Source: Actinomycetota bacterium (GTDB lineage Bacteria; Actinomycetota; CALGFH01). From it: DNA of 64,000 nucleotides. The position numbers were made by a program, and so were the translations under genes. The notes beneath the pieces are model-generated. The model made no database searches, was not told the origin of the DNA, and was given only the letters and a program-made list of their open reading frames with translations. The DNA lies in the NCBI GenBank assembly GCA_035535495.1, contig DATLQA010000029.1, positions 7,447-71,446 of the forward strand, read 5' to 3'. Shown here piece by piece: positions 1-64,000 of this stretch (position 1 is its first letter; each line of letters starts with the position of its first letter).

Positions 1-153
1 GAACTCCTCGCCCATGGCCTCCAGCTCGGCCTCGGTCGCCGACAGCACGTCGACCCAGATGAGCGTGTCCGGCTCCTGGCGCACCTCCGAGAGGTCGGCC
101 ACCGGCACGGTGGTCAGCTCCTCCCCTTCGCGGTAGACGCGAATCTTGATCAA
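1..153 (-). CDS. CorA-like Mg2+/Co2+ transporter, N-terminal fragment (continues beyond window start)
   Basis: The reverse-strand translation is LIKIRVYREGEELTTVPVADLSEVRQEPDTLIWVDVLSATEAELEAMGEEF. This resembles the CorA N-terminal domain. Start is a probable TTG at 153. Confidence 0.45.
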   Translation of the reverse strand, partial: MIKIRVYREGEELTTVPVADLSEVRQEPDTLIWVDVLSATEAELEAMGEEF

Positions 154-185
154 CTGCCGTCCTCCTCGACGTGGCCGGCAAGAGG

Positions 186-1094
186 TTACTCGAACGGCTC
201 GTCGGCTCTGCTCGGGGCGCCGGCGGGGCGACCGAGCTCGGCGACGAGCATGCCGGCCACGATGCAGGCCGCGCCGATCCAGCCGCGGGCGGCGAGCCGC
301 TCGCCGGCCAGGAGGAAGCCGAACAGCCCGGCGAACACGGGTTCCATGGTGAGGATGATGGCCGTGCGGGTGGGGGAGACGTCGCGCTGCGCCCGGGTCT
401 GGATCAGGAAGCCACCGGCGGACGCGAGCACGGTGGTGACCGCCAGGGCGACCCAGACCTGGGCGGAGCCAGGCATCTGGAGGTCGCCGGCTCCGGCCGC
501 CCAGGCCAGCGCGAGGGCGCCGACGGTGAAGAGCTGCACCACCGCCAGCGGGTAGCTGTCGTGGCGGGGTGCGTAGCGGCCCAGCAGCAGGATGTGGATG
601 GCGAAGGCGAACGCGCAGCCGAGCACCAGCGCGTCGCCTCTGCGCACCTCGAGGCGGTCAAGCGTCAGCAGGGCCAGGCCGGTGACGGCCAGCACCGCGC
701 CAGTGGCCGGCCAGCGGCCCGGCCGCTCACGGAGCACCAGCGCGGCCAGCAGCGGGGTGAGCACCACCGCCAGCCCGGTGATGAAGCCCGCGTTGGAGGC
801 GCTGGTGTACTGCAGCCCGACGGTCTGGAAGCCGTACCCGGCGAACAACGCGAGCCCGGCCACCACCCCGGCGCCGGCCAGGCCGTGCTTCAGCCGGACG
901 GCCAGCCGGGGCCGGAGCACGGCGAGCAGCACCGCCGCCGCGAGGAAGCGGATGGCGATGAAGGTGGACGGCGGCAGGAGGGCGACCGCGTCGCGGACCA
1001 GCACGAAGGTCGCCCCCCACACCGCGGTCACCGCGACCAGGCCGAGCTCCCACCGGAGGGTGGCCAGCCGCCGCGTCAGGAGGGTCGCGCTCAC
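186..1094 (-). CDS. EamA/DMT family transporter
   Basis: The minus-strand ORF 186..1256 has ~10 predicted TM helices and duplicated EamA-like halves. The probable GTG start is VSATLL.., 14 aa before TM1. The + strand ORF 171..1145 is the antisense artefact. Confidence 0.8.
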   Translation of the reverse strand: MSATLLTRRLATLRWELGLVAVTAVWGATFVLVRDAVALLPPSTFIAIRFLAAAVLLAVLRPRLAVRLKHGLAGAGVVAGLALFAGYGFQTVGLQYTSASNAGFITGLAVVLTPLLAALVLRERPGRWPATGAVLAVTGLALLTLDRLEVRRGDALVLGCAFAFAIHILLLGRYAPRHDSYPLAVVQLFTVGALALAWAAGAGDLQMPGSAQVWVALAVTTVLASAGGFLIQTRAQRDVSPTRTAIILTMEPVFAGLFGFLLAGERLAARGWIGAACIVAGMLVAELGRPAGAPSRADEPFE

Positions 1095-1257
1095 CGCCCG
1101 ACCATACCCTGTCGCTCCGCCGGGGCGGGCGGCGCCGGCCCATGACGGCTCCCGGTCACGCTGGAGCGGTGGTTCTGGTTCGACGGGATCGGCGCCTGGG
1201 CTTATGGTTGCGCGGCGAACGGGGGCACACCGGTCACGCGTGGGAGGGGGACGCATC

Positions 1258-1860
1258 TTGGACGCGTATGTGCTCGTCCATCAGGCTGAGGACGACGTCA
1301 TCGACAGGCTCGAGCAGGTGCCCGACGTCCGCTTCGCGACCCGCACGGTCGGTGCCCACGTCGCCGTCGCCGTGTTCTGCGGGCCGGAGATCACCGACGT
1401 CGCGGCCATGGTCGAGCGGGCGCGCCGGTGGGGGATCCTGGCGCACGAGACGGCCATCCCGTTGCGGCCCAACCCGCCGCACATCAAGGGCGTGCTCCCA
1501 AGGAAACACGAGGCGTTCGTCGGCCTGACGGTGGCGCCGCCGTACGAGCGGGTCCAGCGCGCGGTCGCCGGCCTGCGCCAGCTGGAGATCACCGTGGCGG
1601 TCCACGCCGTGGCCGGCCGGTACCAGGTCATGGCCGAGCTGGCCAGCGTCGACTACCACGACCTGCGCGACGCGCTCCTGCTCGACGTGCCCAGCATCGA
1701 AGGGGTGACCTCGATCACCTCCTCCCTGGCGATCTGTTACAACGCACCGCCGTCGGCGCGACCGTCGCCGGACGGGATGGACTGGTTCTGGCGTGATCCC
1801 GATTCGGGTCCGGAGGAGCCCGAACTGCACTGGGGAACGACGCGCCAGCACGGCACCTAG
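1258..1860 (+). CDS. Protein with two tandem AsnC/Lrp-type ligand-binding (RAM) domains, no HTH
   Basis: This is the C-terminal 200 aa of ORF 592..1860. A TTG start at 1258 is preceded by GGGAGGGGGA. The two halves LDAYVLV...ETAIPL and HEAFVGLTV...SLAI each resemble the AsnC C-terminal domain. Confidence 0.5.
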   Translation: MDAYVLVHQAEDDVIDRLEQVPDVRFATRTVGAHVAVAVFCGPEITDVAAMVERARRWGILAHETAIPLRPNPPHIKGVLPRKHEAFVGLTVAPPYERVQRAVAGLRQLEITVAVHAVAGRYQVMAELASVDYHDLRDALLLDVPSIEGVTSITSSLAICYNAPPSARPSPDGMDWFWRDPDSGPEEPELHWGTTRQHGT

Positions 1861-1872
1861 GCCAGGTGGCGC

Positions 1873-4800
1873 ATGACCGCCCGGCCACCCGCCCCGGTCC
1901 GCAAGACCGTCACCATCGTGTTCAGCGACGTGGTCGGCTCGACCCCGCTCGGCGAGCTGCTCGACCCCGAGTCCCTCCGCGAGGTGGTCACCGGCTACTA
2001 CCAGCAGGTGGCCACGGTGCTCGAGCGGCACGGCGGCAGGGTGTCGAAGTTCATCGGCGACGCTGTCCTGGCTGTGTTCGGCGTGCCGTGGATGCACGAG
2101 GACGACGCCTTGCGGGCGGTGCGCGCCGCCAGCGAGCTGGGGCCGTCCCTCGACCAGCTCAACGCCGACCTGGAGGCGGCGTGGGGCCTGCGCATCCTGC
2201 TGCGGACCGGGGTCAACACCGGCGAGGTGGTGGTCGGCGACGACCTCTACGGCCAGGACGTGACCGTCGGCGACGCGGTCAACCTGGCGGCCAGGCTCGA
2301 GCAGGCGGCCGAGCCGGGCGAGGTCCTCCTCGGCGAGTCCACCCACCGGCTGGTGCGCGACGCGGTCGAGGCCGACCCGCTCCCGCCGCTCGCCGTGAAG
2401 GGCAAGGCGCAGCCGGTGGGTGCCTGGCGGCTGCGGGCGGTCCGCCCCGACGTCCCTGGCGGCGCCCGCCGGGCGGAGGCGCCCCTTGTCGGTCGCGGGC
2501 CGCAGTGGACCCGGCTCACCGAAGCGTTCGAGCGCTGCGTCGCCGACCGCGCCTGCTCCCAGGTGACCCTGGTGGGAGCCGCCGGGGTCGGCAAGTCACG
2601 GCTCGCCGCCGAGTTCGTCGCCTCGGTCGCGGACCGGGCGACCGTGCTGCGGGGCCGCTGCCTGTCCTACGGCGACGGCATCACCTTCTGGCCGGTGGCC
2701 GAGGTCCTGCGGCAGGCCGCCGGGATCACCGGGGGCGACCCTCCGGCGGCCGCCCAGGCCAAGCTGGCGGAGCTGGTCGTCGGCGAGGAGCGGGCCGAGC
2801 GGGTCGCCGAGCTGGCCGGCGGTGTCCTCCGCGTGGCCGGCGAGGCCGGCCAGCTCGAGGAGACGTTCTGGGCGATCCGCCGCGTCCTGGAGGTGGCCGC
2901 TGGCAGCCGGCCGCTGGTGGTCGTGCTCGACGACCTCCACTGGGCCGAGCCGACCCTCCTCGATCTCGTCGAGCACGTCGCCAGCTGGTCACGCGGCCGG
3001 CCGATCCTGCTGCTCTGCCTCAGCCGTCCAGACCTGATCGAGCAGCGGCCCGCATGGGGAGCCGGCGCGGTCGACGCCCGCCTGGTGCAGCTCGACCCCC
3101 TGCCGGAGGACCAAGGCCTGCTCCTGCTCGACGAGCTGCTCGGCGTGTCGGCGCTGGACGGCGCCACCCGGCAGCGCATCGTCCGCACCGCCGAGGGCAA
3201 CCCGCTGTTCATCGAGGAGCTCGTGCAGATGCTGGTGGACGAGGGCCATCTCCACCGCGAGCAGGGCCGCTGGGTCCCCACCGGCGACCTGTCCACCCTC
3301 AAGATCCCGCTTTCGATCGCCACGCTGCTGCTCGCCCGGCTCGACCGTCTCGAAGCTGCCGAGCGCGCGGTGGTCGACCGAGCGGCGGTCATCGGGAAGG
3401 AGTTCTCCGCGGTCCAGGTCACCGAGCTGGCCCCGCCGCCGCCGCCCGAAGAGGTGGAGGCGAGCCTGGCGGCCCTGGTGCTCAAGGCGCTGGTCCGGCT
3501 GGAGCCGGCGGTGGCGTCCGGACGTGGCCGCTTCGCCTTCCGGCACCAGCTGGTGCGGGACGTCGCGTATGAAGCGACCTCCAAGCGCCTCCGCGCCGAG
3601 CTGCACGAGCGCTTCGCCGCCTGGCTGGAATCCGCGGCCAGCGACCGCCTTCCCGAGGTCCAGGAGGTGCTCGGCTACCACCTGGAGCATGCCTACCGCG
3701 CGCTGGCCGCGCTGGGCGTGCCGGGCGAGCGGGGCCGGCGCCTGGCCAGGCGTGCCAGCGCCCATCTCGGCGCCGCCGGGCGGCGGGCCGCCGCCGGCGG
3801 CGACATGCCGGCCGCCGCCAGCCTCCTCGAACGGGCTGTCGCGCTGCTGCCGGCCGGCGACGGTGAGCGGCTCGCGCTCCTTCCCGAGCTGGGCGAGGCT
3901 CTCGGCGCCACCGGCGAGCTGGCCAGGGTCGAGGCGCTGCTCGCCGAGGGCCTGGAGCTGGCCACCGCCGCCCAGGACGAGCGGCTCGCCGCCCACCTGA
4001 GCCTGCAACGCTGGCGCTGGCAGCTGTTCACCAGCCCCGACGCCCAGGCGGAGGTGGCCAGGCAGGAGGCGGAGCAGTTCGTGGTCGTCCTGGAACGGCA
4101 CGGCGACCACCGCGGCCTGGCGCAGGCGTGGCGCCTGGTCGCGCTGGTGCACGCCTTCCGGAACCGCTTCTCCGACGAGCTGGAGGCGTTGACGCGCGGC
4201 CTCCGCCACGCCGAGCTGGCGGGCGACCGGCGCCTGGGCGCCGCGCTGAACGGCATGGTCAGCGCCGCCCTGCTGTACGGGCCCACACCGGTCGCCGAGG
4301 CGGTCGCCAGAGCCGAGCGCGTCCTGGACGACGCCCGCGGCAGCGGCGACCTGCTGGGAGAGGCGGATGCCCTGTTCGACCTCGGCCAGCTCGACGCCCG
4401 CCGTGGCGACCTCGCCGCCGCGCGTGCCCACCTGGCCGAGAGCGCGGCGACCTTCGAGCAGTTCGGGCTGGCGCTCACCCAGGCCCGCGTGCTGATGGAG
4501 GCGGGAGCCAACGAGCTCCTGGCCGACGACCCTGCCGCCGCCGAGCGGGAACTGCTCGGCGTCTACCGTGCCCTTGAGCGCATGGGCGACAGCGGGAGCC
4601 GCTCGACGGTGGCGGCCTGGCTCGCCGAGGCGGCCTGGCGGCTCGGTCGCGACGACCGGGCCGAAGACCATGCCGGGCAGAGCGAGCGGCTGGCCTCGCC
4701 GACCGACGTCTTCACCCAGGTCGTCTGGCGCGGCGTCCTCGCCAAGGTCCGGTCGCGCCAGGGCCGCCTGGCGGACGCGGAGCGGCTCGCCGAGGAGGCG

Positions 4801-5004
4801 GTCCGCCTCGCCGCCACCACCGACAACCTCGAGCTCAGCGCGATCGCCCTGCTGGACCAGGCCGAGGTGCTGGACGGTGAGCGCGGGGCGGCGGCCGCCG
4901 CCGAGGCGTTGCGGCTGTCCGAACGCAAGGGCATCGTCCCCCTCGCCGCCAGGGCCCGGCGCCGCCTGGCCAGGGCGCCGGCGCCCGACCCGACCGCTAG
5001 CTGA
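1873..5004 (+). CDS. Class III adenylyl/guanylyl cyclase domain fused to NB-ARC/AAA ATPase and TPR-like helical repeats (no C-terminal LuxR HTH)
   Basis: The N-terminus has the cyclase signature TIVFSDVVGST...KFIGDAVLAVFG. A Walker A GAAGVGKS follows, then DDLHWAEPTLL (NB-ARC-like) and a long Leu/Ala-rich helical repeat region to the end. Confidence 0.9.
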   Translation: MTARPPAPVRKTVTIVFSDVVGSTPLGELLDPESLREVVTGYYQQVATVLERHGGRVSKFIGDAVLAVFGVPWMHEDDALRAVRAASELGPSLDQLNADLEAAWGLRILLRTGVNTGEVVVGDDLYGQDVTVGDAVNLAARLEQAAEPGEVLLGESTHRLVRDAVEADPLPPLAVKGKAQPVGAWRLRAVRPDVPGGARRAEAPLVGRGPQWTRLTEAFERCVADRACSQVTLVGAAGVGKSRLAAEFVASVADRATVLRGRCLSYGDGITFWPVAEVLRQAAGITGGDPPAAAQAKLAELVVGEERAERVAELAGGVLRVAGEAGQLEETFWAIRRVLEVAAGSRPLVVVLDDLHWAEPTLLDLVEHVASWSRGRPILLLCLSRPDLIEQRPAWGAGAVDARLVQLDPLPEDQGLLLLDELLGVSALDGATRQRIVRTAEGNPLFIEELVQMLVDEGHLHREQGRWVPTGDLSTLKIPLSIATLLLARLDRLEAAERAVVDRAAVIGKEFSAVQVTELAPPPPPEEVEASLAALVLKALVRLEPAVASGRGRFAFRHQLVRDVAYEATSKRLRAELHERFAAWLESAASDRLPEVQEVLGYHLEHAYRALAALGVPGERGRRLARRASAHLGAAGRRAAAGGDMPAAASLLERAVALLPAGDGERLALLPELGEALGATGELARVEALLAEGLELATAAQDERLAAHLSLQRWRWQLFTSPDAQAEVARQEAEQFVVVLERHGDHRGLAQAWRLVALVHAFRNRFSDELEALTRGLRHAELAGDRRLGAALNGMVSAALLYGPTPVAEAVARAERVLDDARGSGDLLGEADALFDLGQLDARRGDLAAARAHLAESAATFEQFGLALTQARVLMEAGANELLADDPAAAERELLGVYRALERMGDSGSRSTVAAWLAEAAWRLGRDDRAEDHAGQSERLASPTDVFTQVVWRGVLAKVRSRQGRLADAERLAEEAVRLAATTDNLELSAIALLDQAEVLDGERGAAAAAEALRLSERKGIVPLAARARRRLARAPAPDPTAS

Positions 5005-5884
5005 CCGGCGCGGGGCGGCCGGCCGCGCGGAGGCGCTTCAGGCGGGCGACGTTCCGGGCGTGGTCGGCCTGCTCGCCAGGGGTCTCGGTGATCATCGCGG
5101 TGCCGTACAGGCCCGGGTGGGCGAGCACCGCCGCGAAGCCGTCGTCGCCGATCAGGCCCTCGCCGACGTGCCAGTGCCGGTCGAGACGGGCGCCACGCGG
5201 CTCGCGGGTGTCGTTGGCGTGGACCAGCGCCACCCGCCCGCCGACCGCGGCGACCAGGTGGTCGATGGTCGCGGTGGCGGCGCCGCGGCCGGTCAGGTCG
5301 TAGCCGGCGGCGTGGGCGTGGCAGGTGTCGAGGCAGACGGTCAGGCGTGGATGGTCGTCGCAGGCGGCCAGCAGCTCGGCCACCTGCTCGAAGCGGCTCG
5401 CCAGCGACCCCTTGCCGTCGGCGGTGAGCTCCAGGGCCACCACCGGCCCGGCGCCGTCGTCACCGACGACGTCGAGCAGGCCGTCGCGGGTGGCGGCGAG
5501 GGCGCGCGGCCGACCGCCGCCGGTCTCGTAGCCGGCGTGCACGACCACCCCGGCCACGCCCATCCCGGCGGCCCTTGCCAGGGTGGCGGCGAGCATCGCC
5601 CGCGAGCGCCGCGCGCTCTGCTGGTTGGTCGAGGCGAGGTTGACCAGGTAAGGCGCGTGCACGAAGACCGGGCCGAGGCCGGCCTCGGCGACCAGGACGC
5701 GGAACCGCTCGTCACGGGCAGGGTCATCGGGGGGCAGCGCCCAGGCGCGCGGGTTCGAGGCCCACACCTGGAACGCCTCGCAGCCGGCGGCTTGCGCGTT
5801 GGCCACCGCCCGCTCCAGGCCGCCGGCGGCGGAGACGTGCGCGCCGACGCGCACGCCGGTCGTCCGGGAGTCCGGGGAGCTCAT
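4997..5884 (-). CDS. nfo: Deoxyribonuclease IV (endonuclease IV, AP endonuclease family 2)
   Basis: Conserved motifs are VGAHVSAAGG, HAPYLVNLAS, LVVHAG and CLDTCHAHAAGYD. The gene converges on the cyclase gene with an 8-nt overlap. An alternative GTG start at 5854 is possible. Confidence 0.9.
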   Translation of the reverse strand: MSSPDSRTTGVRVGAHVSAAGGLERAVANAQAAGCEAFQVWASNPRAWALPPDDPARDERFRVLVAEAGLGPVFVHAPYLVNLASTNQQSARRSRAMLAATLARAAGMGVAGVVVHAGYETGGGRPRALAATRDGLLDVVGDDGAGPVVALELTADGKGSLASRFEQVAELLAACDDHPRLTVCLDTCHAHAAGYDLTGRGAATATIDHLVAAVGGRVALVHANDTREPRGARLDRHWHVGEGLIGDDGFAAVLAHPGLYGTAMITETPGEQADHARNVARLKRLRAAGRPAPVS

Positions 5885-5909
5885 GGAGCGAAGCGTAGCG
5901 CCGCCGGCG

Positions 5910-7751
5910 CTACACGGGGGAGAGGAACAGGACCACCGTCGTGCCGTGCCGGACCTTCCGGCCAGGCGCCGGGTTCTGGTCGAGCACGCGGGCGCCGAAG
6001 AAGGCCCGCCGTGGCTCCAGGCCGAGCTTCCGCAGGAGGTCGGCGGCGTCGTTGGCGTCCATGCCGCGGACGCTGGGGACGACCACCTCGTCGGCGCCCT
6101 TGGAGACCTGCACCTGGACGGTGCTGCCCTGCTCGACGTTGGTGCCGGAGGGGGGGTTGGTCCGGACCACGAAGCCGGGCCGGACCCCGTCGGCGAACAC
6201 GTTCTCGCGGTTGACCTTGAGCTTGGCGGCGTTGAGGCGGCGCCTGGCCTGCGTGAAGCTGAGGCCGTCGACGGCGGGCACGTCCACCCGCGGCCGGCCG
6301 CTCGACACGGTGAGCTGGATCGCCTGGTCGCTGATTGGCGTGCCGGGGGGTGGGTTGGTGCCGACCACCCGGCCGGCCGGGACGGTCATGCTCGGCTGCT
6401 GGTTGACGGTGTAGGGGAGGCGGAGCTGGTCGAGCCGTGCCTGGGCCACCCCCGCGTCGACGTTGGCCAGGTTGGGCAGGACGATGCCGGACGACGGGAA
6501 CAGGACGACCACGGTGAATCGGCGCACGGCGCGGTCGGGTGGGACCGACTGCGCGGCGACCCGGCCGGCGGGGACGTCGGCTGATGGTCGGGGCGTGCCG
6601 ATGTCGACCCGCAGGAGCCGGCGGTGCAGCTCCAGCTTGGCGAGTCCCTGCTGCTTGCCGACCACCTGCGGCATGGCGACCGACTGGGCGGCGAGCCGCT
6701 GCAGGCCGAGGCCGGTCGCGACCAGCACGACACCGAGGACGACCAGGAGCGCGACCAGGCGGTTGCCCATGCGCTCGGTGCGGCTGCGCTCGCGCCGTAC
6801 CTTTGGCACCCGGCCAAGCGAGGGCCTGGTGGTGCGGCTGGAGCGGTTCGGCTGGCCGACGTCCACGCTGGTCTCCCAGCTCCCGGCGTGCTGGGCTGGA
6901 CGCAGGATGTCGCCCATGCGGCGCCGGCGGGGCGCGCCCATGCCGGCGGCGAACTCGGTGGCGCGGGGATAGCGGCGGGCCGGGTCGGGGTCGGTGGCGT
7001 TCCAGATGGCCGTGTCGACGTCCTGGGAGACGCCGGGAACGACCAGGGAGGGCGGCGGCACCCGGCTGGAGAGGTGCTGGGCGATCACCGAGTCCTGGTC
7101 GCCGGTGAACGGCGGCCGGCCGGCAAGGCACTCGTAGGCGACCACGCCGAGGGCGTAGACGTCGGCGCGCCCGTCGACCACGCCGTCGGTCAGCACCTCG
7201 GGGGCGAGGTACTGGGCGGTGCCGGCCAGCGGGGTGTCGCTGGTCATGTGGGCCGCCCGGACCAGCCCGAAGTCGGCCACCTTGATGGCGTCGTCGGTGA
7301 GCAGGACGTTCTCAGGTTTCATGTCGAGGTGGGCGATACCGGCGTGGTGGGCGTGGTCGAGTGCCTCGGCAACCGCGCCGACCAGCTCGGCGGTGGTCTC
7401 GAGGTCCAGCCGGCCGACGCGGTTCAGCAGGTCGCGGAGGGTCTGCCCGGGCACGTACTCCATCACGATCCAGGGCAGCCCTCGCTCGGCCCCCGAGTCG
7501 TGGACGGCCACGATGTTGGGGTGGGAGAGGCGGGCCGCGGCGAGCGCCTCACGGCGGAACTGCTCGGAGAACGCCGGGTCGCTGGCGAACTCGGGGCGGG
7601 GGACCTTCACCGCCACGACGCGGTCGAGCTGGCGGTCGTGGGCGCGGTACACGATCGCCATGCCGCCCCGGGCGATCTGGGCGACCAGTTCGTACCGCCG
7701 GCCGAGGCTCCGGCCGACGAGCCGGTCGACGTCGATGAGGTGCTTGGCCAC
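5910..7751 (-). CDS. Ser/Thr protein kinase with one TM segment and 3-4 extracellular PASTA domains (PknB-like)
   Basis: The kinase domain shows YELVAQIARGGMAIVYRAHD, HRDMKPENVL-like and DFGLVRA. A TM helix LVALLVVLGVVLVATGL follows, then repeated PASTA-like units (VPNLANVDAGVAQARL.. and so on). The GTG start is VAKHLIDVD at 7751 after an AGGAC RBS. The track ORF start at 8012 is upstream read-through. Confidence 0.9.
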   Translation of the reverse strand: MAKHLIDVDRLVGRSLGRRYELVAQIARGGMAIVYRAHDRQLDRVVAVKVPRPEFASDPAFSEQFRREALAAARLSHPNIVAVHDSGAERGLPWIVMEYVPGQTLRDLLNRVGRLDLETTAELVGAVAEALDHAHHAGIAHLDMKPENVLLTDDAIKVADFGLVRAAHMTSDTPLAGTAQYLAPEVLTDGVVDGRADVYALGVVAYECLAGRPPFTGDQDSVIAQHLSSRVPPPSLVVPGVSQDVDTAIWNATDPDPARRYPRATEFAAGMGAPRRRRMGDILRPAQHAGSWETSVDVGQPNRSSRTTRPSLGRVPKVRRERSRTERMGNRLVALLVVLGVVLVATGLGLQRLAAQSVAMPQVVGKQQGLAKLELHRRLLRVDIGTPRPSADVPAGRVAAQSVPPDRAVRRFTVVVLFPSSGIVLPNLANVDAGVAQARLDQLRLPYTVNQQPSMTVPAGRVVGTNPPPGTPISDQAIQLTVSSGRPRVDVPAVDGLSFTQARRRLNAAKLKVNRENVFADGVRPGFVVRTNPPSGTNVEQGSTVQVQVSKGADEVVVPSVRGMDANDAADLLRKLGLEPRRAFFGARVLDQNPAPGRKVRHGTTVVLFLSPV

Positions 7752-7898
7752 GCGAGTCCTGAGTGGTCGAAGATCGTCAGAGCGAGCCAGCAATCGAACT
7801 GGGCGCAGCCGAGATTGTAGGCCAAACGCGTAACGTTTCCGGCGGCATGCCAGAATGCGCTGCGTCCCGCCTCGACCACCAGGAGCCGATCGAAGACC

Positions 7899-8231
7899 AT
7901 GGCGTTCGAGAACGACCTTCGGGTGCTGGGCTTCCGCCTGGCGCAGGACAAGCGCGACGGCACCCGCACCTACGCGCTGGCCCGCAACCGCTTCCTCACC
8001 TACTGGCTGCACCTCCCGGCCGACAACGGACCGGCGTTGTTCACCTGGGAGTTCGCCATCGGCGAGTACATGGACGAATACGGGTTGCAGATCGGCACCA
8101 ACGAGCCGCTCAACCAGTTCCTCTTCCCGCAGACCGACACCGAGCTCGCCCAGGACCTGTCAGCCCTGGTCAAGGCGTTGGAGCGCACCGAGACGATGTT
8201 CGCCGGCATGAACTTCGGTCACCAGGGCTGA
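7899..8231 (+). CDS. Conserved hypothetical protein (110 aa)
   Basis: It starts at ATG, has strong GC3 codon bias and runs divergent from the PASTA kinase. No motif was recognised. Confidence 0.6.
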   Translation: MAFENDLRVLGFRLAQDKRDGTRTYALARNRFLTYWLHLPADNGPALFTWEFAIGEYMDEYGLQIGTNEPLNQFLFPQTDTELAQDLSALVKALERTETMFAGMNFGHQG

Positions 8232-8253
8232 CGGCGTCCCCGAGGAGGCCACA

Positions 8254-8397
8254 TGCGTCGCGGTGGTTCCCTGCTGGTTCTTGTCCTGCTGCTCTACGCA
8301 GCCTTCTACCTGGGGATCCTGTACGAGCGCAACGACTGTCGCATCGACCTGCCCGACACGGTCTCGGCGGTCGACGACACGGTGCGCTGCGGCTGAC
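8254..8397 (+). CDS. Small hydrophobic protein (47 aa, single TM), not in ORF track
   Basis: GAGGAGG sits 6 nt before the ATG. The product is MRRGGSLLVLVLLLYAAFYLGILYERNDCRIDLPDTVSAVDDTVRCG, with GC3-biased codons. Confidence 0.4.
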
Positions 8398-8427
8398 CCG
8401 CCCGCGAGGAGCTCCGAGGGGTGACGC

Positions 8428-10308
8428 TCAGGGCCCCAGCTGGTGCAGTGACTTGCGGACCCGGTCGGCGATGCCGGCCGCGTCCAGCCCCAGCTCGGCC
8501 AGGAGCGCGTCGCGCTTGCCGTGCGGCAGGAACTGGTCGGGGATGCCGAGGCGGACCAGCGGGGTGTCCACCTTCTCGTCCGCCAGCACCTCGGCGACCG
8601 CCGCGCCGAAGCCGCCGGCCAGGACGTTGTCCTCCACCGTGGCGACCAGGCGGTGCGCGGCGGCGAACGAGCCGAGCCGCGAGTCGAGCGGCTTGACCCA
8701 GCGGGGGTCGACCAAGGTCACGCTGACGCCGTCCTGCCGCAGCAGCCGGGCCGCCTCCTCGCAGGTCTCGGCGAGCTTGCCGAGACCGAGCAGCAGCACG
8801 TCCTCGCCCCGCGAGCGGACCTGGAAGGCGCCGAGCTTGAGCCTGCGCGCCGGGCCGGAGACCGCCGGCCGCGTGGTGGTGTCCTTGGGGAAGCGGATCG
8901 CGAACGGCCCGGCGGTGTGGGCCAGCGCGGTGGCCAGGGCGCGCCGCAGCTCGTTGCCGTCGCGGGGCGAGGCGATCACCAGGTTGGGGATCTGGCGCAG
9001 GTAGGTGACGTCGTAGACACCGTGGTGGGAGGGGCCGTCCTCGCCGGTGATGCCGGAGCGGTCGATGGCGAAGACGACCGGCAGCCGGTGCAGGGCGACG
9101 TCCATCATCACCTGGTCGAAGGCGCGCTGCAGGAAGGTCGAGTAGATGGCGCAGACCGGGCGGAGCCCGGCCATGGCCATGCCGGCGGCCATGGTGACGG
9201 CGACCTGCTCGGCGATGCCGACGTCGAAGACCCGCTCAGGGAACTCCTGGGCCATCAGGGTGAGCTTGGTCGGGCCGAGCATGGCGGCGGAGATGGCCAC
9301 CAGCTCGGGGTGGTGGCGCGCCTCATCCAGCAGGGCGTCGCCGAACACGTCGGTGAACTTCCCCGTCATGGCCGGCTCGGAGGAGGGCACCGGGCCGGTC
9401 TCCGGGTCGAATGTGCCGGCGGAGTGGAGCTTGTCCTCGTCGTGGTCCTCGGCCGGCTTGTAGCCGCGGCCCTTCTGGGTGACCACGTGCAGCAGCACCG
9501 GGCCGGGGACGCGCTTGACGTGGTCGAGGGCGCGGTCGAGTGCCTGGAGGTCGTGCCCGTCGACCGGACCGGCGTACTGCCAGCCGAGGTCCTCGAAGAC
9601 CACTCTCGGCGCCACCAGCGCCTTGGCGCCCTCCTTGACCCGCTTGGCCGCCTCCACCATGCCCTCGCCGACCAGCGGCACGCGGCCGAGGGTCTCCTCC
9701 ACGCCGCGCTTGAGCGTCTCGTAGCCCGGGTGCAGGCGGAGCGGGGCCAGGTGCCCGGAGAGGCCGCCGACGGTCGGCTGGTAGGAACGGCCGTTGTCGT
9801 TGAGCACCACCAGCATGTCCGGCTTGCGGTGCCCGGCGAGGTTGAGCGCCTCCAGCGCCACGCCGCCGGTCAGCGAGCCGTCGCCGACCACCGCGACCAC
9901 CCGCCCCTTGCCCTGGCCGGCGCGGCGGGCCTCGGCGAGGCCGAGGGCGTAGCCGAGCGCGGTCGAGGCGTGGGAGTTCTCGATGACGTCGTGGGGGCTC
10001 TCCGCCCGCGACGGGTAGCCGGAGAGGCCGCCCATGGAGCGGAGGGTGGCGAACTCGGCCTGGCGGCCGGTGAGGATCTTGTGGACGTAGGCCTGGTGGC
10101 CGGTGTCCCAGACGATGCGGTCGGTGGGGGAATCGATGGCCCGGTGCAGCGCGATGGTGAGCTCCACCACGCCGAGGTTCGGACCCAGATGGCCACCGCG
10201 TGCCGCCACCGCGCGGACGAGGAAACCGCGGATCTCCGCGGCCAGCTCGACCAGCTCGGCGTTGGAGAGCTGACGGAGATCGGCGGGTGATCGGATGGCT
10301 TCCAGCAT
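8428..10308 (-). CDS. dxs: 1-deoxy-D-xylulose-5-phosphate synthase
   Basis: Transketolase-like motifs are present (GHLGPNLGVVELTIALH, TPP-binding GDGSLTGG, the pyrimidine domain and the C-terminal transketolase domain). The ATG at 10308 is MLEAIRSP, preceded by GAAGG. Confidence 0.95.
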   Translation of the reverse strand: MLEAIRSPADLRQLSNAELVELAAEIRGFLVRAVAARGGHLGPNLGVVELTIALHRAIDSPTDRIVWDTGHQAYVHKILTGRQAEFATLRSMGGLSGYPSRAESPHDVIENSHASTALGYALGLAEARRAGQGKGRVVAVVGDGSLTGGVALEALNLAGHRKPDMLVVLNDNGRSYQPTVGGLSGHLAPLRLHPGYETLKRGVEETLGRVPLVGEGMVEAAKRVKEGAKALVAPRVVFEDLGWQYAGPVDGHDLQALDRALDHVKRVPGPVLLHVVTQKGRGYKPAEDHDEDKLHSAGTFDPETGPVPSSEPAMTGKFTDVFGDALLDEARHHPELVAISAAMLGPTKLTLMAQEFPERVFDVGIAEQVAVTMAAGMAMAGLRPVCAIYSTFLQRAFDQVMMDVALHRLPVVFAIDRSGITGEDGPSHHGVYDVTYLRQIPNLVIASPRDGNELRRALATALAHTAGPFAIRFPKDTTTRPAVSGPARRLKLGAFQVRSRGEDVLLLGLGKLAETCEEAARLLRQDGVSVTLVDPRWVKPLDSRLGSFAAAHRLVATVEDNVLAGGFGAAVAEVLADEKVDTPLVRLGIPDQFLPHGKRDALLAELGLDAAGIADRVRKSLHQLGP

Positions 10309-10513
10309 GGCCTTCGGAGAATAGACGCCTTTTCTCGATTGTGCCGCAGTGGCCGGAGCTGACGGCCGCCTGTTGCCAAGATGTTGCGCTGGTGGCGAGG
10401 CTTCAACGCCTGACCTGCGGGTCGCAGGGAATTTTGCCGGTGCTTGAACCGTCCGCCAACCGGGCTCCGTATCAGCGGTCGACATCGAGAGGGGACCCGA
10501 AAGGAGCCTACCA

Positions 10514-11143
10514 ATGCGCAGGACGCGCGACCTCGCTCGCGGCGCGGCACTGGCCGCCCTGCTCGCCATCGCCCTGGCCGCCTGCGGCGGCAACGCCTAC
10601 CCAGGCGGCAAGGACCAGCCGCCCCAGCCCGAGAACGCCCAGCAGTCCCAGCAGCCCAACCCGACCACACCGGCCCAGCCCGACGCCGCCGTCGTCCAGG
10701 TCGCCAACTCCGACCTCGGGGCCATCCTCTCCGACGCCAGTGGCCGCACCCTGTACGCCTTCACCAAGGACGGCAAGGGCACCGGCCGCAGCGCCTGCGC
10801 GGGCGAGTGCATCGCCACCTGGCCGGCCATGACCGCCAGCGGCACCCCGCTCGCGGGCGGCGGCGTCGACGCCGCCCTGCTCACCACCATCCAGCGCAAC
10901 GACGGCACCACCCAGGTGAGCTACAACGGCTGGCCGCTGTACTTCTTCGGCGGCGACGTCCAGCCCGGCCAGACCCAGGGCCAAGGCATGAACGGCGTCT
11001 GGTTCGTGGTCTCGCCCCAGGGCAAGCTGGTCCGCGGCGCGGCCGAGGCCGGCTCGGCGGGCGGCGCGGAGACCGGGTCGTCCGGTGGTGCCTCCAGCGG
11101 TTCCTCGGGCGGCAACGGCTCCTCCGGTGGCTACGGCTACTAG
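10514..11143 (+). CDS. Secreted lipoprotein with tandem Yx(FWY)xxD-type repeats (COG4315-like)
   Basis: A signal peptide with lipobox LAAC is present. The unit is duplicated (TLYAFTKDGKG...CAGECIATWP and WPLYFFGGD). The tail is Gly/Ser-rich. The RBS is GAAAGGAG. Confidence 0.75.
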   Translation: MRRTRDLARGAALAALLAIALAACGGNAYPGGKDQPPQPENAQQSQQPNPTTPAQPDAAVVQVANSDLGAILSDASGRTLYAFTKDGKGTGRSACAGECIATWPAMTASGTPLAGGGVDAALLTTIQRNDGTTQVSYNGWPLYFFGGDVQPGQTQGQGMNGVWFVVSPQGKLVRGAAEAGSAGGAETGSSGGASSGSSGGNGSSGGYGY

Positions 11144-11204
11144 GAGCTGACCCCGGGCCGGGGGCGGCCGCTGGCACCCCAGCCGCCCAGACCTCGGCCC
11201 GACG

Positions 11205-11238
11205 GGCGCCGGTGCGGTCCCCCTCCCGCACCGGCGCC
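11205..11238 (+). terminator. GC hairpin with 13-bp perfect stem (GGCGCCGGTGCGG-N8-CCGCACCGGCGCC) 60 nt after the lipoprotein stop
   Basis: The inverted repeat is read directly. There is no U-tract. Confidence 0.35.
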
Positions 11239-11345
11239 CCTGGCGTCAAGCACCAGGCTCAGCGCCCAGGTCCGCCTGGGCGCGGTGGCCTGCCCGGCGG
11301 CGATGCGTAACCAGCCCGTAACCGCCCAACCCGTACCATGGCCAC

Positions 11346-12647
11346 ATGGACGAGCCGACGATCCGCCTTCGCTCGACCGCGCCCGAGCTGCTCGCCCTGC
11401 CGTGGGACGAGCCGCTCGCCGGCTGGTCACCCGACAAGGTCGCCTTCCGGCCGCTGCCGGTCGGCCCGAGCCGCCACCTGGTCCGCTTCGTCGAAGCCGA
11501 CCGGGTGCTCTACGCGCTCAAGGAGCTGCCGATCAGGGTGGCGACCAAGGAGTACCGGGTGCTCCGCGAGCTCGAATGGGAGGAGCTGCCGGCGGTCCGC
11601 ACGGTTGGCCTGGTCGTCCAGCCCGACAGCGGCAACGCCATCCTGGTCACCCGCTACCTGGAGCACTCCTGGCAGTACCGGCGGCTGTTCCAGCGCCTCG
11701 GCCCGGGGCCGTCCAGGCATCGCGACCGGCTGCTGGACGCCATGGCCATGCTCAGTGTCGACCTGCACCGCAGCGGCGTGTTCTGGGGGGACTGCTCGCT
11801 GGCGAACACCCTGTTCGCCCGGGACGGCCAGCTGCTGCAGGCGTACCTGGTGGACGCCGAGACCAGCGAGGTGCACCCCAGCCTCAGCGACGGCCAGCGC
11901 GCCCTCGACATCGGCATCCTGGTCGAGAACGTCGCCGGCGACCTGGCCGACCTGAGCGTGCGGCTTGGCCGCGACCCGGACGACCTGGAGGACGACTTCC
12001 TCGCCGCCGAGAGCGTGGCCACCCGGTACGAGCAGCTCTGGGAGGAGCTGTCGCGGGAGGAGACCTTCGGCGAGGACGAGCGCTTCAAGGTCGAGGCGCG
12101 GGTCCGGCGCCTCAACGAGCTCGGCTTCGCCATCGACGAGCTGGCCTTCGAGCCGGCCACGGACGACCGGCGTACGCTGCGGCTCAAGGTGGCCGTCGCC
12201 AACCGGCGCTTCCACGCCTCCGAGCTGCGCAAGCTGACCGGGCTGGAGGTGGGGGAGGGCCAGGCCACCGTGCTCCTCAACGACCTCCGCGCCTACCAGG
12301 GTCGCCTGGAGCACGAGCAGCCAGGGTCGGCGCCTGACGAGGTCGCCGGCTACCGCTGGCTCGCCGAGGTGTTCCGCCCTGGGGTGGCCAAGGCCGCCAC
12401 CGCGGTCGGGCCGGACGCCGACCCGGTCCAGGCCTACTGTGACCTGCTGGAGGTCCGCTGGCTGCTCTCCGAGCGGTCCGGGCAGGACGTCGGCGACGCG
12501 GCCGCGCTGGAGGCGCTGGCCTCCCGGGAGACACCGTCGGAGTCGGTCGCGAAGATGGCGGTGGCCGAGGGCAGCACGGGCAGCTTCCAGGTGCTCGACG
12601 ACGACCACGCCGGCGAGGCGACCGCCGCGACCCGGCCGGCCGACTGA
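11346..12647 (+). CDS. DUF4032-like protein with RIO/Kdo-kinase-like fold motifs
   Basis: The ORF is 433 aa. FWGDCSLANTLF and LVDAETSE resemble a kinase catalytic loop and a DFG-like motif. Confidence 0.7.
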   Translation: MDEPTIRLRSTAPELLALPWDEPLAGWSPDKVAFRPLPVGPSRHLVRFVEADRVLYALKELPIRVATKEYRVLRELEWEELPAVRTVGLVVQPDSGNAILVTRYLEHSWQYRRLFQRLGPGPSRHRDRLLDAMAMLSVDLHRSGVFWGDCSLANTLFARDGQLLQAYLVDAETSEVHPSLSDGQRALDIGILVENVAGDLADLSVRLGRDPDDLEDDFLAAESVATRYEQLWEELSREETFGEDERFKVEARVRRLNELGFAIDELAFEPATDDRRTLRLKVAVANRRFHASELRKLTGLEVGEGQATVLLNDLRAYQGRLEHEQPGSAPDEVAGYRWLAEVFRPGVAKAATAVGPDADPVQAYCDLLEVRWLLSERSGQDVGDAAALEALASRETPSESVAKMAVAEGSTGSFQVLDDDHAGEATAATRPAD

Positions 12648-12668
12648 GGGCAGGCCGGGCTCGACGGA

Positions 12669-13265
12669 TCAGCCGGCCGTGCTCAGGTCGCCGGTGAGGT
12701 AGCGCTGGACGGTGGGGCCGACCGCCGCCACCACCGCGGCCGGCGGCATCGAGGCGATCGGCTCCACCTTGATGATGTAGCGCGCCATCGCGAGGCCGAA
12801 CAGCTGCGACAGGACCAGGTTGGCGCGGAGTTGCGCGTCCGGCGTGCCGAGCGCGTGCACCACCCGGGAGAAGACCTCCGTGGTGGCGAACTCCCGCAGC
12901 ATGGCCGCGGCCTCCTCGCTGGAGGTGGCGGAGCGGATCAGGGCCATCAGCGGGTGGCGGTTGCTGCCTTGCTCCCAGATGCCGAGGAACACGCCGACGA
13001 TGTGCTCGCCGGCGGCCTCAGGCTGCTCGGCGAGCATCGCCGCGGCCATGTCGGCGGGGTTGACCGGCAGGTCGAGCGCGGCGGTGAACAGGTCCGGCTT
13101 GGGGCCGAAGTAGTGGTGGACCAGCGCCGGGTCGACGCCGGCGCGGCGGGCCACGTCGCGGATGGTGGTCTTCTCGTAGCCGTGCTCGCCGAACGCCTCC
13201 CTCGCCGAGCGCAGGATCGCCTCACGGGTCCCGCTGGTGCCCGGCCGTCGCCCGGTGCGGGCCAT
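12669..13265 (-). CDS. TetR/AcrR family transcriptional regulator
   Basis: An N-terminal HTH is present (ILRSAREAFGEHGYEKTTIRDVARRAGV). The start ATG overlaps the stop of the upstream ABC ATPase gene by 1 nt (TGATG). Confidence 0.85.
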   Translation of the reverse strand: MARTGRRPGTSGTREAILRSAREAFGEHGYEKTTIRDVARRAGVDPALVHHYFGPKPDLFTAALDLPVNPADMAAAMLAEQPEAAGEHIVGVFLGIWEQGSNRHPLMALIRSATSSEEAAAMLREFATTEVFSRVVHALGTPDAQLRANLVLSQLFGLAMARYIIKVEPIASMPPAAVVAAVGPTVQRYLTGDLSTAG

Positions 13266-14200
13266 CAGGCTCCGCCCGCCCGGCCGGCCAGGGCCACGAA
13301 GGTCTCGTCGAAGGTGGCCGGGACCAGCTCCACCTCGGCTTCGACCCCGCCACGGCGCAACGCCGTCGCCACCTCGTCGCGGCCGGCCGAGGGCACCCGC
13401 AGCGTGCGGCCGACCAGCGCGGCCGCCAGCCCGGCGTCCTCCAGGGCGGCGAAGGCGTCCTCCCAGCGCCCGGCCGCGACCTTGACGGTGGCGCGGCTGC
13501 CGACGATGTCGGCCATGGTGCCGTCGGCGACCACCCGTCCGTCGGCCATCACCACCAGCCGGTCGCACTGCTCCGCCTCGCGCATGTGGTGGGTGGTGAC
13601 CAGCACCCCGGCGCCTGACTCGGCCGCCGCCCTGATCGTGTCCCACAGCTGGGCCCTGCCCAGCGGGTCCACCCCCGAGGTGGGCTCGTCCAGCACCAGC
13701 AGGTCGGGCCGGTGCGCCAGCGCGGCGGCGAAGGCCACCCGCCGGCGCTGCCCGAGGGAGAGGTCGCCGACCGTCCGCTCACCGACGGCGGCGAGCTCCG
13801 GGTCGCTGGCGAGCGGGTCGGCCGGTGCGGTGCCGCCGTCGCGGTCCCGGTGACCGAGGGCGAACGCCCGGCCGCTGAACTCCAGGTTCTCGGCGACGGT
13901 CAGGTCCTCGTACAGGCCGAGGCCTTGGGGCACGTAGCCGAGCCGTGCCCTGGTGGCCCGGGACGGCGGCTCGCCGAACAGCAGGACCTCGCCCTCCGTG
14001 ACCCGGATCAGCCCGAGGACGCAGCGGATCAGGGTGGTCTTGCCGGCCCCGTTCGCGCCCAGCAGGCCGACCACCTCGCCGGGGAGGACCCGCAGGTCGA
14101 CGGCGTCCACCGCGGTGAGCGCACCGAACCGCATGGTCGCCGCGCGCGCCTCGGCCAGTGGCGGGGTCCGGGGCTCACGCGGCGGGGCGGTCGCGCTCAT
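13265..14200 (-). CDS. ABC transporter ATP-binding protein (second of two)
   Basis: Walker A is GANGAGKTT, the signature is LSLGQRRR and Walker B is LLVLDEPTSG. Its start overlaps the upstream ATPase stop as ATGA. Confidence 0.9.
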   Translation of the reverse strand: MSATAPPREPRTPPLAEARAATMRFGALTAVDAVDLRVLPGEVVGLLGANGAGKTTLIRCVLGLIRVTEGEVLLFGEPPSRATRARLGYVPQGLGLYEDLTVAENLEFSGRAFALGHRDRDGGTAPADPLASDPELAAVGERTVGDLSLGQRRRVAFAAALAHRPDLLVLDEPTSGVDPLGRAQLWDTIRAAAESGAGVLVTTHHMREAEQCDRLVVMADGRVVADGTMADIVGSRATVKVAAGRWEDAFAALEDAGLAAALVGRTLRVPSAGRDEVATALRRGGVEAEVELVPATFDETFVALAGRAGGA

Positions 14201-15078
14201 GCCGCCCTCCCGTCCCGCGCGCCGGCCGCCGCGCGGGCGTGCCGGTCGAGGGCGGCCACGATCACCGCGTCCTCCAGGTCGGGGTCGACCCTGCGGGCTC
14301 CTGGCGGGGCCGCGCCGCCATCCCGCGACCAGGTCCGCCAGCGGGCGCCCCGGCGCCAGGAGGCGCCGCGGTCCGGCCGGGAGGGCGAGTCGAACATCAT
14401 GCCGGGCACGCCGCCGACCAGCTCGTCGGGCGCGCCGGCGAGCAGCGGGTCGCCCTGGTCGAGCACCAGCACCCAGGCGGCCCGCTCGGCCTCGTCCAGG
14501 TAGGTGGTGGCCAGCACCACCGCGGCCCCGGCCGCCGCGGCGCCCGCCACCAGCCGCCACAGCTCCGCCCGGCTCACCGGGTCGACCCCGGTGGTGGGCT
14601 CGTCCAGCACCAGCAGCGCCGGCTCGTGCAGCAGGGCCATGGCCAGCGCCAGCTTCTGGCGCATGCCGCCCGACAGCTGGGCGCCGAGGCGGTCGGCGGC
14701 GCCGGCCAGGCCGGTGCGGGCCAGCAGGCGGTCGGCCCGCTCGCGCAGGGCTCGGCCGCCGAGACCGTAGGCCGTCCCGCTGAACTCCAGGTTCTCGGCG
14801 ACGGTGAGGTCGCGCCAGACGCCAGGTCCGGCCGACAGGTAGCCGATCTGGGTGCTCGACGGCCGCCGCACCCGGCCCCGTTCGGGGGGGACCGCCCCCA
14901 CCATCGCCCGCAGCAGGCTGGTCTTGCCGGCCCCGTCCCCGCCCACCACCGCGGTCACCGTGCCGGCCGGCACCTCCAGGTCGACGCCGGCCACCGCCAC
15001 CCGTCCGTGGTAGGCGACGGTGAGGTCGTCGACCCCGAAGCTCCCGGTGGCGGCCGGGCCGGACCCCCCGCGGTTCAC
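14197..15078 (-). CDS. ABC transporter ATP-binding protein (first of two)
   Basis: Walker A is GGDGAGKTS, the signature is LSGGMRQK and Walker B is LLVLDEPTTG. The GTG start overlaps the permease stop as GTGA. Confidence 0.9.
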   Translation of the reverse strand: MNRGGSGPAATGSFGVDDLTVAYHGRVAVAGVDLEVPAGTVTAVVGGDGAGKTSLLRAMVGAVPPERGRVRRPSSTQIGYLSAGPGVWRDLTVAENLEFSGTAYGLGGRALRERADRLLARTGLAGAADRLGAQLSGGMRQKLALAMALLHEPALLVLDEPTTGVDPVSRAELWRLVAGAAAAGAAVVLATTYLDEAERAAWVLVLDQGDPLLAGAPDELVGGVPGMMFDSPSRPDRGASWRRGARWRTWSRDGGAAPPGARRVDPDLEDAVIVAALDRHARAAAGARDGRAA

Positions 15079-16154
15079 CGGGCACCTCCGGCGGCGGGCG
15101 CGGCCTCGGTCCGGCGGTGGCGCCGCCCGCGGTCGGCGGGGGCGAGGTCGCGCCGGAAGCGGACCACCGCCAGCGCGAACACCACCAGGCCGAGCACGGC
15201 CAGGGCGGTCAGTGGGAAGACGAGCGCTTCCAGCGGCGCGCCGCGCACCATCACGCCGCGGCTGATCTGGATGAAGTAGGTGAGCGGGAGGACGTAGCCG
15301 ATCCAGCGCACCCCCGCCGCCATCGCCTGGAGGGGGAAGATCAGCCCGGAGAGCAGGACCTGGGGGAGCAGGGTCATGAGGGCGAGCTGGATGGCCTGGC
15401 CCTGGTTCTCCGAGACGCTGGAGATGAGCACGCCGAAGCCGAGCGTGACGAACAGGAACTCGAGCGAGGCGAGGGCCAGCACCGCCGGCGAGCCCCTGAA
15501 CGGCACGTCGAACAGGATGATGCCGACCCCGAGGATCACCACCAGGTCGACCGTGGCCACCGCGAAGTAGGGCAGGATCTTGCCGAGGAACACGTCGCGC
15601 GGGCGGAGCGGCATCACCGCCAGCTGCTCCAGGGTGCCGCTCTGGCGCTCCCGCACCACTCCCAGGCTGGTGGCCAGCGTCCCGACGAACACCAGGATGA
15701 TGCCGACCAGGCCGGGGATCATGATCGCCGAGGTCTCGAGATCGGGGTTGAACAGCACCTCCGGCCGCATCGCCGGCCCGGCCTGGGTCCCGCTCGATGC
15801 GGCCGCGCGCTCACTGAACGCCTGCACCGCGGCGCGGGCGCCGAACAGGTCGGCCCCGTCCACCAGCACGGCCGGCTGGGCGCCGGTGACCACCGCCACG
15901 GTGGCCTTGCCGTCGCGTAGCTCCTCCACCGCCTCGGTGCGGCCGTCGGATGGCCGCATCGCGACCACCTCGAGCTGCTCGGGCAGGCTCCCGGCGGCCT
16001 GCTCGGCGCCCGGCCCCACCACCACGGTGCGCACCTCCGGCACGTCGAAGCTGGCGGCGTAGCCGAACACGGTCAGCATCAGCAGCGGCATCACGATCAG
16101 CATCGCCAGTGTGCGGTGGTCCCGGCGGAGCTGCCGGAACTCCTTGATCACCAT
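15075..16154 (-). CDS. ABC-2 type transporter permease
   Basis: Six TM helices are predicted with an ABC-2 signature region. The ATG at 16154 is MVIKEFRQ. An alternative TTG at 16163 is better spaced from GGAGGG. Confidence 0.85.
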   Translation of the reverse strand: MVIKEFRQLRRDHRTLAMLIVMPLLMLTVFGYAASFDVPEVRTVVVGPGAEQAAGSLPEQLEVVAMRPSDGRTEAVEELRDGKATVAVVTGAQPAVLVDGADLFGARAAVQAFSERAAASSGTQAGPAMRPEVLFNPDLETSAIMIPGLVGIILVFVGTLATSLGVVRERQSGTLEQLAVMPLRPRDVFLGKILPYFAVATVDLVVILGVGIILFDVPFRGSPAVLALASLEFLFVTLGFGVLISSVSENQGQAIQLALMTLLPQVLLSGLIFPLQAMAAGVRWIGYVLPLTYFIQISRGVMVRGAPLEALVFPLTALAVLGLVVFALAVVRFRRDLAPADRGRRHRRTEAAPAAGGAR

Positions 16155-16338
16155 CGCAAGCAAGGGTCCCTCCCCAGCTCGTGCACCGGCCCGTCCGGGC
16201 CCGGAAGTCAACATGGCATGAATTCTACCTTTGTTGAAATCCGTGTCAAGCGCCTGGCGGCCGGTGCCGGTGACGCGCCGGCCGGGTACGGTGGCGCCGC
16301 CACGCGCGGGCCAGGCGGACGTCAGGAGGGATCGCGCA

Positions 16339-17088
16339 GTGAAGGGAGAGCTGCGCCGCGCCTTCGAGCTGGTCGCGACCGGCGACATGGGCGGCGAGCA
16401 CACCCAGGTCGCCCGCTTCGGGCTGGCCGTCTCCGACCCCCGCGTGCCGCTCCGGTACGACTCGAACTACCTGCTCGTCGACGAGCTTCCCGCGAGCGTC
16501 GCAGCCGGCGAGCTGGCCGCGGAGGCGCTCCGCCTCGACCGCCCCGCGATCATGGTGCGCCACCAGCCCACCGGCGAGCGGCTGGTCCCCGCGTTCGCCG
16601 CGCTCGGCTGGCAGCTCCATCGCGGGCTGCTGATGGCGCACCGGCGGCCGCCCGACCGGACCGCGCCCACCGAGCTGGTCAGCGAGGTCGACGAGGCCGC
16701 GCTGCGGCCGGCGCGGCGCCGGCAGCTCGCCGGCTATCCGTGGGCGACGCCGGCGGTCGCGGAGCAGCTCCTCGACGCCAAGCTCCTGATCGCCCAGGCC
16801 GTCCGGGCACGCTTCTTCGCCGTGGTCGTCGACGGCCAGGTGGTCGCCTACGCGGACCTCTACGACGACGGGCGCACCGCCCAGATCGAGGACGTCGCCA
16901 CGCTCGACCAGCATCGCGGCCGGGGCTATGCCAGCGCGCTGGTCCTGCGAGCGCTGGACGAGGCCCGCCAGAGCGGCTGCGACCTGGTATTTCTGGTATC
17001 CGACGAGGATGATTGGCCGAAGGCGCTCTACCGCCGCCTCGGCTTCGACGACCTCGGCCGCTACGTGAAGTTCATCCGCCCCGACTGA
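16339..17088 (+). CDS. GNAT family N-acetyltransferase
   Basis: The C-terminal acetyl-CoA binding motif is HRGRGYASALV...LVFLVSDEDDWPKALYRRLGF. The GTG start follows AGGAGGGA. Confidence 0.8.
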   Translation: MKGELRRAFELVATGDMGGEHTQVARFGLAVSDPRVPLRYDSNYLLVDELPASVAAGELAAEALRLDRPAIMVRHQPTGERLVPAFAALGWQLHRGLLMAHRRPPDRTAPTELVSEVDEAALRPARRRQLAGYPWATPAVAEQLLDAKLLIAQAVRARFFAVVVDGQVVAYADLYDDGRTAQIEDVATLDQHRGRGYASALVLRALDEARQSGCDLVFLVSDEDDWPKALYRRLGFDDLGRYVKFIRPD

Positions 17089-17117
17089 GCCGGGCAGGTG
17101 CAGGAGGAGAGGTCACC

Positions 17118-17654
17118 ATGCGACCAGCCCGCATCATCGCCACCACCTTGGTCGCCGCCGCCGTGTTCGCCGTCGCCGGCTGCGCCGACCGCTCCACCAC
17201 CACCAGCCCCACCGCCGCACCGCCAGCCTCGACCGCCAGTCCCGCCGCCACAGCCACGACCGTCGCGAGCACCCCGACCACCAGTGAGCCGGCCGTGCTC
17301 GCCGACGGACGCCACCCGGTCCTGCTCAAGACCGTCGACGCCGGTCGGCGGCGGGTCACCTTCGACCTGATCCAGTTCTTCCAGGGCGAGCAGGCCGCCA
17401 TCGAGGCCGCCAAGGACAAGCAGGAGTCGCCGCCACCGAACGACCTCTACATCCGCAACGTCAACCCCAGGCTCCGGACCCTGCCGGTGCGAGCCGGCGC
17501 GCCCATCACCGTCAACGGGCTGCTGGCCACCCAGACGGACACGCCGGTGACCCTCGCCAAGCTGGCGAGCCTGACCGCCAGGTACAGCCCGGTGTTCCGG
17601 ATCACCGTGCAGGACGACCAGATCGTCAAGATCGCCGAGGTGTGGATGCCATAG
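17118..17654 (+). CDS. Lipoprotein, hypothetical
   Basis: AGGAGGAGAGG precedes the ATG. A signal peptide with lipobox VAGC is followed by a Thr/Pro/Ala-rich linker. Confidence 0.7.
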   Translation: MRPARIIATTLVAAAVFAVAGCADRSTTTSPTAAPPASTASPAATATTVASTPTTSEPAVLADGRHPVLLKTVDAGRRRVTFDLIQFFQGEQAAIEAAKDKQESPPPNDLYIRNVNPRLRTLPVRAGAPITVNGLLATQTDTPVTLAKLASLTARYSPVFRITVQDDQIVKIAEVWMP

Positions 17655-17665
17655 GCCGGCCGAAC

Positions 17666-18313
17666 CTAGTCGGCGGCGCCCAGCAGGCGCCTGGTCAGCT
17701 CGCCGCCGTCCAGCACCAGCTCGTGCAAGGCGCGGTCGAGATGCTGATACTCGACGACGATCTCGCCGCCGCTCCCGTCCCCGTCGGCTGACCCCGGCAG
17801 GACGGCGAGCAGCGCGGCCTTGCGCAGCAACTCGCGGATGAAGGCGGGGCTCACGCCCTCGATCCGCTGGACCAGCCGGTCGAGGTCGTCGCCGTCGACG
17901 TGCAGGGCCAGGCCGTGGCCGTACAGCGCGATCAGGCGACGGCGGCAGGCGGCGTCCGGCAGCGGCACCTCGACCGCCAGGTCGACCCGGCCGGGGCGGG
18001 CGGCCAGGGCCGGCTCCAGCAGCTCGGGGCGGTTGCTGGTGAGCAGGAAGATCACGTCGGCGTCGTCGCTGAGCCCGTCCATCTCGTTGAGCAGCTCGAA
18101 CAGCAGCGGGGTGCAGCCGGGCTCCTGGCGGTTGCGGTCCTCGGCGATCAGGTCGACGTCCTCGAGGATCACCATCGACGGCTGCAACAGCCGCGCCATC
18201 GCGCACGCCCGCGGGATCAGCCCGACCTCCCGGCCGGCCAGCAGCACCACCGTGCGGTCGCGCATCCGGCTGGGAGGGGGCGGACGCGGAATCTTGCTGC
18301 TCTGACATGGCAT
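17666..18313 (-). pseudogene. N-terminally truncated AAA+ ATPase remnant (Walker B, sensor and lid present, Walker A missing)
   Basis: The ORF begins inside the AAA core. It keeps MVILEDVDLI (Walker B), LLTSNRPELLEPALARPGRVD (box VII/sensor 2) and the lid. No GxxGxGK[ST] is available upstream, because the MFS gene ends 95 nt away. Confidence 0.5.
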
Positions 18314-18407
18314 CGCCTCTGGAACTGTGCGCAGGCGTGGTGCCCTGCGAGCCGATCTCTACGCGCAAGCATCGCAGCAGCTGGATTGCCGGGCCACCGT
18401 CCTACGG

Positions 18408-19655
18408 TCAGGTGCTCTGCCTGGACGGCTCCATCACCGTCCGGGCCAGCTCGGGGAGGCGCCAGGCGAGCAGCGCCACGCCGGCGAGGCAGGCGAGGCC
18501 GCCGGAGACCACCGAGAAGCGGGTGCCGGCGAGCGCGGCGACGGCGCCGGCCTCGGCGTCGCCGAGGCGCGGCCCGCCGGTGACCACCGCGATGTGGATC
18601 GACGACAGCCGGCCACGCAGCCCGTCGGGGACGGTGAGCTGCAGGATCGTGTTGCGGAACACGGCGGAGACCACGTCGGCGCCGCCGGCGACGGCGAGCA
18701 GCGCCAGCGCCAGCGGCAGCCAGCTGACCAGGCCGAACACGGTGATCGCCGCGCCCCAGACCGCGACGGCGACCAGCACGGCCAGGCCCTGCCGGCGGAC
18801 GCGGCCGACCCAGCCGGCGGTGAGCGCCCCGAGCAGCGCTCCGGCGCCGGGCGCGGCGTACAGCAGCCCGACCGTTCCCGGTCCGCCGCCGAACAACCCG
18901 GTGCCGAGCGCCGGGAACAGCGCCCTCGGCATGCCGAAGATCATCGCGTTCAGGTCGATCAGGAAACAGCCTTGCAGGGCGCGCTTGCCGCGCAGGAAGC
19001 GGAACCCCTCCCGGACCGAGCCCACTCCCGCGCGGGCGGCGCCCGCACCCGGCGGCAGCGGCCGCAGCGCCGCCGCGAGCAGGGTCGCGGTGATGAACGT
19101 GGCCACGTCGATCCCGTACGCGGCGGCCAGGCCCGCCTGGCCGACGATCAGCCCGGCCAGGGCCGGTCCCGCGACCAGGCCGACGGTCATCAGGATCTGG
19201 TGGAGCGCGGCGGCGGCCGGCAGCAGCTCGCGGCGGACCAGGGCGGGGATCGCCGCGGTCCGCGCCGGCCCGTCGACCGCCTGCAGGCCCGCGCCGGCCG
19301 CGGTGAGCACGTACAGCGGCCAGAGCGAGGGACGTGGTTGCAGCGCGTTGACGACCAGCCCGGCGCTGAGCGCGCCCCTGGCGAGCTGGACCCAGATCAG
19401 CAGGACGCGCCGGTCGACCGCGTCGACCAGCACGCCGCCCACCAGCGAGCAGGCCAGCAGGGGCCCGAGCTGTGCCAGCCCCACCAGCCCGACCGCGAGC
19501 GACGAGCGGGTCAGCAGGTAGACCTGCAACGGGACCGCCACCACGGTGATCTGGCTCCCCAGGAAGGCGAACAGCTCGCCCACGTACAGGACGCGGTACT
19601 GCCGCGATTCCCTGAGCGGGGTGATGTCGCTGAGCAGGCGCGGGCGGTTCGACAT
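18408..19655 (-). CDS. MFS transporter
   Basis: The 415-aa product has 12 predicted TM segments. The ATG is MSNRPRLLSD. The larger track ORFs here are frame artefacts. Confidence 0.85.
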   Translation of the reverse strand: MSNRPRLLSDITPLRESRQYRVLYVGELFAFLGSQITVVAVPLQVYLLTRSSLAVGLVGLAQLGPLLACSLVGGVLVDAVDRRVLLIWVQLARGALSAGLVVNALQPRPSLWPLYVLTAAGAGLQAVDGPARTAAIPALVRRELLPAAAALHQILMTVGLVAGPALAGLIVGQAGLAAAYGIDVATFITATLLAAALRPLPPGAGAARAGVGSVREGFRFLRGKRALQGCFLIDLNAMIFGMPRALFPALGTGLFGGGPGTVGLLYAAPGAGALLGALTAGWVGRVRRQGLAVLVAVAVWGAAITVFGLVSWLPLALALLAVAGGADVVSAVFRNTILQLTVPDGLRGRLSSIHIAVVTGGPRLGDAEAGAVAALAGTRFSVVSGGLACLAGVALLAWRLPELARTVMEPSRQST

Positions 19656-19714
19656 GCCGGCCACGGTAGCAACCACGCCGGCGCCGCCCTGGCCAGGGCG
19701 GCGGGACCGGTGGC

Positions 19715-20803
19715 TCAGGCGCTCCGGTCGGTGACGTGGTCGGCGAGCGCCGCCAGGGCGGCCCTGGCCCGCTCGTCGATGCCGTCGGCGGCGGCGAGGG
19801 CCACCTTGGCCTGGCCGAGCAGCTCGGCGATGCGGGCCTCGGTGTCGGCCAGGGCACCGGAGCCGGCGATCACCTGGCGGACCGCCTCCACGTCGTCCTC
19901 GGTCAGCTTGGGCTCGCCGAGCGCGGCCTCGAGCAGGCGCCGCCCCGCCTGGTCGCCGCGCTCCCTGGCCTTGAGCACCAGGTAGGTCTCCTTGCCCTCG
20001 CGCAGGTCGTCGCCTGCCGGCTTGCCGGTCACCTGGGGGCTGCCGAACACCCCGAGCACGTCGTCGCGGAGCTGGAACGCCTCGCCGAGCGGCAGGCCGT
20101 ATGCCGAGTACCACCGCGCCAGCGCCGGCGGCCCACCGGCGATCGCCAGGCCGAGGTGGAGCGGCCGTTCGATGGTGTACTTGCCGGACTTGTAGGTCAG
20201 CACGCGGCGCACGGCCGCCTCGTCCGGCGAGCCCCGCCTGGCCTCCAGCAGGTCGAGGTACTGCCCGCCCATCAGCTCCGAGCGCAGCAGGTTGAACACC
20301 TTGAGGGCGGCGGCCAGCCGGTCGTCCGGCAGGCCGGCGTCGGCCAGGGCGGCGTCGGCCCAGGTGAAGGCGAGGTCGCCCATGAGCACCGCCGCGCCGG
20401 TGCCGAACGCGGCCGGGTCGCCCCGCCAGGTCCAGCTCCGGTGCATGCCGGCGAACTCCACGTGCATCGCCGGGCGGCCCCGGCGGACCTCCGAGCCGTC
20501 CATGATGTCGTCGTGGATCAGGGCGCAGACGTGCAGCAGCTCCACCGAGCAGGCGGCCCGCACCACCGCGTCGGCCCGCGGGCCGTCCGGCGGCCCGCCG
20601 GCGCCGCGGTACCCCCACCAGACGAACGCGGGCCGCAGCCGCTTGCCACCTTCCAGCACGAACCCGCGGAGCGCGCCGGCGACCACCTCGAGGTCGCCCT
20701 CCAAGAAGGCGAGCGCGGCCAGCTCGCGGTCGAGCAGCGCGACCAGGGCCCGGTCGACGCGGGCGCGGAGGTCCTCCAGGTCGACCGGGTCGATCTCACT
20801 CAC
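19715..20803 (-). CDS. Polyprenyl (geranylgeranyl/farnesyl) diphosphate synthase
   Basis: FARM (LIHDDIMD) and SARM (FQLRDDVLG) motifs are present. The GTG start follows GGGAAGG. The 1794-aa track ORF is an artefactual read-through antisense to the helicase-like gene. Confidence 0.85.
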   Translation of the reverse strand: MSEIDPVDLEDLRARVDRALVALLDRELAALAFLEGDLEVVAGALRGFVLEGGKRLRPAFVWWGYRGAGGPPDGPRADAVVRAACSVELLHVCALIHDDIMDGSEVRRGRPAMHVEFAGMHRSWTWRGDPAAFGTGAAVLMGDLAFTWADAALADAGLPDDRLAAALKVFNLLRSELMGGQYLDLLEARRGSPDEAAVRRVLTYKSGKYTIERPLHLGLAIAGGPPALARWYSAYGLPLGEAFQLRDDVLGVFGSPQVTGKPAGDDLREGKETYLVLKARERGDQAGRRLLEAALGEPKLTEDDVEAVRQVIAGSGALADTEARIAELLGQAKVALAAADGIDERARAALAALADHVTDRSA

Positions 20804-20890
20804 CTTCCCACCGTGCGGCCATGACCGCTTCGATCTCCGGTTCCGGCATGGTAGACGGATGCACCACACGCCGTCCCCGGAGCGTCCCGA

Positions 20891-21769
20891 TTGGCCATCG
20901 CCTCCCGCCTCACCGCGATCTCTCCCGCCGTCCGGCTCACCAGCAGCGCCCTCTACCGTACCGCCAGCGGCGTGGTGGCCGGTCGGGACGGTGCCGTGCT
21001 GCTGGTCGACCCGGGTGTACTCCCCGACGAGCTGTCGGGCCTCGCCGCCGAGCTGACCGCCGCCGGGCTGCGCCCCGCCGCCGGCGTGGCGACCCACGCG
21101 CACTGGGACCACGTCCTGTGGGCCGAAGGCCTCGGCGCCGCGCCGCGCTTCGCCACCAGGGCGACCGTGGAGCTGGTCGCCGCGCGCCGCCGCGACCTGG
21201 TCGAACGGCCCCTGGCCGAGTGGGGCGACGAGCACTACGTCCGCTTCGACACCGAGCTGGCCGGGCGGCTCGAGGCGGCCCCGGCCGACGGCACCATCCC
21301 GTGGCCAGGCCCGCCGGTCCGGCTGGTGCCCGCGGGCGGGCACTGCCCGGGGCACGCGGCCGTGCTGGTCGAGCACGACAGGGTCCTGTTCGCCGGCGAC
21401 ATGGTGAGCGAGCTCGAGGTCCCCCTGCCCGAGTGGGAGCTGGAGCCAGACCCGCTCGGCGCCTACCGCCGTGGACTGGACGCGCTCGCGGGCCTGGCCG
21501 GCGTGGCCCTGGTGGTGCCCGGCCACGGCAGCCCAGGTGACGCCGCCGAGCTGCGGCGGCGCGTCGACGCCGACCGGCGCTACCTGGACGCGCTGGAGGC
21601 CGCGGTGGCACCGGTGGCCGCCGCCGGCGGCGATGCCGAGGCCGCGGTGGCCGCGGCCGCCGGCGTCGACGACCCGCGCCTGGCCGGTTGGCCGCCGATG
21701 GCCGGCGCCCACGCCGGCAACGCCCGTGGCCTGCTCGCCTCGCTGACCCTGGCCGGGGGGCGACGGTAG
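20891..21769 (+). CDS. MBL-fold metallo-hydrolase
   Basis: THAHWDH is the HxHxDH motif. Downstream His and Asp residues are present. The start is TTG. Confidence 0.8.
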   Translation: MAIASRLTAISPAVRLTSSALYRTASGVVAGRDGAVLLVDPGVLPDELSGLAAELTAAGLRPAAGVATHAHWDHVLWAEGLGAAPRFATRATVELVAARRRDLVERPLAEWGDEHYVRFDTELAGRLEAAPADGTIPWPGPPVRLVPAGGHCPGHAAVLVEHDRVLFAGDMVSELEVPLPEWELEPDPLGAYRRGLDALAGLAGVALVVPGHGSPGDAAELRRRVDADRRYLDALEAAVAPVAAAGGDAEAAVAAAAGVDDPRLAGWPPMAGAHAGNARGLLASLTLAGGRR

Positions 21770-22030
21770 CGGCCCCGGGGCGGGGCCCGGTCGCCTGGCC
21801 TCCCACATATGCGTGCGATATACCTCCGCCCGCCGCATTGCTCGGTTATCGTTGCAAGCAGGACAAGACGGCGATCGGCGACAAGGGCGCTCACGAGATT
21901 GTCGACCACCAGCGAGCCTGGCGATCAGCAACCGGGTGTCCAGCGCCCGGCGCCGCGTCGAGCCATCTCGCGACCGCCGGTGCGGCAGCGCTCCTACACC
22001 CCTCCCGCGCCGCCGGCCTGGCTCCGCGAG

Positions 22031-25000
22031 GTGGTCGCGGCCGTCAAGGCAGAGCTGGCCGCCGCGCCGGCCGCGGCCGTCGCCGTCGACCTCGGTCCCG
22101 CCCTGCCGGACCTCGGGCCGGCGCTCGACAGCCGCTACCGGATCGACCTGCGCGGCCGCCGGGTCGGCCTGGACGCCCTGCGCGACCTCGCCCTGGTCCC
22201 GGCCGGCGACCCCGAGCGTCGCCTGCCGGTCGTCGAGGTGGTGGCCTACGCCGGCGACACCCTCACCGTCCTGGCCCCCGCCGCCCACGACGACCTCCAC
22301 CTGGTCGCCACCGTCGACCAGGCGGCCCCGCTGCGCGCCCTGGTCGCCGCGTTGGAGGAGGTGCGGGAGCCAGGCCTGGCCGAGCGGTTCGACACCCGTG
22401 TCCTCGACCGGCCACCCGCCACCACGCCGCGGCGTGCCGGGCTGAGCGCGGAGGAGACGGCCGCCTGGGCGGCGAGCTGCGCGCCAGGCTTCAACGTGGT
22501 CTGGGCGCCACCCGGGACGGACGCCGCCCGAGTGGTGGCGGAGGTGGCCGCCGAGCTGGCCGGGGCCGGGCGGAGCGTGCTGGTGGTGTCGGTCGCCGGC
22601 GCCACGGTGGACCGCGTCGCCATGGAGACGCTGCGGCTGCTCGACGGCGGCGAACCCGGCCAGGTCGTCCGCGTCGGCCCGCCGTGCCTGGCGGAGGTGG
22701 CCGACCACCCCTTCCTGCGCCTGGAGCGTGCCAGCGAGCGTCACGCCGAGGCGGAGCTGGCACGCCTCGCCGAGATCGAGCGGCGCGCCGCCGCCCTCCG
22801 CGCCGAGCCGGAGCAGCTCCTGCTGGAGCGCGCCGAGCGCCTGCTGGCAGGGTTCGACCAGGCCGGCTACGAGCACGCCCGCCGCCTGGTCGACAACGCC
22901 GACGCCCTCGACGAGCTGGAGCGCCTCCTCGGGGAGCAGGAACGGGAGCTGCAGGCCGCCCGCGACGAGCGCGAGCAGGCGGGGACCGCGTTCGACCAGG
23001 CCGCCGCGGCGGTGGCCGAGGTCGCCACGGCGCGCGCCGCCTACCAGGCGATCGACCAGCTGGAGCAGCAGCTCGCCTCGGAGCAGGGGAAGCTCGACCA
23101 CGACCGGGAGCAGATCCGCCAGCTCATGCAGCGGCTGGACGAGGCCCGCGGCGCGGTCGCCGACTACGGGCGCCTCTCCCGGCTGCGCCGGGCCACCCAC
23201 CCAGGCGGGGGCCAGCTCCGGGCCGCCCAGCGCGAGGCCGAGGCCGCCCTGCTGCCCGCATGGGAGCAGGTGGTCGAGCGCGAGCGCAAGACCGCCGAGA
23301 TGCGCCGCGGCATCGAAGCGGAGGAGCGGCGCGCCGGCACGGTCACCCGTGACGAGATCGACTACCGCGACCAGGCCCGTGGCCAGGCGCGCGAGCGGCT
23401 GGAGGCCGCCAGCGCGGCGGTGCAGGAGCAGGAGCGGGCCCAGCGGACGCTCCGCCGCGACCTGGAGCGGGCACGCCAGGCACCCGGCCCGGCCGAGGCC
23501 GACCGCCGCCTGGTCGGCGCGGCCGAGGACCAGGATCTGCCGGAGCTGGCCGCCCGCCTCGACGAGCTCCGGGCCGCCGCCAGGCCGGGCACCGTGGAGC
23601 TGGCCGCCCTGGCCGCCGAGCGCGGGCGGCTGACCGCGACCACCGCCGCGCTCGGGCCCGACACCGTGGCCAAGGCCGCGGTGGTGGCCACCACCCTCGA
23701 CCGGATGGCCGCCGATCCGGCGGTCCTGCGGTGCCGCTACGACCACGTGGTGGTGGACGAGGCAGCGGCGGCCCTGCCGCCGTCGGTGGTGCTGGCCGCG
23801 ACCCTGGCCAGCCGCGGCGTCACCCTGGTCGGCGACCCGTTGCAGAGCGGGCCGGCCAGCGTCCAGGAGACCTCCAAGGTGCTGGCGGTGTCGCGCTGGC
23901 TGCTGCGGGACAGCCTCAGCGTGCTCGGGCTGGACCGTGCCGAGCAGCTGGCCAGCCGGCAGGGGTGCACCACGCTGGCGCCGGTCCGGCGGCTCGGCCC
24001 CGACACCGCCGAGCTGGCCAACCGGGTCGCCTACCAGGGCCACCTCCGCCCCCCTGGCGAGGTCGACCGGCCCTGCCCGCCCGACGACGACCTCGGCGAG
24101 CTGGTCCTGGTCGACGTGGCCCGCTACGGGGACCTGGCCCGCGCCCGGGCTGGCGTGCGCAGCTCGATGCGCGAGTGGTGGCCGGTCGGCGCGCTGCTGG
24201 CCACCGCCATCGCCCGCCATCACGACGCGCCTGGCAAGAGCGCGGCGCTGATGGCCCCGTACGCCGCGCAGCTCCGGCTCACCGAGGCGGCCCTGGTCGA
24301 CGCCGGGGTGGGGGAGCGGGTCCAGGCGGGACCGCCGTCCCGCTTCCAGGGTCAGAGCGTCCCCGTGGCCGTCCTCGACCTGGTCGAGGACGGCCGCGAG
24401 CCCGGCTGGCTGGCCCGTGGCCGGATCGACGGCACCCGCCACGAGCTGCGCGGCCTGCGCCTGTTCGACACCGGCACGACCCGGGCCGCACGCACCTACC
24501 TGCTGGCCGACCGGGGCGCGGTCGAGCGGGCCGAGCGCGGTCCGTTGCGCCACGTCCGCGACCTGTGGCGCGAGGGGCGGATCACCGTGGTGGGCGCGGG
24601 GCGGTTCCTGCCGGTGGAGCGGCGCAGCGAGGGGCACGAGCCCGCCGCGCAGGCGCCGGCCCTGCTCGCGTTGGAGCGCGCCGCGTTCGACGACCGCCTG
24701 GAGGCCGAGCTGGCCGCCGCGACCGACGAGGTGTGGGTGTGGAGCCCGCAACTCGCCGCCCGGCCCACCCCGGTGCTCGCCTGGCTCCGGGACGCGGCCG
24801 GCCGGGGCTGCCGGGTGACCGTGTTCGTCAAGCCGCCACACGAGCACCGGCCCAACCACGAGCGGCGGCTGGCCGGCCTCCGCGATGCCGGCCTGGAGGT
24901 GGTGGCCGTCTACGGCCTGGCCGAGCGGCTGGTGGTGATCGACCGGCGGCGCTGCTTCCTCGGCAACGTGAGCGTGCTGGCCAGCTCGCGCGATCGCGAC

Positions 25001-25207
25001 GAGGGCATGGTGGTGGTGGAGGGCGCGCGGCTGGCGGGAGCCCTGCTCGGGCTCGAGCAGGCAGAGGCGTTCGCCGCCGCGCCGGCCTGCCCACGGCACC
25101 AGGCGGCGCGCTGCTACGCCCAGTGCTACCGGCGCGGACGGGACCAGGGCTGGTTCTGGACCTGCCCGTGGTGCGGCGAGCGCGAGCCGATCGCGTTCAC
25201 CGACTGA
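22031..25207 (+). CDS. Upf1-like SF1 helicase-family protein with a coiled-coil insert, fused to a PLD-like domain and a C-terminal Cys4 zinc ribbon. The catalytic motifs are degenerate
   Basis: Motif I reads VVWAPPGTDAARVV..SVAGATVD (GKT replaced by DAA). Motif II is VVVDEAAAA, motif III LVGDPLQ, motif V SRFQGQSVPVAVL and motif VI FDTGTTRAAR. The PLD-like segment is AGLEVVAVYGLAERLVVIDRRRCFLGNVS (HxK replaced by AxR). The zinc ribbon is CPRH..C..C..CPWCG. The track ORF opens at 21809, but 21809-21990 is GC-poorer and looks like leader. The GTG at 22031 is the likely start. Confidence 0.8.
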   Translation: MVAAVKAELAAAPAAAVAVDLGPALPDLGPALDSRYRIDLRGRRVGLDALRDLALVPAGDPERRLPVVEVVAYAGDTLTVLAPAAHDDLHLVATVDQAAPLRALVAALEEVREPGLAERFDTRVLDRPPATTPRRAGLSAEETAAWAASCAPGFNVVWAPPGTDAARVVAEVAAELAGAGRSVLVVSVAGATVDRVAMETLRLLDGGEPGQVVRVGPPCLAEVADHPFLRLERASERHAEAELARLAEIERRAAALRAEPEQLLLERAERLLAGFDQAGYEHARRLVDNADALDELERLLGEQERELQAARDEREQAGTAFDQAAAAVAEVATARAAYQAIDQLEQQLASEQGKLDHDREQIRQLMQRLDEARGAVADYGRLSRLRRATHPGGGQLRAAQREAEAALLPAWEQVVERERKTAEMRRGIEAEERRAGTVTRDEIDYRDQARGQARERLEAASAAVQEQERAQRTLRRDLERARQAPGPAEADRRLVGAAEDQDLPELAARLDELRAAARPGTVELAALAAERGRLTATTAALGPDTVAKAAVVATTLDRMAADPAVLRCRYDHVVVDEAAAALPPSVVLAATLASRGVTLVGDPLQSGPASVQETSKVLAVSRWLLRDSLSVLGLDRAEQLASRQGCTTLAPVRRLGPDTAELANRVAYQGHLRPPGEVDRPCPPDDDLGELVLVDVARYGDLARARAGVRSSMREWWPVGALLATAIARHHDAPGKSAALMAPYAAQLRLTEAALVDAGVGERVQAGPPSRFQGQSVPVAVLDLVEDGREPGWLARGRIDGTRHELRGLRLFDTGTTRAARTYLLADRGAVERAERGPLRHVRDLWREGRITVVGAGRFLPVERRSEGHEPAAQAPALLALERAAFDDRLEAELAAATDEVWVWSPQLAARPTPVLAWLRDAAGRGCRVTVFVKPPHEHRPNHERRLAGLRDAGLEVVAVYGLAERLVVIDRRRCFLGNVSVLASSRDRDEGMVVVEGARLAGALLGLEQAEAFAAAPACPRHQAARCYAQCYRRGRDQGWFWTCPWCGEREPIAFTD

Positions 25208-25214
25208 CCCGCCC

Positions 25215-25907
25215 TCAGCAGGCGACCGAGCAGGGTGGGGTGGTGGCGCCCGCGCGGGCGCGGGCCGAGCGGACGGCCGCGACCGGGGCGCGGCTCCCGC
25301 CCCCGCGCCACGAGGTCAGGAACGGGTAGGGGTCGACCACGCCGCGGCGGATCCACCAGACCCCCGGCCCGGTCGGCCAGGAGAGGCCGAAGTGCAGGTG
25401 GGACGGGGTGACCTGGGCCGAGCCGGTGTTGCCGACCCGGCCGAGCAGCCGGCCCGCCTCCACCCTGACGCCAGGCCGCACGCCGACGGCGAGGGCGGAC
25501 AGGTGGGAGCCGTAGTAGCGCACCCCGTCGACGCCGACGACCGAGACCGACAGCCCGCCGCGGTCGCTGCCGCGGTTGCTCGCCGACGTCCAGTGGTCGG
25601 TGGTGGTGACCTCGTCGATCCTGCCGGCCACCGGGGCCACCACGGCACAGCCCTTGGGGGCGAAGATGTCGGTCGCCGGGTAGTCGTGGTGGCCGCGGGA
25701 GAAGTCGTAGCGGCAGCCGCGCAGCGGGAAGGTGTAGCGCGCGGGCTGGGCACGGGTGGTCGCCGGCGTGGTGGTCGGCGTGGCGGCCGCCGTGGTCGGC
25801 GCGGCGGCCGTGGTGGCCGCCACGTCCGGCGCGGCGCCGCCGCCGCCGGAGCAGCCGGTGAGCAGGGCCGCCGCCACGACCAGCGCGGCGGCCAGTCGGC
25901 GCGGCAC
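25215..25907 (-). CDS. M23 family metallopeptidase lipoprotein
   Basis: The GTG start follows AAAGGAGG. The signal peptide has lipobox LTGC. M23 motifs are HHDYPATDI and GNTGSAQVTPSHLHFG. Confidence 0.8.
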   Translation of the reverse strand: MPRRLAAALVVAAALLTGCSGGGGAAPDVAATTAAAPTTAAATPTTTPATTRAQPARYTFPLRGCRYDFSRGHHDYPATDIFAPKGCAVVAPVAGRIDEVTTTDHWTSASNRGSDRGGLSVSVVGVDGVRYYGSHLSALAVGVRPGVRVEAGRLLGRVGNTGSAQVTPSHLHFGLSWPTGPGVWWIRRGVVDPYPFLTSWRGGGSRAPVAAVRSARARAGATTPPCSVAC

Positions 25908-26047
25908 GGCGGACCTCCTTTGCTCAAACGGTCGGTGGCCCTGCGCCGCCGAATGCGGCTCCGGGCCACCTCCCTGACACCGACGGCCGAACCACGATCC
26001 TACGACGACCCACCGAGGCGGTGGTGGAGGTGTGCGAACCTGTCGGC

Positions 26048-27445
26048 ATGCGGGACGAGCGCGCGGCACCCGGCCGCCGGGCCCGGCCGCCGGAGGCGGG
26101 ACCGCCGGGCCGGATCCGGCCGACCGGCGAGGTGGTCGTCGGCGGCGCGCCCGTGCCCGCCGCCGACCTCGACGCGCTCGCCACCCTCCACGCCGACCTC
26201 GACGCCTTCTACGCCAGCGTCGAGGTGATCAAGGACCCCTCGCTGGCCGGGCGGCCCCTGCTGGTCGGCGGGATCGGCGCCCGCGGCGTGGTCACCTCCG
26301 CCTCCTACGAGGCCAGGGCGTTCGGCTGCCGCAACGCCATGCCGATGGCGCGTGCCAGGGCGCTCTGCCCGAGCGCGGCCGCCCTGCCGCCCGACTTCGC
26401 CACCTACCGGACCTACTCCCGGCGGGTCCTGCGCATCTTCCGCGACGTCACCCCGCTGGTCGAGCCGCTCGCCCTCGACGAGGCGTTCCTCGACGTGGCG
26501 GGGGCGCGCCGGCTCTTCGGCGACGCCGTGGCCATCGCCAGGCTGCTGCGGGCGCGAGTGGCCGGCGAGGTCGGCCTCCCCCTCACCGTCGGCGTGGCCG
26601 CCAACAAGTTCCTGGCCAAGCTGGCCACCACCCGCGGCAAGCCGGACGGCCTGCTGGTGGTCCCGCCGAGCCGCAGCCTCGACTTCCTGCACCCGCTGCC
26701 GGTGGACGCGCTCTGGGGAGCCGGCCAGGCGACCATCGCCGTGCTCGCCCGCTACGGCCTGCGCACCGTCGGCGAGGTGGCCAGGACCCCGAGGGACACC
26801 CTCGAGGCCGCGCTCGGGGCGGCCGTCGGCGCCCAGCTCCACGAGCTGGCGTGGGGTCGCGACGCCCGCTCGGTGGAGCCCTATGAGGCGGCCAAGTCGA
26901 TCGGCTCGGAGGAGACCTTCGCCAGCGACATCGACGACCCCGACGCGCTCGCCCGCGAGGTGCTGCGCTGCTCCACCAGGGTCGGCCGCCGGCTCCGCGA
27001 GGCCGGCCTGACCGGCCGGACGGTGACCCTCAAGCTCCGCTACGCCGACTTCAAGACGATCACCAGGGCGCGGACCCTGCCCGACCCGACCGACGTGGAC
27101 GCCGACATCCACCGGGTCGCGGCCGACCTGCTCGCCCGCCTCCGGCTCGGCCGGGTGCCGGTGCGCCTGATCGGCGTCACCGTCTCCAACCTCAGCGACC
27201 TGGCGGCACCGACCCAGCTGCGGTTCGGCCAGGACCGGCCCGGCTGGGCGGCGGCGGTGCGTGCCGCCGACGCGGTCAGGGCCCGCTTCGGCGACGGCGC
27301 GCTCGACCTCGCCTCGCTGGCCGACGACGCCCCCGACGAAGCCTTCCGGGAGGCCCGCGACGCCCCACGGGTCCGCCGCGAGGCGCTGCTGGACCCTCCC
27401 GCCCCGCCGCGGCCCGGGCGGCGGGATGGGCGGCCGCGGCGCTAG
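26048..27445 (+). CDS. dinB: DNA polymerase IV (Y-family)
   Basis: Conserved motifs are LHADLDAFYASVE, SYEARAFG, LDEAFLDV and VGVAANKFLAKLA. The N-terminal start is uncertain (ATG 26048, or GTG 26132). Confidence 0.85.
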   Translation: MRDERAAPGRRARPPEAGPPGRIRPTGEVVVGGAPVPAADLDALATLHADLDAFYASVEVIKDPSLAGRPLLVGGIGARGVVTSASYEARAFGCRNAMPMARARALCPSAAALPPDFATYRTYSRRVLRIFRDVTPLVEPLALDEAFLDVAGARRLFGDAVAIARLLRARVAGEVGLPLTVGVAANKFLAKLATTRGKPDGLLVVPPSRSLDFLHPLPVDALWGAGQATIAVLARYGLRTVGEVARTPRDTLEAALGAAVGAQLHELAWGRDARSVEPYEAAKSIGSEETFASDIDDPDALAREVLRCSTRVGRRLREAGLTGRTVTLKLRYADFKTITRARTLPDPTDVDADIHRVAADLLARLRLGRVPVRLIGVTVSNLSDLAAPTQLRFGQDRPGWAAAVRAADAVRARFGDGALDLASLADDAPDEAFREARDAPRVRREALLDPPAPPRPGRRDGRPRR

Positions 27446-27484
27446 GCTGGCGGCCCCCGTTCCCCGTAGCGCGAAGGAGCCGGC

Positions 27485-28270
27485 ATGCCCGACCCCGACA
27501 GGGTCGCCTACCGCGTCCAGGACCGGGTGGCGACCGTCACGCTGTCCCGCCCATCCAAGCTCAACGCCATGGACCGCCAGACCTTCGCCGAGCTTCAGCG
27601 CGCCGCGGGCCGGGCGGCCGAGGACCCGGAGGTGGGCGCGGTGGTGGTCACCGGCGCCGGCCGTGCCTTCTCGTCAGGGCTCGACCTGGCCGAGTTCGCC
27701 GGCATGGCGCAGGTGGACCGCGCCGAGGAGGTGGTCGGCGAGCTGCAACGCGCGATCAGCGCCTTTGACCTGCTCCCCAAGCCGGTGGTCGCGGCGGTGA
27801 ACGGCCTGGCGGTCGGTGGCGGCCTGCAGCTCGCCATCGCCTGCGACCTGCGGGTGGCCGCCGCCTCGGCGGTGTTCGCCAGCTGGGAGATGCGCTGGGC
27901 GATCGTGCCCGACCTGGGCGGCACCGAGCGCCTGCCCCGGCTGATCGGGCTCGGCAGGGCCAAGGAGCTGGTCTTCACCGGTCGCCAGCTCAACGCCCAC
28001 GAGGCCGAGCGCATCGGCCTGGTGAACCGCGTCGTCCCCGACGACGAGCTCGCCCAGGCCGCCACCGACCTGGCGGCCGGCCTGGCGAGCGGCCCGACGC
28101 TCGCCCTCGGCATGGCCAAGCAGCTGCTCAACGAGGCGTTCGACCGCCGTGTCAGCGAGGGCCTGACCGCGGCACGGCGCGCCCAGCGCCTCACCCTGGC
28201 CTCCGCCGATCACGCCGAGGCGCGCACCGCCTTCGTGGAGCGCCGCCCGCCCCGCTTCACCGGCCGGTAG
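27485..28270 (+). CDS. Enoyl-CoA hydratase/isomerase (crotonase family)
   Basis: Crotonase fold motifs (VVTGAGRAFSSGLDL, AAVNGLAVGGG) are present. The RBS is GAAGGAG. Confidence 0.9.
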   Translation: MPDPDRVAYRVQDRVATVTLSRPSKLNAMDRQTFAELQRAAGRAAEDPEVGAVVVTGAGRAFSSGLDLAEFAGMAQVDRAEEVVGELQRAISAFDLLPKPVVAAVNGLAVGGGLQLAIACDLRVAAASAVFASWEMRWAIVPDLGGTERLPRLIGLGRAKELVFTGRQLNAHEAERIGLVNRVVPDDELAQAATDLAAGLASGPTLALGMAKQLLNEAFDRRVSEGLTAARRAQRLTLASADHAEARTAFVERRPPRFTGR

Positions 28271-28518
28271 CCCGCCACGCCCTGCGGTCGCGCTCCCCGC
28301 GGGGGCGGTCGCCGCTCCACCCACACGTGGTGCCGCACCACGGTCCTCCGTCGCCCGCCAACCCCAGAAGCCGCCTCCATGCCAGTTCAGCAACCCGAGC
28401 CGACCGCCACGCCGGCAAATCGTGTTGCCCACGGGGCGGTCGGTTGTTGTTGGGCCCCCCAGGCCCCGAGTACACTCGCATTCGTCACCAACGGCCACGT
28501 CCCGGACGGAGCCTCGTC

Positions 28519-28941
28519 ATGCCCCTGTCCGAGCACGAGCAGCGCATCCTGGCCGAGATCGAGCGGCGCCTGCTCGAGGAAGACCCAAAGTTCGCCCACC
28601 ACGTGGGCTCGACCTTCCAGGCGCACCTTTCGCGGCGCCTGAAGCTCGCTGCCGTCGGTTTCGTGGTCGGGCTGATCGTGCTCGTGGCCGGGTTCGCGCA
28701 GAACGTGGCCCTCGGCGTGGCCGGGTTCGTGATCATGCTGGTGGCCATCTTCGAGTTCGTCCGCACCCTCCGCCGCCGCGCCACGGTGGAGCAGCGGCCG
28801 CAACCGCCGGGCAAGGCCACCACCGAGACACCGCCGTCACGGCCCTCCCCGCCCTCCGGAGGCATCGATTCGTGGTGGGGCAAGATGACCGAGCGCTGGC
28901 GCCAGCGCTGGGAGGAGCGGGGCGGGCCTCCGCCGCCGTAG
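28519..28941 (+). CDS. DUF3040-like small membrane protein
   Basis: The N-terminus reads MPLSEHEQRILAEIERRL. Two TM helices and a Pro-rich tail follow. Confidence 0.7.
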   Translation: MPLSEHEQRILAEIERRLLEEDPKFAHHVGSTFQAHLSRRLKLAAVGFVVGLIVLVAGFAQNVALGVAGFVIMLVAIFEFVRTLRRRATVEQRPQPPGKATTETPPSRPSPPSGGIDSWWGKMTERWRQRWEERGGPPPP

Positions 28942-29041
28942 CCAGCGCCACCCACCGACTTCCGGGACGCCCGAGCACCTGACGGGCGTCCCGTTCACGT
29001 GTGGGCGCGCCGCCGGCTCAAGCCGGGGTCAGGGTTGGGAT

Positions 29042-31411
29042 TCAGCGGTGCAGCGCCGGGACCTTCTCCTCCTGCGCCGCCTTGCCGTTGCGGCCGTTAC
29101 GGACGAGGCGGCGGCGGGCGGAGAGCACCACCGGGTGCGGCGCGAGCAGGCTGCGCGGGCTGAGCGCCGCGATCAGGCGGCGTCGCCAGCCGAGACGGGC
29201 GGCCAGGGCGGCGCGGACCGACCGGCCGAGCCGGCGAGCGCGGTGGGCCGACTCCTCGCTGGTGCCGTCGTGGGCGTACTCCGCCGCCACGTACAGGCGG
29301 GTCAGCTCGCCCATCGGCGCGGTGGCGGCCTGGTAGTCGGGCGCCAGCCGCGCGGCATAGGCATCAGGGGTCTCGGCCAGGCGACGGCCGATGCCCGCAT
29401 CCTCCGCCCAGGCGGTCACCTCCTGATACGCCTCGGCCACGGCGTCGCGCGGGCGCCTGCCCGCCCGCCGCCTGGCGACCTGGTTGCGGGCCGCCTTGAC
29501 CAGCGGCACCGCGAGCACCAGCAGGACCACGGCGAGGGGAACCACCACCAGCGGCCGCCGCCAGAGCGGCCGCTGGCCACCGCCCCCCCCGAGCGCCGGG
29601 TCCAGGGACTCGTCGGGGCGCTCGAGCTGACCGACCCTGGTCGTCTGGGTCGGTCCAGAGGTGACGGTCGCGCCGGCCCCGTTGCTGGGCTGCGGGCTGG
29701 TGACGATCGGCGTCGCCGGGTTCGCGGTGGAGTAGCCCGGCACGTCCACCTGGTCCGGCCGCGGGGTCGGCTCGAAGCGGACCCAGCCGATGTTGTTGAA
29801 CCAGATCTCGGGCCAGGCGTGGGCGTCGCGGGTGGTCACCTCGAAGACGTCGCCGATGCGCTGGCCCGGGGTGAAGCCGATCGCCACCCTGGCGGGCAGC
29901 CCGAGCGAGCGGGCCATCGCCGCCATTGCCGAGGCGAACTGCTCGCAGTAGCCGCGGCGGACGCTGAACAGGAAGCGGGTCAGCTGGTCCCGCCCGGTGG
30001 CCAGGTCGCCGACGGTGAGGTCGTAGGTGAACTGGCTGGAGCGGAGGTAGCGCTGCAGGTACAGGGCCTTCTGGTAGGCCGTCGGGGCGGACCGGGTGAC
30101 GTCCTGGGCCAGCCTGAAGACGCGGGAGTCGAGGCCGTCGATCTGCCGGTAGCCCTCGCCTGGCTCGTTGGTGTAGTCCTGGCTGCGAACCAGGTCCTCG
30201 GGCGAGGGCAGCGGCACGGCCGACTCGACCGTGTAGCTGAAGCCCCGGCGGAAGCGGGTCTTGGTGGCCAGTCCCCGGTTGGCCAGGTTCTGCCAGACCC
30301 GCTTGTCGGTCTCGACGGTGACCGGCGCGACCGCGGCGGGCAGGTAGGCACCGGAACCGCTCCCGGCGAGCTGGTCGATCACGTACCGCTGGGTGAGCTT
30401 GTTGGTGCGTGACCCGGCGGCGACGTCCAGGGTCGAGGGGCCGCGGACGAAGGGGACCAGATCGTCCAGGCGGCCAGAGGCGAACCAGTTGGTCCCGTCG
30501 AAGCGGTCGAGGGTGAGCAGGCGCCAGTAGTCCCCGGTGGTCGCCTCCACGGTGAACATGCGGGTCTCCTCGACGGCGCGCAGGCGCGTGCGCAGGGAGA
30601 CGAACGGGTTGATGCTCACCGGCGCGTCGGCCGCGACCCCGGTGCGGTAGTCAAGCAGCGGCGCCCGACCGTAACCGGGCAGGAGCCACGGCGCGCTCAG
30701 CGCGATCACGCCGGCGGCCACGGCCAGCCAGCGCCCGGTGCTGGCGGCTGGGGTGGCCGGCAGCCGCCAGCCCGACGCGGGCCGCGCCCGCGGGGTCGAC
30801 ACCCAGCGGCCCCAGGTGGCCAGCCGGGCGCGGCCCTCGGTGAGCAGCACGCCGGCCGCTCCCAGCAGGAACCACAGCGCGTACCAGGCGGGGCTGGAGT
30901 TGCGCACGATCGCCGGGAACACGAACAGCCCGAGCGCGGGCACCACCGCCAGCAGCGGCTGCCTGGCCCGGAAGGTGAGCCCGTCCGCCGAGGTCGCCAC
31001 CGCCCACGCCCCGGCACAGGTGATCAGCAGGAACTCGCGGGTGACGTTGACCGGGGCGGCCTGGTCGACCACCCCCCGCATGGCCACCTGCGCCGCCTCG
31101 ACCATCGCCTGCAGCGTGCCCGGGGTGGGGATCACCACCCAGAGGGTGTCGGGGAACAGCAGGATGCCGGCGACCACCACGAACCCGACGGCCATGCCGG
31201 CGAGCGACAGGAGCTGGCCGGCGCCGCCGCGGCGCAGCAGCGCGGCCAGGCCGACCGCGGACAGCATCGTCAGCCAGGTCGGCAGCCACCAGGCGTTGCC
31301 CTCGTAGAGGCGGCCGACCGAGAGCGAAGCGCCGGTCAGGAGGCCGACGAGGGCGACGGTCTGTGCGACGTCGGTGTTGCGCGCCCCAGTGGCGCGGTCA
31401 GTCGATGCCAT
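29042..31411 (-). CDS. Transglutaminase-domain membrane protein (DUF3488-TGase-DUF4129 type)
   Basis: Multiple N-terminal TM helices are predicted. The TGase core is GYCEQFASAMAAMARSLGLPARVAIGF...DAHAWPEIWF. The annotated start overlaps the DUF58 gene by 76 nt, so a later start is possible. Confidence 0.85.
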   Translation of the reverse strand: MASTDRATGARNTDVAQTVALVGLLTGASLSVGRLYEGNAWWLPTWLTMLSAVGLAALLRRGGAGQLLSLAGMAVGFVVVAGILLFPDTLWVVIPTPGTLQAMVEAAQVAMRGVVDQAAPVNVTREFLLITCAGAWAVATSADGLTFRARQPLLAVVPALGLFVFPAIVRNSSPAWYALWFLLGAAGVLLTEGRARLATWGRWVSTPRARPASGWRLPATPAASTGRWLAVAAGVIALSAPWLLPGYGRAPLLDYRTGVAADAPVSINPFVSLRTRLRAVEETRMFTVEATTGDYWRLLTLDRFDGTNWFASGRLDDLVPFVRGPSTLDVAAGSRTNKLTQRYVIDQLAGSGSGAYLPAAVAPVTVETDKRVWQNLANRGLATKTRFRRGFSYTVESAVPLPSPEDLVRSQDYTNEPGEGYRQIDGLDSRVFRLAQDVTRSAPTAYQKALYLQRYLRSSQFTYDLTVGDLATGRDQLTRFLFSVRRGYCEQFASAMAAMARSLGLPARVAIGFTPGQRIGDVFEVTTRDAHAWPEIWFNNIGWVRFEPTPRPDQVDVPGYSTANPATPIVTSPQPSNGAGATVTSGPTQTTRVGQLERPDESLDPALGGGGGQRPLWRRPLVVVPLAVVLLVLAVPLVKAARNQVARRRAGRRPRDAVAEAYQEVTAWAEDAGIGRRLAETPDAYAARLAPDYQAATAPMGELTRLYVAAEYAHDGTSEESAHRARRLGRSVRAALAARLGWRRRLIAALSPRSLLAPHPVVLSARRRLVRNGRNGKAAQEEKVPALHR

Positions 31412-32625
31412 GGCTGTTCCAGTCGGTCGCTGCGGTTCAGGGCGGCGGTGCGCCAGCCGGCGCGTTCGAGCATGGTGGCCGCCCCGGCGGCGCGGGCGTC
31501 GCCGGCGGCCAGGTCCCTGGCGGCCAGGCCGGTCCAGGTGTCGGCCCTGACCAGCATGGCGAGCGCTCCGCCGAAGCCGAGCCTCGCCCTGGCCAGGACG
31601 GCGGCCTCCTCCGGGTCGGGGATGGTGAGCACCGCGATCAGCATGCCCTCACCGGAGAGGCGGGCGAGCTGGTCGGCCATGGGCACCAGCGAGGCGCCAC
31701 GGCTCGGGCCGACGGTGGCCAGGAAGTCGAGGATGGCGTCGGCCTGATCCATCCCGGTCGGCGGCACCACCCGCTCGCCGCCGTCGGTCAGCAGGGCGAG
31801 CTCGTAGCCCGAGCGGGCCAGGCGGACGGCCATCGAGGCGGTGGCCGAGATGGCCCGCTCCAGCGAGGACTGGTCGCCGTGGCCCAGGTGGGCCTGCTTG
31901 CGGAGGTCGACGGCGAGCAGGGCGCGGGCGCGCCAGGGCTGCTCCTCCTGGCGGATCATCAGCTGGCCCCGCTTGGCCGAGGAGCGCCAGTGGACCTTGC
32001 GCAGGTCGTCGCCGTCGCGGTACTCGCGGGTGGTGTAGAACTCGTCGCCGCGGGTGAACAGCCGCCGCACCCTGGCCGCCGAGGCGCTGGCGAAGTCGCC
32101 GCCCATGCCAGGCGCCGAGAGCCCTTCGACGCGGGGGTGGATGATCACCTCGGAGGTGCCCGCCACCTCGGAGATGACCTGGGCCAGCCCGAAGGGGTCG
32201 AGCAGCCGCACCGACAGCGGGCCGATGGTGTAGCGGCCACGGGTCATGGCGGTCAGCTCGTAGTGCAGGGTCTCGTGGTCGCCGCCGGCGAGGCCGGGCA
32301 CCACGAAGCGGGCGGCCGGCCCGAACTGGTAGGGGAGCTGGTCCTCGAGCAGCAGCACGCCGGTCTCGAAGCGGGCCGGGTTGTGCAGCCGCACGGTGGC
32401 CGCGATCCGGCTGCCGACCGTCGCCCGCAGCGGCCGCACCGAGCGGGTGCAGGTCAGCCGGTAGCGGCCGAACCGCACCACCAGCCAGGCGCCGAGCGGG
32501 AGCACCAGCGCGGCCACGGCCAGCATGAACAGCTCAGGCACGCCGGTGAGCAGACCCACCAGCCAGAGCGCCACCGCGGCGGCGCCGAACCCGAACGCTC
32601 TCGGGGTGAAGGTGCGCCAGCCCAC
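31336..32625 (-). CDS. DUF58 (vWA-like) protein
   Basis: The GTG start is 6 nt after the MoxR stop. Two N-terminal TM helices are predicted. The DUF58 core contains ...REYRDGDDLRKVHWRSSAK. Confidence 0.85.
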   Translation of the reverse strand: MGWRTFTPRAFGFGAAAVALWLVGLLTGVPELFMLAVAALVLPLGAWLVVRFGRYRLTCTRSVRPLRATVGSRIAATVRLHNPARFETGVLLLEDQLPYQFGPAARFVVPGLAGGDHETLHYELTAMTRGRYTIGPLSVRLLDPFGLAQVISEVAGTSEVIIHPRVEGLSAPGMGGDFASASAARVRRLFTRGDEFYTTREYRDGDDLRKVHWRSSAKRGQLMIRQEEQPWRARALLAVDLRKQAHLGHGDQSSLERAISATASMAVRLARSGYELALLTDGGERVVPPTGMDQADAILDFLATVGPSRGASLVPMADQLARLSGEGMLIAVLTIPDPEEAAVLARARLGFGGALAMLVRADTWTGLAARDLAAGDARAAGAATMLERAGWRTAALNRSDRLEQPWHRLTAPLGRATPTSHRPSPSSAS

Positions 32626-32631
32626 GGCGGG

Positions 32632-33615
<984 letters not shown>

Positions 33616-33710
33616 CCGGGGGCTCCTTTCATGCCGGATCTACCCACCGATTGTAGAAGCGTGGCGCTGGCTGCGGGCGGTCGGGCGGGTGCGGGCCGGC
33701 TAAGGATTGG

Positions 33711-34397
33711 GTGAGTATGCTTCGGGTGGTCATGCCTTCCGCACCAGAGACCCGCGCCAAACTGCTGGCCGCCGCCCGGCAGGCCTTCGCCGACCTGGGC
33801 TACGGCAAGGCCCGGGTGGAGGACGTGGTGGCCCGCGCCGGGGTCGGCCACGGCACCTTCTACGCCTACTTCCCCAACAAGCGGGCCGCGCTGGCCGCCC
33901 TCATCCACGAGAACGCGGCCACCCTGGTCGGCCTGGCCGGCCAGCCGTGGGGCGCCCCCCGGCGCCCGCGGCGCACCGGCGGGGCGTCGGGCAAGTCCCC
34001 GCCCGTCCCCACCGCGAACCAGGTGCGGGACAGCCTGGTCGCGGTGCTCGGCGGGCTGGCCGATCTGTACGACGCCGACGCGGACCTGATCGTGCTCTGG
34101 ACCGAGGCGTCCATGCGCGACCCCGAGCTCGGCCGGGTGCTCGACGAGGTGCGGCGGCAGTTCGCCAAGCGCGTGGCCCGCAACATCGAGCGGGCGGCCG
34201 CCCAGGGGCTCACCCGCCCGGTCGACGCCCACACCGCGGCGACCGCCCTGGCCGCGATGGCCGAGCAGACCCTGTTCCTGCGCGCCGTCCGCAAGGAGCC
34301 ACTGGACCGGGACACCACCGTGCAGACCCTCGCCGACCTCTGGTACCACGCCCTGTACCGCGAGCAACCGGGCGATCCGGACGGTTCCACGCAGTAG
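33711..34397 (+). CDS. TetR family transcriptional regulator
   Basis: The HTH is LLAAARQAFADLGYGKARVEDVVARAGVGHGTFYAYF. It is divergent from the moxR operon. The GTG start follows AAGGA. Confidence 0.8.
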   Translation: MSMLRVVMPSAPETRAKLLAAARQAFADLGYGKARVEDVVARAGVGHGTFYAYFPNKRAALAALIHENAATLVGLAGQPWGAPRRPRRTGGASGKSPPVPTANQVRDSLVAVLGGLADLYDADADLIVLWTEASMRDPELGRVLDEVRRQFAKRVARNIERAAAQGLTRPVDAHTAATALAAMAEQTLFLRAVRKEPLDRDTTVQTLADLWYHALYREQPGDPDGSTQ

Positions 34398-34556
34398 GTC
34401 TGACCTCGTTCTCCGCACGCTCTGCCCGGTTCGTCCCGGCCCACCCGGTTGCCGGTCGCCTCCGGGCTGCGCGTCGCGGTACGGTTGCGCCAGTTCGAGC
34501 ACTGCTGCCGGGGTAACCGGCGGTGCAGGTGACATCGGACTACGAAGGGAGGGGGC

Positions 34557-36425
34557 GTGCCGGGCAAGGATGCCGGCGGCGCGCCTGGTCGCTCTCCGCT
34601 GGACCAGGCGGCGCGGCGCTGGGCGATGCCTGGCGTGGTGGACCCGCATCCTGGACGCTGGCTCGAGGGCCCACCCGACGTCGACGAGCTGCTGCGGCAG
34701 GTGGTCGAGGGGTCGGTGGGGCTGGCCGGTGCCGCCGACGGCCTGATCTGGCTGCCGGAGGAGGAGGGCAAGCGGCTGGTGGTCCGGTGCGGTACAGGCC
34801 GCTTCGCCGCCAGCCTCGGCCAGGCCGCGCGCTTCGGGGAGGGGCTCGCCGGCGGCATCTGGGAGCGGGCGGCCCCGCTCGCGGTCGACGACTACCAGGC
34901 CTGGCCGGACCGGGCCTCCGAAGGACTCGGGCACGGCGAGGTCCGGGCGGTGCTGGCGGCGCCGCTGGTCTCGGCCGGGGCCGTGGTCGGCGTGCTCGGC
35001 CTGGCGGCCGAGCCGGGACACCGTTTCGGCGAGGCCGAGGTGGAGCTGGTGCGGGTGCTCGGCGAGCTGGCCGGGGCCGCCGTCGACCACGCCCAGCGGG
35101 AGCATGCCGCCCACCGCCGCCTGCTCGAGCAGGCGACCACCGAGGCGTGGCTGCGGGCCAACGAGCTCCGCTACCGGACCCTGATCGAGCAGATCGACGC
35201 GGTCACCTACTCCGAGGCCTTCGCCGTCGGCGGCGCCCAGATGATGTACGTCAGCCCACAGGTCACCGAGAAGCTCGGCTACACCCCCGAGGAGGTCGGC
35301 CAGCCGGGCTTCTGGAAGGGGCTGGTCCACCCGGACGACCGCGAGCGGGTGCTCGCCGAGGACGAGCAGGTCGAGCTCACCGGCGTGCCGTGGCGCATGG
35401 AGTACCGCGTGGTCGGCCGCGACGGGCAGGTGCTGTGGATCCGCGACCACGCCGTGCTGGTCCGCGACGGCCGGGGGCGGCCCGCGTTCTGGCAGGGCCT
35501 GTGGATCGACGTCACCGACCAGAAGCTGGCCGAGCAGGCCATGCGCGAGGCGCTGGAGCTGGAGCGCGAGGCCACCAGCCGGCTGCGGGCGCTGGACGAG
35601 CTGAAGAACACCTTCCTCGACGCGGTCTCCCACGAGCTGCGGACGCCGCTCGCCTCGGTCATCGGGATCGCCCTGACGCTGCAGCGGGCGCGCACCAGCC
35701 TCGCCCCCGCCGACGCCGACGACCTGATCGACCGGCTCGTCTACAGCGCGGCAAAGCTCGACCAGCTCCTCTCCGACCTGCTCGACCTGGACCGCCTGAG
35801 CCGCGGCATCGTCGCCCCCAAGCTGCGCCGCACCGACGTGGCCGCGCTGGTCTCCCGGCTCGCCGCGGAGTGGGAGGCGCAGCACGGCCGCCGCCTCGGC
35901 ATGCAGCTGGACCCGGTGGTCGCCTGGGTCGACCCCGCCAAGGTGGAGCGCATCGTGGAGAACCTGCTCTCCAACGCCGCCAGGCACACCAGCCAGGCGA
36001 CGCCGGTCTGGGTCCGGGTGGCACGGCACGGCGGCGACGTGCTGGTCGCGGTCGACGACGCCGGCGGCGGCGTGCCGGGCGAGCTGCGCACCGCGCTGTT
36101 CGAACCGTTCCGCCAGGGCCCCAACGTGCCCGGCTACGCGCCCGGCGTCGGCATCGGGCTCTCCCTGGTGGCCCGCTTCGCCGAGCTGCACGGCGGCCGG
36201 GCCTGGGTGGAGGACCGGCCAGGCGGCGGCTCCTCCTTCCGGGTGCGGCTGCCCGATCCGCCGGCGCCCGCCGGCGAGCCGGAGGCCCCGCCCGAGCCGC
36301 CCGAGCGCCGCGGCCTTCGCGCCGGCATCACCGTCCTCGAGACCCCGGCGGGCCAGATGGAGCCGGAGGCAGCCGCGCCCGAGCCGACCGAGCCACCGGA
36401 CGAAGACGGCGGGAACACGAGGTAA
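34557..36425 (+). CDS. Cytoplasmic sensor histidine kinase (GAF-PAS-HisKA-HATPase)
   Basis: A GAF-like N-terminal region is followed by a PAS_3-like segment (WRMEYRVVGRDGQVLWIRDHAVLVRD). The H-box is VSHELRTPLASV. N, G1 and G2 boxes are present in the C-terminal ATPase domain. No response regulator lies adjacent. Confidence 0.85.
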   Translation: MPGKDAGGAPGRSPLDQAARRWAMPGVVDPHPGRWLEGPPDVDELLRQVVEGSVGLAGAADGLIWLPEEEGKRLVVRCGTGRFAASLGQAARFGEGLAGGIWERAAPLAVDDYQAWPDRASEGLGHGEVRAVLAAPLVSAGAVVGVLGLAAEPGHRFGEAEVELVRVLGELAGAAVDHAQREHAAHRRLLEQATTEAWLRANELRYRTLIEQIDAVTYSEAFAVGGAQMMYVSPQVTEKLGYTPEEVGQPGFWKGLVHPDDRERVLAEDEQVELTGVPWRMEYRVVGRDGQVLWIRDHAVLVRDGRGRPAFWQGLWIDVTDQKLAEQAMREALELEREATSRLRALDELKNTFLDAVSHELRTPLASVIGIALTLQRARTSLAPADADDLIDRLVYSAAKLDQLLSDLLDLDRLSRGIVAPKLRRTDVAALVSRLAAEWEAQHGRRLGMQLDPVVAWVDPAKVERIVENLLSNAARHTSQATPVWVRVARHGGDVLVAVDDAGGGVPGELRTALFEPFRQGPNVPGYAPGVGIGLSLVARFAELHGGRAWVEDRPGGGSSFRVRLPDPPAPAGEPEAPPEPPERRGLRAGITVLETPAGQMEPEAAAPEPTEPPDEDGGNTR

Positions 36426-36503
36426 ACCGCACGCTACCGTCGAGTACGGCTGGCTATACTCATGCCCAGCGCGATCCGTCGACGGTCACCACGGGAGCGG
36501 CCA

Positions 36504-37019
36504 ATGGAGCGAGCACTGGTCCTCAACGCCTCGTACCAGCCGATCTGTGTCGTGCCGGTGCGTCGGGCGGTGGTGCTCGTGCTGAAGGAGAAAGCCGACG
36601 TCCTGGTCCCCAGGGACGCGCTGGTGCGGGGTGCCACCATCGCCATCCAGGCGCCGAGCGTGATCCGCCTGCGCTACGTGGTGAAGGTGCCGTTCCGCGC
36701 CAGAGCCGGGCTGTCGCGCCGGGCCGTGTTCGTGCGCGACGACCACACCTGCCAGTACTGTGGCGGCAGGGCAGAGAACGTCGACCATGTCATCCCGCGC
36801 TCCCGCGGTGGCCTGCACGTCTGGGAGAACGTGGTAGCCGCCTGCCGGCGCTGCAACAGCCGCAAGGAGGACCGCCTTCCACACGAGGTCGGCTTCCGGT
36901 TGCGACGCGAGCCACGCGCGCCCAAGGAGACGCTCTGGATCGTGATCGCGGTCGGGCACATCGACCCGGGGTGGGTCCCATACCTCGGCGTCGAGCCGAG
37001 CACGGCGGTCCCGGCCTGA
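36504..37019 (+). CDS. HNH endonuclease (stand-alone)
   Basis: The HNH motif is CQYCGGRAENVDHVIPRSRGG...NVVAACRRCNSRK. Confidence 0.8.
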   Translation: MERALVLNASYQPICVVPVRRAVVLVLKEKADVLVPRDALVRGATIAIQAPSVIRLRYVVKVPFRARAGLSRRAVFVRDDHTCQYCGGRAENVDHVIPRSRGGLHVWENVVAACRRCNSRKEDRLPHEVGFRLRREPRAPKETLWIVIAVGHIDPGWVPYLGVEPSTAVPA

Positions 37020-37048
37020 GGGTTACGACGGGGTTCAACAGGTAGCAG

Positions 37049-37099
37049 CCCGGGGGGTTCGGGGGGCGGGTCGCCCCCGATGAGTCAGGGGGCGGTCCG
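37049..37099 (+). repeat. G-rich GC-hairpin leader element (copy 1): CCGGGGGGTTCGGGGGGCGGGTCGCCCCC then GAGTCAGGGGGCGGTCCG, immediately 5' of the start codon
   Basis: It shares GGGGGG-T[TC]-CGGGGGG and GAGTC-GGGGG-(C)GTCCG with the copies at 45.94 kb and 48.47 kb. Confidence 0.5.
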
Positions 37100-38686
37100 A
37101 TGGCGACCACCGCAGCCGAGATGGCCGGCCGCCTCGGTCAGCGTGTCCGCGTCGTCCTCGCCAGGTCGCGCCGCCCAGCGCTGCTGATCGCCCCGCTGGC
37201 CGCCGGCGCCCTCGGTGCCGTCCTCGCGGTCACGCTGGTCGCCAGGCAGGACGCTGAGATCGGGCCGGCCACGGTGCGCCTGTCCGTGCGCCCGGCCCTC
37301 TCCGGTTCGAGCCGGTTGGCGGTACCACCGTTCGGCTCGGTGTCGGCCCACACCCACGTCGGGCCGCTGCAGTTCCGGGCCACCCTGGACGACGTCGACG
37401 TTGCCCGGCTGAACCAGGCGCTGGCAGAGGACGAGGTGCCAGGCGGCCTGCGCCGCAGCAGCCTGCACACCGCCCTGGCGCCGCTGGAGCAGGACGCGCG
37501 CCAGGCCGCCAGGGAGTTCCTGCTCCGCCTGACCGCGGTCGGGCTCGGCGGCGGCCTGGCCGGGGTGCTGCTGTTCGGGCGGCGCAGCGCCCGCAGGCTG
37601 GCCGGCTGCGCCGCCGGCGGCGCGCTGGCCATGGCGGTGCTGCTGGTCCCGTCGGTGGCCACCTACGACGTGTTCGCCTTCAGGGCGCCGCGGTACGAGG
37701 GTTCCCTGCAATACGCGCCCGCGCTGGTCGGCGACGTCCGCACCGGCTTCGACCGCTTGCAGACGCTCCGCGACGAGATGGCGCGGATCACCGCCAACCT
37801 GAACCGTGCCTACGCGGCCCTCAGCCGGCCGGTGCCGGTGCTCGACGGGAGCACCGTGCGGGTGCTGCACATCGCCGACGTGCATCTCAACCCGGCCGGC
37901 TTCGATCTCGCCGAGCAGCTCGCCGACAAATTCGACGTCGCTGCCGTGGTCGACTCCGGCGACATGGGCACCTGGGGCCTGGCGCAGGAGCGGGGCGTCG
38001 CCCGCCGGGTGCGCGACTTCCGCGTCCCGTACCTGTTCGTCAAGGGCAACCACGACAACCCGGCGATGGTGGCGGCGGTACGGGCCAACCCCAACGCCCG
38101 GGTGCTCGACGACGCCGCCGTCACGGTGAGCGGCATCCGCTTCCACGGCGTGCCCGACCCGGTGTTCTCACCGGGCCAGGGCTTTCGCAACCCCGAGTTC
38201 GAGCGGCTCAAGGAGCGGCGCAGTGTCCAACTGGCCGCCACCCTGGACGGGCAGTCGGTCCGTGCCGACGTGCTGGTGGTCCACGACCCGCTGCTGGCCC
38301 GCTACGCCATCGGGCACGTCGCCACCGTGCTCGAAGGCCACCTGCACAGCTTCGGCTCGCAGGTGGTGAGCGGCACCCGCGAGCTCCGCACCGGCACGGT
38401 GGGCGGGGCGGGCCCGGACGGCCTGCGGGCCAAGCAGCCGGTGCCGTACACCGCCGAGGTGCTCTACTTCGACCCGGACACGCGCCGTCCGGTGGCGGTC
38501 GACCGGATCACCGTCGGCGCGCTGGAATCCTCCTTCTCGGTCGACCGCGAGCTGCTCGACGAAGGCGCCAACGGGTTCGTCCTCGACCCGGTCGAGGTCC
38601 CCGCCGACCTGCTGCCGCCGCCGCAGCCCGACGAGGTCCAGGGCCAGCCGCCCGGGGTCACCGCCCGCCGCCCGCTCGGCGCCTGA
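37100..38686 (+). CDS. Membrane-anchored metallophosphoesterase
   Basis: N-terminal TM helices are predicted. The calcineurin-like motifs are VLHIADVHL, DSGDMG and VKGNHD. Confidence 0.8.
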   Translation: MATTAAEMAGRLGQRVRVVLARSRRPALLIAPLAAGALGAVLAVTLVARQDAEIGPATVRLSVRPALSGSSRLAVPPFGSVSAHTHVGPLQFRATLDDVDVARLNQALAEDEVPGGLRRSSLHTALAPLEQDARQAAREFLLRLTAVGLGGGLAGVLLFGRRSARRLAGCAAGGALAMAVLLVPSVATYDVFAFRAPRYEGSLQYAPALVGDVRTGFDRLQTLRDEMARITANLNRAYAALSRPVPVLDGSTVRVLHIADVHLNPAGFDLAEQLADKFDVAAVVDSGDMGTWGLAQERGVARRVRDFRVPYLFVKGNHDNPAMVAAVRANPNARVLDDAAVTVSGIRFHGVPDPVFSPGQGFRNPEFERLKERRSVQLAATLDGQSVRADVLVVHDPLLARYAIGHVATVLEGHLHSFGSQVVSGTRELRTGTVGGAGPDGLRAKQPVPYTAEVLYFDPDTRRPVAVDRITVGALESSFSVDRELLDEGANGFVLDPVEVPADLLPPPQPDEVQGQPPGVTARRPLGA

Positions 38687-38907
38687 GCGGCCGCCCGCTC
38701 CGGGGGCTCTCCACTTCCCTCCACTTCCGCTCCACCGGTGCGCCGGCGGCCTTCCGGCACGGCTTGACCAGGGCGTCCTCTGGCCGGCTACCCGGCGACA
38801 CCCGGCAATTCGGGCCGTGCTCCCCGGTCGCCGTCGCGCCAAGGGCGTTACACGATTTCCCCTGCTCAATGAGGGTTTTTCGAGGCTGTTTCCGGCCAGC
38901 AAACTCG

Positions 38908-38961
38908 TTGACTGGGGGTGGGTGGTGGAGTAAAGTGGCGGCCGGTGGAGGAAGACGGTGG
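38908..38961 (+). promoter_or_regulatory. Putative Pmra promoter (TTGACT-17-TAAAGT) with GTGG(A/C)G repeats at 10-bp phasing (candidate MraZ boxes)
   Basis: TTGACT lies at ~38908 and TAAAGT at ~38931. GTGGAG, GTGGCG and GTGGAG lie at ~38925, 38935 and 38945, with GTGGGAGG at 38958. Confidence 0.35.
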
Positions 38962-38976
38962 GAGGGTCCGGGGCCG

Positions 38977-39414
38977 GTGTTCATTGGCACTCACGACCAT
39001 TCCCTCGACCCCAAAGGGCGCGTCATCCTCCCGCGCAAATTTCGCGACGAGCTGGGACAGGACATGGTCTTCACCAAGGGCATCGAGCGCTGCCTGTACG
39101 TCTTCCCGCTCGCCGAGTTCCAGACCTTCGCGGACAAGCTGCGGAGCCTGCCGCTGACCGAGCGCCCCAGCCGCGACTTCGTCCGGGTGTTCATCGCCGG
39201 TGCCAGCCAGGAGACCGCCGACGCCCAGGGCCGGGTGGTGATCCCGCAGCCGCTGCGCGACTACGCCGGCCTCGCCAAGGACATCGTGGTCGTGGGCCAG
39301 CTCTCCCGGGTGGAGATCTGGGACCGCGCCGAGTGGGAGCGCTACATCCCGCTCGCGCAGGCCGCCTACTCCGAGCAGGCCAACGCCGCCCACCTCGCCG
39401 AGCTGGGGATCTGA
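38977..39414 (+). CDS. mraZ: Transcriptional regulator MraZ
   Basis: The GTG start is VFIGTHDHSLDPKGRV. The two MraZ repeats are DPKGRVILP and DAQGRVVIP. Confidence 0.9.
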   Translation: MFIGTHDHSLDPKGRVILPRKFRDELGQDMVFTKGIERCLYVFPLAEFQTFADKLRSLPLTERPSRDFVRVFIAGASQETADAQGRVVIPQPLRDYAGLAKDIVVVGQLSRVEIWDRAEWERYIPLAQAAYSEQANAAHLAELGI

Positions 39415-40445
39415 TGGTGTTGACCAGCGTGCCAACGCATCAGCCGGTGATGCTCGACCGCTGTGTCGAGCTGCTGCGGCCGGCCTCGACCCGCGTCTGG
39501 GTCGACGCCACCCTGGGCCTCGGCGGTCACGCCGAGGCCCTGCTGGACGCGAGCGAGCCGGACGGCCGCGTGGTCGGGCTGGACCGCGACCCCGCCGCGC
39601 TGGCACTGGCCACGGAGCGGCTGGCGCGCTTCGGCGACCGCCTGGTCCCGGTGGCGGCCTCCTTCGCCGACCTCGGCTGGGTGGCGGAGGAGCTGGGCCT
39701 CGACGCCGTCGACGGCGTCCTGTACGACCTCGGCGTCTCCTCACTGCAGCTGGACGAGCCGGAGCGGGGCTTCAGCTACCGCCACGACGCGCCCCTGGAC
39801 ATGCGCATGGACCCGGGCGGCCGCGTGACCGCGGCGGAGGTGGTCAACACCTACCCGCGTGCGGAGCTCGCCCGGGTGCTGCGCACCTACGGCGAGGAGC
39901 GCTTCGCCGGCCGGATCGCCCGCTTCGTGGAGGAGGCCCGCCGCCGCGCGCCGGTGCGGACCACCGGGGAGCTGGTCGACCTGATCAAGGCCGCCGTCCC
40001 CGCGGCGGCCAGGCGCTCCGGCCCGCACCCGGCGCGGCGCACCTTCCAGGCGCTGCGCATCGACGTCAACGGCGAGCTGGCTGCCCTGGAGGCGTCGCTG
40101 CCGCAGGCGATCGACCTGCTCGCGCCGGCAGGGCGGGTGGTGGTGCTCAGCTACCACTCGCTCGAGGACCGGATCGTCAAGCGGACCTTCGCCGAGGCGG
40201 CCGGCCGCGCGCCGGCCGTCCCCGGGCCGCCCCTGCCGGCGCCACCGGCGCGGTTGCGGTTGCTCACCCGGCGTCCCGAGACGCCGGATGCTGCCGAGGT
40301 CGCCGCCAACCCTCGTGCCGAGAGCGCCAAGCTGCGCGCCGCCGAGAAGCTCGGCGGCGTACCGGGCGGCCAGCCGCCCGCCGACCCGTCCGATACCGGT
40401 CCCGCCGCCCCGCGCTGGACCCCGACCCGTAGGGGGGCAGCATGA
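39414..40445 (+). CDS. rsmH: 16S rRNA (cytosine1402-N4)-methyltransferase RsmH
   Basis: The ATG overlaps the mraZ stop (TGATG). The SAM motif is DATLGLGGH and YHSLEDR is present. Confidence 0.95.
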   Translation: MVLTSVPTHQPVMLDRCVELLRPASTRVWVDATLGLGGHAEALLDASEPDGRVVGLDRDPAALALATERLARFGDRLVPVAASFADLGWVAEELGLDAVDGVLYDLGVSSLQLDEPERGFSYRHDAPLDMRMDPGGRVTAAEVVNTYPRAELARVLRTYGEERFAGRIARFVEEARRRAPVRTTGELVDLIKAAVPAAARRSGPHPARRTFQALRIDVNGELAALEASLPQAIDLLAPAGRVVVLSYHSLEDRIVKRTFAEAAGRAPAVPGPPLPAPPARLRLLTRRPETPDAAEVAANPRAESAKLRAAEKLGGVPGGQPPADPSDTGPAAPRWTPTRRGAA

Positions 40446-40921
40446 GCATGGCCGCGCCTGGCCACGCCACCTCGACCCGTCCGGCCCAGCGGCAGCCGCC
40501 GCCACGCCGGCTGCGCGCCGTCGCGCCCGTGCGACGGCTGCCGCGACCGCTGTTCGTCCTGCTCACCCTCGGCCTGGCGGTCGCCGGCGTGCTCGGCCTG
40601 GTGACCCTCAACGTCAACGTGAACCAGCAGGCCTTCGAGATCGCCCGGTTGTCGCGCGCGAACCGCGAAGCCGAGCGGCGCTACACCATCTACCAGGCGG
40701 AGGTCGACCGGCTCAAGGCACCGAGCCGCATCGCCGAGGTGGCGGCGAGGCGCGGCATGGTCCCCGCCGGCCGGCCCCGGATCATCGCCTGGCCAGGTGG
40801 TGGCAAGCCGGCCGCGGGATCCCGGGGGGCGGCGACTTCCCCCGCCTCCCCCGGGACCCGCCCGGACGGCGGCTGGGCGCAGGACCCCTTCCCACTCAAG
40901 CCGTACCTCGCCCAGCCATAG
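40442..40921 (+). CDS. ftsL: Cell division protein FtsL-like (septum formation initiator family)
   Basis: ATGA overlaps rsmH. The product is a single-TM bitopic protein with a coiled-coil region, in the conserved dcw position. Confidence 0.7.
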   Translation: MSMAAPGHATSTRPAQRQPPPRRLRAVAPVRRLPRPLFVLLTLGLAVAGVLGLVTLNVNVNQQAFEIARLSRANREAERRYTIYQAEVDRLKAPSRIAEVAARRGMVPAGRPRIIAWPGGGKPAAGSRGAATSPASPGTRPDGGWAQDPFPLKPYLAQP

Positions 40922-40927
40922 CAGCAC

Positions 40928-41018
40928 CCCCCGGAGGCTCCTTCCCTGGCCTCCGGGGGTGAACCGCCGACCTGCCTCAAGGTCAGCAGGACCGGGCCGC
41001 GCCCCCAGCGCGGCCCGG
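40928..41018 (+). other. Two strong GC hairpins in the 185-nt ftsL-ftsI spacer (11-bp perfect stems)
   Basis: The first is CCCCCGGAGGC-N10-GCCTCCGGGGG (~40928-40959). The second is CCGGGCCGCGC-N5-GCGCGGCCCGG (~40992-41018). Confidence 0.4.
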
Positions 41019-41106
41019 TCGAGCAGTCGGAACAGCGTTCGTGAGCGGCGCCAGGTCGGCGAGAAGGTCGCGAGCGGCTCAGCCAGTGAGGGAAGGGGGG
41101 AAGCAC

Positions 41107-42879
41107 GTGCCGAGCGGACGAGGTTCCGCCAAGCGCCGGCGGCGCCGCCGGCGCGCCCGTGGCGGCGGTCCCGGCCGCGGTGACGGCGGCAAGCGCCTGC
41201 TGGTCGTGCTCGGCGCCACCGTCCTCGCCTTCCTGGCCATCACCGGCCGGCTGGTCGTCCTGCAGGTGGTCGACGCCACCTCGCTCGACGAGGCGGCGGC
41301 CAGGCAGCGCCTGCGCACCATCGAGCTGCCCGCCGACCGCGGCCGGGTGTTCGACCGCAACGGCAGCCACCTGGCCCTGTCGGTCGACGCGCGGGCCGTC
41401 TACGCCCAGCCCCGCCTGGTCCGCAACCCGGACGCCACCGCCCGGCGGCTCGCCCCGCTGCTGCCCCGGCCGGTCGCCGACCTCCGCCGCCGGCTCGCCT
41501 CCAAGCGCCCATGGGTGTACCTGGCCCGCCGGGTGCCCGCCGCCCGCGGCGACCGCGTGGCGCGGCTCAAGCTGCCCGGCATCGGCGTGCTCGACGACAC
41601 CGTGCGGAGCTACCCCTCCGGCCCGCTCGCCGCGCAGGTGCTCGGCTTCGTCGACGTCGACGGCAAGGGCCTGGCCGGGGTGGAGCAGCAGTACGACGGC
41701 CTGCTTCGCGGCCGCTCCGGCGAGCTCCTGCTCGAGCAGGACCCGAAGGGCCGTCCGATCCCCTCGGGGCAGCGCCGCCTGAAGCCGCCGACGCCAGGCA
41801 CCGACATCGTGCTCACCGTCGACCAGCCGCTCCAGTACGTCGCCGAGCGGGCACTGTACGAGGCGGTCAGAAAGAACCACGCCAAGGGCGGCTCGGTGGT
41901 GGTCCTCGCGCCCTCCACCGGCGAGGTCCTGGCCATGGCCAACCTGCCCGACTACGACCCTAACCGCTACGCCAAGGCCACCGCGACGGCGCGGCGCAAC
42001 CGCGCGGTCGAGGACGTGTTCGAGCCGGGCTCGACCAACAAGACCATCACCGCGGCCGCGGCCCTGGAGGCGGGCGTGGTCACCCCGGGCACGCAGCTGC
42101 GCGTCCCCTGGGCCTTGGAGCTCTGCCCTGGGGTGAAGACCTTCCACGATTCGCACAAGCACGCCCAGGAAGTGCTGTCCTTCGCCGACGTGGTGGCGCA
42201 GTCCTCCAACGTCGGCACCATCAAGGTGGCCAGCAAGCTCGGCAAGCGGCGCCTGGCACAGGCCGAGCTGGACTTCGGGTATGGCCGGCGCACCGGCATC
42301 GACCTGCCGGGCGAGTCCCCCGGGCTGGTCACCCCCATGCCGGCCTGGCGCTGCACCGACCTGGGCGTCAACGCCATCGGCCAGGGCGTGGCCGTGACCG
42401 TGCTGCAGGCCGCCGGCGTCTACGCGGCCGTGGCCAATGGCGGCGTGCAGGTGGCGCCGTCGCTGCTGAGGGGCACGATCGACGCCGGCGGCCGCTTCCA
42501 GCCGGCCGAGCGCCGGCCGAGCCGCCGGGTCATCTCGGAGCGGACCGCCACCACCCTCACCGCCATCCTCCAGGGCGTGCTCACCGGCCACGGCACCGGC
42601 AAGGAGGCCGCGCTCGGCGCCTGGACGGCCGCCGGCAAGACCGGCACCGCCCGCAAGCCCAACCCGCACGGCCGCGGCTACCTGCCCGGCGCCTACGTGG
42701 CCAGCTTCATCGGCTTCGCCCCGGCCGAGCACCCGGCCGTGGTGGTCGCGGTCGTGCTCGACCAGCCGACCCCCATCTTCGGCGGGGTGGTCGCCGCCCC
42801 GGTCTTCCGCGAGGTGGCCAGCTATGCCCTCACCCGACTCCGGGTGCCAGCCTCGCTGCCGGCCCGCCGGCAGCGGTGA
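41107..42879 (+). CDS. ftsI: Penicillin-binding protein (FtsI/PBP3-type transpeptidase)
   Basis: The GTG start follows GGAAGGGGGG. An N-terminal TM helix and PBP dimerisation domain are followed by the transpeptidase motifs STNKT, SSN and KTGT. Confidence 0.9.
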   Translation: MPSGRGSAKRRRRRRRARGGGPGRGDGGKRLLVVLGATVLAFLAITGRLVVLQVVDATSLDEAAARQRLRTIELPADRGRVFDRNGSHLALSVDARAVYAQPRLVRNPDATARRLAPLLPRPVADLRRRLASKRPWVYLARRVPAARGDRVARLKLPGIGVLDDTVRSYPSGPLAAQVLGFVDVDGKGLAGVEQQYDGLLRGRSGELLLEQDPKGRPIPSGQRRLKPPTPGTDIVLTVDQPLQYVAERALYEAVRKNHAKGGSVVVLAPSTGEVLAMANLPDYDPNRYAKATATARRNRAVEDVFEPGSTNKTITAAAALEAGVVTPGTQLRVPWALELCPGVKTFHDSHKHAQEVLSFADVVAQSSNVGTIKVASKLGKRRLAQAELDFGYGRRTGIDLPGESPGLVTPMPAWRCTDLGVNAIGQGVAVTVLQAAGVYAAVANGGVQVAPSLLRGTIDAGGRFQPAERRPSRRVISERTATTLTAILQGVLTGHGTGKEAALGAWTAAGKTGTARKPNPHGRGYLPGAYVASFIGFAPAEHPAVVVAVVLDQPTPIFGGVVAAPVFREVASYALTRLRVPASLPARRQR

Positions 42880-43045
42880 TGTCACCTTCTCGTATCGCCT
42901 CGGCGGCACCGGCCGGGCCCGGGCACGTTGCCAGAGCGCTGATGCTAGGCTTTCGCCGGCCGCCGCCCCGGCGGCGGCCGCAAGCCCACGGCACCGGCGT
43001 TCCCGCAGCCGGCCGCCCTGCCCTTCGACGCGGGTTTGGACGTTC

Positions 43046-44560
43046 ATGACCTTGACGCCCAGGCGCGTCCTGCTCGGCTCGCTGGCCGCCGCCACCGGCG
43101 GTCGAGTCACAGGCGGCGGCGAGGTCCACGTCACCGACGTCGTGCTCGACACCCGCACCGTCACCCCTGGGGCGCTGTTCTGCTGCGTGCCCGGCTCCAA
43201 GGTCGACGGCCACGACCTGGCCGGCGCCGCCCTCGAGGCCGGCGCCGCCGCCCTGGTGGTGGAGCGGCCGCTCGACCTGCCCATCCCGCAGCTGCTGGTG
43301 GGCTCGGTCCGGGCCGCGCTGGCGCCGCTGGCCGACGCCTTCTGGGAGCACCCGTCGCGCCGCTTCGACCTGGTGGGGGTGACCGGCACCAACGGCAAGA
43401 CCACCACCACGTTCATGCTGGAGGCGATCTTCAGGGCGGCCGGGCGCACCCCCGGGGTGATCGGCACCGTCGAGGTGCGCCTGGGCGACGAGCGCCGCCC
43501 GGTCGCCCACACCACCCCGGAAGCCCCCGACCTGCAACGGCTGCTGGCCGAGATGGCGGACAGCGGCGTCGAGGCCGCGGCCATGGAGGTGTCCAGCCAC
43601 GGACTGGCGCTCGGGCGGGTCGACCGCACCTGGTACCGGGCGGCGGTGTTCACCAACCTGACCCAGGACCACCTCGACTTCCACGACGGCCTGGAGGACT
43701 ACTACCAGTCCAAGCGCAAGCTGTTCACCAGCGCCTTCACCGGCCTCGGGATCGTCAACGCGGACGACCCCTACGGCCGCCGCCTGGCCGGGCCGGACGC
43801 CGGCATCCCGGTGGTCACCACCGGCACCGGCCCCGGGGCGACCTGGAGGGCGTCGGTGGTGGAGGCGACCCTGGCCGGCACCAGCTTCCGGCTGGACAGC
43901 CCCGCCGGCCCGGCCGCCGTCCGGCTCCGCCTCGCCGGGCAGTTCAACGTCGCCAACGCGCTCGGCGCCCTGGCCGCGGCGGACGCGCTCGGCATCGACC
44001 TGGCCACCGCGGTGGCCGGTCTCGCCAGCCTGGCGGGGGTGCCCGGCCGCTTCGAGCGGGTCGACGTCGGCCAGCCGTTCACCGTCCTGGTCGACTACGC
44101 GCACACGCCCGACTCGCTCGACAACGTGCTGCGCGCCGCCCGGGCGGTGAGCGAGAAGCGGGTGATCGTGGTGTTCGGCTGCGGCGGTGACCGCGACCGG
44201 GCCAAGCGCCCGCTGATGGGGGCGATCGCCGGCCGCCTCGCCGACCTGGTGGTGGTCACCTCCGACAACCCGCGCTCGGAGCGGCCGGAGGCGATCGTCG
44301 ACGAGGTGGTCGAGGGGGTGCGCCGCAGCGCCGAGCCGGACGCGTGGTGGGCGACGGTCGACCGCCGCGCCGCCATCGCCGAGGCGCTGGCCGCCGCCGG
44401 GCCCGGTGACGCGGTGGTGATCGCCGGCAAGGGCCACGAGCATGGCCAGGAGTTCGAGGGCGGCCGCAAGGTGCCGTTCGACGACCGGGTGGTGGCGGCG
44501 GAGGAGCTCAGCCGCCTGCTCGGCGCCGCCGGCGCCGTCGAAGGCAGTGGCGCCTCGTGA
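43046..44560 (+). CDS. murE: UDP-N-acetylmuramoyl-L-alanyl-D-glutamate--2,6-diaminopimelate ligase
   Basis: Mur ligase motifs are GVTGTNGKTTT, the DNADD region and HTPDSL. Confidence 0.95.
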   Translation: MTLTPRRVLLGSLAAATGGRVTGGGEVHVTDVVLDTRTVTPGALFCCVPGSKVDGHDLAGAALEAGAAALVVERPLDLPIPQLLVGSVRAALAPLADAFWEHPSRRFDLVGVTGTNGKTTTTFMLEAIFRAAGRTPGVIGTVEVRLGDERRPVAHTTPEAPDLQRLLAEMADSGVEAAAMEVSSHGLALGRVDRTWYRAAVFTNLTQDHLDFHDGLEDYYQSKRKLFTSAFTGLGIVNADDPYGRRLAGPDAGIPVVTTGTGPGATWRASVVEATLAGTSFRLDSPAGPAAVRLRLAGQFNVANALGALAAADALGIDLATAVAGLASLAGVPGRFERVDVGQPFTVLVDYAHTPDSLDNVLRAARAVSEKRVIVVFGCGGDRDRAKRPLMGAIAGRLADLVVVTSDNPRSERPEAIVDEVVEGVRRSAEPDAWWATVDRRAAIAEALAAAGPGDAVVIAGKGHEHGQEFEGGRKVPFDDRVVAAEELSRLLGAAGAVEGSGAS

Positions 44561-46047
44561 TCCCGCTCAGCCTCGACGAGGTCGCCGCGGCAGCGGGCGG
44601 CGTGCTGCGCGACGCCGACCCGGGCACGCTGGTCACCTCGCTGACGATCGACTCCCGGGTGGTGGCGGCGGGCGGGCTGTTCGTCGCCCTGCCCGGCGAG
44701 CGCACCGACGGCGCCCGCTTCGCCGCCGACGCGCTCGCGGCCGGCGCCGCGGCCGTGCTGGCCAGGCGCGGCGCGGTCACGGCCGGGCCACGCGTCGAGG
44801 TCGACGACCCGCTCACCGCGCTGGCCGCGGTGGCCGGCGAGGTGCGGTCCCGGTCGGCCGCCAGGGTCGTCGGCATCACCGGGTCGGTCGGCAAGACCAC
44901 CACCAAGGACCTGCTCGCGGCGGTGCTGGCCACGCGCCTGCGCACCGTGGCCAACCAGGCCTCGTTCAACAACGAGCTCGGCCTGCCGCTCACCCTGGCC
45001 CGGCTCGAGCCGGACACCGAGGCCCTGGTGGTCGAGCTGGGCGCGCGCGGCCCCGGCCACATCGCCGCCCTGGCCCGGGTCGCCCGGCCGGTCCTCGGCG
45101 TGGTCCTCAACGTCGGCGAGGCCCACCTCGGCGTGTTCGGCTCGCGGCAGGCCATCGCCGACGCCAAGGCCGAGCTGGTCGAGGCGCTCCCCTCCGACGG
45201 TGTGGCGGTGCTCGCCGCCGACGACCCGATCGTGGCCGCCATGGCCGGCAGGACCGAGGCCAGGGTGGTCAGCTTCGGCCTCGGCCCGGCCGCGGAGGTG
45301 CGCGCCGAAGGGGTCGAGCTGGACGGGGACGGCCACGCCCGCTTCCGGCTCAGCACCCCGGCCGGCTCGGCCGCGGTGGCCATGCCCGCCATGGGCGAGC
45401 ACCTGGTCCGCGACGCCCTCGCCGCGGCGGCCGCCGCCGGCGTCTTCGGCCTGGCCGTCGAGGAGATCGCCGCCGGGCTGGCCGGCGCCCGCCTGTCGCC
45501 CATGCGCATGCAGGTGGAGCGCCGCCCTGACGGCGTCACCGTGATCAACGACGCCTACAACGCCAACCCCACCTCGGTGACCGCCGCGCTCAAGGCGCTG
45601 GCCGCCGCCGGGCGGGGCGGCGGCCGCACGGTGGCCGTGCTCGGCGAGATGGCCGAGCTGGGCGAGGCCGCCCAGGTCGAGCACGACCGGGTCGGCCGGC
45701 TGGCCGCCCGTCTCGGGATCGACCGGCTGGTCGGGGTGGGGGAGCTGGGCGAGATCCTGGTCAGGGCGGCCCGCATGGAGGGCATGTGGCCGGAGGAGGC
45801 GGTGGCGGTGGCCGACGCCGACGCCGCCGTCGCGGCCGTCGCCGGCGTGCTCGCCCCAGGTGACGTGGTCCTGGTCAAGGCGAGCCGGGCGGTCGCCTTG
45901 GACAGCGTGGCGAATCGGCTCCTCATTGAGCCGAATGTGCCCACCGGGGGGTCCGGGGGGCTCAAGAAGCGGAGCGGTAGCCCCCCGGTCAACAGGGGGT
46001 CCGGGGGGGCGGGGGTTGCCCCCCCGGTGCATCGGGGGAGTAGGTAA
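44557..46047 (+). CDS. murF: UDP-N-acetylmuramoyl-tripeptide--D-alanyl-D-alanine ligase, with a ~35-aa Gly/Pro-rich C-terminal tail encoded by a repeat element
   Basis: GTGA overlaps murE. GITGSVGKTTT is present. The ORF reads through the hairpin repeats up to a TAA 1 nt before mraY. Confidence 0.95.
   Translation: MIPLSLDEVAAAAGGVLRDADPGTLVTSLTIDSRVVAAGGLFVALPGERTDGARFAADALAAGAAAVLARRGAVTAGPRVEVDDPLTALAAVAGEVRSRSAARVVGITGSVGKTTTKDLLAAVLATRLRTVANQASFNNELGLPLTLARLEPDTEALVVELGARGPGHIAALARVARPVLGVVLNVGEAHLGVFGSRQAIADAKAELVEALPSDGVAVLAADDPIVAAMAGRTEARVVSFGLGPAAEVRAEGVELDGDGHARFRLSTPAGSAAVAMPAMGEHLVRDALAAAAAAGVFGLAVEEIAAGLAGARLSPMRMQVERRPDGVTVINDAYNANPTSVTAALKALAAAGRGGGRTVAVLGEMAELGEAAQVEHDRVGRLAARLGIDRLVGVGELGEILVRAARMEGMWPEEAVAVADADAAVAAVAGVLAPGDVVLVKASRAVALDSVANRLLIEPNVPTGGSGGLKKRSGSPPVNRGSGGAGVAPPVHRGSR
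45941..46027 (+). repeat. G-rich GC-hairpin element (copy 2, two hairpins): CCGGGGGGCT-N16-AGCCCCCCGG and CCGGGGGGGC-GGGGGTT-GCCCCCCCGG
   Basis: Both are perfect 10-bp stems read directly. They lie within the murF 3' end, immediately 5' of the mraY GTG. Confidence 0.5.
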
Positions 46048-47115
46048 GTGGTCGGCATCCTGGTCGCCGCGGCCGTCGCCCTGGCCATCGGGCTGGTGGG
46101 CACGCCGCTGGCCATCCGGAGCTTCCGCCGGCACAACCTCGGCCAGCTCATCCAGGTCGACCTGCCCGACTCTCACCAGACCAAGCGGGGCACCCCGACC
46201 ATGGGCGGGGCGGTGATGATCCTCGGCGCGGTGGCCGGCTATGGCGTCGCCCACCTGCTGATCGACGTCCGCCTCACCTCGCGCGGCCTGCTGGTGATGA
46301 TCACCATGATCGCCCTCGGCGTGGTCGGCTTCGTCGACGACTACCTCAAGATCCGCAACCAGCGCAGCCTCGGCCTGACCAAGACCGCCAAGTTCGGCGG
46401 GCAGGCCCTGGCCGCGGTCGGCCTCGCCGTCGGGGCGTGGTACTGGACGGACGCCTTCCGGGGCGTCTCCTTCATCCGCCCGCTCACCGGCACCACCCTG
46501 CCGCTGCTGCTGTTCCTGATCTGGGTGTTCCTGATCCTCTCGGCCACCTCCAACGGGGTGAACCTGACCGACGGCATGGACGGGCTCGCCTCCGGCTCCA
46601 CCGTCCTGGTGGTCAGCGCCTACGTGGTGATCGCCTTCTGGCAGTTCCGCCACTCCTGCTCGGCGCCGCCGATCGACACGCCCGGCTGCTACCGGCTGGA
46701 GGCGACCGGCTCGCTCGACCTGGCGGTGGTGGCGGCCGCCATGATGGGCGCGACCGCCGGGTTCCTGTGGTGGAACGCGCCGCCGGCGCGGATCTTCATG
46801 GGCGACACCGGCTCGCTCGCGCTCGGCGGCACCCTGGCCGCGCTGGCCCTGTTCACCGACACCCAGCTGCTGCTGGCGGTGCTCGGCGGCATCTACGTGG
46901 TGGAGACACTCTCGGTGATCCTGCAGATCGCCTCGTTCCGCTTCCTGCACCGCCGGGTCTTCAAGATGGCCCCGATCCACCTGCATTTCGAGCTGTCGCA
47001 GTGGCCGGAGTTCACCGTCATCGTGCGCTTCTGGATCCTGGCCGGCCTGGCGGTGGCCTTCGGCCTTGGCCTGTTCTACGCCGAGTTCATCACCCGCGGG
47101 GGGACGAGTGGCTGA
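46048..47115 (+). CDS. mraY: Phospho-N-acetylmuramoyl-pentapeptide-transferase
   Basis: Ten TM helices are predicted. Characteristic segments are DDYLKI, NLTDGMDGLA and the HLHFEL region. Confidence 0.95.
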   Translation: MVGILVAAAVALAIGLVGTPLAIRSFRRHNLGQLIQVDLPDSHQTKRGTPTMGGAVMILGAVAGYGVAHLLIDVRLTSRGLLVMITMIALGVVGFVDDYLKIRNQRSLGLTKTAKFGGQALAAVGLAVGAWYWTDAFRGVSFIRPLTGTTLPLLLFLIWVFLILSATSNGVNLTDGMDGLASGSTVLVVSAYVVIAFWQFRHSCSAPPIDTPGCYRLEATGSLDLAVVAAAMMGATAGFLWWNAPPARIFMGDTGSLALGGTLAALALFTDTQLLLAVLGGIYVVETLSVILQIASFRFLHRRVFKMAPIHLHFELSQWPEFTVIVRFWILAGLAVAFGLGLFYAEFITRGGTSG

Positions 47116-48565
47116 GTGGGGGATTGCTGGCACGCCCGTGCTGGTCGCGGGGCTGGGCGCGTCCGGCCGTGCGGCGGCGCGGCAGCTGGCCGCGCTCGGG
47201 GCCGACGTGCTGGCCTGCGACGACGCACCCGACCTGGACGTGGCCGAGCTGGACGCGGCCGGGATCAAGACCCACCTCGGGCCCGGCTCGGTCGAGCTGC
47301 TCGAAGGCCGGCGGCTCCTGCTGGTCGCGCCGGGCCTGCCAGAGGGCCACCCGTTGATCCAGGCCGCCCTCGGCGCCGACGTGCCGGTCTGGAGCGAGGT
47401 GGAGCTGGGTGTCCGCCTGGCCCGCATGCCGCTGGTCGGGGTGACCGGCACCAACGGCAAGACCACCACCACCGAGCTGGCCGCGGCCATGCTGAACGCC
47501 AGCGGCCTGCACGCCGTGGCCGCCGGCAACGTCGGCCGGCCGCTGGTCGACGCCGTGGTGGCCTCCCCGGCGCCCGAGGCGGTCGTGGTCGAGCTGTCCA
47601 GCTTCCAGCTGCGCTTCACCCACAGCCTCCGCCTGGCCGCCGGGGCCTGGCTCAACCTCGCCCCCGACCACCTCGACTGGCATCCCGACCTGGACGCGTA
47701 CGCCACCGCCAAGGCGCGGGTCTGGGCCAACCAGCGCGGCGACGACTGGGCGCTCTACCCGGCCGACGACCCGGTGGTCGCCGCCTACGCCGCCGCCGCG
47801 CCCGGCCGGCGGGTGCCGTTCTCGACCGGCAAGGCCGAGGCGGGCGGCCTCGGGGTGGAGGCCGGCATCGCCCTGTCGCGCATCCCCGGGGTGGAGGGCG
47901 GGCTGTGGCGCGCGGCCGCGCTGCGCCTGCCCGGCCGCCACAACCTGGCCAACGCGCTGGCCGCGTCCGGTCTGGCGCTGGCGCTCGGCGCCCACCCGGC
48001 GGCCATGGCCAGGGCGGTGGCCGCGTTCCGGCCGGGCCCGCACCGCCTGGCGGAGGTCGGCGAGGTCCGCGGGGTTGCGTTCGTGGACGACTCCAAGGCG
48101 ACCAACCCGCATGCGGCCGTCCAGGCGATCGCGGCCTTCCCGCGGGTCGTCTGGATCGCCGGCGGCCGCAACAAGGGCCTCGGCTTCGACCAGCTGGTCG
48201 CGGCCGCCCTGCCCCGGCTGGTCGGGGCGGTGCTGATCGGCGAGGCGGCGGACGAGCTCGGCGCCGCCCTCGACCGCGCCGGCTTCACCGGCCCGGTGGC
48301 CAGGGCGGCGTCCATGGGCGAGGCCGTCACGGTCGGCTTCGGCCTGGCCGAGGCGGGCGACACGGTGCTGCTGGCGCCGGCCTGCGCCAGCTTCGACATG
48401 TTCACCGACTACGCCGAGCGTGGCCGCGCCTTCGCGGCCGCCGTCGCCCGCCTGGCCGACCGCCATGCCGGGGGGGCGCGGTTTGCCCCCCCGGAGAGTC
48501 GGGGGTCCGGGGAAACGTTTTCAGCTCCTGCGGAGGACGACGGTCATGGCGACCGGCACCCGTGA
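47108..48565 (+). CDS. murD: UDP-N-acetylmuramoylalanine--D-glutamate ligase
   Basis: The probable GTG start overlaps the mraY end by 8 nt. GVTGTNGKTTT is present. The C-terminal tail again covers the repeat element and overlaps the ftsW start by 20 nt. Confidence 0.9.
   Translation: MAEWGIAGTPVLVAGLGASGRAAARQLAALGADVLACDDAPDLDVAELDAAGIKTHLGPGSVELLEGRRLLLVAPGLPEGHPLIQAALGADVPVWSEVELGVRLARMPLVGVTGTNGKTTTTELAAAMLNASGLHAVAAGNVGRPLVDAVVASPAPEAVVVELSSFQLRFTHSLRLAAGAWLNLAPDHLDWHPDLDAYATAKARVWANQRGDDWALYPADDPVVAAYAAAAPGRRVPFSTGKAEAGGLGVEAGIALSRIPGVEGGLWRAAALRLPGRHNLANALAASGLALALGAHPAAMARAVAAFRPGPHRLAEVGEVRGVAFVDDSKATNPHAAVQAIAAFPRVVWIAGGRNKGLGFDQLVAAALPRLVGAVLIGEAADELGAALDRAGFTGPVARAASMGEAVTVGFGLAEAGDTVLLAPACASFDMFTDYAERGRAFAAAVARLADRHAGGARFAPPESRGSGETFSAPAEDDGHGDRHP
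48468..48512 (+). repeat. G-rich GC-hairpin leader element (copy 3): CCGGGGGGGC-GCGGTTT-GCCCCCCCGG then GAGTCGGGGGTCCGGGG
   Basis: The stem is identical to the second hairpin of copy 2. It lies ~35 nt 5' of the ftsW ATG. Confidence 0.5.
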
Positions 48566-50003
48566 GCCGCGCCAAGCCGCCCAGCCGCCCGGGCTGGGGC
48601 CGGGTGCCGTGGCCGCCAGGAGGGACAGCCGGCCCGCGCCGCGGCTCGGCTCCAGCTACTACCTGATCCTCGCCCTGATCGGCACCCTGCTCGCCGTGGG
48701 GCTGGTGATGGTGCTGTCGGCGTCCTCGGTGGCCGCCTTCGCCCGCACCAACGACTCCTACACCTACCTCAAGCGCCAGGCCATCTGGGTCGGGATCGGG
48801 CTGGTGCTGATGTTCGCGGTCAGCCGGGTCGACTACCGGTTCTGGCGCCGCCTCGCCGTCCCCCTCCTCGGGGTGGTGTTCCTGCTGCTGCTGGTGGTGC
48901 TGGTCCACCCGGCCGCGGTGACCGCGTCCGGCTCGACCCGCTGGATCCGGCTCGGGCCGATCACGCTGCAACCCGCCGAGCTGGCCAAGCTGTCGCTGCT
49001 GCTGTTCGCCGCCGACGTGCTGGTGCGCAAGGAGCGCCTGCTCGGCGACGTCCGCCACCTGCTCGTCCCGGTGCTGCCGGTGATGCTCGCGCTGGCCCTG
49101 CTGGTCCTGGCCGAGCCCGACCTCGGCACCACCATGCTGCTGTGCGTGATCGGCTTCGCCATGCTGTTCCTGGCCGGCACGCCCGTCCGCATCCTCGGCG
49201 CCATCGGCCTGATCGGCCTGGTCGGCGCGTCCACCACCATGCGCGGCTACCAGCGGGCCCGGCTGGCCGCCTTCCTCGACCCGGGCGGCGACCCCCAGAA
49301 CACCGGCTTCCAGCTGCTCCAGGGCCACCTCGCGTTCGGCTCGGGCGGGCTGCTCGGGGTCGGCCTCGGCCAGAGCAGGCAGAAGTGGTCGTTCCTGCCC
49401 AACGCCCACACCGACTTCATCTTCGCCGTGATCGGCGAGGAGCTCGGCCTGATCGGCACGCTCGCCGTCCTGGGCATGTTCATCACCTTGGGCTACGCCG
49501 GCGTGCGGGTGGCGCGCCGGTCGGCCGACCCGTTCGGCCGCTACCTCGCCGGCGGGATCACCGTCTGGATCATGGTCCAGGCGCTGGTCAACCTCGGCGC
49601 GGTGGTCGGCCTGCTGCCGATCACCGGCGTGCCGCTGCCGCTGGTCTCCTTCGGCGGCTCCAGCATGCTGGTCCTCCTGGTCGCCATCGGCATGCTGCTC
49701 AACCTGGCCAAGCAGGAGGCATGGCGGCCGCGGTCGGCGGTGCTGGCGACGGCCGCGCCGGCCGAGCGGCGGGACCGGCGCCGCCCCACCGCCACCGTGC
49801 CGCACCGGGCGGCGGCCGGCAGGGCCGCCGGACCGACCCGTGGCGGCCGCGGCACCAGCCTGTCCGGCTCCCGGACGTCCGGCGCGCGCCGGCCCCCGGG
49901 CGGTGCGGAGGGCCGCCGCACGACGTCCGGCCGGACCGGCCCGGACGCGCGGCGGCGCCGCGGAGCCCAGAGCAAGAAGGACCGCCGCAGGAGGGAACGC
50001 TGA
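48546..50003 (+). CDS. ftsW: Peptidoglycan glycosyltransferase FtsW (SEDS family) with a long Arg-rich C-terminal tail
   Basis: SEDS motifs and 10 TM helices are present. GGAGGA precedes the ATG. Confidence 0.9.
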   Translation: MATGTREPRQAAQPPGLGPGAVAARRDSRPAPRLGSSYYLILALIGTLLAVGLVMVLSASSVAAFARTNDSYTYLKRQAIWVGIGLVLMFAVSRVDYRFWRRLAVPLLGVVFLLLLVVLVHPAAVTASGSTRWIRLGPITLQPAELAKLSLLLFAADVLVRKERLLGDVRHLLVPVLPVMLALALLVLAEPDLGTTMLLCVIGFAMLFLAGTPVRILGAIGLIGLVGASTTMRGYQRARLAAFLDPGGDPQNTGFQLLQGHLAFGSGGLLGVGLGQSRQKWSFLPNAHTDFIFAVIGEELGLIGTLAVLGMFITLGYAGVRVARRSADPFGRYLAGGITVWIMVQALVNLGAVVGLLPITGVPLPLVSFGGSSMLVLLVAIGMLLNLAKQEAWRPRSAVLATAAPAERRDRRRPTATVPHRAAAGRAAGPTRGGRGTSLSGSRTSGARRPPGGAEGRRTTSGRTGPDARRRRGAQSKKDRRRRER

Positions 50004-51454
50004 TGACCGCTGAGGAGACCCGCCGGCCGGGCCGCGGCCGGGAGGGACCCCGCGTGCTGGTCGCCGCCGGCGGCACCGGCGGCCACGTGGTGCCCGGGCT
50101 GGCCCTGGCGCGCGCGCTGGTCGAGCGCGTGCCGACCGCGACGGTGAGCTTCGCCGGCACCAGCAGGGGGATCGAGACCCGGGTGGTGCCCGAGGCCGGG
50201 TTCGGCCTCCACCTGCTGCCGATCCTGCCGCTGTCGCGCCGGCTCGCCCTCGAGACGGTGCTGGCGCCGCCGGCCGCCGTGGCCGGCGCCGGCGCGGCCC
50301 TGCGGCTGCTCCGCCGCGAGCGGATCGACGTGGTCGCCGGCATGGGCGGCTACGTCACCCTGCCGGTGGCCGCCGCCGCCAGGATGGCCGGCCTGCCGGT
50401 GGTGCTGCACGAGTCGAACGCCGTGCCTGGCCTGGCCAACCGGCTGGCCGCGCGCTTCGCCAGCCGCGTCGGCGTCGGCGTGGCCGCCGCGATCGAGGCC
50501 TTCCCGCCAGGCAAGGCGGTGATGGTCGGCAACCAGGTCCGGCCCGAGCTGGTCCGGCTCGACCGGGCCTCGCTCCGCACCGAGGCCCTGGCCACGTTCG
50601 GCCTGGAGTCGCGGCGCCGCACCCTGTTCGTGTTCGGCGGCAGCCAGGGCGCCAGGCGCATCAACCAGGCCCTGGTCGCCGCGACCGCGCACTGGCCGGA
50701 GCCGGGCGGCATGCAGGTGCTGCACGCCTGTGGGCGGCGCGACGAGGCCGACGTGCGATCGGCGTGGCGCGCGGCCGACCCCGAGTCGCGCGGCCTGCTG
50801 GTCCGGGTGGTGGCGTTCGTCGACCGCATGGACCTGGCCTACGCCGCCGCCGACCTGGCGGTCACCCGGTCCGGGGCGATGACCATGGCGGAGCTGACCG
50901 CGGTCGGCATGCCGGCGGTGTTGGTCCCGCTGCCCCACGCGGCCGCCGGGCACCAGACCGCCAACGCCCGCGCCGCCGCCGACGCCGGCGGCGCGCAGGT
51001 GATCGACGACGCCCACCTGGACGGGCCGGCCCTGGCGGCGACCGCCGCGCCGCTGCTCGCCGATCCCGGCGAGCTGGCGCGCATGGGCAAGGCCATGCTC
51101 GGCCTGGCCCGGCCGCGGGCCGCCGAGGAACTGGCCGGGCTGGTCCTCGGCGCCCTGCCACCAGGCAAGCGCCCACCGGCGGCCGGCGGCGGCGCCGACC
51201 AGGCCGCCGATCTCGCCACCACCCAGGAGTTCGTCAACTGGTTCGGCCCCGAGCGGGCCAGCCCGGCGGTGCCACGCCAGGCCGAGCCGCCCGCCCGCCC
51301 CGGCCTCGGCCTCACCGGCACGCCCGGTGGCGACCGGCCGGCCGAGAGGGGCGGTGGCCCAGCCGCCGACCAGCCCGCCGAGCCAGGGACCGACCTCGGC
51401 AGCACGGCGGAGTTCGAGGCCTGGTACCGCGACGACGACCAGGAGGAGCGGTGA
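50003..51454 (+). CDS. murG: UDP-N-acetylglucosamine--N-acetylmuramyl-(pentapeptide) pyrophosphoryl-undecaprenol N-acetylglucosamine transferase, with a ~110-aa disordered C-terminal extension
   Basis: The ATG overlaps the ftsW TGA. GGTGGHVVPGLALA is the G-loop. The tail carries a duplicated (T/S)T(Q/A)EF(V/E)(N/A)W(F/Y) motif. Confidence 0.9.
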   Translation: MTAEETRRPGRGREGPRVLVAAGGTGGHVVPGLALARALVERVPTATVSFAGTSRGIETRVVPEAGFGLHLLPILPLSRRLALETVLAPPAAVAGAGAALRLLRRERIDVVAGMGGYVTLPVAAAARMAGLPVVLHESNAVPGLANRLAARFASRVGVGVAAAIEAFPPGKAVMVGNQVRPELVRLDRASLRTEALATFGLESRRRTLFVFGGSQGARRINQALVAATAHWPEPGGMQVLHACGRRDEADVRSAWRAADPESRGLLVRVVAFVDRMDLAYAAADLAVTRSGAMTMAELTAVGMPAVLVPLPHAAAGHQTANARAAADAGGAQVIDDAHLDGPALAATAAPLLADPGELARMGKAMLGLARPRAAEELAGLVLGALPPGKRPPAAGGGADQAADLATTQEFVNWFGPERASPAVPRQAEPPARPGLGLTGTPGGDRPAERGGGPAADQPAEPGTDLGSTAEFEAWYRDDDQEER

Positions 51455-52950
51455 CCAGCCCACCGTCCGGCCCGGCGGGCACCGGCGCCCCAGGCCCAGT
51501 GGGCACCGGCCCGGCGGCACCCGACCTCTCGGCGCCGCGCCGCGTCCACCTCCTCGGGGTGGGCGGCGCCGGCATGAGCGGGCTGGCCCGCCTGCTGCTC
51601 GCCGGCGGGCACGCCGTCACCGGGTCGGACCGGCAGGAGTCGGCCGCGCTGGCCGCGCTCCGCGCCCTCGGGGCCGACGTCTGGGCCGGGCACGACGCCG
51701 CCAGGCTCGGCACCCCGGACCTGGTCGCCGTCTCCACCGCGATCCGGGCCGACAACCCCGAGCTGGCCGAGGCCCGCCGGCGCGGCCTGCCGGTGCTGCG
51801 CCGCGCCCGGCTGCTCGCCCTGCTGATGGAGGGCCGCGTCGGGCTGGCGGTCTCCGGCACCCACGGCAAGACCACCACCACCGCGATGGCCACCGTGATC
51901 CTGCAGGAGGCCGGCTTCGACCCCTCCTGGGCGGTCGGCGGCGACCTGAAGGCGACCGGCGTCAACGCCGGCAGCGGCACCGGCCCCCACTTCGTCGCGG
52001 AGGCCGACGAGTCCGACGGCTCCTTCCTGGAGCTCGCCCCCACGGTCGCGGTGGTCACCAACGTCGAAGCCGACCACCTCGACTACTGGGGCGACCTGGA
52101 GGCTGTCAGGGACGGCTTCCGGCGCTTCCTGGCCAAGCTGCCCGCTGACGGCACGGCGGTGCTCTGCGCCGACGACCCCGGCGCGAGCGCCCTGGCCCCC
52201 GCCGCGCCCTGCGAGGTGGTCACCTACGGCCTCGGCGCCGCCGCCGGCCTCAGGGCGGAGGCGCTGGTCACCACCGGCGACGGCTCGCACTTCGAGGTGG
52301 TCGCCGGCGGCGAGCGCCTCGGCCCGGTCCGCCTGACCGTGCCAGGCCGCCACGTGGTCCAGAACGCCCTCGGCGCGATCGCGGCGACCCGCGCGCTCGG
52401 CGCCCCGTTCGCCGCCGCCCAGGCGGCGCTGGCCCGCTTCAGCGGCGCCGCCAGGCGCTTCCACCACCGCGCCACCGTCGGCGGGGTCACCGTCGTGGAC
52501 GACTACGCCCACCATCCCACCGAGGTGGCCGCCAGCCTGGCCACCGCCCGCCTCGGCGGCTGGTCCAGGGTGGTGGCGGTGTTCCAGCCCCACCTGTACT
52601 CGCGCACCCGCCGGTTCGCCGCCGAGTTCGGCCGCGCCCTCGCCGCCGCCGACGTGGTGCTGGTCACCGACGTCTACGCCGCCCGCGAGGACCCCGAGCC
52701 CGGCGTCGACGGCGCCCTGGTGGTGGCGGCCGCCCGCGAGGCCCGGCCAGGACTGGACGGCGCCTACGTGCCCGACCGCCACGACCTCGCCAAGCACGTG
52801 GCCGCCACCGTCCGGCCGGGCGACCTGGTCCTCACCCTGGGCGCGGGCGACATCACCACCCTCGCCGACGAGCTGGTCGAGCTGCTCACGGCCGGGCCGG
52901 AGGAGGCCACCGGCGGTGCCGGGCCGGCTCCTGACGGAAGGGCGCCATGA
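51451..52950 (+). CDS. murC: UDP-N-acetylmuramate--L-alanine ligase
   Basis: The GTG start follows AGGAGGAG and overlaps murG as GTGA. GTHGKTTTT is present. Confidence 0.95.
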   Translation: MTSPPSGPAGTGAPGPVGTGPAAPDLSAPRRVHLLGVGGAGMSGLARLLLAGGHAVTGSDRQESAALAALRALGADVWAGHDAARLGTPDLVAVSTAIRADNPELAEARRRGLPVLRRARLLALLMEGRVGLAVSGTHGKTTTTAMATVILQEAGFDPSWAVGGDLKATGVNAGSGTGPHFVAEADESDGSFLELAPTVAVVTNVEADHLDYWGDLEAVRDGFRRFLAKLPADGTAVLCADDPGASALAPAAPCEVVTYGLGAAAGLRAEALVTTGDGSHFEVVAGGERLGPVRLTVPGRHVVQNALGAIAATRALGAPFAAAQAALARFSGAARRFHHRATVGGVTVVDDYAHHPTEVAASLATARLGGWSRVVAVFQPHLYSRTRRFAAEFGRALAAADVVLVTDVYAAREDPEPGVDGALVVAAAREARPGLDGAYVPDRHDLAKHVAATVRPGDLVLTLGAGDITTLADELVELLTAGPEEATGGAGPAPDGRAP

Positions 52951-53957
52951 GCCCGGTGACCGGCGTGCCCGCCCCGGCGCCGCTGCGGCCCGGCCCGGTC
53001 GAGGAGGCCGCGCTCGGCGAGGCCCACGCGATGCTCGCCGCCCGCTGCGCCGACCGGGTCAGCCGCGACTTCCAGCTCGCCCCGCTGACCACCTTCCGCC
53101 TCGGCGGGCCGGCGCGGCTGTTCCTCCGCGCCGAGGCCGTGGACGACCTGGTGGCCCTCGCCGCCACCCTCGCCGCCGTACCCGTGCCGCTGCTGATCGT
53201 CGGGCGCGGCTCCAACCTGCTGGTGGCGGACAGCGGCTGGCCGGGGGTGGTGCTCCACCTCGGCCAGCGCCTCCGCGGCATCCGGGTGGAGGGCGAGGAG
53301 CTGGAGGCGGGCGCGGCCACGCCGCTGCCCTCGGTCGCCTCCCGCTCGGCAGCCGCCGGGCTGGGCGGGATCGCGTTCGCGGTGGCCATCCCCGGCAGCG
53401 TCGGCGGCGGCATCCGCATGAACGCCGGCGCGCACGGCAGCGAGCTGGCCGACCGGCTGCTCTGGGCCGAGGTGGTCCCGCTGACCGGCCGGGGGGCCGG
53501 CGAGCCGCGGCGGCGCAAGCCCGACGAGCTCGGCTTGGGCTACCGGCGCTCGGCGCTGCCGGCGGGCACGGTGGTGACCGCGGCCCGCTTCGGCCTCGAA
53601 CCGGCCAGTGAGGCGGCGGTCCGCGAGGAGATCAGCGAGGCGCGCCGCTGGCGGCGTGACAACCAGCCGGTCAACCAGCCCAACTGCGGCAGCGTGTTCG
53701 CCAACCCCGGCGAGCTGGCCGCCGGGCGGGTGATCGAGCAGCTCGGCATGAAGGGTGAACGGGTCGGCGGCGCCCAGGTCAGCGAGGTCCACGCCAACTT
53801 CATCGTGGCCACCGACGGGGCCCGCTCGGCCGACGTGATCGAGCTGATCCGCCGCGCCATGCGCCGCGCCCACGAGCAGCTCGGCATCACCTTGCGCACC
53901 GAGGTCCAGCTGGTCGGCGACTTCGACGCCGACCCTGCCGGGGCGGCGCCCGCATGA
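52947..53957 (+). CDS. murB: UDP-N-acetylenolpyruvoylglucosamine reductase
   Basis: ATGA overlaps murC. The FAD-binding domain motifs are RLGGPARLF and GRGSNLLV. The C-terminal MurB domain is present. Confidence 0.9.
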   Translation: MSPVTGVPAPAPLRPGPVEEAALGEAHAMLAARCADRVSRDFQLAPLTTFRLGGPARLFLRAEAVDDLVALAATLAAVPVPLLIVGRGSNLLVADSGWPGVVLHLGQRLRGIRVEGEELEAGAATPLPSVASRSAAAGLGGIAFAVAIPGSVGGGIRMNAGAHGSELADRLLWAEVVPLTGRGAGEPRRRKPDELGLGYRRSALPAGTVVTAARFGLEPASEAAVREEISEARRWRRDNQPVNQPNCGSVFANPGELAAGRVIEQLGMKGERVGGAQVSEVHANFIVATDGARSADVIELIRRAMRRAHEQLGITLRTEVQLVGDFDADPAGAAPA

Positions 53958-54015
53958 TCCGGCGGCCGACCTGGCACCGCGCCCGGACCGCCGCCCCGGC
54001 CTGGCTGGTGGCGGC

Positions 54016-54891
54016 GTGACGCAGCGAACCGACTCCCGTACCCGCCCGGGCAGGGGCGGGAAGCGGCCGGCGGCCCGGCCGGCCGCGCCCGACCGCCGCA
54101 TCGCCGAGCGGCGGCGCGAGGTGGTCCGCGAGCGGGTGCGGCGGCGGCGCCGGCAGCTGGCCTGGTGCGTGGCGCTGATCCTGGCCGCGGTCGGCGTGTC
54201 GAAGCTGGTCGCCTCGCCCCTGTTCGGGCTCTCCGCCGTCCGGGTCCGCGGCACCATGGTGCTGAGCGAGGACGAGGTGCTGGCCGCGTCGGGCGTCCGC
54301 GTCGGGGAGCCGTACCTCTCGGTCGACCTGGCGGCGATCCGCCACCGGCTCGAGGCGATGCCGTGGGTGGGCCACGCCGAAGTCCGCCGCGACTACCCCT
54401 CCAGCCTGCGCATCACCGTGGCGGAGCGGACCCCGGTGGCCTCGATCGTCGCGGCCAGGCGCTACTGGCTGGTGGCGGCGGACGGGGTGGTGCTGAAGGC
54501 GGCCACCGCCAAGCCGCCGGGGGTGCCGTTCGTCGCCGACGTCCCGGTCCCCGCCGGGGTTGGCCCAGGTGCCCGGCTGCCGGCCGGCGGGCCCCTGTCG
54601 AACGCGATCGACGCGCTCGGCGGGCTCCGGCCCGAGCTGGCCAGGCTGGTCGTGGCCGTGCAAGCGCGCTCGGTGGACAGCCTGCAGTTCCGCCTGCGCG
54701 GGGGCATGCGGGTCCTCTACGGGCTCGCCGCCGACCAGCCGGCCAAGGACACGGCCGTGCTGCTGATCTCCAACAAGCTCAAGCGAGAGGGAAGGAAGGT
54801 GGTGCTGATCGACGTCCGCAACCCGTCCGCACCGACGGTGGCCGGGGAGCAGCGAAGGGCGGTGGTTGACCGGGCTGTGGGCCGCCGGTAG
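54016..54891 (+). CDS. ftsQ: Cell division protein FtsQ (POTRA domain)
   Basis: A basic N-terminus is followed by one TM helix and a POTRA-like region. It is in the conserved position before ftsZ. Confidence 0.8.
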   Translation: MTQRTDSRTRPGRGGKRPAARPAAPDRRIAERRREVVRERVRRRRRQLAWCVALILAAVGVSKLVASPLFGLSAVRVRGTMVLSEDEVLAASGVRVGEPYLSVDLAAIRHRLEAMPWVGHAEVRRDYPSSLRITVAERTPVASIVAARRYWLVAADGVVLKAATAKPPGVPFVADVPVPAGVGPGARLPAGGPLSNAIDALGGLRPELARLVVAVQARSVDSLQFRLRGGMRVLYGLAADQPAKDTAVLLISNKLKREGRKVVLIDVRNPSAPTVAGEQRRAVVDRAVGRR

Positions 54892-55141
54892 CCTCTTCGG
54901 AACCTGGGCTGACCAGCAAGAACCATGAAGCTCAGGTAGAGGCTGAGGCGATCGGCGCCCCCTCGGCGACTTCCCCCTCGTAGTTCCCTGGCCTTCGGTG
55001 CTGGGCGTCTGGCGGCGAAGGCATGGCTTGCGTGGCCTGCTCGAGCAGGCGAAGAGTTGGGGGTTTCGGGCAGCGAAGCGGTAGCCCCCCGGTGACCTAG
55101 AGCACGACGACGTCCGGGATCGGGCGAAGGAGGACGATCGC

Positions 55142-56278
55142 ATGGTGGCGGCGCCGCAGAACTACCTGGCCGTGATCAAAGTGGTCGGGATCGGGGGCGG
55201 CGGCGTCAACGCCGTCAACCGCATGATCGAGGCGGGGCTCAAGGGCGTCGAGTTCATCGCCGTGAACACCGACGCCCAGGCGCTGCTCGCGTCCGACGCC
55301 GACGTCAAGCTGGACGTCGGCCGGGAGCTCACCCGCGGGCTCGGCGCCGGCTCCAATCCCGAGGTCGGCAGGCAGGCCGCCGAAGACCACGCCGACGAGC
55401 TGGAAGAGGTGCTCAAGGGCGCCGACATGGTGTTCGTCACCGCCGGCGAGGGCGGCGGCACCGGCACCGGCGGCGCCCCGGTGGTGGCCCGCATCGCCAA
55501 GGCCCAGGGTGCGCTCACCATCGGGGTGGTCACGCGGCCGTTCGCGTTCGAGGGCCGGCGCCGCTCCGCCCAGGCCGACAAGGGCATCGAGGCACTCAAG
55601 GCCGAGGTCGACACGCTGATCATCATCCCCAACGACCGCCTGCTGCAGGTCGCCGAGCGCACCACCTCCATGCTGGACGCCTTCAAGCTCGCCGACCAGG
55701 TGCTGCTGCAGGGCGTCCAGGGGATCACCGACCTGATCACCATCCCCGGCCTGATCAACCTGGACTTCGCCGACGTGCGCGCGACCATGCGCGAGGCCGG
55801 CACCGCCCTGATGGGCATCGGCCAGGCGCGCGGCGAGGACCGCGCCGTGGTCGCGGCCCAGGAGGCCATCTCCTCGCCGCTGCTCGAGGCGTCCGTGGAC
55901 GGCGCCAGGGGCGTGCTGCTCAACATCTCCGGTGGCTCGGACCTGGGGCTGTTCGAGGTCAACGAGGCCGCCGAGGTGATCGCGTCGGCGGCCCACCCGG
56001 ACGCCAACATCATCTTCGGCGCGGTGATCGTCGACGCCCTCGGCGACGAGGTCCGGGTCACCGTGATCGCGGCCGGCTTCGACCGCACCGAACCGGGCGA
56101 GGAGACCGGCACGCCGCCAACCGTCCGGGCCAGGGACGCTGAGAACGGCTGGCTCGGCGGCCCCCGCCGCACCGAGGACCACCGGCCCCATGAACCCGCC
56201 GAGCAACCAGAGCCCGAGCCCCAGGTGATCCGCCGCGGTGACGACGACCTCGACATCCCGTCGTTTCTCAAGCGCTGA
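55142..56278 (+). CDS. ftsZ: Cell division GTPase FtsZ
   Basis: [10 protein letters not shown], the tubulin signature GGGTGTG and NTDAQAL are present. The RBS is GAAGGAGG. Confidence 0.97.
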
Positions 56279-56369
56279 CGGCGACCCGCCCAGCGGCCTG
56301 ACCTGGCGGCCCGCGCCACCGGGGCAGGCCGGCGCGGACCCTGCCGGGTCGGCGCCGGCGTGGCCGCCC

Positions 56370-57149
56370 GTGCTGGTCGCCGAGGGCCTCCTCGCCAGCG
56401 GGGTGGTGGCGGCCTTCCCCGGCCGCGCCGGCGGGCAGAGCCAGCCCCCGTTCGACACCTGCAACCTCGGCCTGCGCGTCGGCGACGACCTGCGGACGGC
56501 GCTCGCCAACCGGCGCCGGGTGGCGACCGTGCTCGGCCTGGCCGGGCTGCCGTGGGTGACCATCCGCCAGGTCCACGGCAGCACCGTCGTCCGGGTCGAG
56601 CGGGCCGAGCTGGCCGGCGGCCCGCCGGAGGCGAAGCCCCCGCTCGCCGAGGCGGACGCGCTGGTCACCGGCGACGAGGGCGTCGTCCTGGTGGTGCTGG
56701 TGGCCGACTGCGTGCCGGTGCTGCTGGCCGACCCGGAACGGCGCGTCGCCGCCGCCGTCCACGCCGGCTGGCGGGGCCTTGCGGCCGGCGTGGTCGAGGC
56801 CGCGGTCGCGGCGCTCGCCGCCGCCGGCGGCCGGCCCGGCGCGGCCACCGCGCTGGTCGGACCCGCCGCCGGCGCCTGCTGCTACGAGGTGGGGGAAGAC
56901 GTCCGCGAGCGGGTCGCCGAGCGCTATCCCGCGGCCGCCGCCACCACCAGGGCCGGGCGGCCCTCCCTCGACCTCGCCGCCGGGGTCGTCGAGGCGCTCG
57001 GGCGGGCCGGCCTGGCCGCGCCGCGGGTGGCGGGGGAGTGCACCATCCACCAGCCCGAGCGCCATTTCTCCTACCGCCGCGACGGGACCACCGGCCGCCA
57101 GGCCGGCATCGTCGCTCTCGTGCCTGGGCTCGGCGCCGGACAGCCATGA
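56370..57149 (+). CDS. pgeF: Purine nucleoside phosphorylase / laccase-domain protein (YfiH/PgeF family)
   Basis: Conserved His/Cys motifs of the family are present (DCVPVLL, HAGWRG, CCYEVG). The start is uncertain (GTG at 56370). Confidence 0.8.
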   Translation: MLVAEGLLASGVVAAFPGRAGGQSQPPFDTCNLGLRVGDDLRTALANRRRVATVLGLAGLPWVTIRQVHGSTVVRVERAELAGGPPEAKPPLAEADALVTGDEGVVLVVLVADCVPVLLADPERRVAAAVHAGWRGLAAGVVEAAVAALAAAGGRPGAATALVGPAAGACCYEVGEDVRERVAERYPAAAATTRAGRPSLDLAAGVVEALGRAGLAAPRVAGECTIHQPERHFSYRRDGTTGRQAGIVALVPGLGAGQP

Positions 57150-57871
57150 GCGCCTCCGCCGCTCCGCCGCCCGGCCCACGGGTGGACGCGGCCGCGGTGG
57201 CGGAGCGGGTGACGGAGGTGCGGCGGCGCATCGCCGCGGCGGCCGAGCGCGCCGGGCGCGACCCCGCCGCCGTGACCCTGGTCGCGGTGGCCAAGCTCCA
57301 CCCGGTCGCCGCGATCCGGGCCGCCCTTGACGCCGGCGTCACCGACATCGGCGAGAACTACGCCCAGGAGCTCCAGGCCAAGGCATCGGCCCTCGAGGAG
57401 ACCGGGGTGCGCTGGCACTTCGTCGGCCGCCTGCAGCGCAACAAGGCCGGGATCGTGGTGGCGGCCAGGGCGCTGGTCCACTCGCTGACCTCCCTGCCCG
57501 CCGCCCGCGCCCTCGGCGGCCGCGCCCACGGCGCCGGCGCGGTGGTCCGCGCGCTGGTCCAGGTCGAACTGGACCAGCGGCCGGCGGCTCACGGGGTGCG
57601 CCCGGAGGACCTGGACGGGTTCGTCGCCGCTGCCCGCGCCGTCCAAGGCCTCGACCTGGCCGGGCTGATGGTGATGCCGGCCGGGGCGGCCGACCCGGAA
57701 GCGGTACGGCCGGTGTTCCGCCGCGCCGCCACGCTCGCCGGCGACCTCGGTCTCGGCGAGCTCTCCATGGGCATGACGGCCGACCTGGAAGTGGCCGTCG
57801 AGGAGGGGGCGACCCTGGTCAGAGTCGGGACCGCCATCTTCGGGCCGCGCCCGGATGACGGCGGAGGGTGA
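57146..57871 (+). CDS. yggS: YggS-family pyridoxal phosphate homeostasis protein
   Basis: ATGA overlaps pgeF. LVAVAKLHP carries the PLP-binding Lys and HFVGRLQRNK is present. Confidence 0.9.
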   Translation: MSASAAPPPGPRVDAAAVAERVTEVRRRIAAAAERAGRDPAAVTLVAVAKLHPVAAIRAALDAGVTDIGENYAQELQAKASALEETGVRWHFVGRLQRNKAGIVVAARALVHSLTSLPAARALGGRAHGAGAVVRALVQVELDQRPAAHGVRPEDLDGFVAAARAVQGLDLAGLMVMPAGAADPEAVRPVFRRAATLAGDLGLGELSMGMTADLEVAVEEGATLVRVGTAIFGPRPDDGGG

Positions 57872-58108
57872 CGGGTAGGAGAAAGGGGTGAGCGCGCAGA
57901 GACCGGGGTGATCGGGCGGGAACTTGCCATGCCCGGGGCGGATCCATGGTTTGCTGGAGCGCCAGCCGGGCAGGGCCGGAGCCGGCGGGTACGCTGTGGA
58001 GCCGCCCGGCGGGCAGCCTGGCCGGGCCAGGAGCTGGCCGGGCTCGCCGCGGTTCGGACCGGCGCCGTCGGCGACGTAGGATGCTAGAGCGAGGGGGAGG
58101 TGAGGTGC

Positions 58109-58603
58109 ATGGCCGGGGCGTTCAGGAAGAGCCTGGTGTGGCTGGGCCTGGTGGAGCCCGACGACGAGGAGGAACTGACCGACATGGTCGAGCCGACGAC
58201 GCGGACGCCCCACGGCTCGGCATCGCTGCGCCGCGTGCGCGAGGACCCGGCGGAGGCGCGAAGGCGCGACTCCCGCCTGGACGAGCCACCCGAGGCGGTG
58301 ATCCGGCCAATTCCCACCGCCGCCGCCGGCAAGGTGCACATTATCGAGCCCGCGGGGTTCAATGACGCCGAGGAGATCGGAGAAAAGTTCAAGGCGGACA
58401 TCCCAGTAATTGTGAATCTACAGGCCATGGAGGCAGATACAGCCAAACGATTGATCGATTTCGCCGCCGGCCTCACCTTCGGACTCGACGGCCGCATCCA
58501 GCGCGTGGCGGACAAGGTCTTCCTGCTCACGCCTGCCAACGTCGACGTGTCCGCGGAAGAGCGTCGCCGCCTGCAGGAACGTGGCTTCTTCAACCAGGCT
58601 TGA
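58109..58603 (+). CDS. sepF: Cell division protein SepF
   Basis: GGGGGAGGTGAGG precedes the ATG. The conserved C-terminal SepF domain is present (IPVIVNL...DFAAGLTFGL). Confidence 0.9.
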   Translation: MAGAFRKSLVWLGLVEPDDEEELTDMVEPTTRTPHGSASLRRVREDPAEARRRDSRLDEPPEAVIRPIPTAAAGKVHIIEPAGFNDAEEIGEKFKADIPVIVNLQAMEADTAKRLIDFAAGLTFGLDGRIQRVADKVFLLTPANVDVSAEERRRLQERGFFNQA

Positions 58604-58633
58604 CCCTCACCGTCCGGGGTTCCCATCATTCCT

Positions 58634-58906
58634 GTGCTGCTGACAATCATCTCGCTGCTGCTGACGCTGTACTGGCTTGTCCTCCTCGGCCGGATCGTGT
58701 TCGATTTCATCATCGGGCTCACCGGCGGGCGGGGGCTCCAGGGTATGGCGATCCTGTACGGAATCCTGTATGACCTGACCGAACCTGTCCTCCGACCGAT
58801 CCGGCGACTTCTTCCCCCGCTGCGAGTCGGTGCAGTCGCCCTCGACCTGTCCCCTCTGCTTGTCTTCGTACTGATCGCCTTGCTGCAACGGGTGGTGAGT
58901 AGGTAG
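58634..58906 (+). CDS. yggT: YggT family membrane protein
   Basis: The start is GTG. The 90-aa product has two TM helices, in the conserved position. Confidence 0.8.
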   Translation: MLLTIISLLLTLYWLVLLGRIVFDFIIGLTGGRGLQGMAILYGILYDLTEPVLRPIRRLLPPLRVGAVALDLSPLLVFVLIALLQRVVSR

Positions 58907-58978
58907 CGGTAGGCCGATGACGACGATCGAGCGGTGCTCGGTTAGAATGACCGATCACCTGCAGGTAAGGAGCAACAG

Positions 58979-59932
58979 ATGCCGCCACTGACGCCGCTGG
59001 ACATCCAACATAAGGAGTTCACCAAAGCCATGCGTGGCTACGCCATGCATGAGGTGGACACCTTCCTGGACCAGGTGACCGAGGAGTTCACCCGGCTTCA
59101 GGACGAGGTCACCAGGCTGCGGGAGCAGTCGGCCCCTGGCCAGCAGGGTGGCGTGCCGGCGCAGGCGGCGGCCCCGCCACCCCCACCGGCCGCGGCGCCC
59201 GCTCCACAGCAGGCCGCGGCGCCGCCCAGCGATCCGCGTGCCGGTGAGGAGGCGATCGCCCGCGCGCTGGTGATGGCGCAGCGCATGGCCGACCAGACGG
59301 TCGAGGAGGCCAAGGTCAAGGCCAAGGCGATGGTCAGCGAGGCCGAGGCCCGTGCCAAGACCGTCACCGAGCAGTCCCAGATCCGCGCCCGCGAGGTCAC
59401 CGAGGCCGCTCAGATGCGCGCCCGCGAGGTCACGGAGTCGGCGCAGCTGCGTGCCCGCGAGGTCACCGAGACGGCGCAGGCCAGGGCGCGCGAGCTCACC
59501 GAGGGCCTGGAGACCCGCTACAAGGAGCGCATCCAGTCCGCCGAGGCGCGCGCGCGCGTCGCGGAGGAGCAGGCCCGCATGCAGATCGCCCCGGCCACCG
59601 AGCAGGGGGCGCGGCGCCGCCAGGAGCTGGAGAGCTCCATCGAGGCGCTGCGTGCCTTCGAGCGTGACTACCGCGCCCGGCTCCGCGGCTTCGTCGAGGG
59701 CCAGCTCAAGGCGTTGGAGGACGCGGCACCGGCCGGTCCGGTCGCGCCGCCGAACCCGCCGCCGGGCATGACCGGGAACAACTCCCGCCCGCTTCCTGGT
59801 AGCGAGGACCTGCCGGCCCTGCCGACCGGCGCCCGCCAGGTCAACAACTCCTACCCGCTGCGCGAAGGCGCCGGCGACCAGCTCGGCCACAACGGCCGCG
59901 ACCGGGTCGAGCGGCTCCGCCACGACGACTGA
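58979..59932 (+). CDS. divIVA: DivIVA domain protein (Wag31-like)
   Basis: The N-terminal DivIVA motif is LTPLDIQHKEFTKAMRGY. A coiled coil with (S/T)EQSQIRAREVTE repeats follows. The RBS is TAAGGAG. Confidence 0.9.
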   Translation: MPPLTPLDIQHKEFTKAMRGYAMHEVDTFLDQVTEEFTRLQDEVTRLREQSAPGQQGGVPAQAAAPPPPPAAAPAPQQAAAPPSDPRAGEEAIARALVMAQRMADQTVEEAKVKAKAMVSEAEARAKTVTEQSQIRAREVTEAAQMRAREVTESAQLRAREVTETAQARARELTEGLETRYKERIQSAEARARVAEEQARMQIAPATEQGARRRQELESSIEALRAFERDYRARLRGFVEGQLKALEDAAPAGPVAPPNPPPGMTGNNSRPLPGSEDLPALPTGARQVNNSYPLREGAGDQLGHNGRDRVERLRHDD

Positions 59933-59974
59933 CTGACCCGGAGCTTGGCGCGCCACGCCACGCGGTGACCGGCG

Positions 59975-60421
59975 CTACCGTGCCGCTGCGCGCATGCGGG
60001 CCGGACGGTCGGCCCGCATGACCACGAAGCGCAGGGCCTGCCAGGACTCGTCGATCGCGCACGACTTGTTGTCCACCAGCCCGGCCTCGAGGCCGACCTG
60101 CTGCACGCCGGCGAAGTCCAGGTCGGTGGCCATCCCGGAGCGCTGCTTCGGCCATGCCACCCAGAGCCCGCCGTCGGGCACCATGGCGCGTTCCGCCGCG
60201 CCGAAGCGCGCGACCAGCCGGGAGCGCTCCGTCACGAACAGCACGATCACGTCGAGCGCGCCCCGCGCCTGCCGGCGCACCTCGACGCCGTCGGGCAGAG
60301 CGCCGAGGCGCTCCGAGAACACCTCCGGCGCATCCAGGAACGCCACCACCGCGCCCGCCCCGATGCCGAGCTTGCGGTGGAGCGGCGTCCCCGAGTAGTC
60401 CCGCTCAGCTCGCGCCGGCAC
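59975..60421 (-). CDS. DUF3052-like conserved hypothetical protein
   Basis: The ORF is 148 aa and carries a YSGTPL motif. The family assignment is from memory and not verified. Confidence 0.55.
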   Translation of the reverse strand: MPARAERDYSGTPLHRKLGIGAGAVVAFLDAPEVFSERLGALPDGVEVRRQARGALDVIVLFVTERSRLVARFGAAERAMVPDGGLWVAWPKQRSGMATDLDFAGVQQVGLEAGLVDNKSCAIDESWQALRFVVMRADRPARMRAAAR

Positions 60422-60848
60422 CCGAGCCTCCAGCCTCGCCGGGGAGCCGCTCGCTCACCGCGGCGAGTTCCTCCAGCCCGGCCAGCAATGCCTCCCTGGT
60501 CGCGTCGGGGAGCGCCGCCAGGGCGTGGGCGAGCCGGTCGGGCGCCAGCATGGTGTCGGCCGCGAGCGTGTCCTGGCCCTTCTCGGTCAACGCGATGCGC
60601 AGCCGCCGCTCGTCGGTCTGGTCCCGCGCGCGGGACAGCAGACCCTTGCCGGCCAGGGCCTTGACCAGGACCGAGGTGGTGCTCTTGGGCAGGCCCAGGT
60701 GTCCGGCCAGGCCGGTCAGCGAGATGGCGCCGTCCATCGGCACCTGGCGGAGGACCTGGAAGGCGTGGCCGCCCAGCCCGGGCTCGGCCGGGCGGTGCAG
60801 GACCCGCCAGATGCGCCGGTAGGCCATCTCGAACCGGTCAGCGTCCAT
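60405..60848 (-). CDS. MarR family transcriptional regulator
   Basis: The winged HTH is ISLTGLAGHLGLPKSTTSVLVKALAGKGLLSRARDQTDERRLRIALTEKG. It overlaps the downstream gene start by 17 nt. Confidence 0.8.
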   Translation of the reverse strand: MDADRFEMAYRRIWRVLHRPAEPGLGGHAFQVLRQVPMDGAISLTGLAGHLGLPKSTTSVLVKALAGKGLLSRARDQTDERRLRIALTEKGQDTLAADTMLAPDRLAHALAALPDATREALLAGLEELAAVSERLPGEAGGSGAGAS

Positions 60849-60917
60849 AATCGTTCGAGCCTTGGTTGGTTCGGCCGCGTTGGAGTATCCACGTTCGCAC
60901 AGCCTGCATTTGGCGAT

Positions 60918-61037
60918 GACTGCCCCGCAGGCAGGTCCGGACGAACGGTTCCGGTGGCGCTCGCTCGGTTGGCTCGCGTGGCGCCGCGGGTCGCGTGCGG
61001 CGACTGCCCCGCAGGCAGGTCCGGACGAACGGTTCCG
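60918..61037. repeat. Two perfect 36-bp direct repeats (GACTGCCCCGCAGGCAGGTCCGGACGAACGGTTCCG) separated by 48 nt
   Basis: The copies are at ~60918-60953 and ~61002-61037. The second ends 2 nt before the stop codon of the DUF4157 gene. Each contains the sub-hairpin CCGGA-N8-TCCGG. Confidence 0.6.
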
Positions 61038-61039
61038 CA

Positions 61040-61516
61040 TCACGTCGTTCCCCGGAGGTCACCCGCGGACGGCGGGGCCTCCTCCGACCGGGCGGGCCCA
61101 CCGCGAGCCAGCCGGGCCAGGGCCTCGACGGCACGGCGTTCGGCCTGGTGCTCGAACGGGTTGCGGCGGTACCCGGTCAGGCTGGTCAGCAGGTACACGG
61201 GATAGAACAGCGGGCCCCAGCGCTCGTGCTGGGTGACGTGGCCGAGCTCGTGCGCCAGGATGTGGTCGTCCACCGGCTCGGTGGTCACGATCACGTGGCC
61301 GAGGGTGATCGCCTTGAAGCCCCGGACCCGCAGCACCCAGGCCAGCCCGGTGCGGCCGCCCTCGACCAGCAGCACGCCTCGCCACCGGACCGGCCGGGTC
61401 CAGGCCGAGAGCGCCCCGACCAACCCCACCAGGCTGTTCAGGGAGGCCCAGGCATAGCCCCACCGGGGCCGCGCGTGCGGCAGGACCGCCCCGAGCCCGT
61501 CCTCACGTCGGTGCAT
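61040..61516 (-). CDS. DUF4157-type HExxH domain protein (putative zinc metallopeptidase)
   Basis: AITLGHVIV...ILAHELGHVTQHERW matches the DUF4157 pattern. The probable start is MHRRED (ATG at 61516), which avoids overlap with ileS. Confidence 0.6.
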   Translation of the reverse strand: MHRREDGLGAVLPHARPRWGYAWASLNSLVGLVGALSAWTRPVRWRGVLLVEGGRTGLAWVLRVRGFKAITLGHVIVTTEPVDDHILAHELGHVTQHERWGPLFYPVYLLTSLTGYRRNPFEHQAERRAVEALARLARGGPARSEEAPPSAGDLRGTT

Positions 61517-61548
61517 CACCCTCGCCCGCCCTTCTCCCGTCCGGCCCG

Positions 61549-64000
61549 CTAGCTCCGCGGCGCCGGGCGCAGCCACAGACGAACCTCCTGCCCGTCCACC
61601 TCCACCCGCGCGTCGTGGCCGTCTCCCTGGGGGGCGCGGTGCAGCGCGGTGGCCAGCGTCTCGCCGAGCAGGTAGTCGCGGTGGGCCGCGACCGCCTCGG
61701 CGAGGGCGCCCTCCGCCTTGACCGCCAGCTCGATGCGGTCGTCCACCGCCAGGTCGGCCGCCCTGCGCAGGTCCTGCACGGCACGGACCAGCTCACGGGC
61801 GAGGCCCTCGCGGCGCAGCTCCGGCGTGACCTCGAGATCCAGGGCGACGCTGACCGGGCCCTCGCGGACCACGCGCCAGCCGGTCACCGGCTCCTCGACC
61901 ACGCCGACCTCGTCAGGCCCCAGCTCGACCGGGCCGACCCCGGCCACCTCGACGGTGACCCGGTCGCCGGCGGCCAGCCGGGGGGCGAGCGCGGCGGCGT
62001 CGGCGTCGCGGACCGCGGCCGCCACGGGCTGCGCCTGCCTGCCGAAGCGGGGGCCGAGGGCGCGGAAGTTGGGCACCAGCCGGAAGGCGACCAGCCCGGC
62101 CTCGCCCTCGGCCATGGCCACCTGCTTGACGTTGAGCTCGCCGGCGACCAGGTCGAGCAGCGGCTCGACCGCGTGCCGCCGCCGCGGGTCGACCGTGACC
62201 AGGGCCCTGGCAAGCGGCTGGCGGACCTTCACCTTGGCCTCGGTGCGGGCCTGGCGGCCCAGGCCGACCAGGCGGCGCACCTCCGCCATCGCGGCGAGCA
62301 GCTCGGCGTCGCCGGCCGCCGGCTCGTCCCGCGGCCAGCTCGCCAGGTGCACGGAGTCCGGCGCTGCGACGTCCGGCTCGACCCGGGCGTCGGACGCCAC
62401 CACCAGCCCCTGCCACAGCTCCTCGGCGACGAACGGGGCGTACGGCGCCAGCAGCAGCGAGAGGGTCGACAGGCAGTGCCACAGGGTCTGGAACGCCGCC
62501 TGCCCGCCCTCGCCACCGCCGCGCCAGAAGCGCCGGCGGGAGAGGCGCACGTACCAGTTGGACAGGTCGTCGACGAACGCGGTCAGCCGGCGGGCGCCGC
62601 CGGTGGCGTCGTAGTCGTCGAGGTCGGCGGTGACCCCCTTGACGGTCTCGGCCAGCCGCGCCAGCACCCAGCGGTCGAGCCGCTCGGCCGCGCCGCCGGC
62701 GGTGCCGCCGGCCTCGACGGTGGACGGCGTGAACCCGCGCTCGAGGCGCGCGTACAGGGTGAAGAAGGCGTAGGTGTTCCACAGCGTCAGGAAGAACGAC
62801 CTGGTGACCTCTTCGAGCGCCTTCGGGCCGAGCCGCCTGGCGACCCACGGCGACCCGCCGGCCAGCATGAACCAGCGCAGCGGGTCGGCACCGTAGGTGT
62901 CGAGCAGCTCGAACGGGTCGAGCACGTTGCCCAGGCTCTTGGACATCTTGCGCCCGTCGGCGTCCACAATGTGGCCGAGGCAGACCACGTTGCGGTACGG
63001 CGTCCGGTCGAACAGCATCACCGACACCGCCAGCAGGGAGTAGAACCACCCCCTGGTCTGGTCGATCGCCTCGGAGATGAAGTCGGCCGGGAACGCCCGC
63101 GCGAAGGCCTCCCTGCCGTCCGGCTCGTGCGGGTGGCCCCACTGCGCGAACGGCATCGAGCCCGAGTCGAACCAGGCGTCGAGCACGTCGGGCACGCGGC
63201 GGGCCGGCTGGCCGCACTCCGGGCAGGCGAAGGTGACCTCGTCGACGAACGGGCGGTGCGGGTCAAGGCCGGACAGCTCCCGTTCGGCCCTGGCGGACAG
63301 GTCGGCCAGGCTCTCCACCGCGGTCACGTGACCGTTCTCACAGCGCCACAGCGGCAGCGGCGTCCCCCAGTAGCGTGCCCGGGACAGCGCCCAGTCGACG
63401 TTGTGGGCGAGCCAGTCGCCGAAGCGCCCGTCGCGGATGTGCTCCGGCCGCCAGCCGACGGTGGCGTTCTCCGCCAGCATGCGGTCCTTCACCGCCGTGG
63501 TGCGCGCGTACCAGGAGGTGAGCGCGTAGTAGAGCAGCGGCGTCTTGCAGCGCCAGCAGTGCGGGTAGTCGTGCCGCACGGTCTCGTCGCGCCACAGCGT
63601 CCCCGCCGCTCTGAGCAGCTCCACCAGCACCGGGTCGGCCGCCTTGACGTGCATGCCGCCGACCTCTTCGACCGTCTCGGTGAAGCGGCCCTCGCGGTCG
63701 ACCGGGTGCAGCACGGGCAGGCCCTCGCGCCGGCCGATCTCCATGTCCTCAGCGCCGTAGGCAGGGGCCATGTGCACCAGGCCGGTGCCGTCGGTGGTGG
63801 TGACGTAGTCGGCCGGGACCACCCGCCAGCCGCGCGCGGCCTCCTCCGGCGCCACCGGGACCAGCTCGAACGGCCGCTGGTAGGTGGTGCCGATCAGCTC
63901 GCCGGCCGGCACCTGCCTGAGCACCTTGGCGTGCTCGCCGACCGCGCCGGCGACCAGGTCGCGCGCGAGCACCAGGCGGTAGGTGCCGCCGCCCGGCCCG
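61549..64000 (-). CDS. ileS: Isoleucine--tRNA ligase (C-terminal ~815 aa; 5' end beyond window)
   Basis: The KMSKS motif is present. The CP1/editing and anticodon-binding regions are recognisable and a zinc-binding CxxC pair sits near the C-terminus. The ORF is open to the window edge. Confidence 0.95.
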   Translation of the reverse strand, partial: GPGGGTYRLVLARDLVAGAVGEHAKVLRQVPAGELIGTTYQRPFELVPVAPEEAARGWRVVPADYVTTTDGTGLVHMAPAYGAEDMEIGRREGLPVLHPVDREGRFTETVEEVGGMHVKAADPVLVELLRAAGTLWRDETVRHDYPHCWRCKTPLLYYALTSWYARTTAVKDRMLAENATVGWRPEHIRDGRFGDWLAHNVDWALSRARYWGTPLPLWRCENGHVTAVESLADLSARAERELSGLDPHRPFVDEVTFACPECGQPARRVPDVLDAWFDSGSMPFAQWGHPHEPDGREAFARAFPADFISEAIDQTRGWFYSLLAVSVMLFDRTPYRNVVCLGHIVDADGRKMSKSLGNVLDPFELLDTYGADPLRWFMLAGGSPWVARRLGPKALEEVTRSFFLTLWNTYAFFTLYARLERGFTPSTVEAGGTAGGAAERLDRWVLARLAETVKGVTADLDDYDATGGARRLTAFVDDLSNWYVRLSRRRFWRGGGEGGQAAFQTLWHCLSTLSLLLAPYAPFVAEELWQGLVVASDARVEPDVAAPDSVHLASWPRDEPAAGDAELLAAMAEVRRLVGLGRQARTEAKVKVRQPLARALVTVDPRRRHAVEPLLDLVAGELNVKQVAMAEGEAGLVAFRLVPNFRALGPRFGRQAQPVAAAVRDADAAALAPRLAAGDRVTVEVAGVGPVELGPDEVGVVEEPVTGWRVVREGPVSVALDLEVTPELRREGLARELVRAVQDLRRAADLAVDDRIELAVKAEGALAEAVAAHRDYLLGETLATALHRAPQGDGHDARVEVDGQEVRLWLRPAPRS

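What the first reader, a model, noticed from the sequence alone, without database searches (positions are those of the whole stretch)
21809..25207. Catalytically dead Upf1-like helicase + PLD + zinc-ribbon giant protein (Mokosh type II-like architecture with both active sites ablated)
The domain order is an AAA_11/AAA_12 (COG1112, Upf1/DNA2-like) SF1 helicase core with a ~300-aa Glu/Arg/Ala-rich coiled-coil insert between motifs I and II. A single PLD-type domain follows, then a Cys4 zinc ribbon. Helicase motifs Ia-VI are recognisable (DEAA, VGDPLQ, FQGQSVPV, TTRAAR). However motif I reads PPGTDAA, so the P-loop Lys and Thr are lost. The PLD motif aligns as LAERLVVID-x6-GNVS against lHaKfvviD-x6-GSaN, so the catalytic His and Lys are replaced by Ala and Arg. 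An RNA-helicase (COG1112) plus PLD-nuclease pairing in one polypeptide is the published layout of type II Mokosh anti-phage proteins, and is also the piRNA Armitage/Zucchini logic. A version with both enzymatic centres inactivated has not, to my knowledge, been described. It could be a decayed defence gene, or a pseudoenzyme scaffold or decoy.
Basis: partly seen in the sequence, partly recalled or inferred. Interest (0 to 1): 0.8.

Follow-up and report, generated by a model that had tools for sequence, protein, structure and literature searches.

The report
Catalytically dead, domesticated helicase–nuclease relative
This gene encodes a large protein that keeps the shape of a bacterial anti-virus helicase–nuclease but has lost both enzyme active sites, yet natural selection has kept it at one fixed chromosomal position in a group of uncultured soil actinobacteria, so it probably works by binding rather than by catalysis.

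Summary
Window 21899..25207 (+) encodes a ~1102-aa protein (1075 aa if it starts at GTG 21980). Its domains are a beta-barrel, an Upf1-like SF1 helicase core with a ~270-aa coiled-coil insert, a PLD-fold domain and a zinc ribbon. Walker A reads GTDAA instead of GTGKT. The PLD signature reads A-E-R...GNxS instead of H-x-K...GSxN.

These losses are not private decay. All 25 orthologous loci recovered carry them, and proteins down to 55% identity retain them. 24 of the 25 have an intact in-frame ORF. dN is significantly lower than dS, including within the dead domains. All loci sit in one syntenic slot between a polyprenyl synthase and M23 peptidase/DinB.

Intact relatives are common in Streptomyces, Nocardia and related genera. 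They score as MkoC/MkoA-like and lie in defence islands.

Best reading: a Mokosh type II-like defence helicase–nuclease that lost catalysis and was fixed in the core chromosome of an uncultured soil Actinomycetota lineage. It gained clade-specific invariant motifs. Its present function is unknown, and a binding or scaffold role is inferred, not shown. I rate it a new variant of a known kind, of moderate interest.

The parts
21899..25207 (+). Coding sequence of the dead helicase–PLD–Zn-ribbon protein. TTG start gives 1102 aa; the alternative GTG start at 21980 gives 1075 aa; the TGA stop is at 25205-25207.
   Evidence: ORF. The TTG is invariant in all aligned orthologous leaders and is preceded by AAGGG. 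Six of 13 gene calls start at this TTG. Sequence upstream of it has frame-breaking 1-nt indels.
21815..21867 (+). Conserved non-coding leader. It holds a GCGATATACC box (21815-21824) and a TATCGT-GCAAG-N-GACAAG box (21847-21867), about 30-85 nt upstream of the TTG start. It is probably a promoter or operator plus the start of the 5'UTR.
   Evidence: The leader is nearly identical between orthologues whose proteins are only ~65% identical. The core TATCGTGGCAAG..AGACAAG is invariant across both subclades. There is no Rfam hit, no sigma-70 consensus and no supported RNA fold.
22079..22315 (+). N-terminal beta-barrel, in the position of Upf1 domain 1B (residues 91-169 of the 1132-aa frame).
   Evidence: AF2 strands E34-112 in model numbering, pLDDT 74-94. 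The region is collinear with the active relatives.
22448..22858 (+). First half of RecA1. The Q-motif is changed (Q216E). The Walker A remnant APPGTDAAR lies at 22505-22531 (G238D, K239A, T240A). Motif Ia is degenerate.
   Evidence: D238 and E216 are invariant in the dead clade, whereas G and Q are 97-100% conserved in 194 active relatives.
22859..23674 (+). Insert of ~270 aa rich in Ala, Arg, Glu and Leu, forming an antiparallel coiled coil between motifs I and II. The clade-invariant LLPAWE motif lies at 23249-23266, near the tip.
   Evidence: AF2 predicts helices of ~50 residues (H294-347, H349-397, H410-452, H457-499, H520-556). There are coiled-coil-type hits to LmuB, JetC and SbcC and to tropomyosin. 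This is the fastest-evolving region.
23675..23929 (+). Second half of RecA1, with Walker B (D650 E651 at 23756-23761) and motif III (GDPLQSGP at 23831-23854).
   Evidence: The Walker B D/E residues vary among orthologues (AE, DQ, VE, LE), which indicates no catalytic constraint.
23930..24634 (+). RecA2 domain with degenerate motifs IV (PVRRL), V (GPPSRFQGQS) and VI (DTGTTRAAR).
   Evidence: Pfam does not detect AAA_12. The domain is aligned to AAA_12-positive relatives and is folded in the AF2 model, which matches Upf1 and Senataxin. Lost residues are listed.
24662..25075 (+). PLD-fold domain with a dead signature, LAERLVVID-x6-GNVS-x2-A, at 24917-24982 (H1038A, K1040R, S1053N, N1055S, S1058A). 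A clade-specific invariant loop KPPHEHRPN lies at 24830-24856.
   Evidence: PADLOC MkoC and DrmC hits, Zucchini by profile, and Zucchini, Nuc and TrmBL2 by Foldseek. Motif states are the same in all 25 loci. This domain has the lowest dN/dS in the protein.
25088..25204 (+). C-terminal zinc ribbon: C1094-x2-H1097-x4-C1102 ... C1119-x2-C1122.
   Evidence: All five ligand positions are conserved in all orthologues. Beta strands are predicted in the model. Active relatives mostly have CxxC at the first knuckle, and the CxxH variant is shared with intact P0147 and P0152.

Best explanation
The gene encodes a selectively maintained pseudoenzyme. It descends from a Mokosh type II-like anti-phage helicase–nuclease: an Upf1-like SF1 helicase with a coiled-coil insert, a PLD nuclease domain and a zinc ribbon. 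The ATP site, several nucleic-acid-translocation motifs and the PLD catalytic residues were all lost.

The gene then became fixed as a single-copy, monocistronic gene at one core-chromosome position in an uncultured soil Actinomycetota lineage.

Shown here: the fold is retained, catalytic residues are lost systematically, the ORF is under purifying selection, synteny is fixed, expression signals are conserved, and the active relatives have a defence-island origin.

Inferred: the protein now acts without ATP hydrolysis or phosphodiester cleavage, as a binding or scaffolding module. The preserved barrel, RecA-like and PLD-like surfaces and the zinc ribbon would hold a ligand, either nucleic acid or protein. 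The long coiled coil would act as a spacer or dimerisation arm. The newly fixed motifs (LLPAWE near the coil tip, and the KPPHEHRPN loop plus R1040 in the former PLD site) would form the new interaction sites.
For: Fold and homology:
- Supported.
- Full-length collinear homology to an intact ~1095-aa family.

Loss of catalytic residues:
- Of 120 positions at least 90% conserved in 194 intact relatives, 81 are kept.
- The 39 that changed concentrate on the Q-motif, Walker A, motifs Ia, IV, V and VI, and all five PLD signature residues.
- The same dead states occur in all 25 loci.
- The clade is monophyletic and nested among intact proteins.

Maintenance by selection:
- Full-length intact ORFs in all complete loci except one.
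- At least 15 independent indel regions, all in frame, P <= 7e-8 under neutrality.
- dN < dS: whole gene p = 3e-18, PLD domain p ~ 1e-4 to 1e-5, RecA1b+RecA2 region p ~ 1e-4 to 1e-7.
- dN/dS lies within the range of neighbouring genes in the same genome pairs.
- 94 positions are invariant only in this clade.
- The leader is conserved.

Context:
- Universal synteny: polyprenyl synthase, sometimes MBL, this gene, M23, DinB, ECH, TgpA/DUF58/MoxR.
- Intact relatives sit beside BREX, GmrSD and DarTG; beside PhD/PIN with a DUF4011 helicase and an IS element; and beside an MmeI-type RM enzyme with SNF2 and Imm5.
- Both sites are experimentally required for Mokosh defence.
Against: - No biochemical or expression data exist.
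- The gene is among the faster-evolving genes in its neighbourhood (dN about 0.25, against 0.09-0.17 for DinB, DUF58 and TgpA). Its coiled coil is close to neutral at larger distances. Constraint is therefore moderate.
- One locus, L027, is frameshifted.
- The gene has no operon partner, so context gives no functional clue.
- Canonical nucleic-acid-binding motifs Ia, IV and V are degenerate, which weakens a simple 'it still binds RNA in the helicase channel' model.
- One subclade keeps Lys and Thr in Walker A (GTDKT), so residual nucleotide binding there is not excluded.
- The one S. venezuelae intact relative (L005) is not in an obvious defence island.
Confidence: 0.6

Rival explanations
1. 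The protein is an immune-related non-catalytic partner. It still works in phage defence as a sensor, adaptor, regulator or decoy. For example, it could soak up phage inhibitors aimed at an intact paralogue, or sense a phage product and signal to another effector encoded elsewhere in the genome.
For: Its ancestry lies in a defence family. Its relatively fast evolution, especially in the coiled coil, is typical of proteins in host-parasite conflict. Catalytic sites have been lost repeatedly elsewhere in the family, which suggests the dead form may have a recurring use.
Against: The gene sits in a fixed core locus with housekeeping neighbours in all 24 loci with informative flanks, not in a variable island. 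No intact paralogue or effector is found in the 64-kb window or in the fetched flanks. No phage protein with this architecture is found.
Confidence: 0.2
2. The protein is a cryptic enzyme. It retains or has gained catalysis with non-canonical residues. One option is a metal-dependent site built from the invariant His-Glu-His of the KPPHEHRPN loop and R1040. Another is nucleotide binding by the altered P-loop acting as a switch.
For: The H1011-E1012-H1013-R1014...N1016 loop and R1040 are invariant only in this clade, and they lie in the most constrained domain. One subclade keeps Lys and Thr in Walker A (GTDKT) and keeps Walker B DE.
Against: PLD chemistry needs the His nucleophile, which is Ala or Val in every member. 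An invariant Asp replaces the P-loop Gly. The Q-motif Gln is Glu. Walker B varies freely (AE, DQ, VE, LE). Motif V and VI residues are lost. I could not inspect coordinates to see whether the HEH loop faces the old active site.
Confidence: 0.12
3. The gene is a slowly decaying relic of a defence gene with no present function. Its long ORF persists only because stop codons are rare at 75-78% GC.
For: GC is very high, and a spurious 1794-aa antisense ORF overlaps the gene. Apparent dN/dS is fairly high, 0.38-0.70. One locus is frameshifted (L027). Other family members look like sporadic decay.
Against: The protein stays homologous and in frame over its full length in 24 of 25 loci, despite at least 15 indel regions. 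dN is significantly lower than dS in each domain at short distances. The dN/dS values are comparable with those of real neighbouring genes. 94 positions are invariant only in this clade. The leader is conserved. The gene is retained at one locus down to 55% protein identity.
Confidence: 0.06

Closest known systems
Mokosh type II (MkoC; E. coli YjhR-type fused helicase–PLD anti-phage protein)
   Same: One polypeptide with an N-terminal Upf1-like (COG1112) SF1 helicase and a C-terminal PLD-family domain. Intact relatives of the window protein hit MkoC and MkoA profiles at 1e-36 to 1e-46 and lie in defence islands.
   Different: The window protein lacks the ATP-binding site and the PLD active site, both of which are required for Mokosh defence. 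It matches MkoC only weakly, at 1.2e-7 over 116 aa. It carries a ~270-aa coiled-coil insert, an N-terminal barrel and a zinc ribbon. It sits in a fixed core locus rather than a defence island.
Actinobacterial ~1095-aa 'AAA domain-containing / PLD phosphodiesterase domain-containing' proteins (e.g. Streptomyces sp. MP131-18 P0014, S. venezuelae DEJ49_23760, Nocardia xishanensis P0049; uncharacterised)
   Same: Collinear over the full length: barrel, RecA1, coiled coil, RecA1, RecA2, PLD, zinc ribbon. Identity is 27-35%. This is the family from which the dead clade arose.
   Different: 205 of 267 surveyed relatives keep GxGKT and HxK. They occupy variable contexts, often defence islands. The window clade has lost both centres and has a fixed syntenic position.
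Upf1 / Senataxin (Sen1) / IGHMBP2 / DNA2 SF1B helicases
   Same: These are the best structural and profile matches for the helicase core. The barrel (1B) plus an insert within RecA1 (the 1C 'prong' position) is their hallmark layout.
   Different: They are active ATP-dependent 5'-3' translocases. Here the Q-motif, Walker A and motifs Ia, IV, V and VI are degenerate, and the prong is replaced by a long coiled coil.
Zucchini/PLD6 and Nuc (single-HKD PLD nucleases); TrmBL2 C-terminal PLD-like domain
   Same: The C-terminal domain has the same fold (Foldseek TM 0.61 to 4ggk and 1byr; TrmBL2 5bpi and 5bpd also hit). Profile hit to 4ggj. From my own knowledge, not tested here: TrmB-family C-terminal domains are non-catalytic members of the PLD-like fold, which would be a precedent for a binding role.
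   Different: Zucchini and Nuc use HxK(x)4D(x)6GSxN. Here only the Asp and Gly remain.
Nuclease-dead, co-opted defence proteins (e.g. Cas12k in CRISPR-associated transposons); an analogy from general knowledge only
   Same: A defence nuclease scaffold kept for binding after catalysis was lost.
   Different: There is no guide RNA, no transposon association and no demonstrated function here. The families are unrelated.

Membership tests
Mokosh type II (MkoC) | Upf1-like COG1112 SF1 helicase domain in the N-terminal part | tested here: met
   AAA_11 at 56.6 bits against a cutoff of 27. Upf1, IGHMBP2 and Sen1 hit by profile and by Foldseek at E 1e-17 to 1e-21. Met at the level of fold only.
Mokosh type II (MkoC) | PLD-family nuclease domain at the C-terminus of the same polypeptide | tested here: met
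   MkoC and DrmC PLD-region hits, Zucchini by profile and Zucchini and Nuc by Foldseek. Met at the level of fold only.
Mokosh type II (MkoC) | Functional helicase ATP-binding site (its mutation abolishes defence; Millman 2022) | tested here: not met
   Walker A is GTDAA. D238 is invariant and the Lys is absent in most orthologues. The Q-motif is Q to E. The requirement is documented.
Mokosh type II (MkoC) | Functional PLD HxK active site (its mutation abolishes defence) | tested here: not met
   A/V-E-R replaces H-x-K, and GNxS/T/N replaces GSxN, in all 25 loci. The requirement is documented.
Mokosh type II (MkoC) | Significant full-length match to the MkoC profile | tested here: inconclusive
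   The window protein gives MkoC 1.2e-7 on residues 960-1075 only and MkoA 4.5e-11. Intact relatives give 1e-38 to 1e-46, but the best stretch covers only model positions ~858-1125 of 1136. PADLOC system-level rules were not run.
Mokosh type II (MkoC) | Defence-island or variable genomic context | tested here: not met
   The same core-genome slot is occupied in all 24 loci with informative flanks.
Mokosh type II (MkoC) | Protects against phage | not testable with these tools
   Needs a phage challenge of a host expressing the gene.
Upf1-like SF1B helicases (AAA_11 + AAA_12) | Walker A GxGK[TS], Walker B DExx, and motifs Ia-VI competent for ATP-driven translocation | tested here: not met
   Walker A, the Q-motif and motifs Ia, IV, V and VI have lost residues that are at least 90% conserved in active relatives. 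AAA_12 falls below Pfam detection.
PLD superfamily (HKD enzymes) | HxK(x)4D(x)6GSxN catalytic signature | tested here: not met
   Only D1045 and G1052 remain. The changes are H1038A, K1040R, S1053N and N1055S.
PLD superfamily (HKD enzymes) | PLD alpha/beta fold | tested here: met
   Foldseek hits to 4ggk and 1byr at TM 0.61, probability 1.00.
Actinobacterial helicase–coiled-coil–PLD–Zn-ribbon family (P0014-like, uncharacterised) | Full-length collinear homology including the coiled-coil insert and C-terminal zinc ribbon | tested here: met
   P0014 at E 1.3e-74. Alignments A1 and A3. The profile recovers P0134 at 902 bits and 1277 proteins at E below 1e-30. The NJ tree nests the clade inside the family.

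The most novel reading that the evidence does not exclude
A Mokosh-like anti-phage helicase–nuclease was exapted into a non-catalytic housekeeping protein in a soil actinobacterial lineage. New ligand-binding sites (the His-Glu-His loop in the former PLD pocket, and a conserved motif near the tip of a ~15-nm coiled coil) replaced catalysis. This would be a bacterial parallel to the proposed co-option of Mokosh-type modules into the animal piRNA pathway. Loss of both centres has also recurred in Pseudonocardia, Amycolatopsis and Streptosporangiaceae. That would suggest the dead form is a recurrent functional state of this defence family rather than mere decay.
Probability: 0.35. Interest if true: 0.7.

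Novelty: new variant of a known kind. Interest (0 to 1): 0.5.

Why it matters
Anti-phage systems are usually studied as active enzymes in mobile islands. This is a clade-wide case in which a helicase–nuclease defence protein lost both catalytic centres, yet was kept under selection at a fixed core locus with its own conserved expression signals.

If a function is found, it would show how defence proteins are recycled into non-enzymatic cellular roles. It would also provide a natural 'dead' scaffold for separating the binding and sensing functions of Mokosh-like proteins from their catalysis.

There is a practical point too. Domain-based annotation or defence-finder tools may mislabel such genes as active helicases or as Mokosh systems.

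Tried and rejected
- **ATG 21809 as the start (1132 aa).** Rejected. The upstream block is conserved at the nucleotide level but has frame-breaking 1-nt indels, and most gene calls start at the TTG or GTG.
- **Leader as a known RNA.** No Rfam family matched in E-value mode, and the whole window gave no match at gathering thresholds. RNAalifold gave a weak fold with an unfavourable covariation term. There was no sigma-70 consensus and no terminator.
- **Known housekeeping helicase.** NCBIfam gave only a far sub-threshold IGHMBP2 hit (25 bits against a cutoff of 349). All named relatives are 'AAA domain-containing' or hypothetical proteins.
- **Intact paralogue nearby.** None was found in the window or the syntenic loci.
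- **Phage-encoded counterpart or decoy.** BFVD returned only generic SF1 helicases, mostly from eukaryotic RNA viruses.
- **Species-genome scan.** It yielded a single orthologue, in an Actinomycetes MAG, plus an unrelated weak Kitasatospora hit.
- **Taxonomic placement via neighbour genes.** It gave only 'Actinomycetota bacterium' MAGs and metagenomes.
- **DNA for P0002's contig.** Unavailable.
- **1794-aa antisense ORF 19715..25099.** A high-GC artefact. Only its 3' part is real, the polyprenyl synthase.
- **Raw dN/dS at face value.** Misleading at this GC content, so I calibrated it on the neighbouring genes.
- **Literature searches.** No description of a doubly inactivated Mokosh-like protein was found. 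This was a limited search, not proof of absence.

Full report
**1. What is there**

The window is ~75% GC throughout.

The start codon is probably not the ATG at 21809. Between the upstream MBL-hydrolase gene (stop at 21769) and the coding region lies a block that is conserved at the nucleotide level. It carries 1-nt indels that break the frame. An invariant TTG at 21899, preceded by AAGGG, is present in every orthologous leader aligned, and six of the thirteen database gene calls begin at it. A GTG at 21980 is the other candidate. The protein is therefore 1102 aa (or 1075 aa).

**2. Domain architecture**

- Pfam finds AAA_11 at 56.6 bits (cutoff 27), stretched over residues 225-679. This is the signature of an insertion inside RecA1. 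Pfam finds no AAA_12 or PLDc domain.
- PADLOC gives weak MkoA (4.5e-11) and MkoC (1.2e-7, residues 960-1075) hits, a DrmC hit, and coiled-coil noise from LmuB and JetC.
- NCBIfam offers nothing above threshold.
- A 76-sequence family profile hits Upf1/NAM7, IGHMBP2, DNA2, Senataxin/Sen1 and Aquarius. For profile positions 946-1033 it hits mouse Zucchini/PLD6.
- An AlphaFold2 model is confident (mean pLDDT 83.7, pTM 0.72). It shows an N-terminal beta-barrel, RecA1, helices of roughly 50 residues forming a long antiparallel coiled coil, the rest of RecA1, RecA2, an alpha/beta domain and a small beta-ribbon.
- Foldseek against the PDB returns Senataxin, Sen1, Upf1, IGHMBP2, Aquarius, DNA2 and ZNFX1 for the helicase core (E 1e-12 to 1e-21). 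For the C-terminal domain it returns Zucchini (4ggk) and Nuc (1byr), each with TM 0.61, and the PLD-like domain of TrmBL2.

That test fails, so the PLD assignment stands.

**3. The active sites**

Translation confirms APPGTDAAR at residues 233-241 and LAERLVVID-x6-GNVS from residue 1037. Aligned intact relatives read GPPGTGKT and HQKIVVID-x6-GSLN.

I compared 194 intact relatives with the dead clade. Of 120 positions at least 90% conserved in the intact proteins, 81 are retained. The 39 that changed include:
- Q216E (Q-motif)
- G233A, G238D, K239A (Walker A)
- T263, N264 (motif Ia)
- Q726, R728, F729 (motif IV)
- T842, H844, E850 (motif V)
- N887, V888 (motif VI)
- H1038A, K1040R, S1053N, N1055S, S1058A (PLD)

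The Walker B D/E residues drift among orthologues (AE, DQ, VE, LE). So the fold-determining residues are kept while the chemistry is gone.

The zinc ribbon survives as C-x2-H-x4-C...C-x2-C, with all ligands conserved.

**4. Is it private decay or a conserved state?**

- The word-indexed search found 13 orthologues at 55-100% identity, nearly all from metagenomes, plus one distant intact Streptomyces protein.
- An exhaustive HMMER scan of 1.84 billion representatives found 1277 relatives at E below 1e-30. The dead clade collapses into a single 50%-identity cluster.
- A scan of 185,579 species genomes found it only in one Actinomycetes MAG.
- A metagenome scan added 18 loci.

All 25 loci carry G[TS]D[AKP][AT] and [AV]ER...GN. 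All also share clade-specific invariant motifs, KP[PG]HEHRPN and L[LV]PAWE. An NJ tree makes the clade monophyletic and nests it among intact proteins (P0134, P0147, P0152). Those intact proteins already share its CxxH zinc knuckle and QNGP motif III.

**5. Selection**

Every complete locus has a single ORF spanning the whole profile. The exception is L027, which is frameshifted.

High GC makes the absence of stop codons uninformative, as the spurious 1794-aa antisense ORF shows. I therefore counted indels instead. At least 15 independent gapped regions among 16 distinct orthologues are all in frame (P <= 7e-8 under neutrality).

Nei-Gojobori dN/dS is 0.38-0.70. That looks high, but syntenic neighbour genes in the same genome pairs give 0.09-0.72. 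So dS is compressed by GC3 bias, and the gene ranks with the faster-evolving real genes, M23 and TgpA.

dN < dS is significant for:
- the whole gene (p = 3e-18)
- the dead PLD domain (p ~ 1e-4 to 1e-5)
- the RecA1b+RecA2 region (p ~ 1e-4 to 1e-7)

The coiled coil approaches neutrality at larger distances. In addition, 94 positions are invariant only in the dead clade. A decaying pseudogene is very unlikely.

**6. Genomic context**

In all 24 loci with informative flanks the gene lies in the same slot. The order is polyprenyl (geranylgeranyl) diphosphate synthase (-), sometimes an MBL-fold hydrolase (+), this gene (+), Peptidase_M23 (-), DinB/IMS polymerase (+), enoyl-CoA hydratase, DUF3040, then TgpA/DUF58/MoxR.

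The gene is flanked by a divergent gene on one side and a convergent gene on the other, so it is monocistronic. Its leader contains a box, TATCGTGGCAAG-N-AGACAAG, that is invariant across both subclades. This box is kept even where a SARP-type regulator gene has been inserted upstream. That argues for conserved expression signals.

Intact relatives sit in very different places:
- Nocardia xishanensis: between BREX (PglY, PglZ, BrxD), GmrSD, an SLFN-like helicase and DarTG.
- Streptomyces sp. MP131-18: beside PhD/PIN, a DUF4011 helicase and a transposase.
- P0134, the nearest intact relative: beside an MmeI/Eco57I-type restriction-modification enzyme, an SNF2 helicase and Imm5.
- One S. venezuelae copy is in a less obvious context.

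The intact proteins score MkoC 1e-38 to 1e-46 and MkoA 1e-36 to 1e-44.

**7. Comparison with the known**

Millman et al. define Mokosh as a COG1112 Upf1-like helicase plus a PLD nuclease, fused in type II. They report that mutating the ATP-binding site or the PLD site abolishes defence. Cury et al. link the pair to MOV10L1 and PLD6 of the piRNA pathway. A 2025 preprint finds Mokosh II to be monomeric and narrow in its phage range.

The window protein shares the fold and the ancestry. It fails four membership criteria: the ATP site, the PLD site, a strong profile match and a defence context. It is therefore 'derived from a Mokosh II-like family', not 'a Mokosh system'. I found no description of such a doubly dead, conserved branch.

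**8. Mechanism**

Shown:
- a preserved multi-domain fold
- abolished catalytic signatures
- purifying selection
- a fixed locus
- new clade-specific invariant motifs

Inferred:
- The protein acts by binding. The former PLD pocket (R1040 plus the His-Glu-His loop), the zinc ribbon and the coil-tip motif would serve as interaction sites.
- The coiled coil would act as a spacer or dimerisation arm.

What it binds is unknown. The rivals are an immune adaptor or decoy role, a cryptic non-canonical enzyme, and residual decay. They are listed with their tests in the rival-explanations section.

**9. Wider pattern**

At least eight other 50%-identity cluster representatives in the family have independently lost both motifs. 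They include proteins from Pseudonocardia humida, Amycolatopsis cihanbeyliensis and a Streptosporangiaceae MAG. They group with different intact proteins. Those look sporadic, being clusters of one or two members. The window's clade is the one case with demonstrated persistence.

**10. Verdict**

The open alternative is resolved towards a maintained pseudoenzyme. I rate it a new variant of a known kind. Interest is moderate (0.5): this is a clean natural example of a defence protein domesticated without catalysis, but it comes from an uncultured lineage and has no functional handle yet.

Noticed in passing
window 21815-21867 (also L001 ~9800-9850, L003 ~4360-4420 and others): The non-coding leader upstream of the gene is better conserved than the coding sequence. 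A box, TATCGTGGCAAG-N-AGACAAG, is invariant across both subclades, and a GCGATATACC box occurs in one subclade. There is no Rfam family, no sigma-70 consensus and no supported RNA fold. It is probably a promoter or operator for an unknown regulator.
   Followed up: partly
L003 ~4385-4430, L015, L020, L022, L024 (the GTDKT subclade): In this subclade a perfect 9-bp inverted repeat, GAAGGTGAG...CTCACCTTC, brackets the conserved TATCGTGGCAAGGTAGACAAGG box, giving a stem with a ~23-nt loop. It is absent from the window's own subclade.
   Followed up: no
window 19715-25099 (-): A 1794-aa antisense ORF overlaps the whole gene. It is an artefact of stop-codon scarcity at ~77% GC. Only its 3' part (~19715-20800) is a real gene, a type I geranylgeranyl diphosphate synthase.
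   Followed up: yes
L001 5883-10049 (-); the same position in L019 and L027: In one subclade a gene of ~1300 aa for a SARP/AfsR-like regulator (Trans_reg_C + BTAD + AAA_16) is inserted divergently between the MBL hydrolase and the dead helicase gene. The leader is nevertheless kept.
   Followed up: partly
L027 ~8030-8070: This is the only orthologous locus with a frameshift. The profile is split over two frames, at positions 1-632 and 652-1079. I could not tell whether this is an assembly error or real pseudogenisation.
   Followed up: no
P0239 (Pseudonocardia humida WP_252437864), P0242 (Amycolatopsis cihanbeyliensis WP_170220866), P0167 (Streptosporangiaceae MAG MGH3318745), P0161, P0190, P0219, P0251, P0277: These members of the same helicase–PLD family have independently lost both Walker A and HxK. 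Each groups with different intact proteins. Their genomic contexts could not be looked up with the tools allowed.
   Followed up: partly
L007 (Nocardia xishanensis BDCF01000010, 35201-58521): A dense defence island: BREX PglY/PglZ/BrxD, GmrSD, a DEAD-box helicase, the intact helicase–PLD protein, an SLFN-like helicase, DarT with an ADP-ribosylglycohydrolase, a UvrD-like helicase, and a CdiA_C toxin with WXG100 proteins.
   Followed up: no
window 21771-21787: A GC-rich hairpin, GGCCCCG-GGG-CGGGGCC, lies immediately after the MBL hydrolase stop codon. It has no T-run, so it is possibly a factor-independent terminator of the actinobacterial type, or simply chance at this GC content.
   Followed up: no

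Follow-up and report, generated by a model that had tools for sequence, protein, structure and literature searches.

G/C-rich hairpin elements at dcw gene junctions of an Actinomycetota bacterium are probably copies of a short dispersed repeat

In the 64,000-nucleotide stretch of Actinomycetota DNA analysed here (the window), murF (44557-46047, plus strand) ends with a TAA at 46045-46047 that directly abuts the GTG of mraY (46048-47115, plus), and murD (47108-48565, plus; TGA at 48563-48565) overlaps ftsW (48546-50003, plus) by 20 nt. A metallophosphoesterase (MPE) gene (37100-38686, plus; PF00149 and PF12850) follows an HNH-endonuclease gene whose stop lies at 37019. The original prediction placed G-rich hairpin elements at three loci, before the MPE, mraY and ftsW starts, and a related fragment in the ftsQ-ftsZ spacer. 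At each of these four places the bases are exactly as it gave them, and the sequences are real and far beyond chance; the count, however, is six copies by a covariance model built from relatives (78.1, 45.8, 38.9, 26.4, 18.0 and 18.0 bits), with two tandem units occupying 45941-46047.

The highest-scoring copy, unit 2a (45944-45994, plus; 78.1 bits, E 1.6e-15), belongs to what we term form A. Its core at 45946-45988, GGGGGGTCCGGGGGGCTCAAGAAGCGGAGCGGTAGCCCCCCGG, pairs CCGGGGGGCT with AGCCCCCCGG around a 16-nt loop and has about 40 near-identical counterparts outside the window. Unit 2b (45995-46039, plus; 18.0 bits) stands in tandem with it at a spacing of 48 nt and is of the short-loop form B; its hairpin at 46001-46027, CCGGGGGGGC-GGGGGTT-GCCCCCCCGG, is part of murF, whose stop follows 18 nt later. 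Unit 3 (48468-48512, plus; 18.0 bits) is likewise form B, with the hairpin CCGGGGGGGC-GCGGTTT-GCCCCCCCGG at 48468-48494 followed by GAGAGTC and then by GGGGGTCCGGGG (48501-48512), which is the truncated start of a next unit. The 10-bp stem and 7-nt loop that had been described are thus present in both form B copies. Unit 1, a short-loop variant in the HNH-MPE spacer (37050-37092, plus; 26.4 bits, E 7e-4), reads GGGGGG-TTC-GGGGGGCG-GGT-CGCCCCC and holds the expected related hairpin, GGGGGGCG-GGT-CGCCCCC, at 37061-37078. The fragment in the ftsQ-ftsZ spacer is a decayed form A copy, unit 4 (55048-55104, plus; 45.8 bits, E 3e-8), with eroded G-runs on the 5' side and an intact 3' half, AGCGAAGCGGTAGCCCCCCGG; the 17-mer AGCGGTAGCCCCCCGGT is indeed common to 45973-45989 and 55076-55092. 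Unit 5, a degenerate form A copy absent from the original prediction (5863-5919, plus; 38.9 bits, E 1e-6), lies antisense between two minus-strand genes, one for a PASTA Ser/Thr kinase (5913-8012) and one AP_endonuc_2/endonuclease-IV-like (5000-5884), and its CTCATGG overlaps a possible ATG of the latter. The GAGTC-GGGGG segment said to follow each copy is found after copies 1 and 3 and after no other.

Matches to CCGGGGGGGC-N7-GCCCCCCCGG number two in the window against 0.03 expected from shuffles. By itself GGGGGTCCGGGG is not rare (8 occurrences at up to one mismatch, 4.6 expected), and its three exact matches all fall within elements. The same copies occur in an independent ENA assembly (L001), with a single substitution in the loop of the 46001-46027 hairpin, and are therefore no assembly artefact. 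A generic repeat finder did not place the family among the top 20 direct-repeat families of the window, a list dominated by Mur-ligase paralogy and GC-rich chance matches, and Rfam gave no match at gathering threshold anywhere in the window. Five of the six copies lie within 18 kb in or adjoining the dcw cluster (post hoc P about 0.01-0.02), a clustering that might stem from a bias towards long operons with tight coupling.

The copies at murF-mraY and murD-ftsW had been taken for leaders at gene junctions, but they are not intergenic: no stop codon precedes either, and both lie within open reading frames. The last ~40 codons of murF (about 45928-46044) are a repeat-encoded tail, to which unit 2a contributes ...GGSGGLKKRSGSPP...; 461-residue MurF homologues lack it. 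The murD tail is repeat-encoded from about 48467 and includes ...AGGARFAPPESRGSG.... Nor does the element supply the Shine-Dalgarno (SD) sequences. The G-run of copy 3 lies 41-45 nt before the ATG of ftsW, which has a separate SD, GGAGGA, at 48531-48536. The SD of mraY, GGGGGAG at 46034-46040, is also found in the element-free orthologue L005, and the native SD of the MPE gene is the G-run at 37088-37092; a GGGGGG 7 nt before the MPE ATG is kept in L003 and L005, whose spacers contain no such hairpin. For both genes the G-run sits at the same distance from the start in element-free orthologues. Judged from these sequence comparisons, the SD G-runs predate the element.

Occupancy of the junctions varies among relatives. 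At murF-mraY, orthologue L005 is element-free; at murD-ftsW the unit is absent from L004 and L005; and the HNH-MPE spacers of L003, L004 and L005 contain no such hairpin. In the ftsQ-ftsZ spacer, L004 has no unit, and L003 and L005 have about three in tandem, in a decayed state. At murC-murB, L002 and L003, whose MurF proteins are identical, differ by one versus two tandem 51-nt units, and tandem arrays are present in L023, L038, L053 and L115 as well. Core identity over six metagenome-assembled genomes (MAGs) is 94.6%, a figure inflated by the choice of locus, compared with 81% for flanking murF and 89% for flanking mraY coding DNA.

Beyond the window, the form A 21-mer was found at 34 loci, 32 of them on contigs of Actinomycetes/Actinomycetota MAGs, including 10 contigs of MAG DASUZB01 and 5 of MAG JASLBL01, and further copies lie in the 8-kb flanks of matched loci. 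Form B gave at least 120 matches in a metagenome scan, mostly on contigs of 73-79% GC. The 185,579 species representatives include no named Mycobacterium genome with a match to the 21-mer, and neither form matched in viral collections. The neighbouring or host genes are unrelated to one another (topA, NAD-GDH-like, dnaE-like, truB-like, thiL-like and MMPL-type), and relatives also carry copies at various dcw junctions. As far as these scans show, the family is confined to a clade of uncultured high-GC soil Actinomycetes. In the literature, a string search for the repeat returned only an unrelated primer, and keyword searches on actinobacterial MITE and REP families returned nothing relevant.

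These distributions bear directly on the proposal that the element is a dedicated cis-regulatory leader of the dcw operon, acting as an internal attenuator, an RNase processing site or a source of SD sequences. The location of five of the six window copies just 5' of starts in or adjoining the cluster, and the recurrence of copies at dcw junctions of relatives, are what such a device would predict. However, the element also accompanies unrelated genes genome-wide, the occupied junctions differ between relatives, some of which have no copy at murF-mraY or murD-ftsW, the SD G-runs are older than the element, and copies lie within translated reading frames. Moreover, no terminator-like site was found at any element between 36500 and 56400, with no U-tract following a GC-rich hairpin. 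A dcw leader is highly improbable and already largely refuted by the distribution. The fallback offered in the original prediction, that a genome-wide REP-like repeat happens to have landed here, is supported, the element being carried by many unrelated contigs of related genomes. Of the random scatter that was held to speak against a regulatory role, one half is observed, in that copies are widespread and occur inside coding regions; the other is not, because form A is sense-oriented and placed near start codons.

The hairpins have predicted energies of -22 to -30 kcal/mol. In single-sequence folds compared with shuffles, z-scores range from -0.8 to -1.9, with +1.3 for the ftsQ-ftsZ copy, values that are modest because the shuffles retain G and C runs. 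A consensus fold of 37 form A copies returns a 10-bp stem with zero compensatory pairs, a count that is uninformative either way, given how little the copies vary and that the search pattern itself dictated the 3' arm. The suggestion that the G-tracts function as quadruplexes, whether in DNA or in mRNA, holds for one copy at the level of sequence: a canonical motif (four G3+ tracts, loops of 1-7 nt) is present at 45995-46015. The scan reported no motif in the remaining five copies of the window, no more than two G6 runs are available in the form A consensus, and every copy carries a complementary C-run that would form a competing 8-11 bp G:C hairpin, so that quadruplex function has very little probability.

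Units of the family share their ends, G6-TCC-G6 ... C6-GG, and are distinguished by nested interiors of about 9, 20 and 49-56 nt, giving three size classes: short-loop form B (a 27-nt hairpin plus flanks), form A (43 nt) and a 79-nt form. Form A units stand alone or form tandem arrays of 48- or 51-nt period, and their 5' half is conserved although it lay outside the search pattern. The second stem pair differs by subfamily (T-A, G-C, C-G or G-T), mostly remaining pairable. Form A carries a GTAG inside its loop, beside the 3' arm; form B loops, GCTTGCT for example, have none. The hairpin arms themselves constitute the inverted ends of 8-10 bp, and single copies show no evident direct repeats at their flanks.

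The two forms differ in orientation: form A units are found about 49 times in sense and 3-4 times in antisense, whereas form B shows no bias (37 versus 42). Form A units are concentrated 8-30 nt upstream of start codons. Typically, the upstream reading frame stays open through the unit and its stop overlaps or abuts the next start; about 21 junction units are read through in this manner, at least 10 of them with a -4 overlap (ATGA/GTGA). In a further 7 a stop precedes the unit, 11 lie in frame within genes, and 10 lie in spacers ahead of a gene of the same orientation. Coding context was judged by local frame statistics because a GC3-based gene caller missed some genes. In topA the unit constitutes a 15-residue insertion relative to PDB 6ozw, and other in-frame cases exist. 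Six intragenic inserts were examined, and their 7 units all share one frame, ...GGSGGLKERSGSPP..., as would be expected if selection favoured the encoded peptide, a flexible Gly/Ser/Pro-rich tail or linker on MurF, MurD and other proteins. Against this, repeat DNA at murF-mraY is translated in two different frames in different lineages (9 versus 15), MurF tails among 120 homologues are short in 73 and long in 42, many homologues are tailless, and copies also occur in non-coding spacers and in antisense. The use of two frames in the same DNA points to conservation at the nucleotide level. Selection for the peptide is therefore very hard to credit as the reason for the element.

Several known repeats invite comparison. 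REP and BIME sequences, found in Enterobacteria and Pseudomonas and associated with RAYT transposases, are high-copy, imperfect GC-rich palindromes of 20-45 nt at gene ends within operons; REP are extragenic by definition, and GTAG precedes their stem. The present units resemble them as short GC-rich palindromes at gene ends in operons, in the occurrence of form B in both orientations and in the GTAG of form A. In contrast to REP, many units here are translated inside reading frames, the GTAG lies in the loop and is missing from form B, and the arrays are direct tandems; neither a RAYT gene nor inverted REPIN doublets were seen in the loci examined. MITEs of the RUP, BOX, Correia and ERIC type can fuse in frame with host reading frames (PMC3184786, PMC10969869). 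Like MITEs, the family has terminal inverted repeats (the hairpin arms), a nested series of internal deletions with common ends, and units that extend reading frames 3' or 5'; unlike them, its units are much shorter than is typical, and neither a target-site duplication nor a parent IS was identified.

A further likeness is to mycobacterial interspersed repetitive units (MIRU), although no sequence relationship is demonstrated. According to PMC3184786 and PMC12548453, which summarise Supply et al. 1997, MIRU are actinobacterial repeats of 40-100 bp at dozens of loci per genome, located inside operons between co-oriented genes and in the direction of transcription, with a reading frame running through the unit, stop and start codons that overlap the flanking genes at a -4 spacing, and strain-variable tandem arrays. 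Form A has a similar size and dispersal (core of 43 nt, up to 79 nt, 10 contigs in one MAG), form B being shorter; form A is co-oriented with its operons (about 49 versus 3-4) and form B is not (37 versus 42). Reading frames run through with overlap, as at the TAA/GTG of murF and mraY, at murD over ftsW and in the approximately 21 read-through units, and tandem number varies (48- and 51-nt periods; one versus two units between L002 and L003). Differences from MIRU are a core that is a near-perfect G/C-homopolymer hairpin, read-through that usually belongs to the upstream gene itself and not to a distinct mini-ORF, many in-frame inserts inside genes, a short-loop form in both orientations, and uncultured soil hosts rather than Mycobacterium. 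Rickettsia palindromic elements (RPE; Ogata et al. 2000, summarised in PMC10969869) are palindromic repeats that lie in frame in unrelated housekeeping genes and give rise to peptide inserts and terminal extensions. In-frame insertion into coding genes is shared here, as in the 15 residues of TopA; RPE are however about 100-150 bp, AT-rich and from an alphaproteobacterial parasite, as opposed to units of 27-79 nt that are of unrelated composition, extremely GC-rich and mostly at gene junctions. The family looks like an undescribed one of a known general type.

Taken together, we consider it probable (roughly three chances in four) that the elements belong to a dispersed family of short hairpin-forming repeats, comparable to MIRU, REP or RPE, and are not a control device of the dcw cluster. 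The repeat is probably mobile and may have spread as a non-autonomous mobile element through some enzyme, or by tandem duplication and recombination. The argument for mobility comes solely from distribution and polymorphism, since no mobilising enzyme, target-site duplication or autonomous parent was found, including no unpaired 5' end plus long insert in about 1.2 Mb of loci. The copies observed today would be survivors of a filter: two of the three frames are free of stops, each tandem period is divisible by three, the Gly/Ser/Pro-rich peptide would be harmless, and native SD sequences and stop-start coupling would remain intact. Ribosomes translating murF and murD would have to melt G:C hairpins of 10-11 bp before terminating at the start of mraY or ftsW, which would preserve coupling. 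Effects on mRNA stability or ribosome speed would be a by-product.

High conservation of the core, together with a sense bias limited to form A, could nevertheless indicate selection for a function at the level of RNA or translation that goes beyond tolerance. Such a function, exapted family-wide, would have sense hairpins acting in a REP-like manner at operon junctions, by shielding upstream mRNA from 3'-5' decay, slowing ribosomes near the stop or tuning coupling, with selection maintaining the sequence and orientation of form A. The form A bias of about 49:4, the placement 8-30 nt before starts, the cross-species conservation of the core, hairpins of -22 to -30 kcal/mol and a second stem pair that varies between subfamilies and yet stays mostly pairable all point this way, as do reviews that call REP multifunctional and tie MIRU to translational coupling. 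However, form B lacks an orientation bias, intergenic copies decay, close relatives manage without the element at the same junction, and many copies lie deep in reading frames, where such a role makes little sense; the fold z-scores are unremarkable, and the 37 sequences, uniform as they are, contain no compensatory change. An exapted function is accordingly possible but unlikely. A narrower version is more doubtful still: form A could be a portable coupling or pausing module kept by selection in many operons of an abundant uncultured soil lineage, those of the dcw cluster included, with sense-only hairpins before stop-start overlaps and downstream initiation that needs an upstream ribosome to melt the hairpin, or else its sense bias could stem from RNA- or transcription-linked spread.

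A dispersed repeat of this kind carries the MIRU and RPE phenomena over to soil Actinomycetes that are uncultured and very rich in GC, where the repeats would persist within operons and genes by leaving reading frames intact and stops coupled to starts; the contrast between a sense-only form A and an orientation-neutral form B with identical ends is a notable feature. It also affects annotation: the long Gly/Ser/Pro-rich C-terminal tails of MurF, MurD, MurC and other proteins are repeat-encoded and may be misread as functional domains or regulatory leaders, and the same applies to the unusual inserts found in the TopA, NAD-GDH-like and DnaE-like proteins of these MAGs. Variation in the number of tandem copies could serve as a strain marker in metagenomes.

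The bases of the G-rich hairpins that the original prediction placed before the metallophosphoesterase gene (MPE), mraY and ftsW are all present at the positions it gave, and the strict hairpin CCGGGGGG-N5-15-CCCCCCGG occurs twice in the window against 0.03 expected; the observation therefore stands, and the feature is real and non-random. A covariance model built from relatives' sequences finds six plus-strand copies in the window: upstream of MPE (37050-37092), as a pair at murF-mraY (45944-46000 and 46001-46039), at murD-ftsW (48459-48506), at ftsQ-ftsZ (55048-55104) and, newly recognized, a degenerate copy at 5863-5919. The supposed single element at 45941-46047 does contain a short-loop hairpin (46001-46027, plus strand), but it comprises two tandem units 48 nt apart, the other being a long-loop unit with its core at 45946-45988. 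Antisense to the decayed unit at 5863-5919, CTCATGG provides the ATG (5882-5884, minus strand) that forms the longest-ORF start of an endonuclease-IV-like gene; because a downstream GTG (MRVGAHVS...) is closer to the family's usual N-terminus, the annotated start may be a repeat-induced over-extension.

The same repeat is widely dispersed. Scanning 185,579 species-representative genomes with the pattern AGCGNAGCGGTAGCCCCCCGG, which represents form A (43-nt core), returned 34 loci, 32 of them on Actinomycetes/Actinomycetota MAG contigs. Ten different contigs of one MAG, DASUZB01 (also the source of dcw locus L005), carry such loci and MAG JASLBL01 has five, on as many contigs. The fallback originally offered, a genome-wide REP-like repeat, was correct. 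The 5' half GGGGGGTCCGGGGGGCTC is conserved across loci although it lies outside the search pattern. One Pseudomonadales match was discarded as chance, the remainder of the element being absent. In an 'Acidobacteria' MAG (L023, JACQXY010000043.1, 5644-5800), three perfect tandem form A units with a 48-nt period reflect either a mis-binned actinomycete contig or transfer beyond the clade. The short-loop form B, CCGGGGGGGC-N7-GCCCCCCCGG, gave at least 120 matches in a metagenome scan; among those listed, most lie in 73-79% GC contigs, where the fuller consensus reads G7-TCC-G7-C-GCTTGYT-G-C7-GG-TCGATCGGG. A few matches, in contigs of 44-58% GC (L058, L076, L082, L104, L154 and L155), come from a separate, unrelated family that has the same hairpin followed by GTATCGGGGCCGGCGCGGGCATAGCCCGCGCCGG and several copies per contig. 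Viral contigs searched for forms A and B contained neither. The interior, from second G-run to C-run, falls into three length clusters, of 9 nt in form B, 20 nt in form A and 49-56 nt in a long form of 79 nt, and the ends are common to all three. Internal deletions within a single element would be expected to give such a series. A string search of the literature did not find the sequence, and we regard it as a MIRU/REP/RPE-like interspersed repeat, previously undescribed as far as that search reached.

The window (75% G+C) carries the cell-division/cell-wall (dcw) cluster on the plus strand, comprising an HNH endonuclease gene, MPE, mraZ, mraW, ftsL, ftsI, murE, murF, mraY, murD, ftsW, murG, murC, murB, ftsQ and ftsZ. 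Its FtsZ is identical to that of an ENA soil-metagenome contig (L001), and the MurF proteins closest to its own belong without exception to MAGs labelled uncultured 'Actinomycetes bacterium'. Among orthologous loci compared, the HNH-MPE spacer holds the hairpin in the window only. The murD-ftsW element is present in the window and L003 and absent from L004 and L005. At murF-mraY, L005 has no unit, L003, L004, L007, L017, L032 and L034 have one and the window has two, while at ftsQ-ftsZ, L004 has none, the window one decayed unit and L003 and L005 about three decayed units in tandem. Within murC-murB, two assemblies with identical MurF differ by one 51-nt unit (MurC 529 versus 546 aa). The dcw-junction copies are not conserved fixtures, and with the same repeat dispersed elsewhere, the regulatory role first proposed for the hairpins is unsupported. 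Five of the six window copies lie in or beside dcw within about 18 kb (post hoc binomial P about 0.01, or about 0.02 with the tandem pair taken as one), a clustering most simply explained by the operon's many tight, co-oriented junctions. Flanks of the DASUZB01 scan loci hold about 6 additional form A copies in about 75 kb, or roughly one per 10-12 kb, a range similar to the window's 6 per 64 kb.

Placement was assessed with form A units oriented G-run first and the flanking coding strand and frame judged by third-position GC. In about 21 units the upstream ORF reads through and stops 11-30 nt past the unit, overlapping or abutting the next start (stop-start overlap ATGA/GTGA in at least 10); the upstream stop lies just 5' of or within 7 units, 11 are in-frame inserts deep within an ORF, 10 occupy non-coding spacers 5' of a co-oriented gene and 3-4 are antisense. 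At two orthologous loci whose upstream stop precedes the unit, a CTCATGG variant contributes the ATG with which the downstream thiL-like ORF starts. When six intragenic inserts (7 units) were translated, all 7 units read in the frame ...GGSGGLKERSGSPP..., including a 15-residue insertion in DNA topoisomerase I relative to PDB 6ozw. In tandem form A arrays the units recur every 48 or 51 nt, each a multiple of three. Form A is sense-biased, whereas form B has no preference (about 37 sense versus 42 antisense). In other tandem arrays of short-loop variants (L004, about 16850-16900; L112, 3789-3900; L139, 10118-10290) the units repeat at intervals of about 39-40 and 59 nt; the L139 interval is not a multiple of three, and some of these arrays are antisense to local genes.

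The murF and murD elements had been described as leaders at gene junctions. No stop codon separates either ORF from its element, so that each element is read as a protein tail. Through 45941-46044 the murF frame is open, with TAA at 46045-46047 and the mraY GTG immediately after; that of murD is open through 48468-48512 and ends at TGA 48563-48565, 20 nt into ftsW. This matches the gene call made independently for L001 (MurF 496 aa, MurD 485 aa). The tails read ...PTGGSGGLKKRSGSPPVNRGSGGAGVAPPVHRGSR in MurF and ...HAGGARFAPPESRGSGETFSAPAEDDGHGDRHP in MurD. Among 120 MurF homologues (69-93% identity), 73 have a short C-terminus and 42 a long one, and recognizable repeat-encoded peptides use the same DNA in two reading frames (GGSGGLKERSGSPP-type 9, GGPGGSGSGAVAPR-type 15), which indicates a family conserved as DNA, not as protein. 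At L034 282-360 (CAVTCL010000020.1, a long-read MAG), the murF frame apparently runs on into mraY with no stop, perhaps because the assembly has the wrong homopolymer length at the G/C runs and not because of a real fusion.

Nor is there support for the suggestion that the elements supply the Shine-Dalgarno sequence: the G-runs lie at the same distance from the start in orthologues devoid of the element (for example, L003 and L005 have GGGGGG 7 nt ahead of the MPE start, and L005 has GGGGAG 7 nt ahead of the mraY start), and the Shine-Dalgarno sequence of ftsW, GGAGGA, is distinct from the element. No element within 36500-56400 matches a hairpin-plus-T-run terminator. The suggested G-quadruplex potential holds for the second murF-mraY unit (form B, 45995-46039), which has a canonical motif, and for no other window unit. 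Each unit is predicted to form a hairpin of 8-11 G:C bp (consensus energy -21.8 kcal/mol); the form A consensus (-30.4 kcal/mol) pairs via the first G-run, and two alternative 5' arms are therefore predicted. Form A contains 0 compensatory pairs, a count that does not bear on covariation, given how uniform its copies are and that the search pattern dictated the 3' arm. The second stem pair differs among subfamilies (T-A 48, G-T 53, G-C 17, C-G 10, G-G mismatches 22), which weakly supports maintenance of pairing beyond homopolymers. A possible RNA-level role across the family, as a decay barrier or in ribosome pausing or coupling control, is the leading alternative: core identity reaches 94.6% across six MAGs versus 81% and 89% in the murF 3' and mraY 5' coding flanks, but choosing four of these six loci by an exact 21-mer biases the comparison.

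As an interspersed repeat, the family would be mobile now or once have been so, or would have spread by duplication and recombination. Survivors would be those copies that spare the open frame, encode a harmless peptide and leave the native Shine-Dalgarno sequence and stop-start junction intact. In the window, ribosomes on murF and murD would have to melt these hairpins before reaching stop codons that abut or overlap the mraY and ftsW starts, and coupling would thus be preserved. The same survivor-filter reasoning has been proposed for MIRUs (PMC3184786, PMC12548453), and it also fits the in-frame inserts of the Rickettsia RPE (PMC10969869).

Several other features lie nearby. TTGACT-17-TAAAGT at 38908-38936 (plus strand), the sole sigma-70-like promoter match within 36500-56400, is about 40 nt 5' of the GTG at 38978 that is probably the mraZ start, a position at which one would expect the principal dcw promoter. 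Between the phosphoesterase gene and mraZ, L002/L003 have two additional small genes (2749-3705), one with weak AbiEii/DUF6036 matches that suggest a toxin-antitoxin-like pair; the window counterpart is a spacer of about 290 nt (38686-38978). The ftsL-ftsI spacer contains two perfect inverted repeats on the plus strand, at 40928-40959 (CCCCCGGAGGC/GCCTCCGGGGG, 11 bp) and 40990-41020 (GACCGGGCCGCGC/GCGCGGCCCGGTC, 13 bp), which differ in sequence from the repeat family and have no T-run after either. Finally, a DivIVA-family gene (PF05103; ORF 58979-59932, plus strand) carries a head-to-tail, 33-nt (11-codon) period repeated six times at 59330-59560, within its coding, coiled-coil region.
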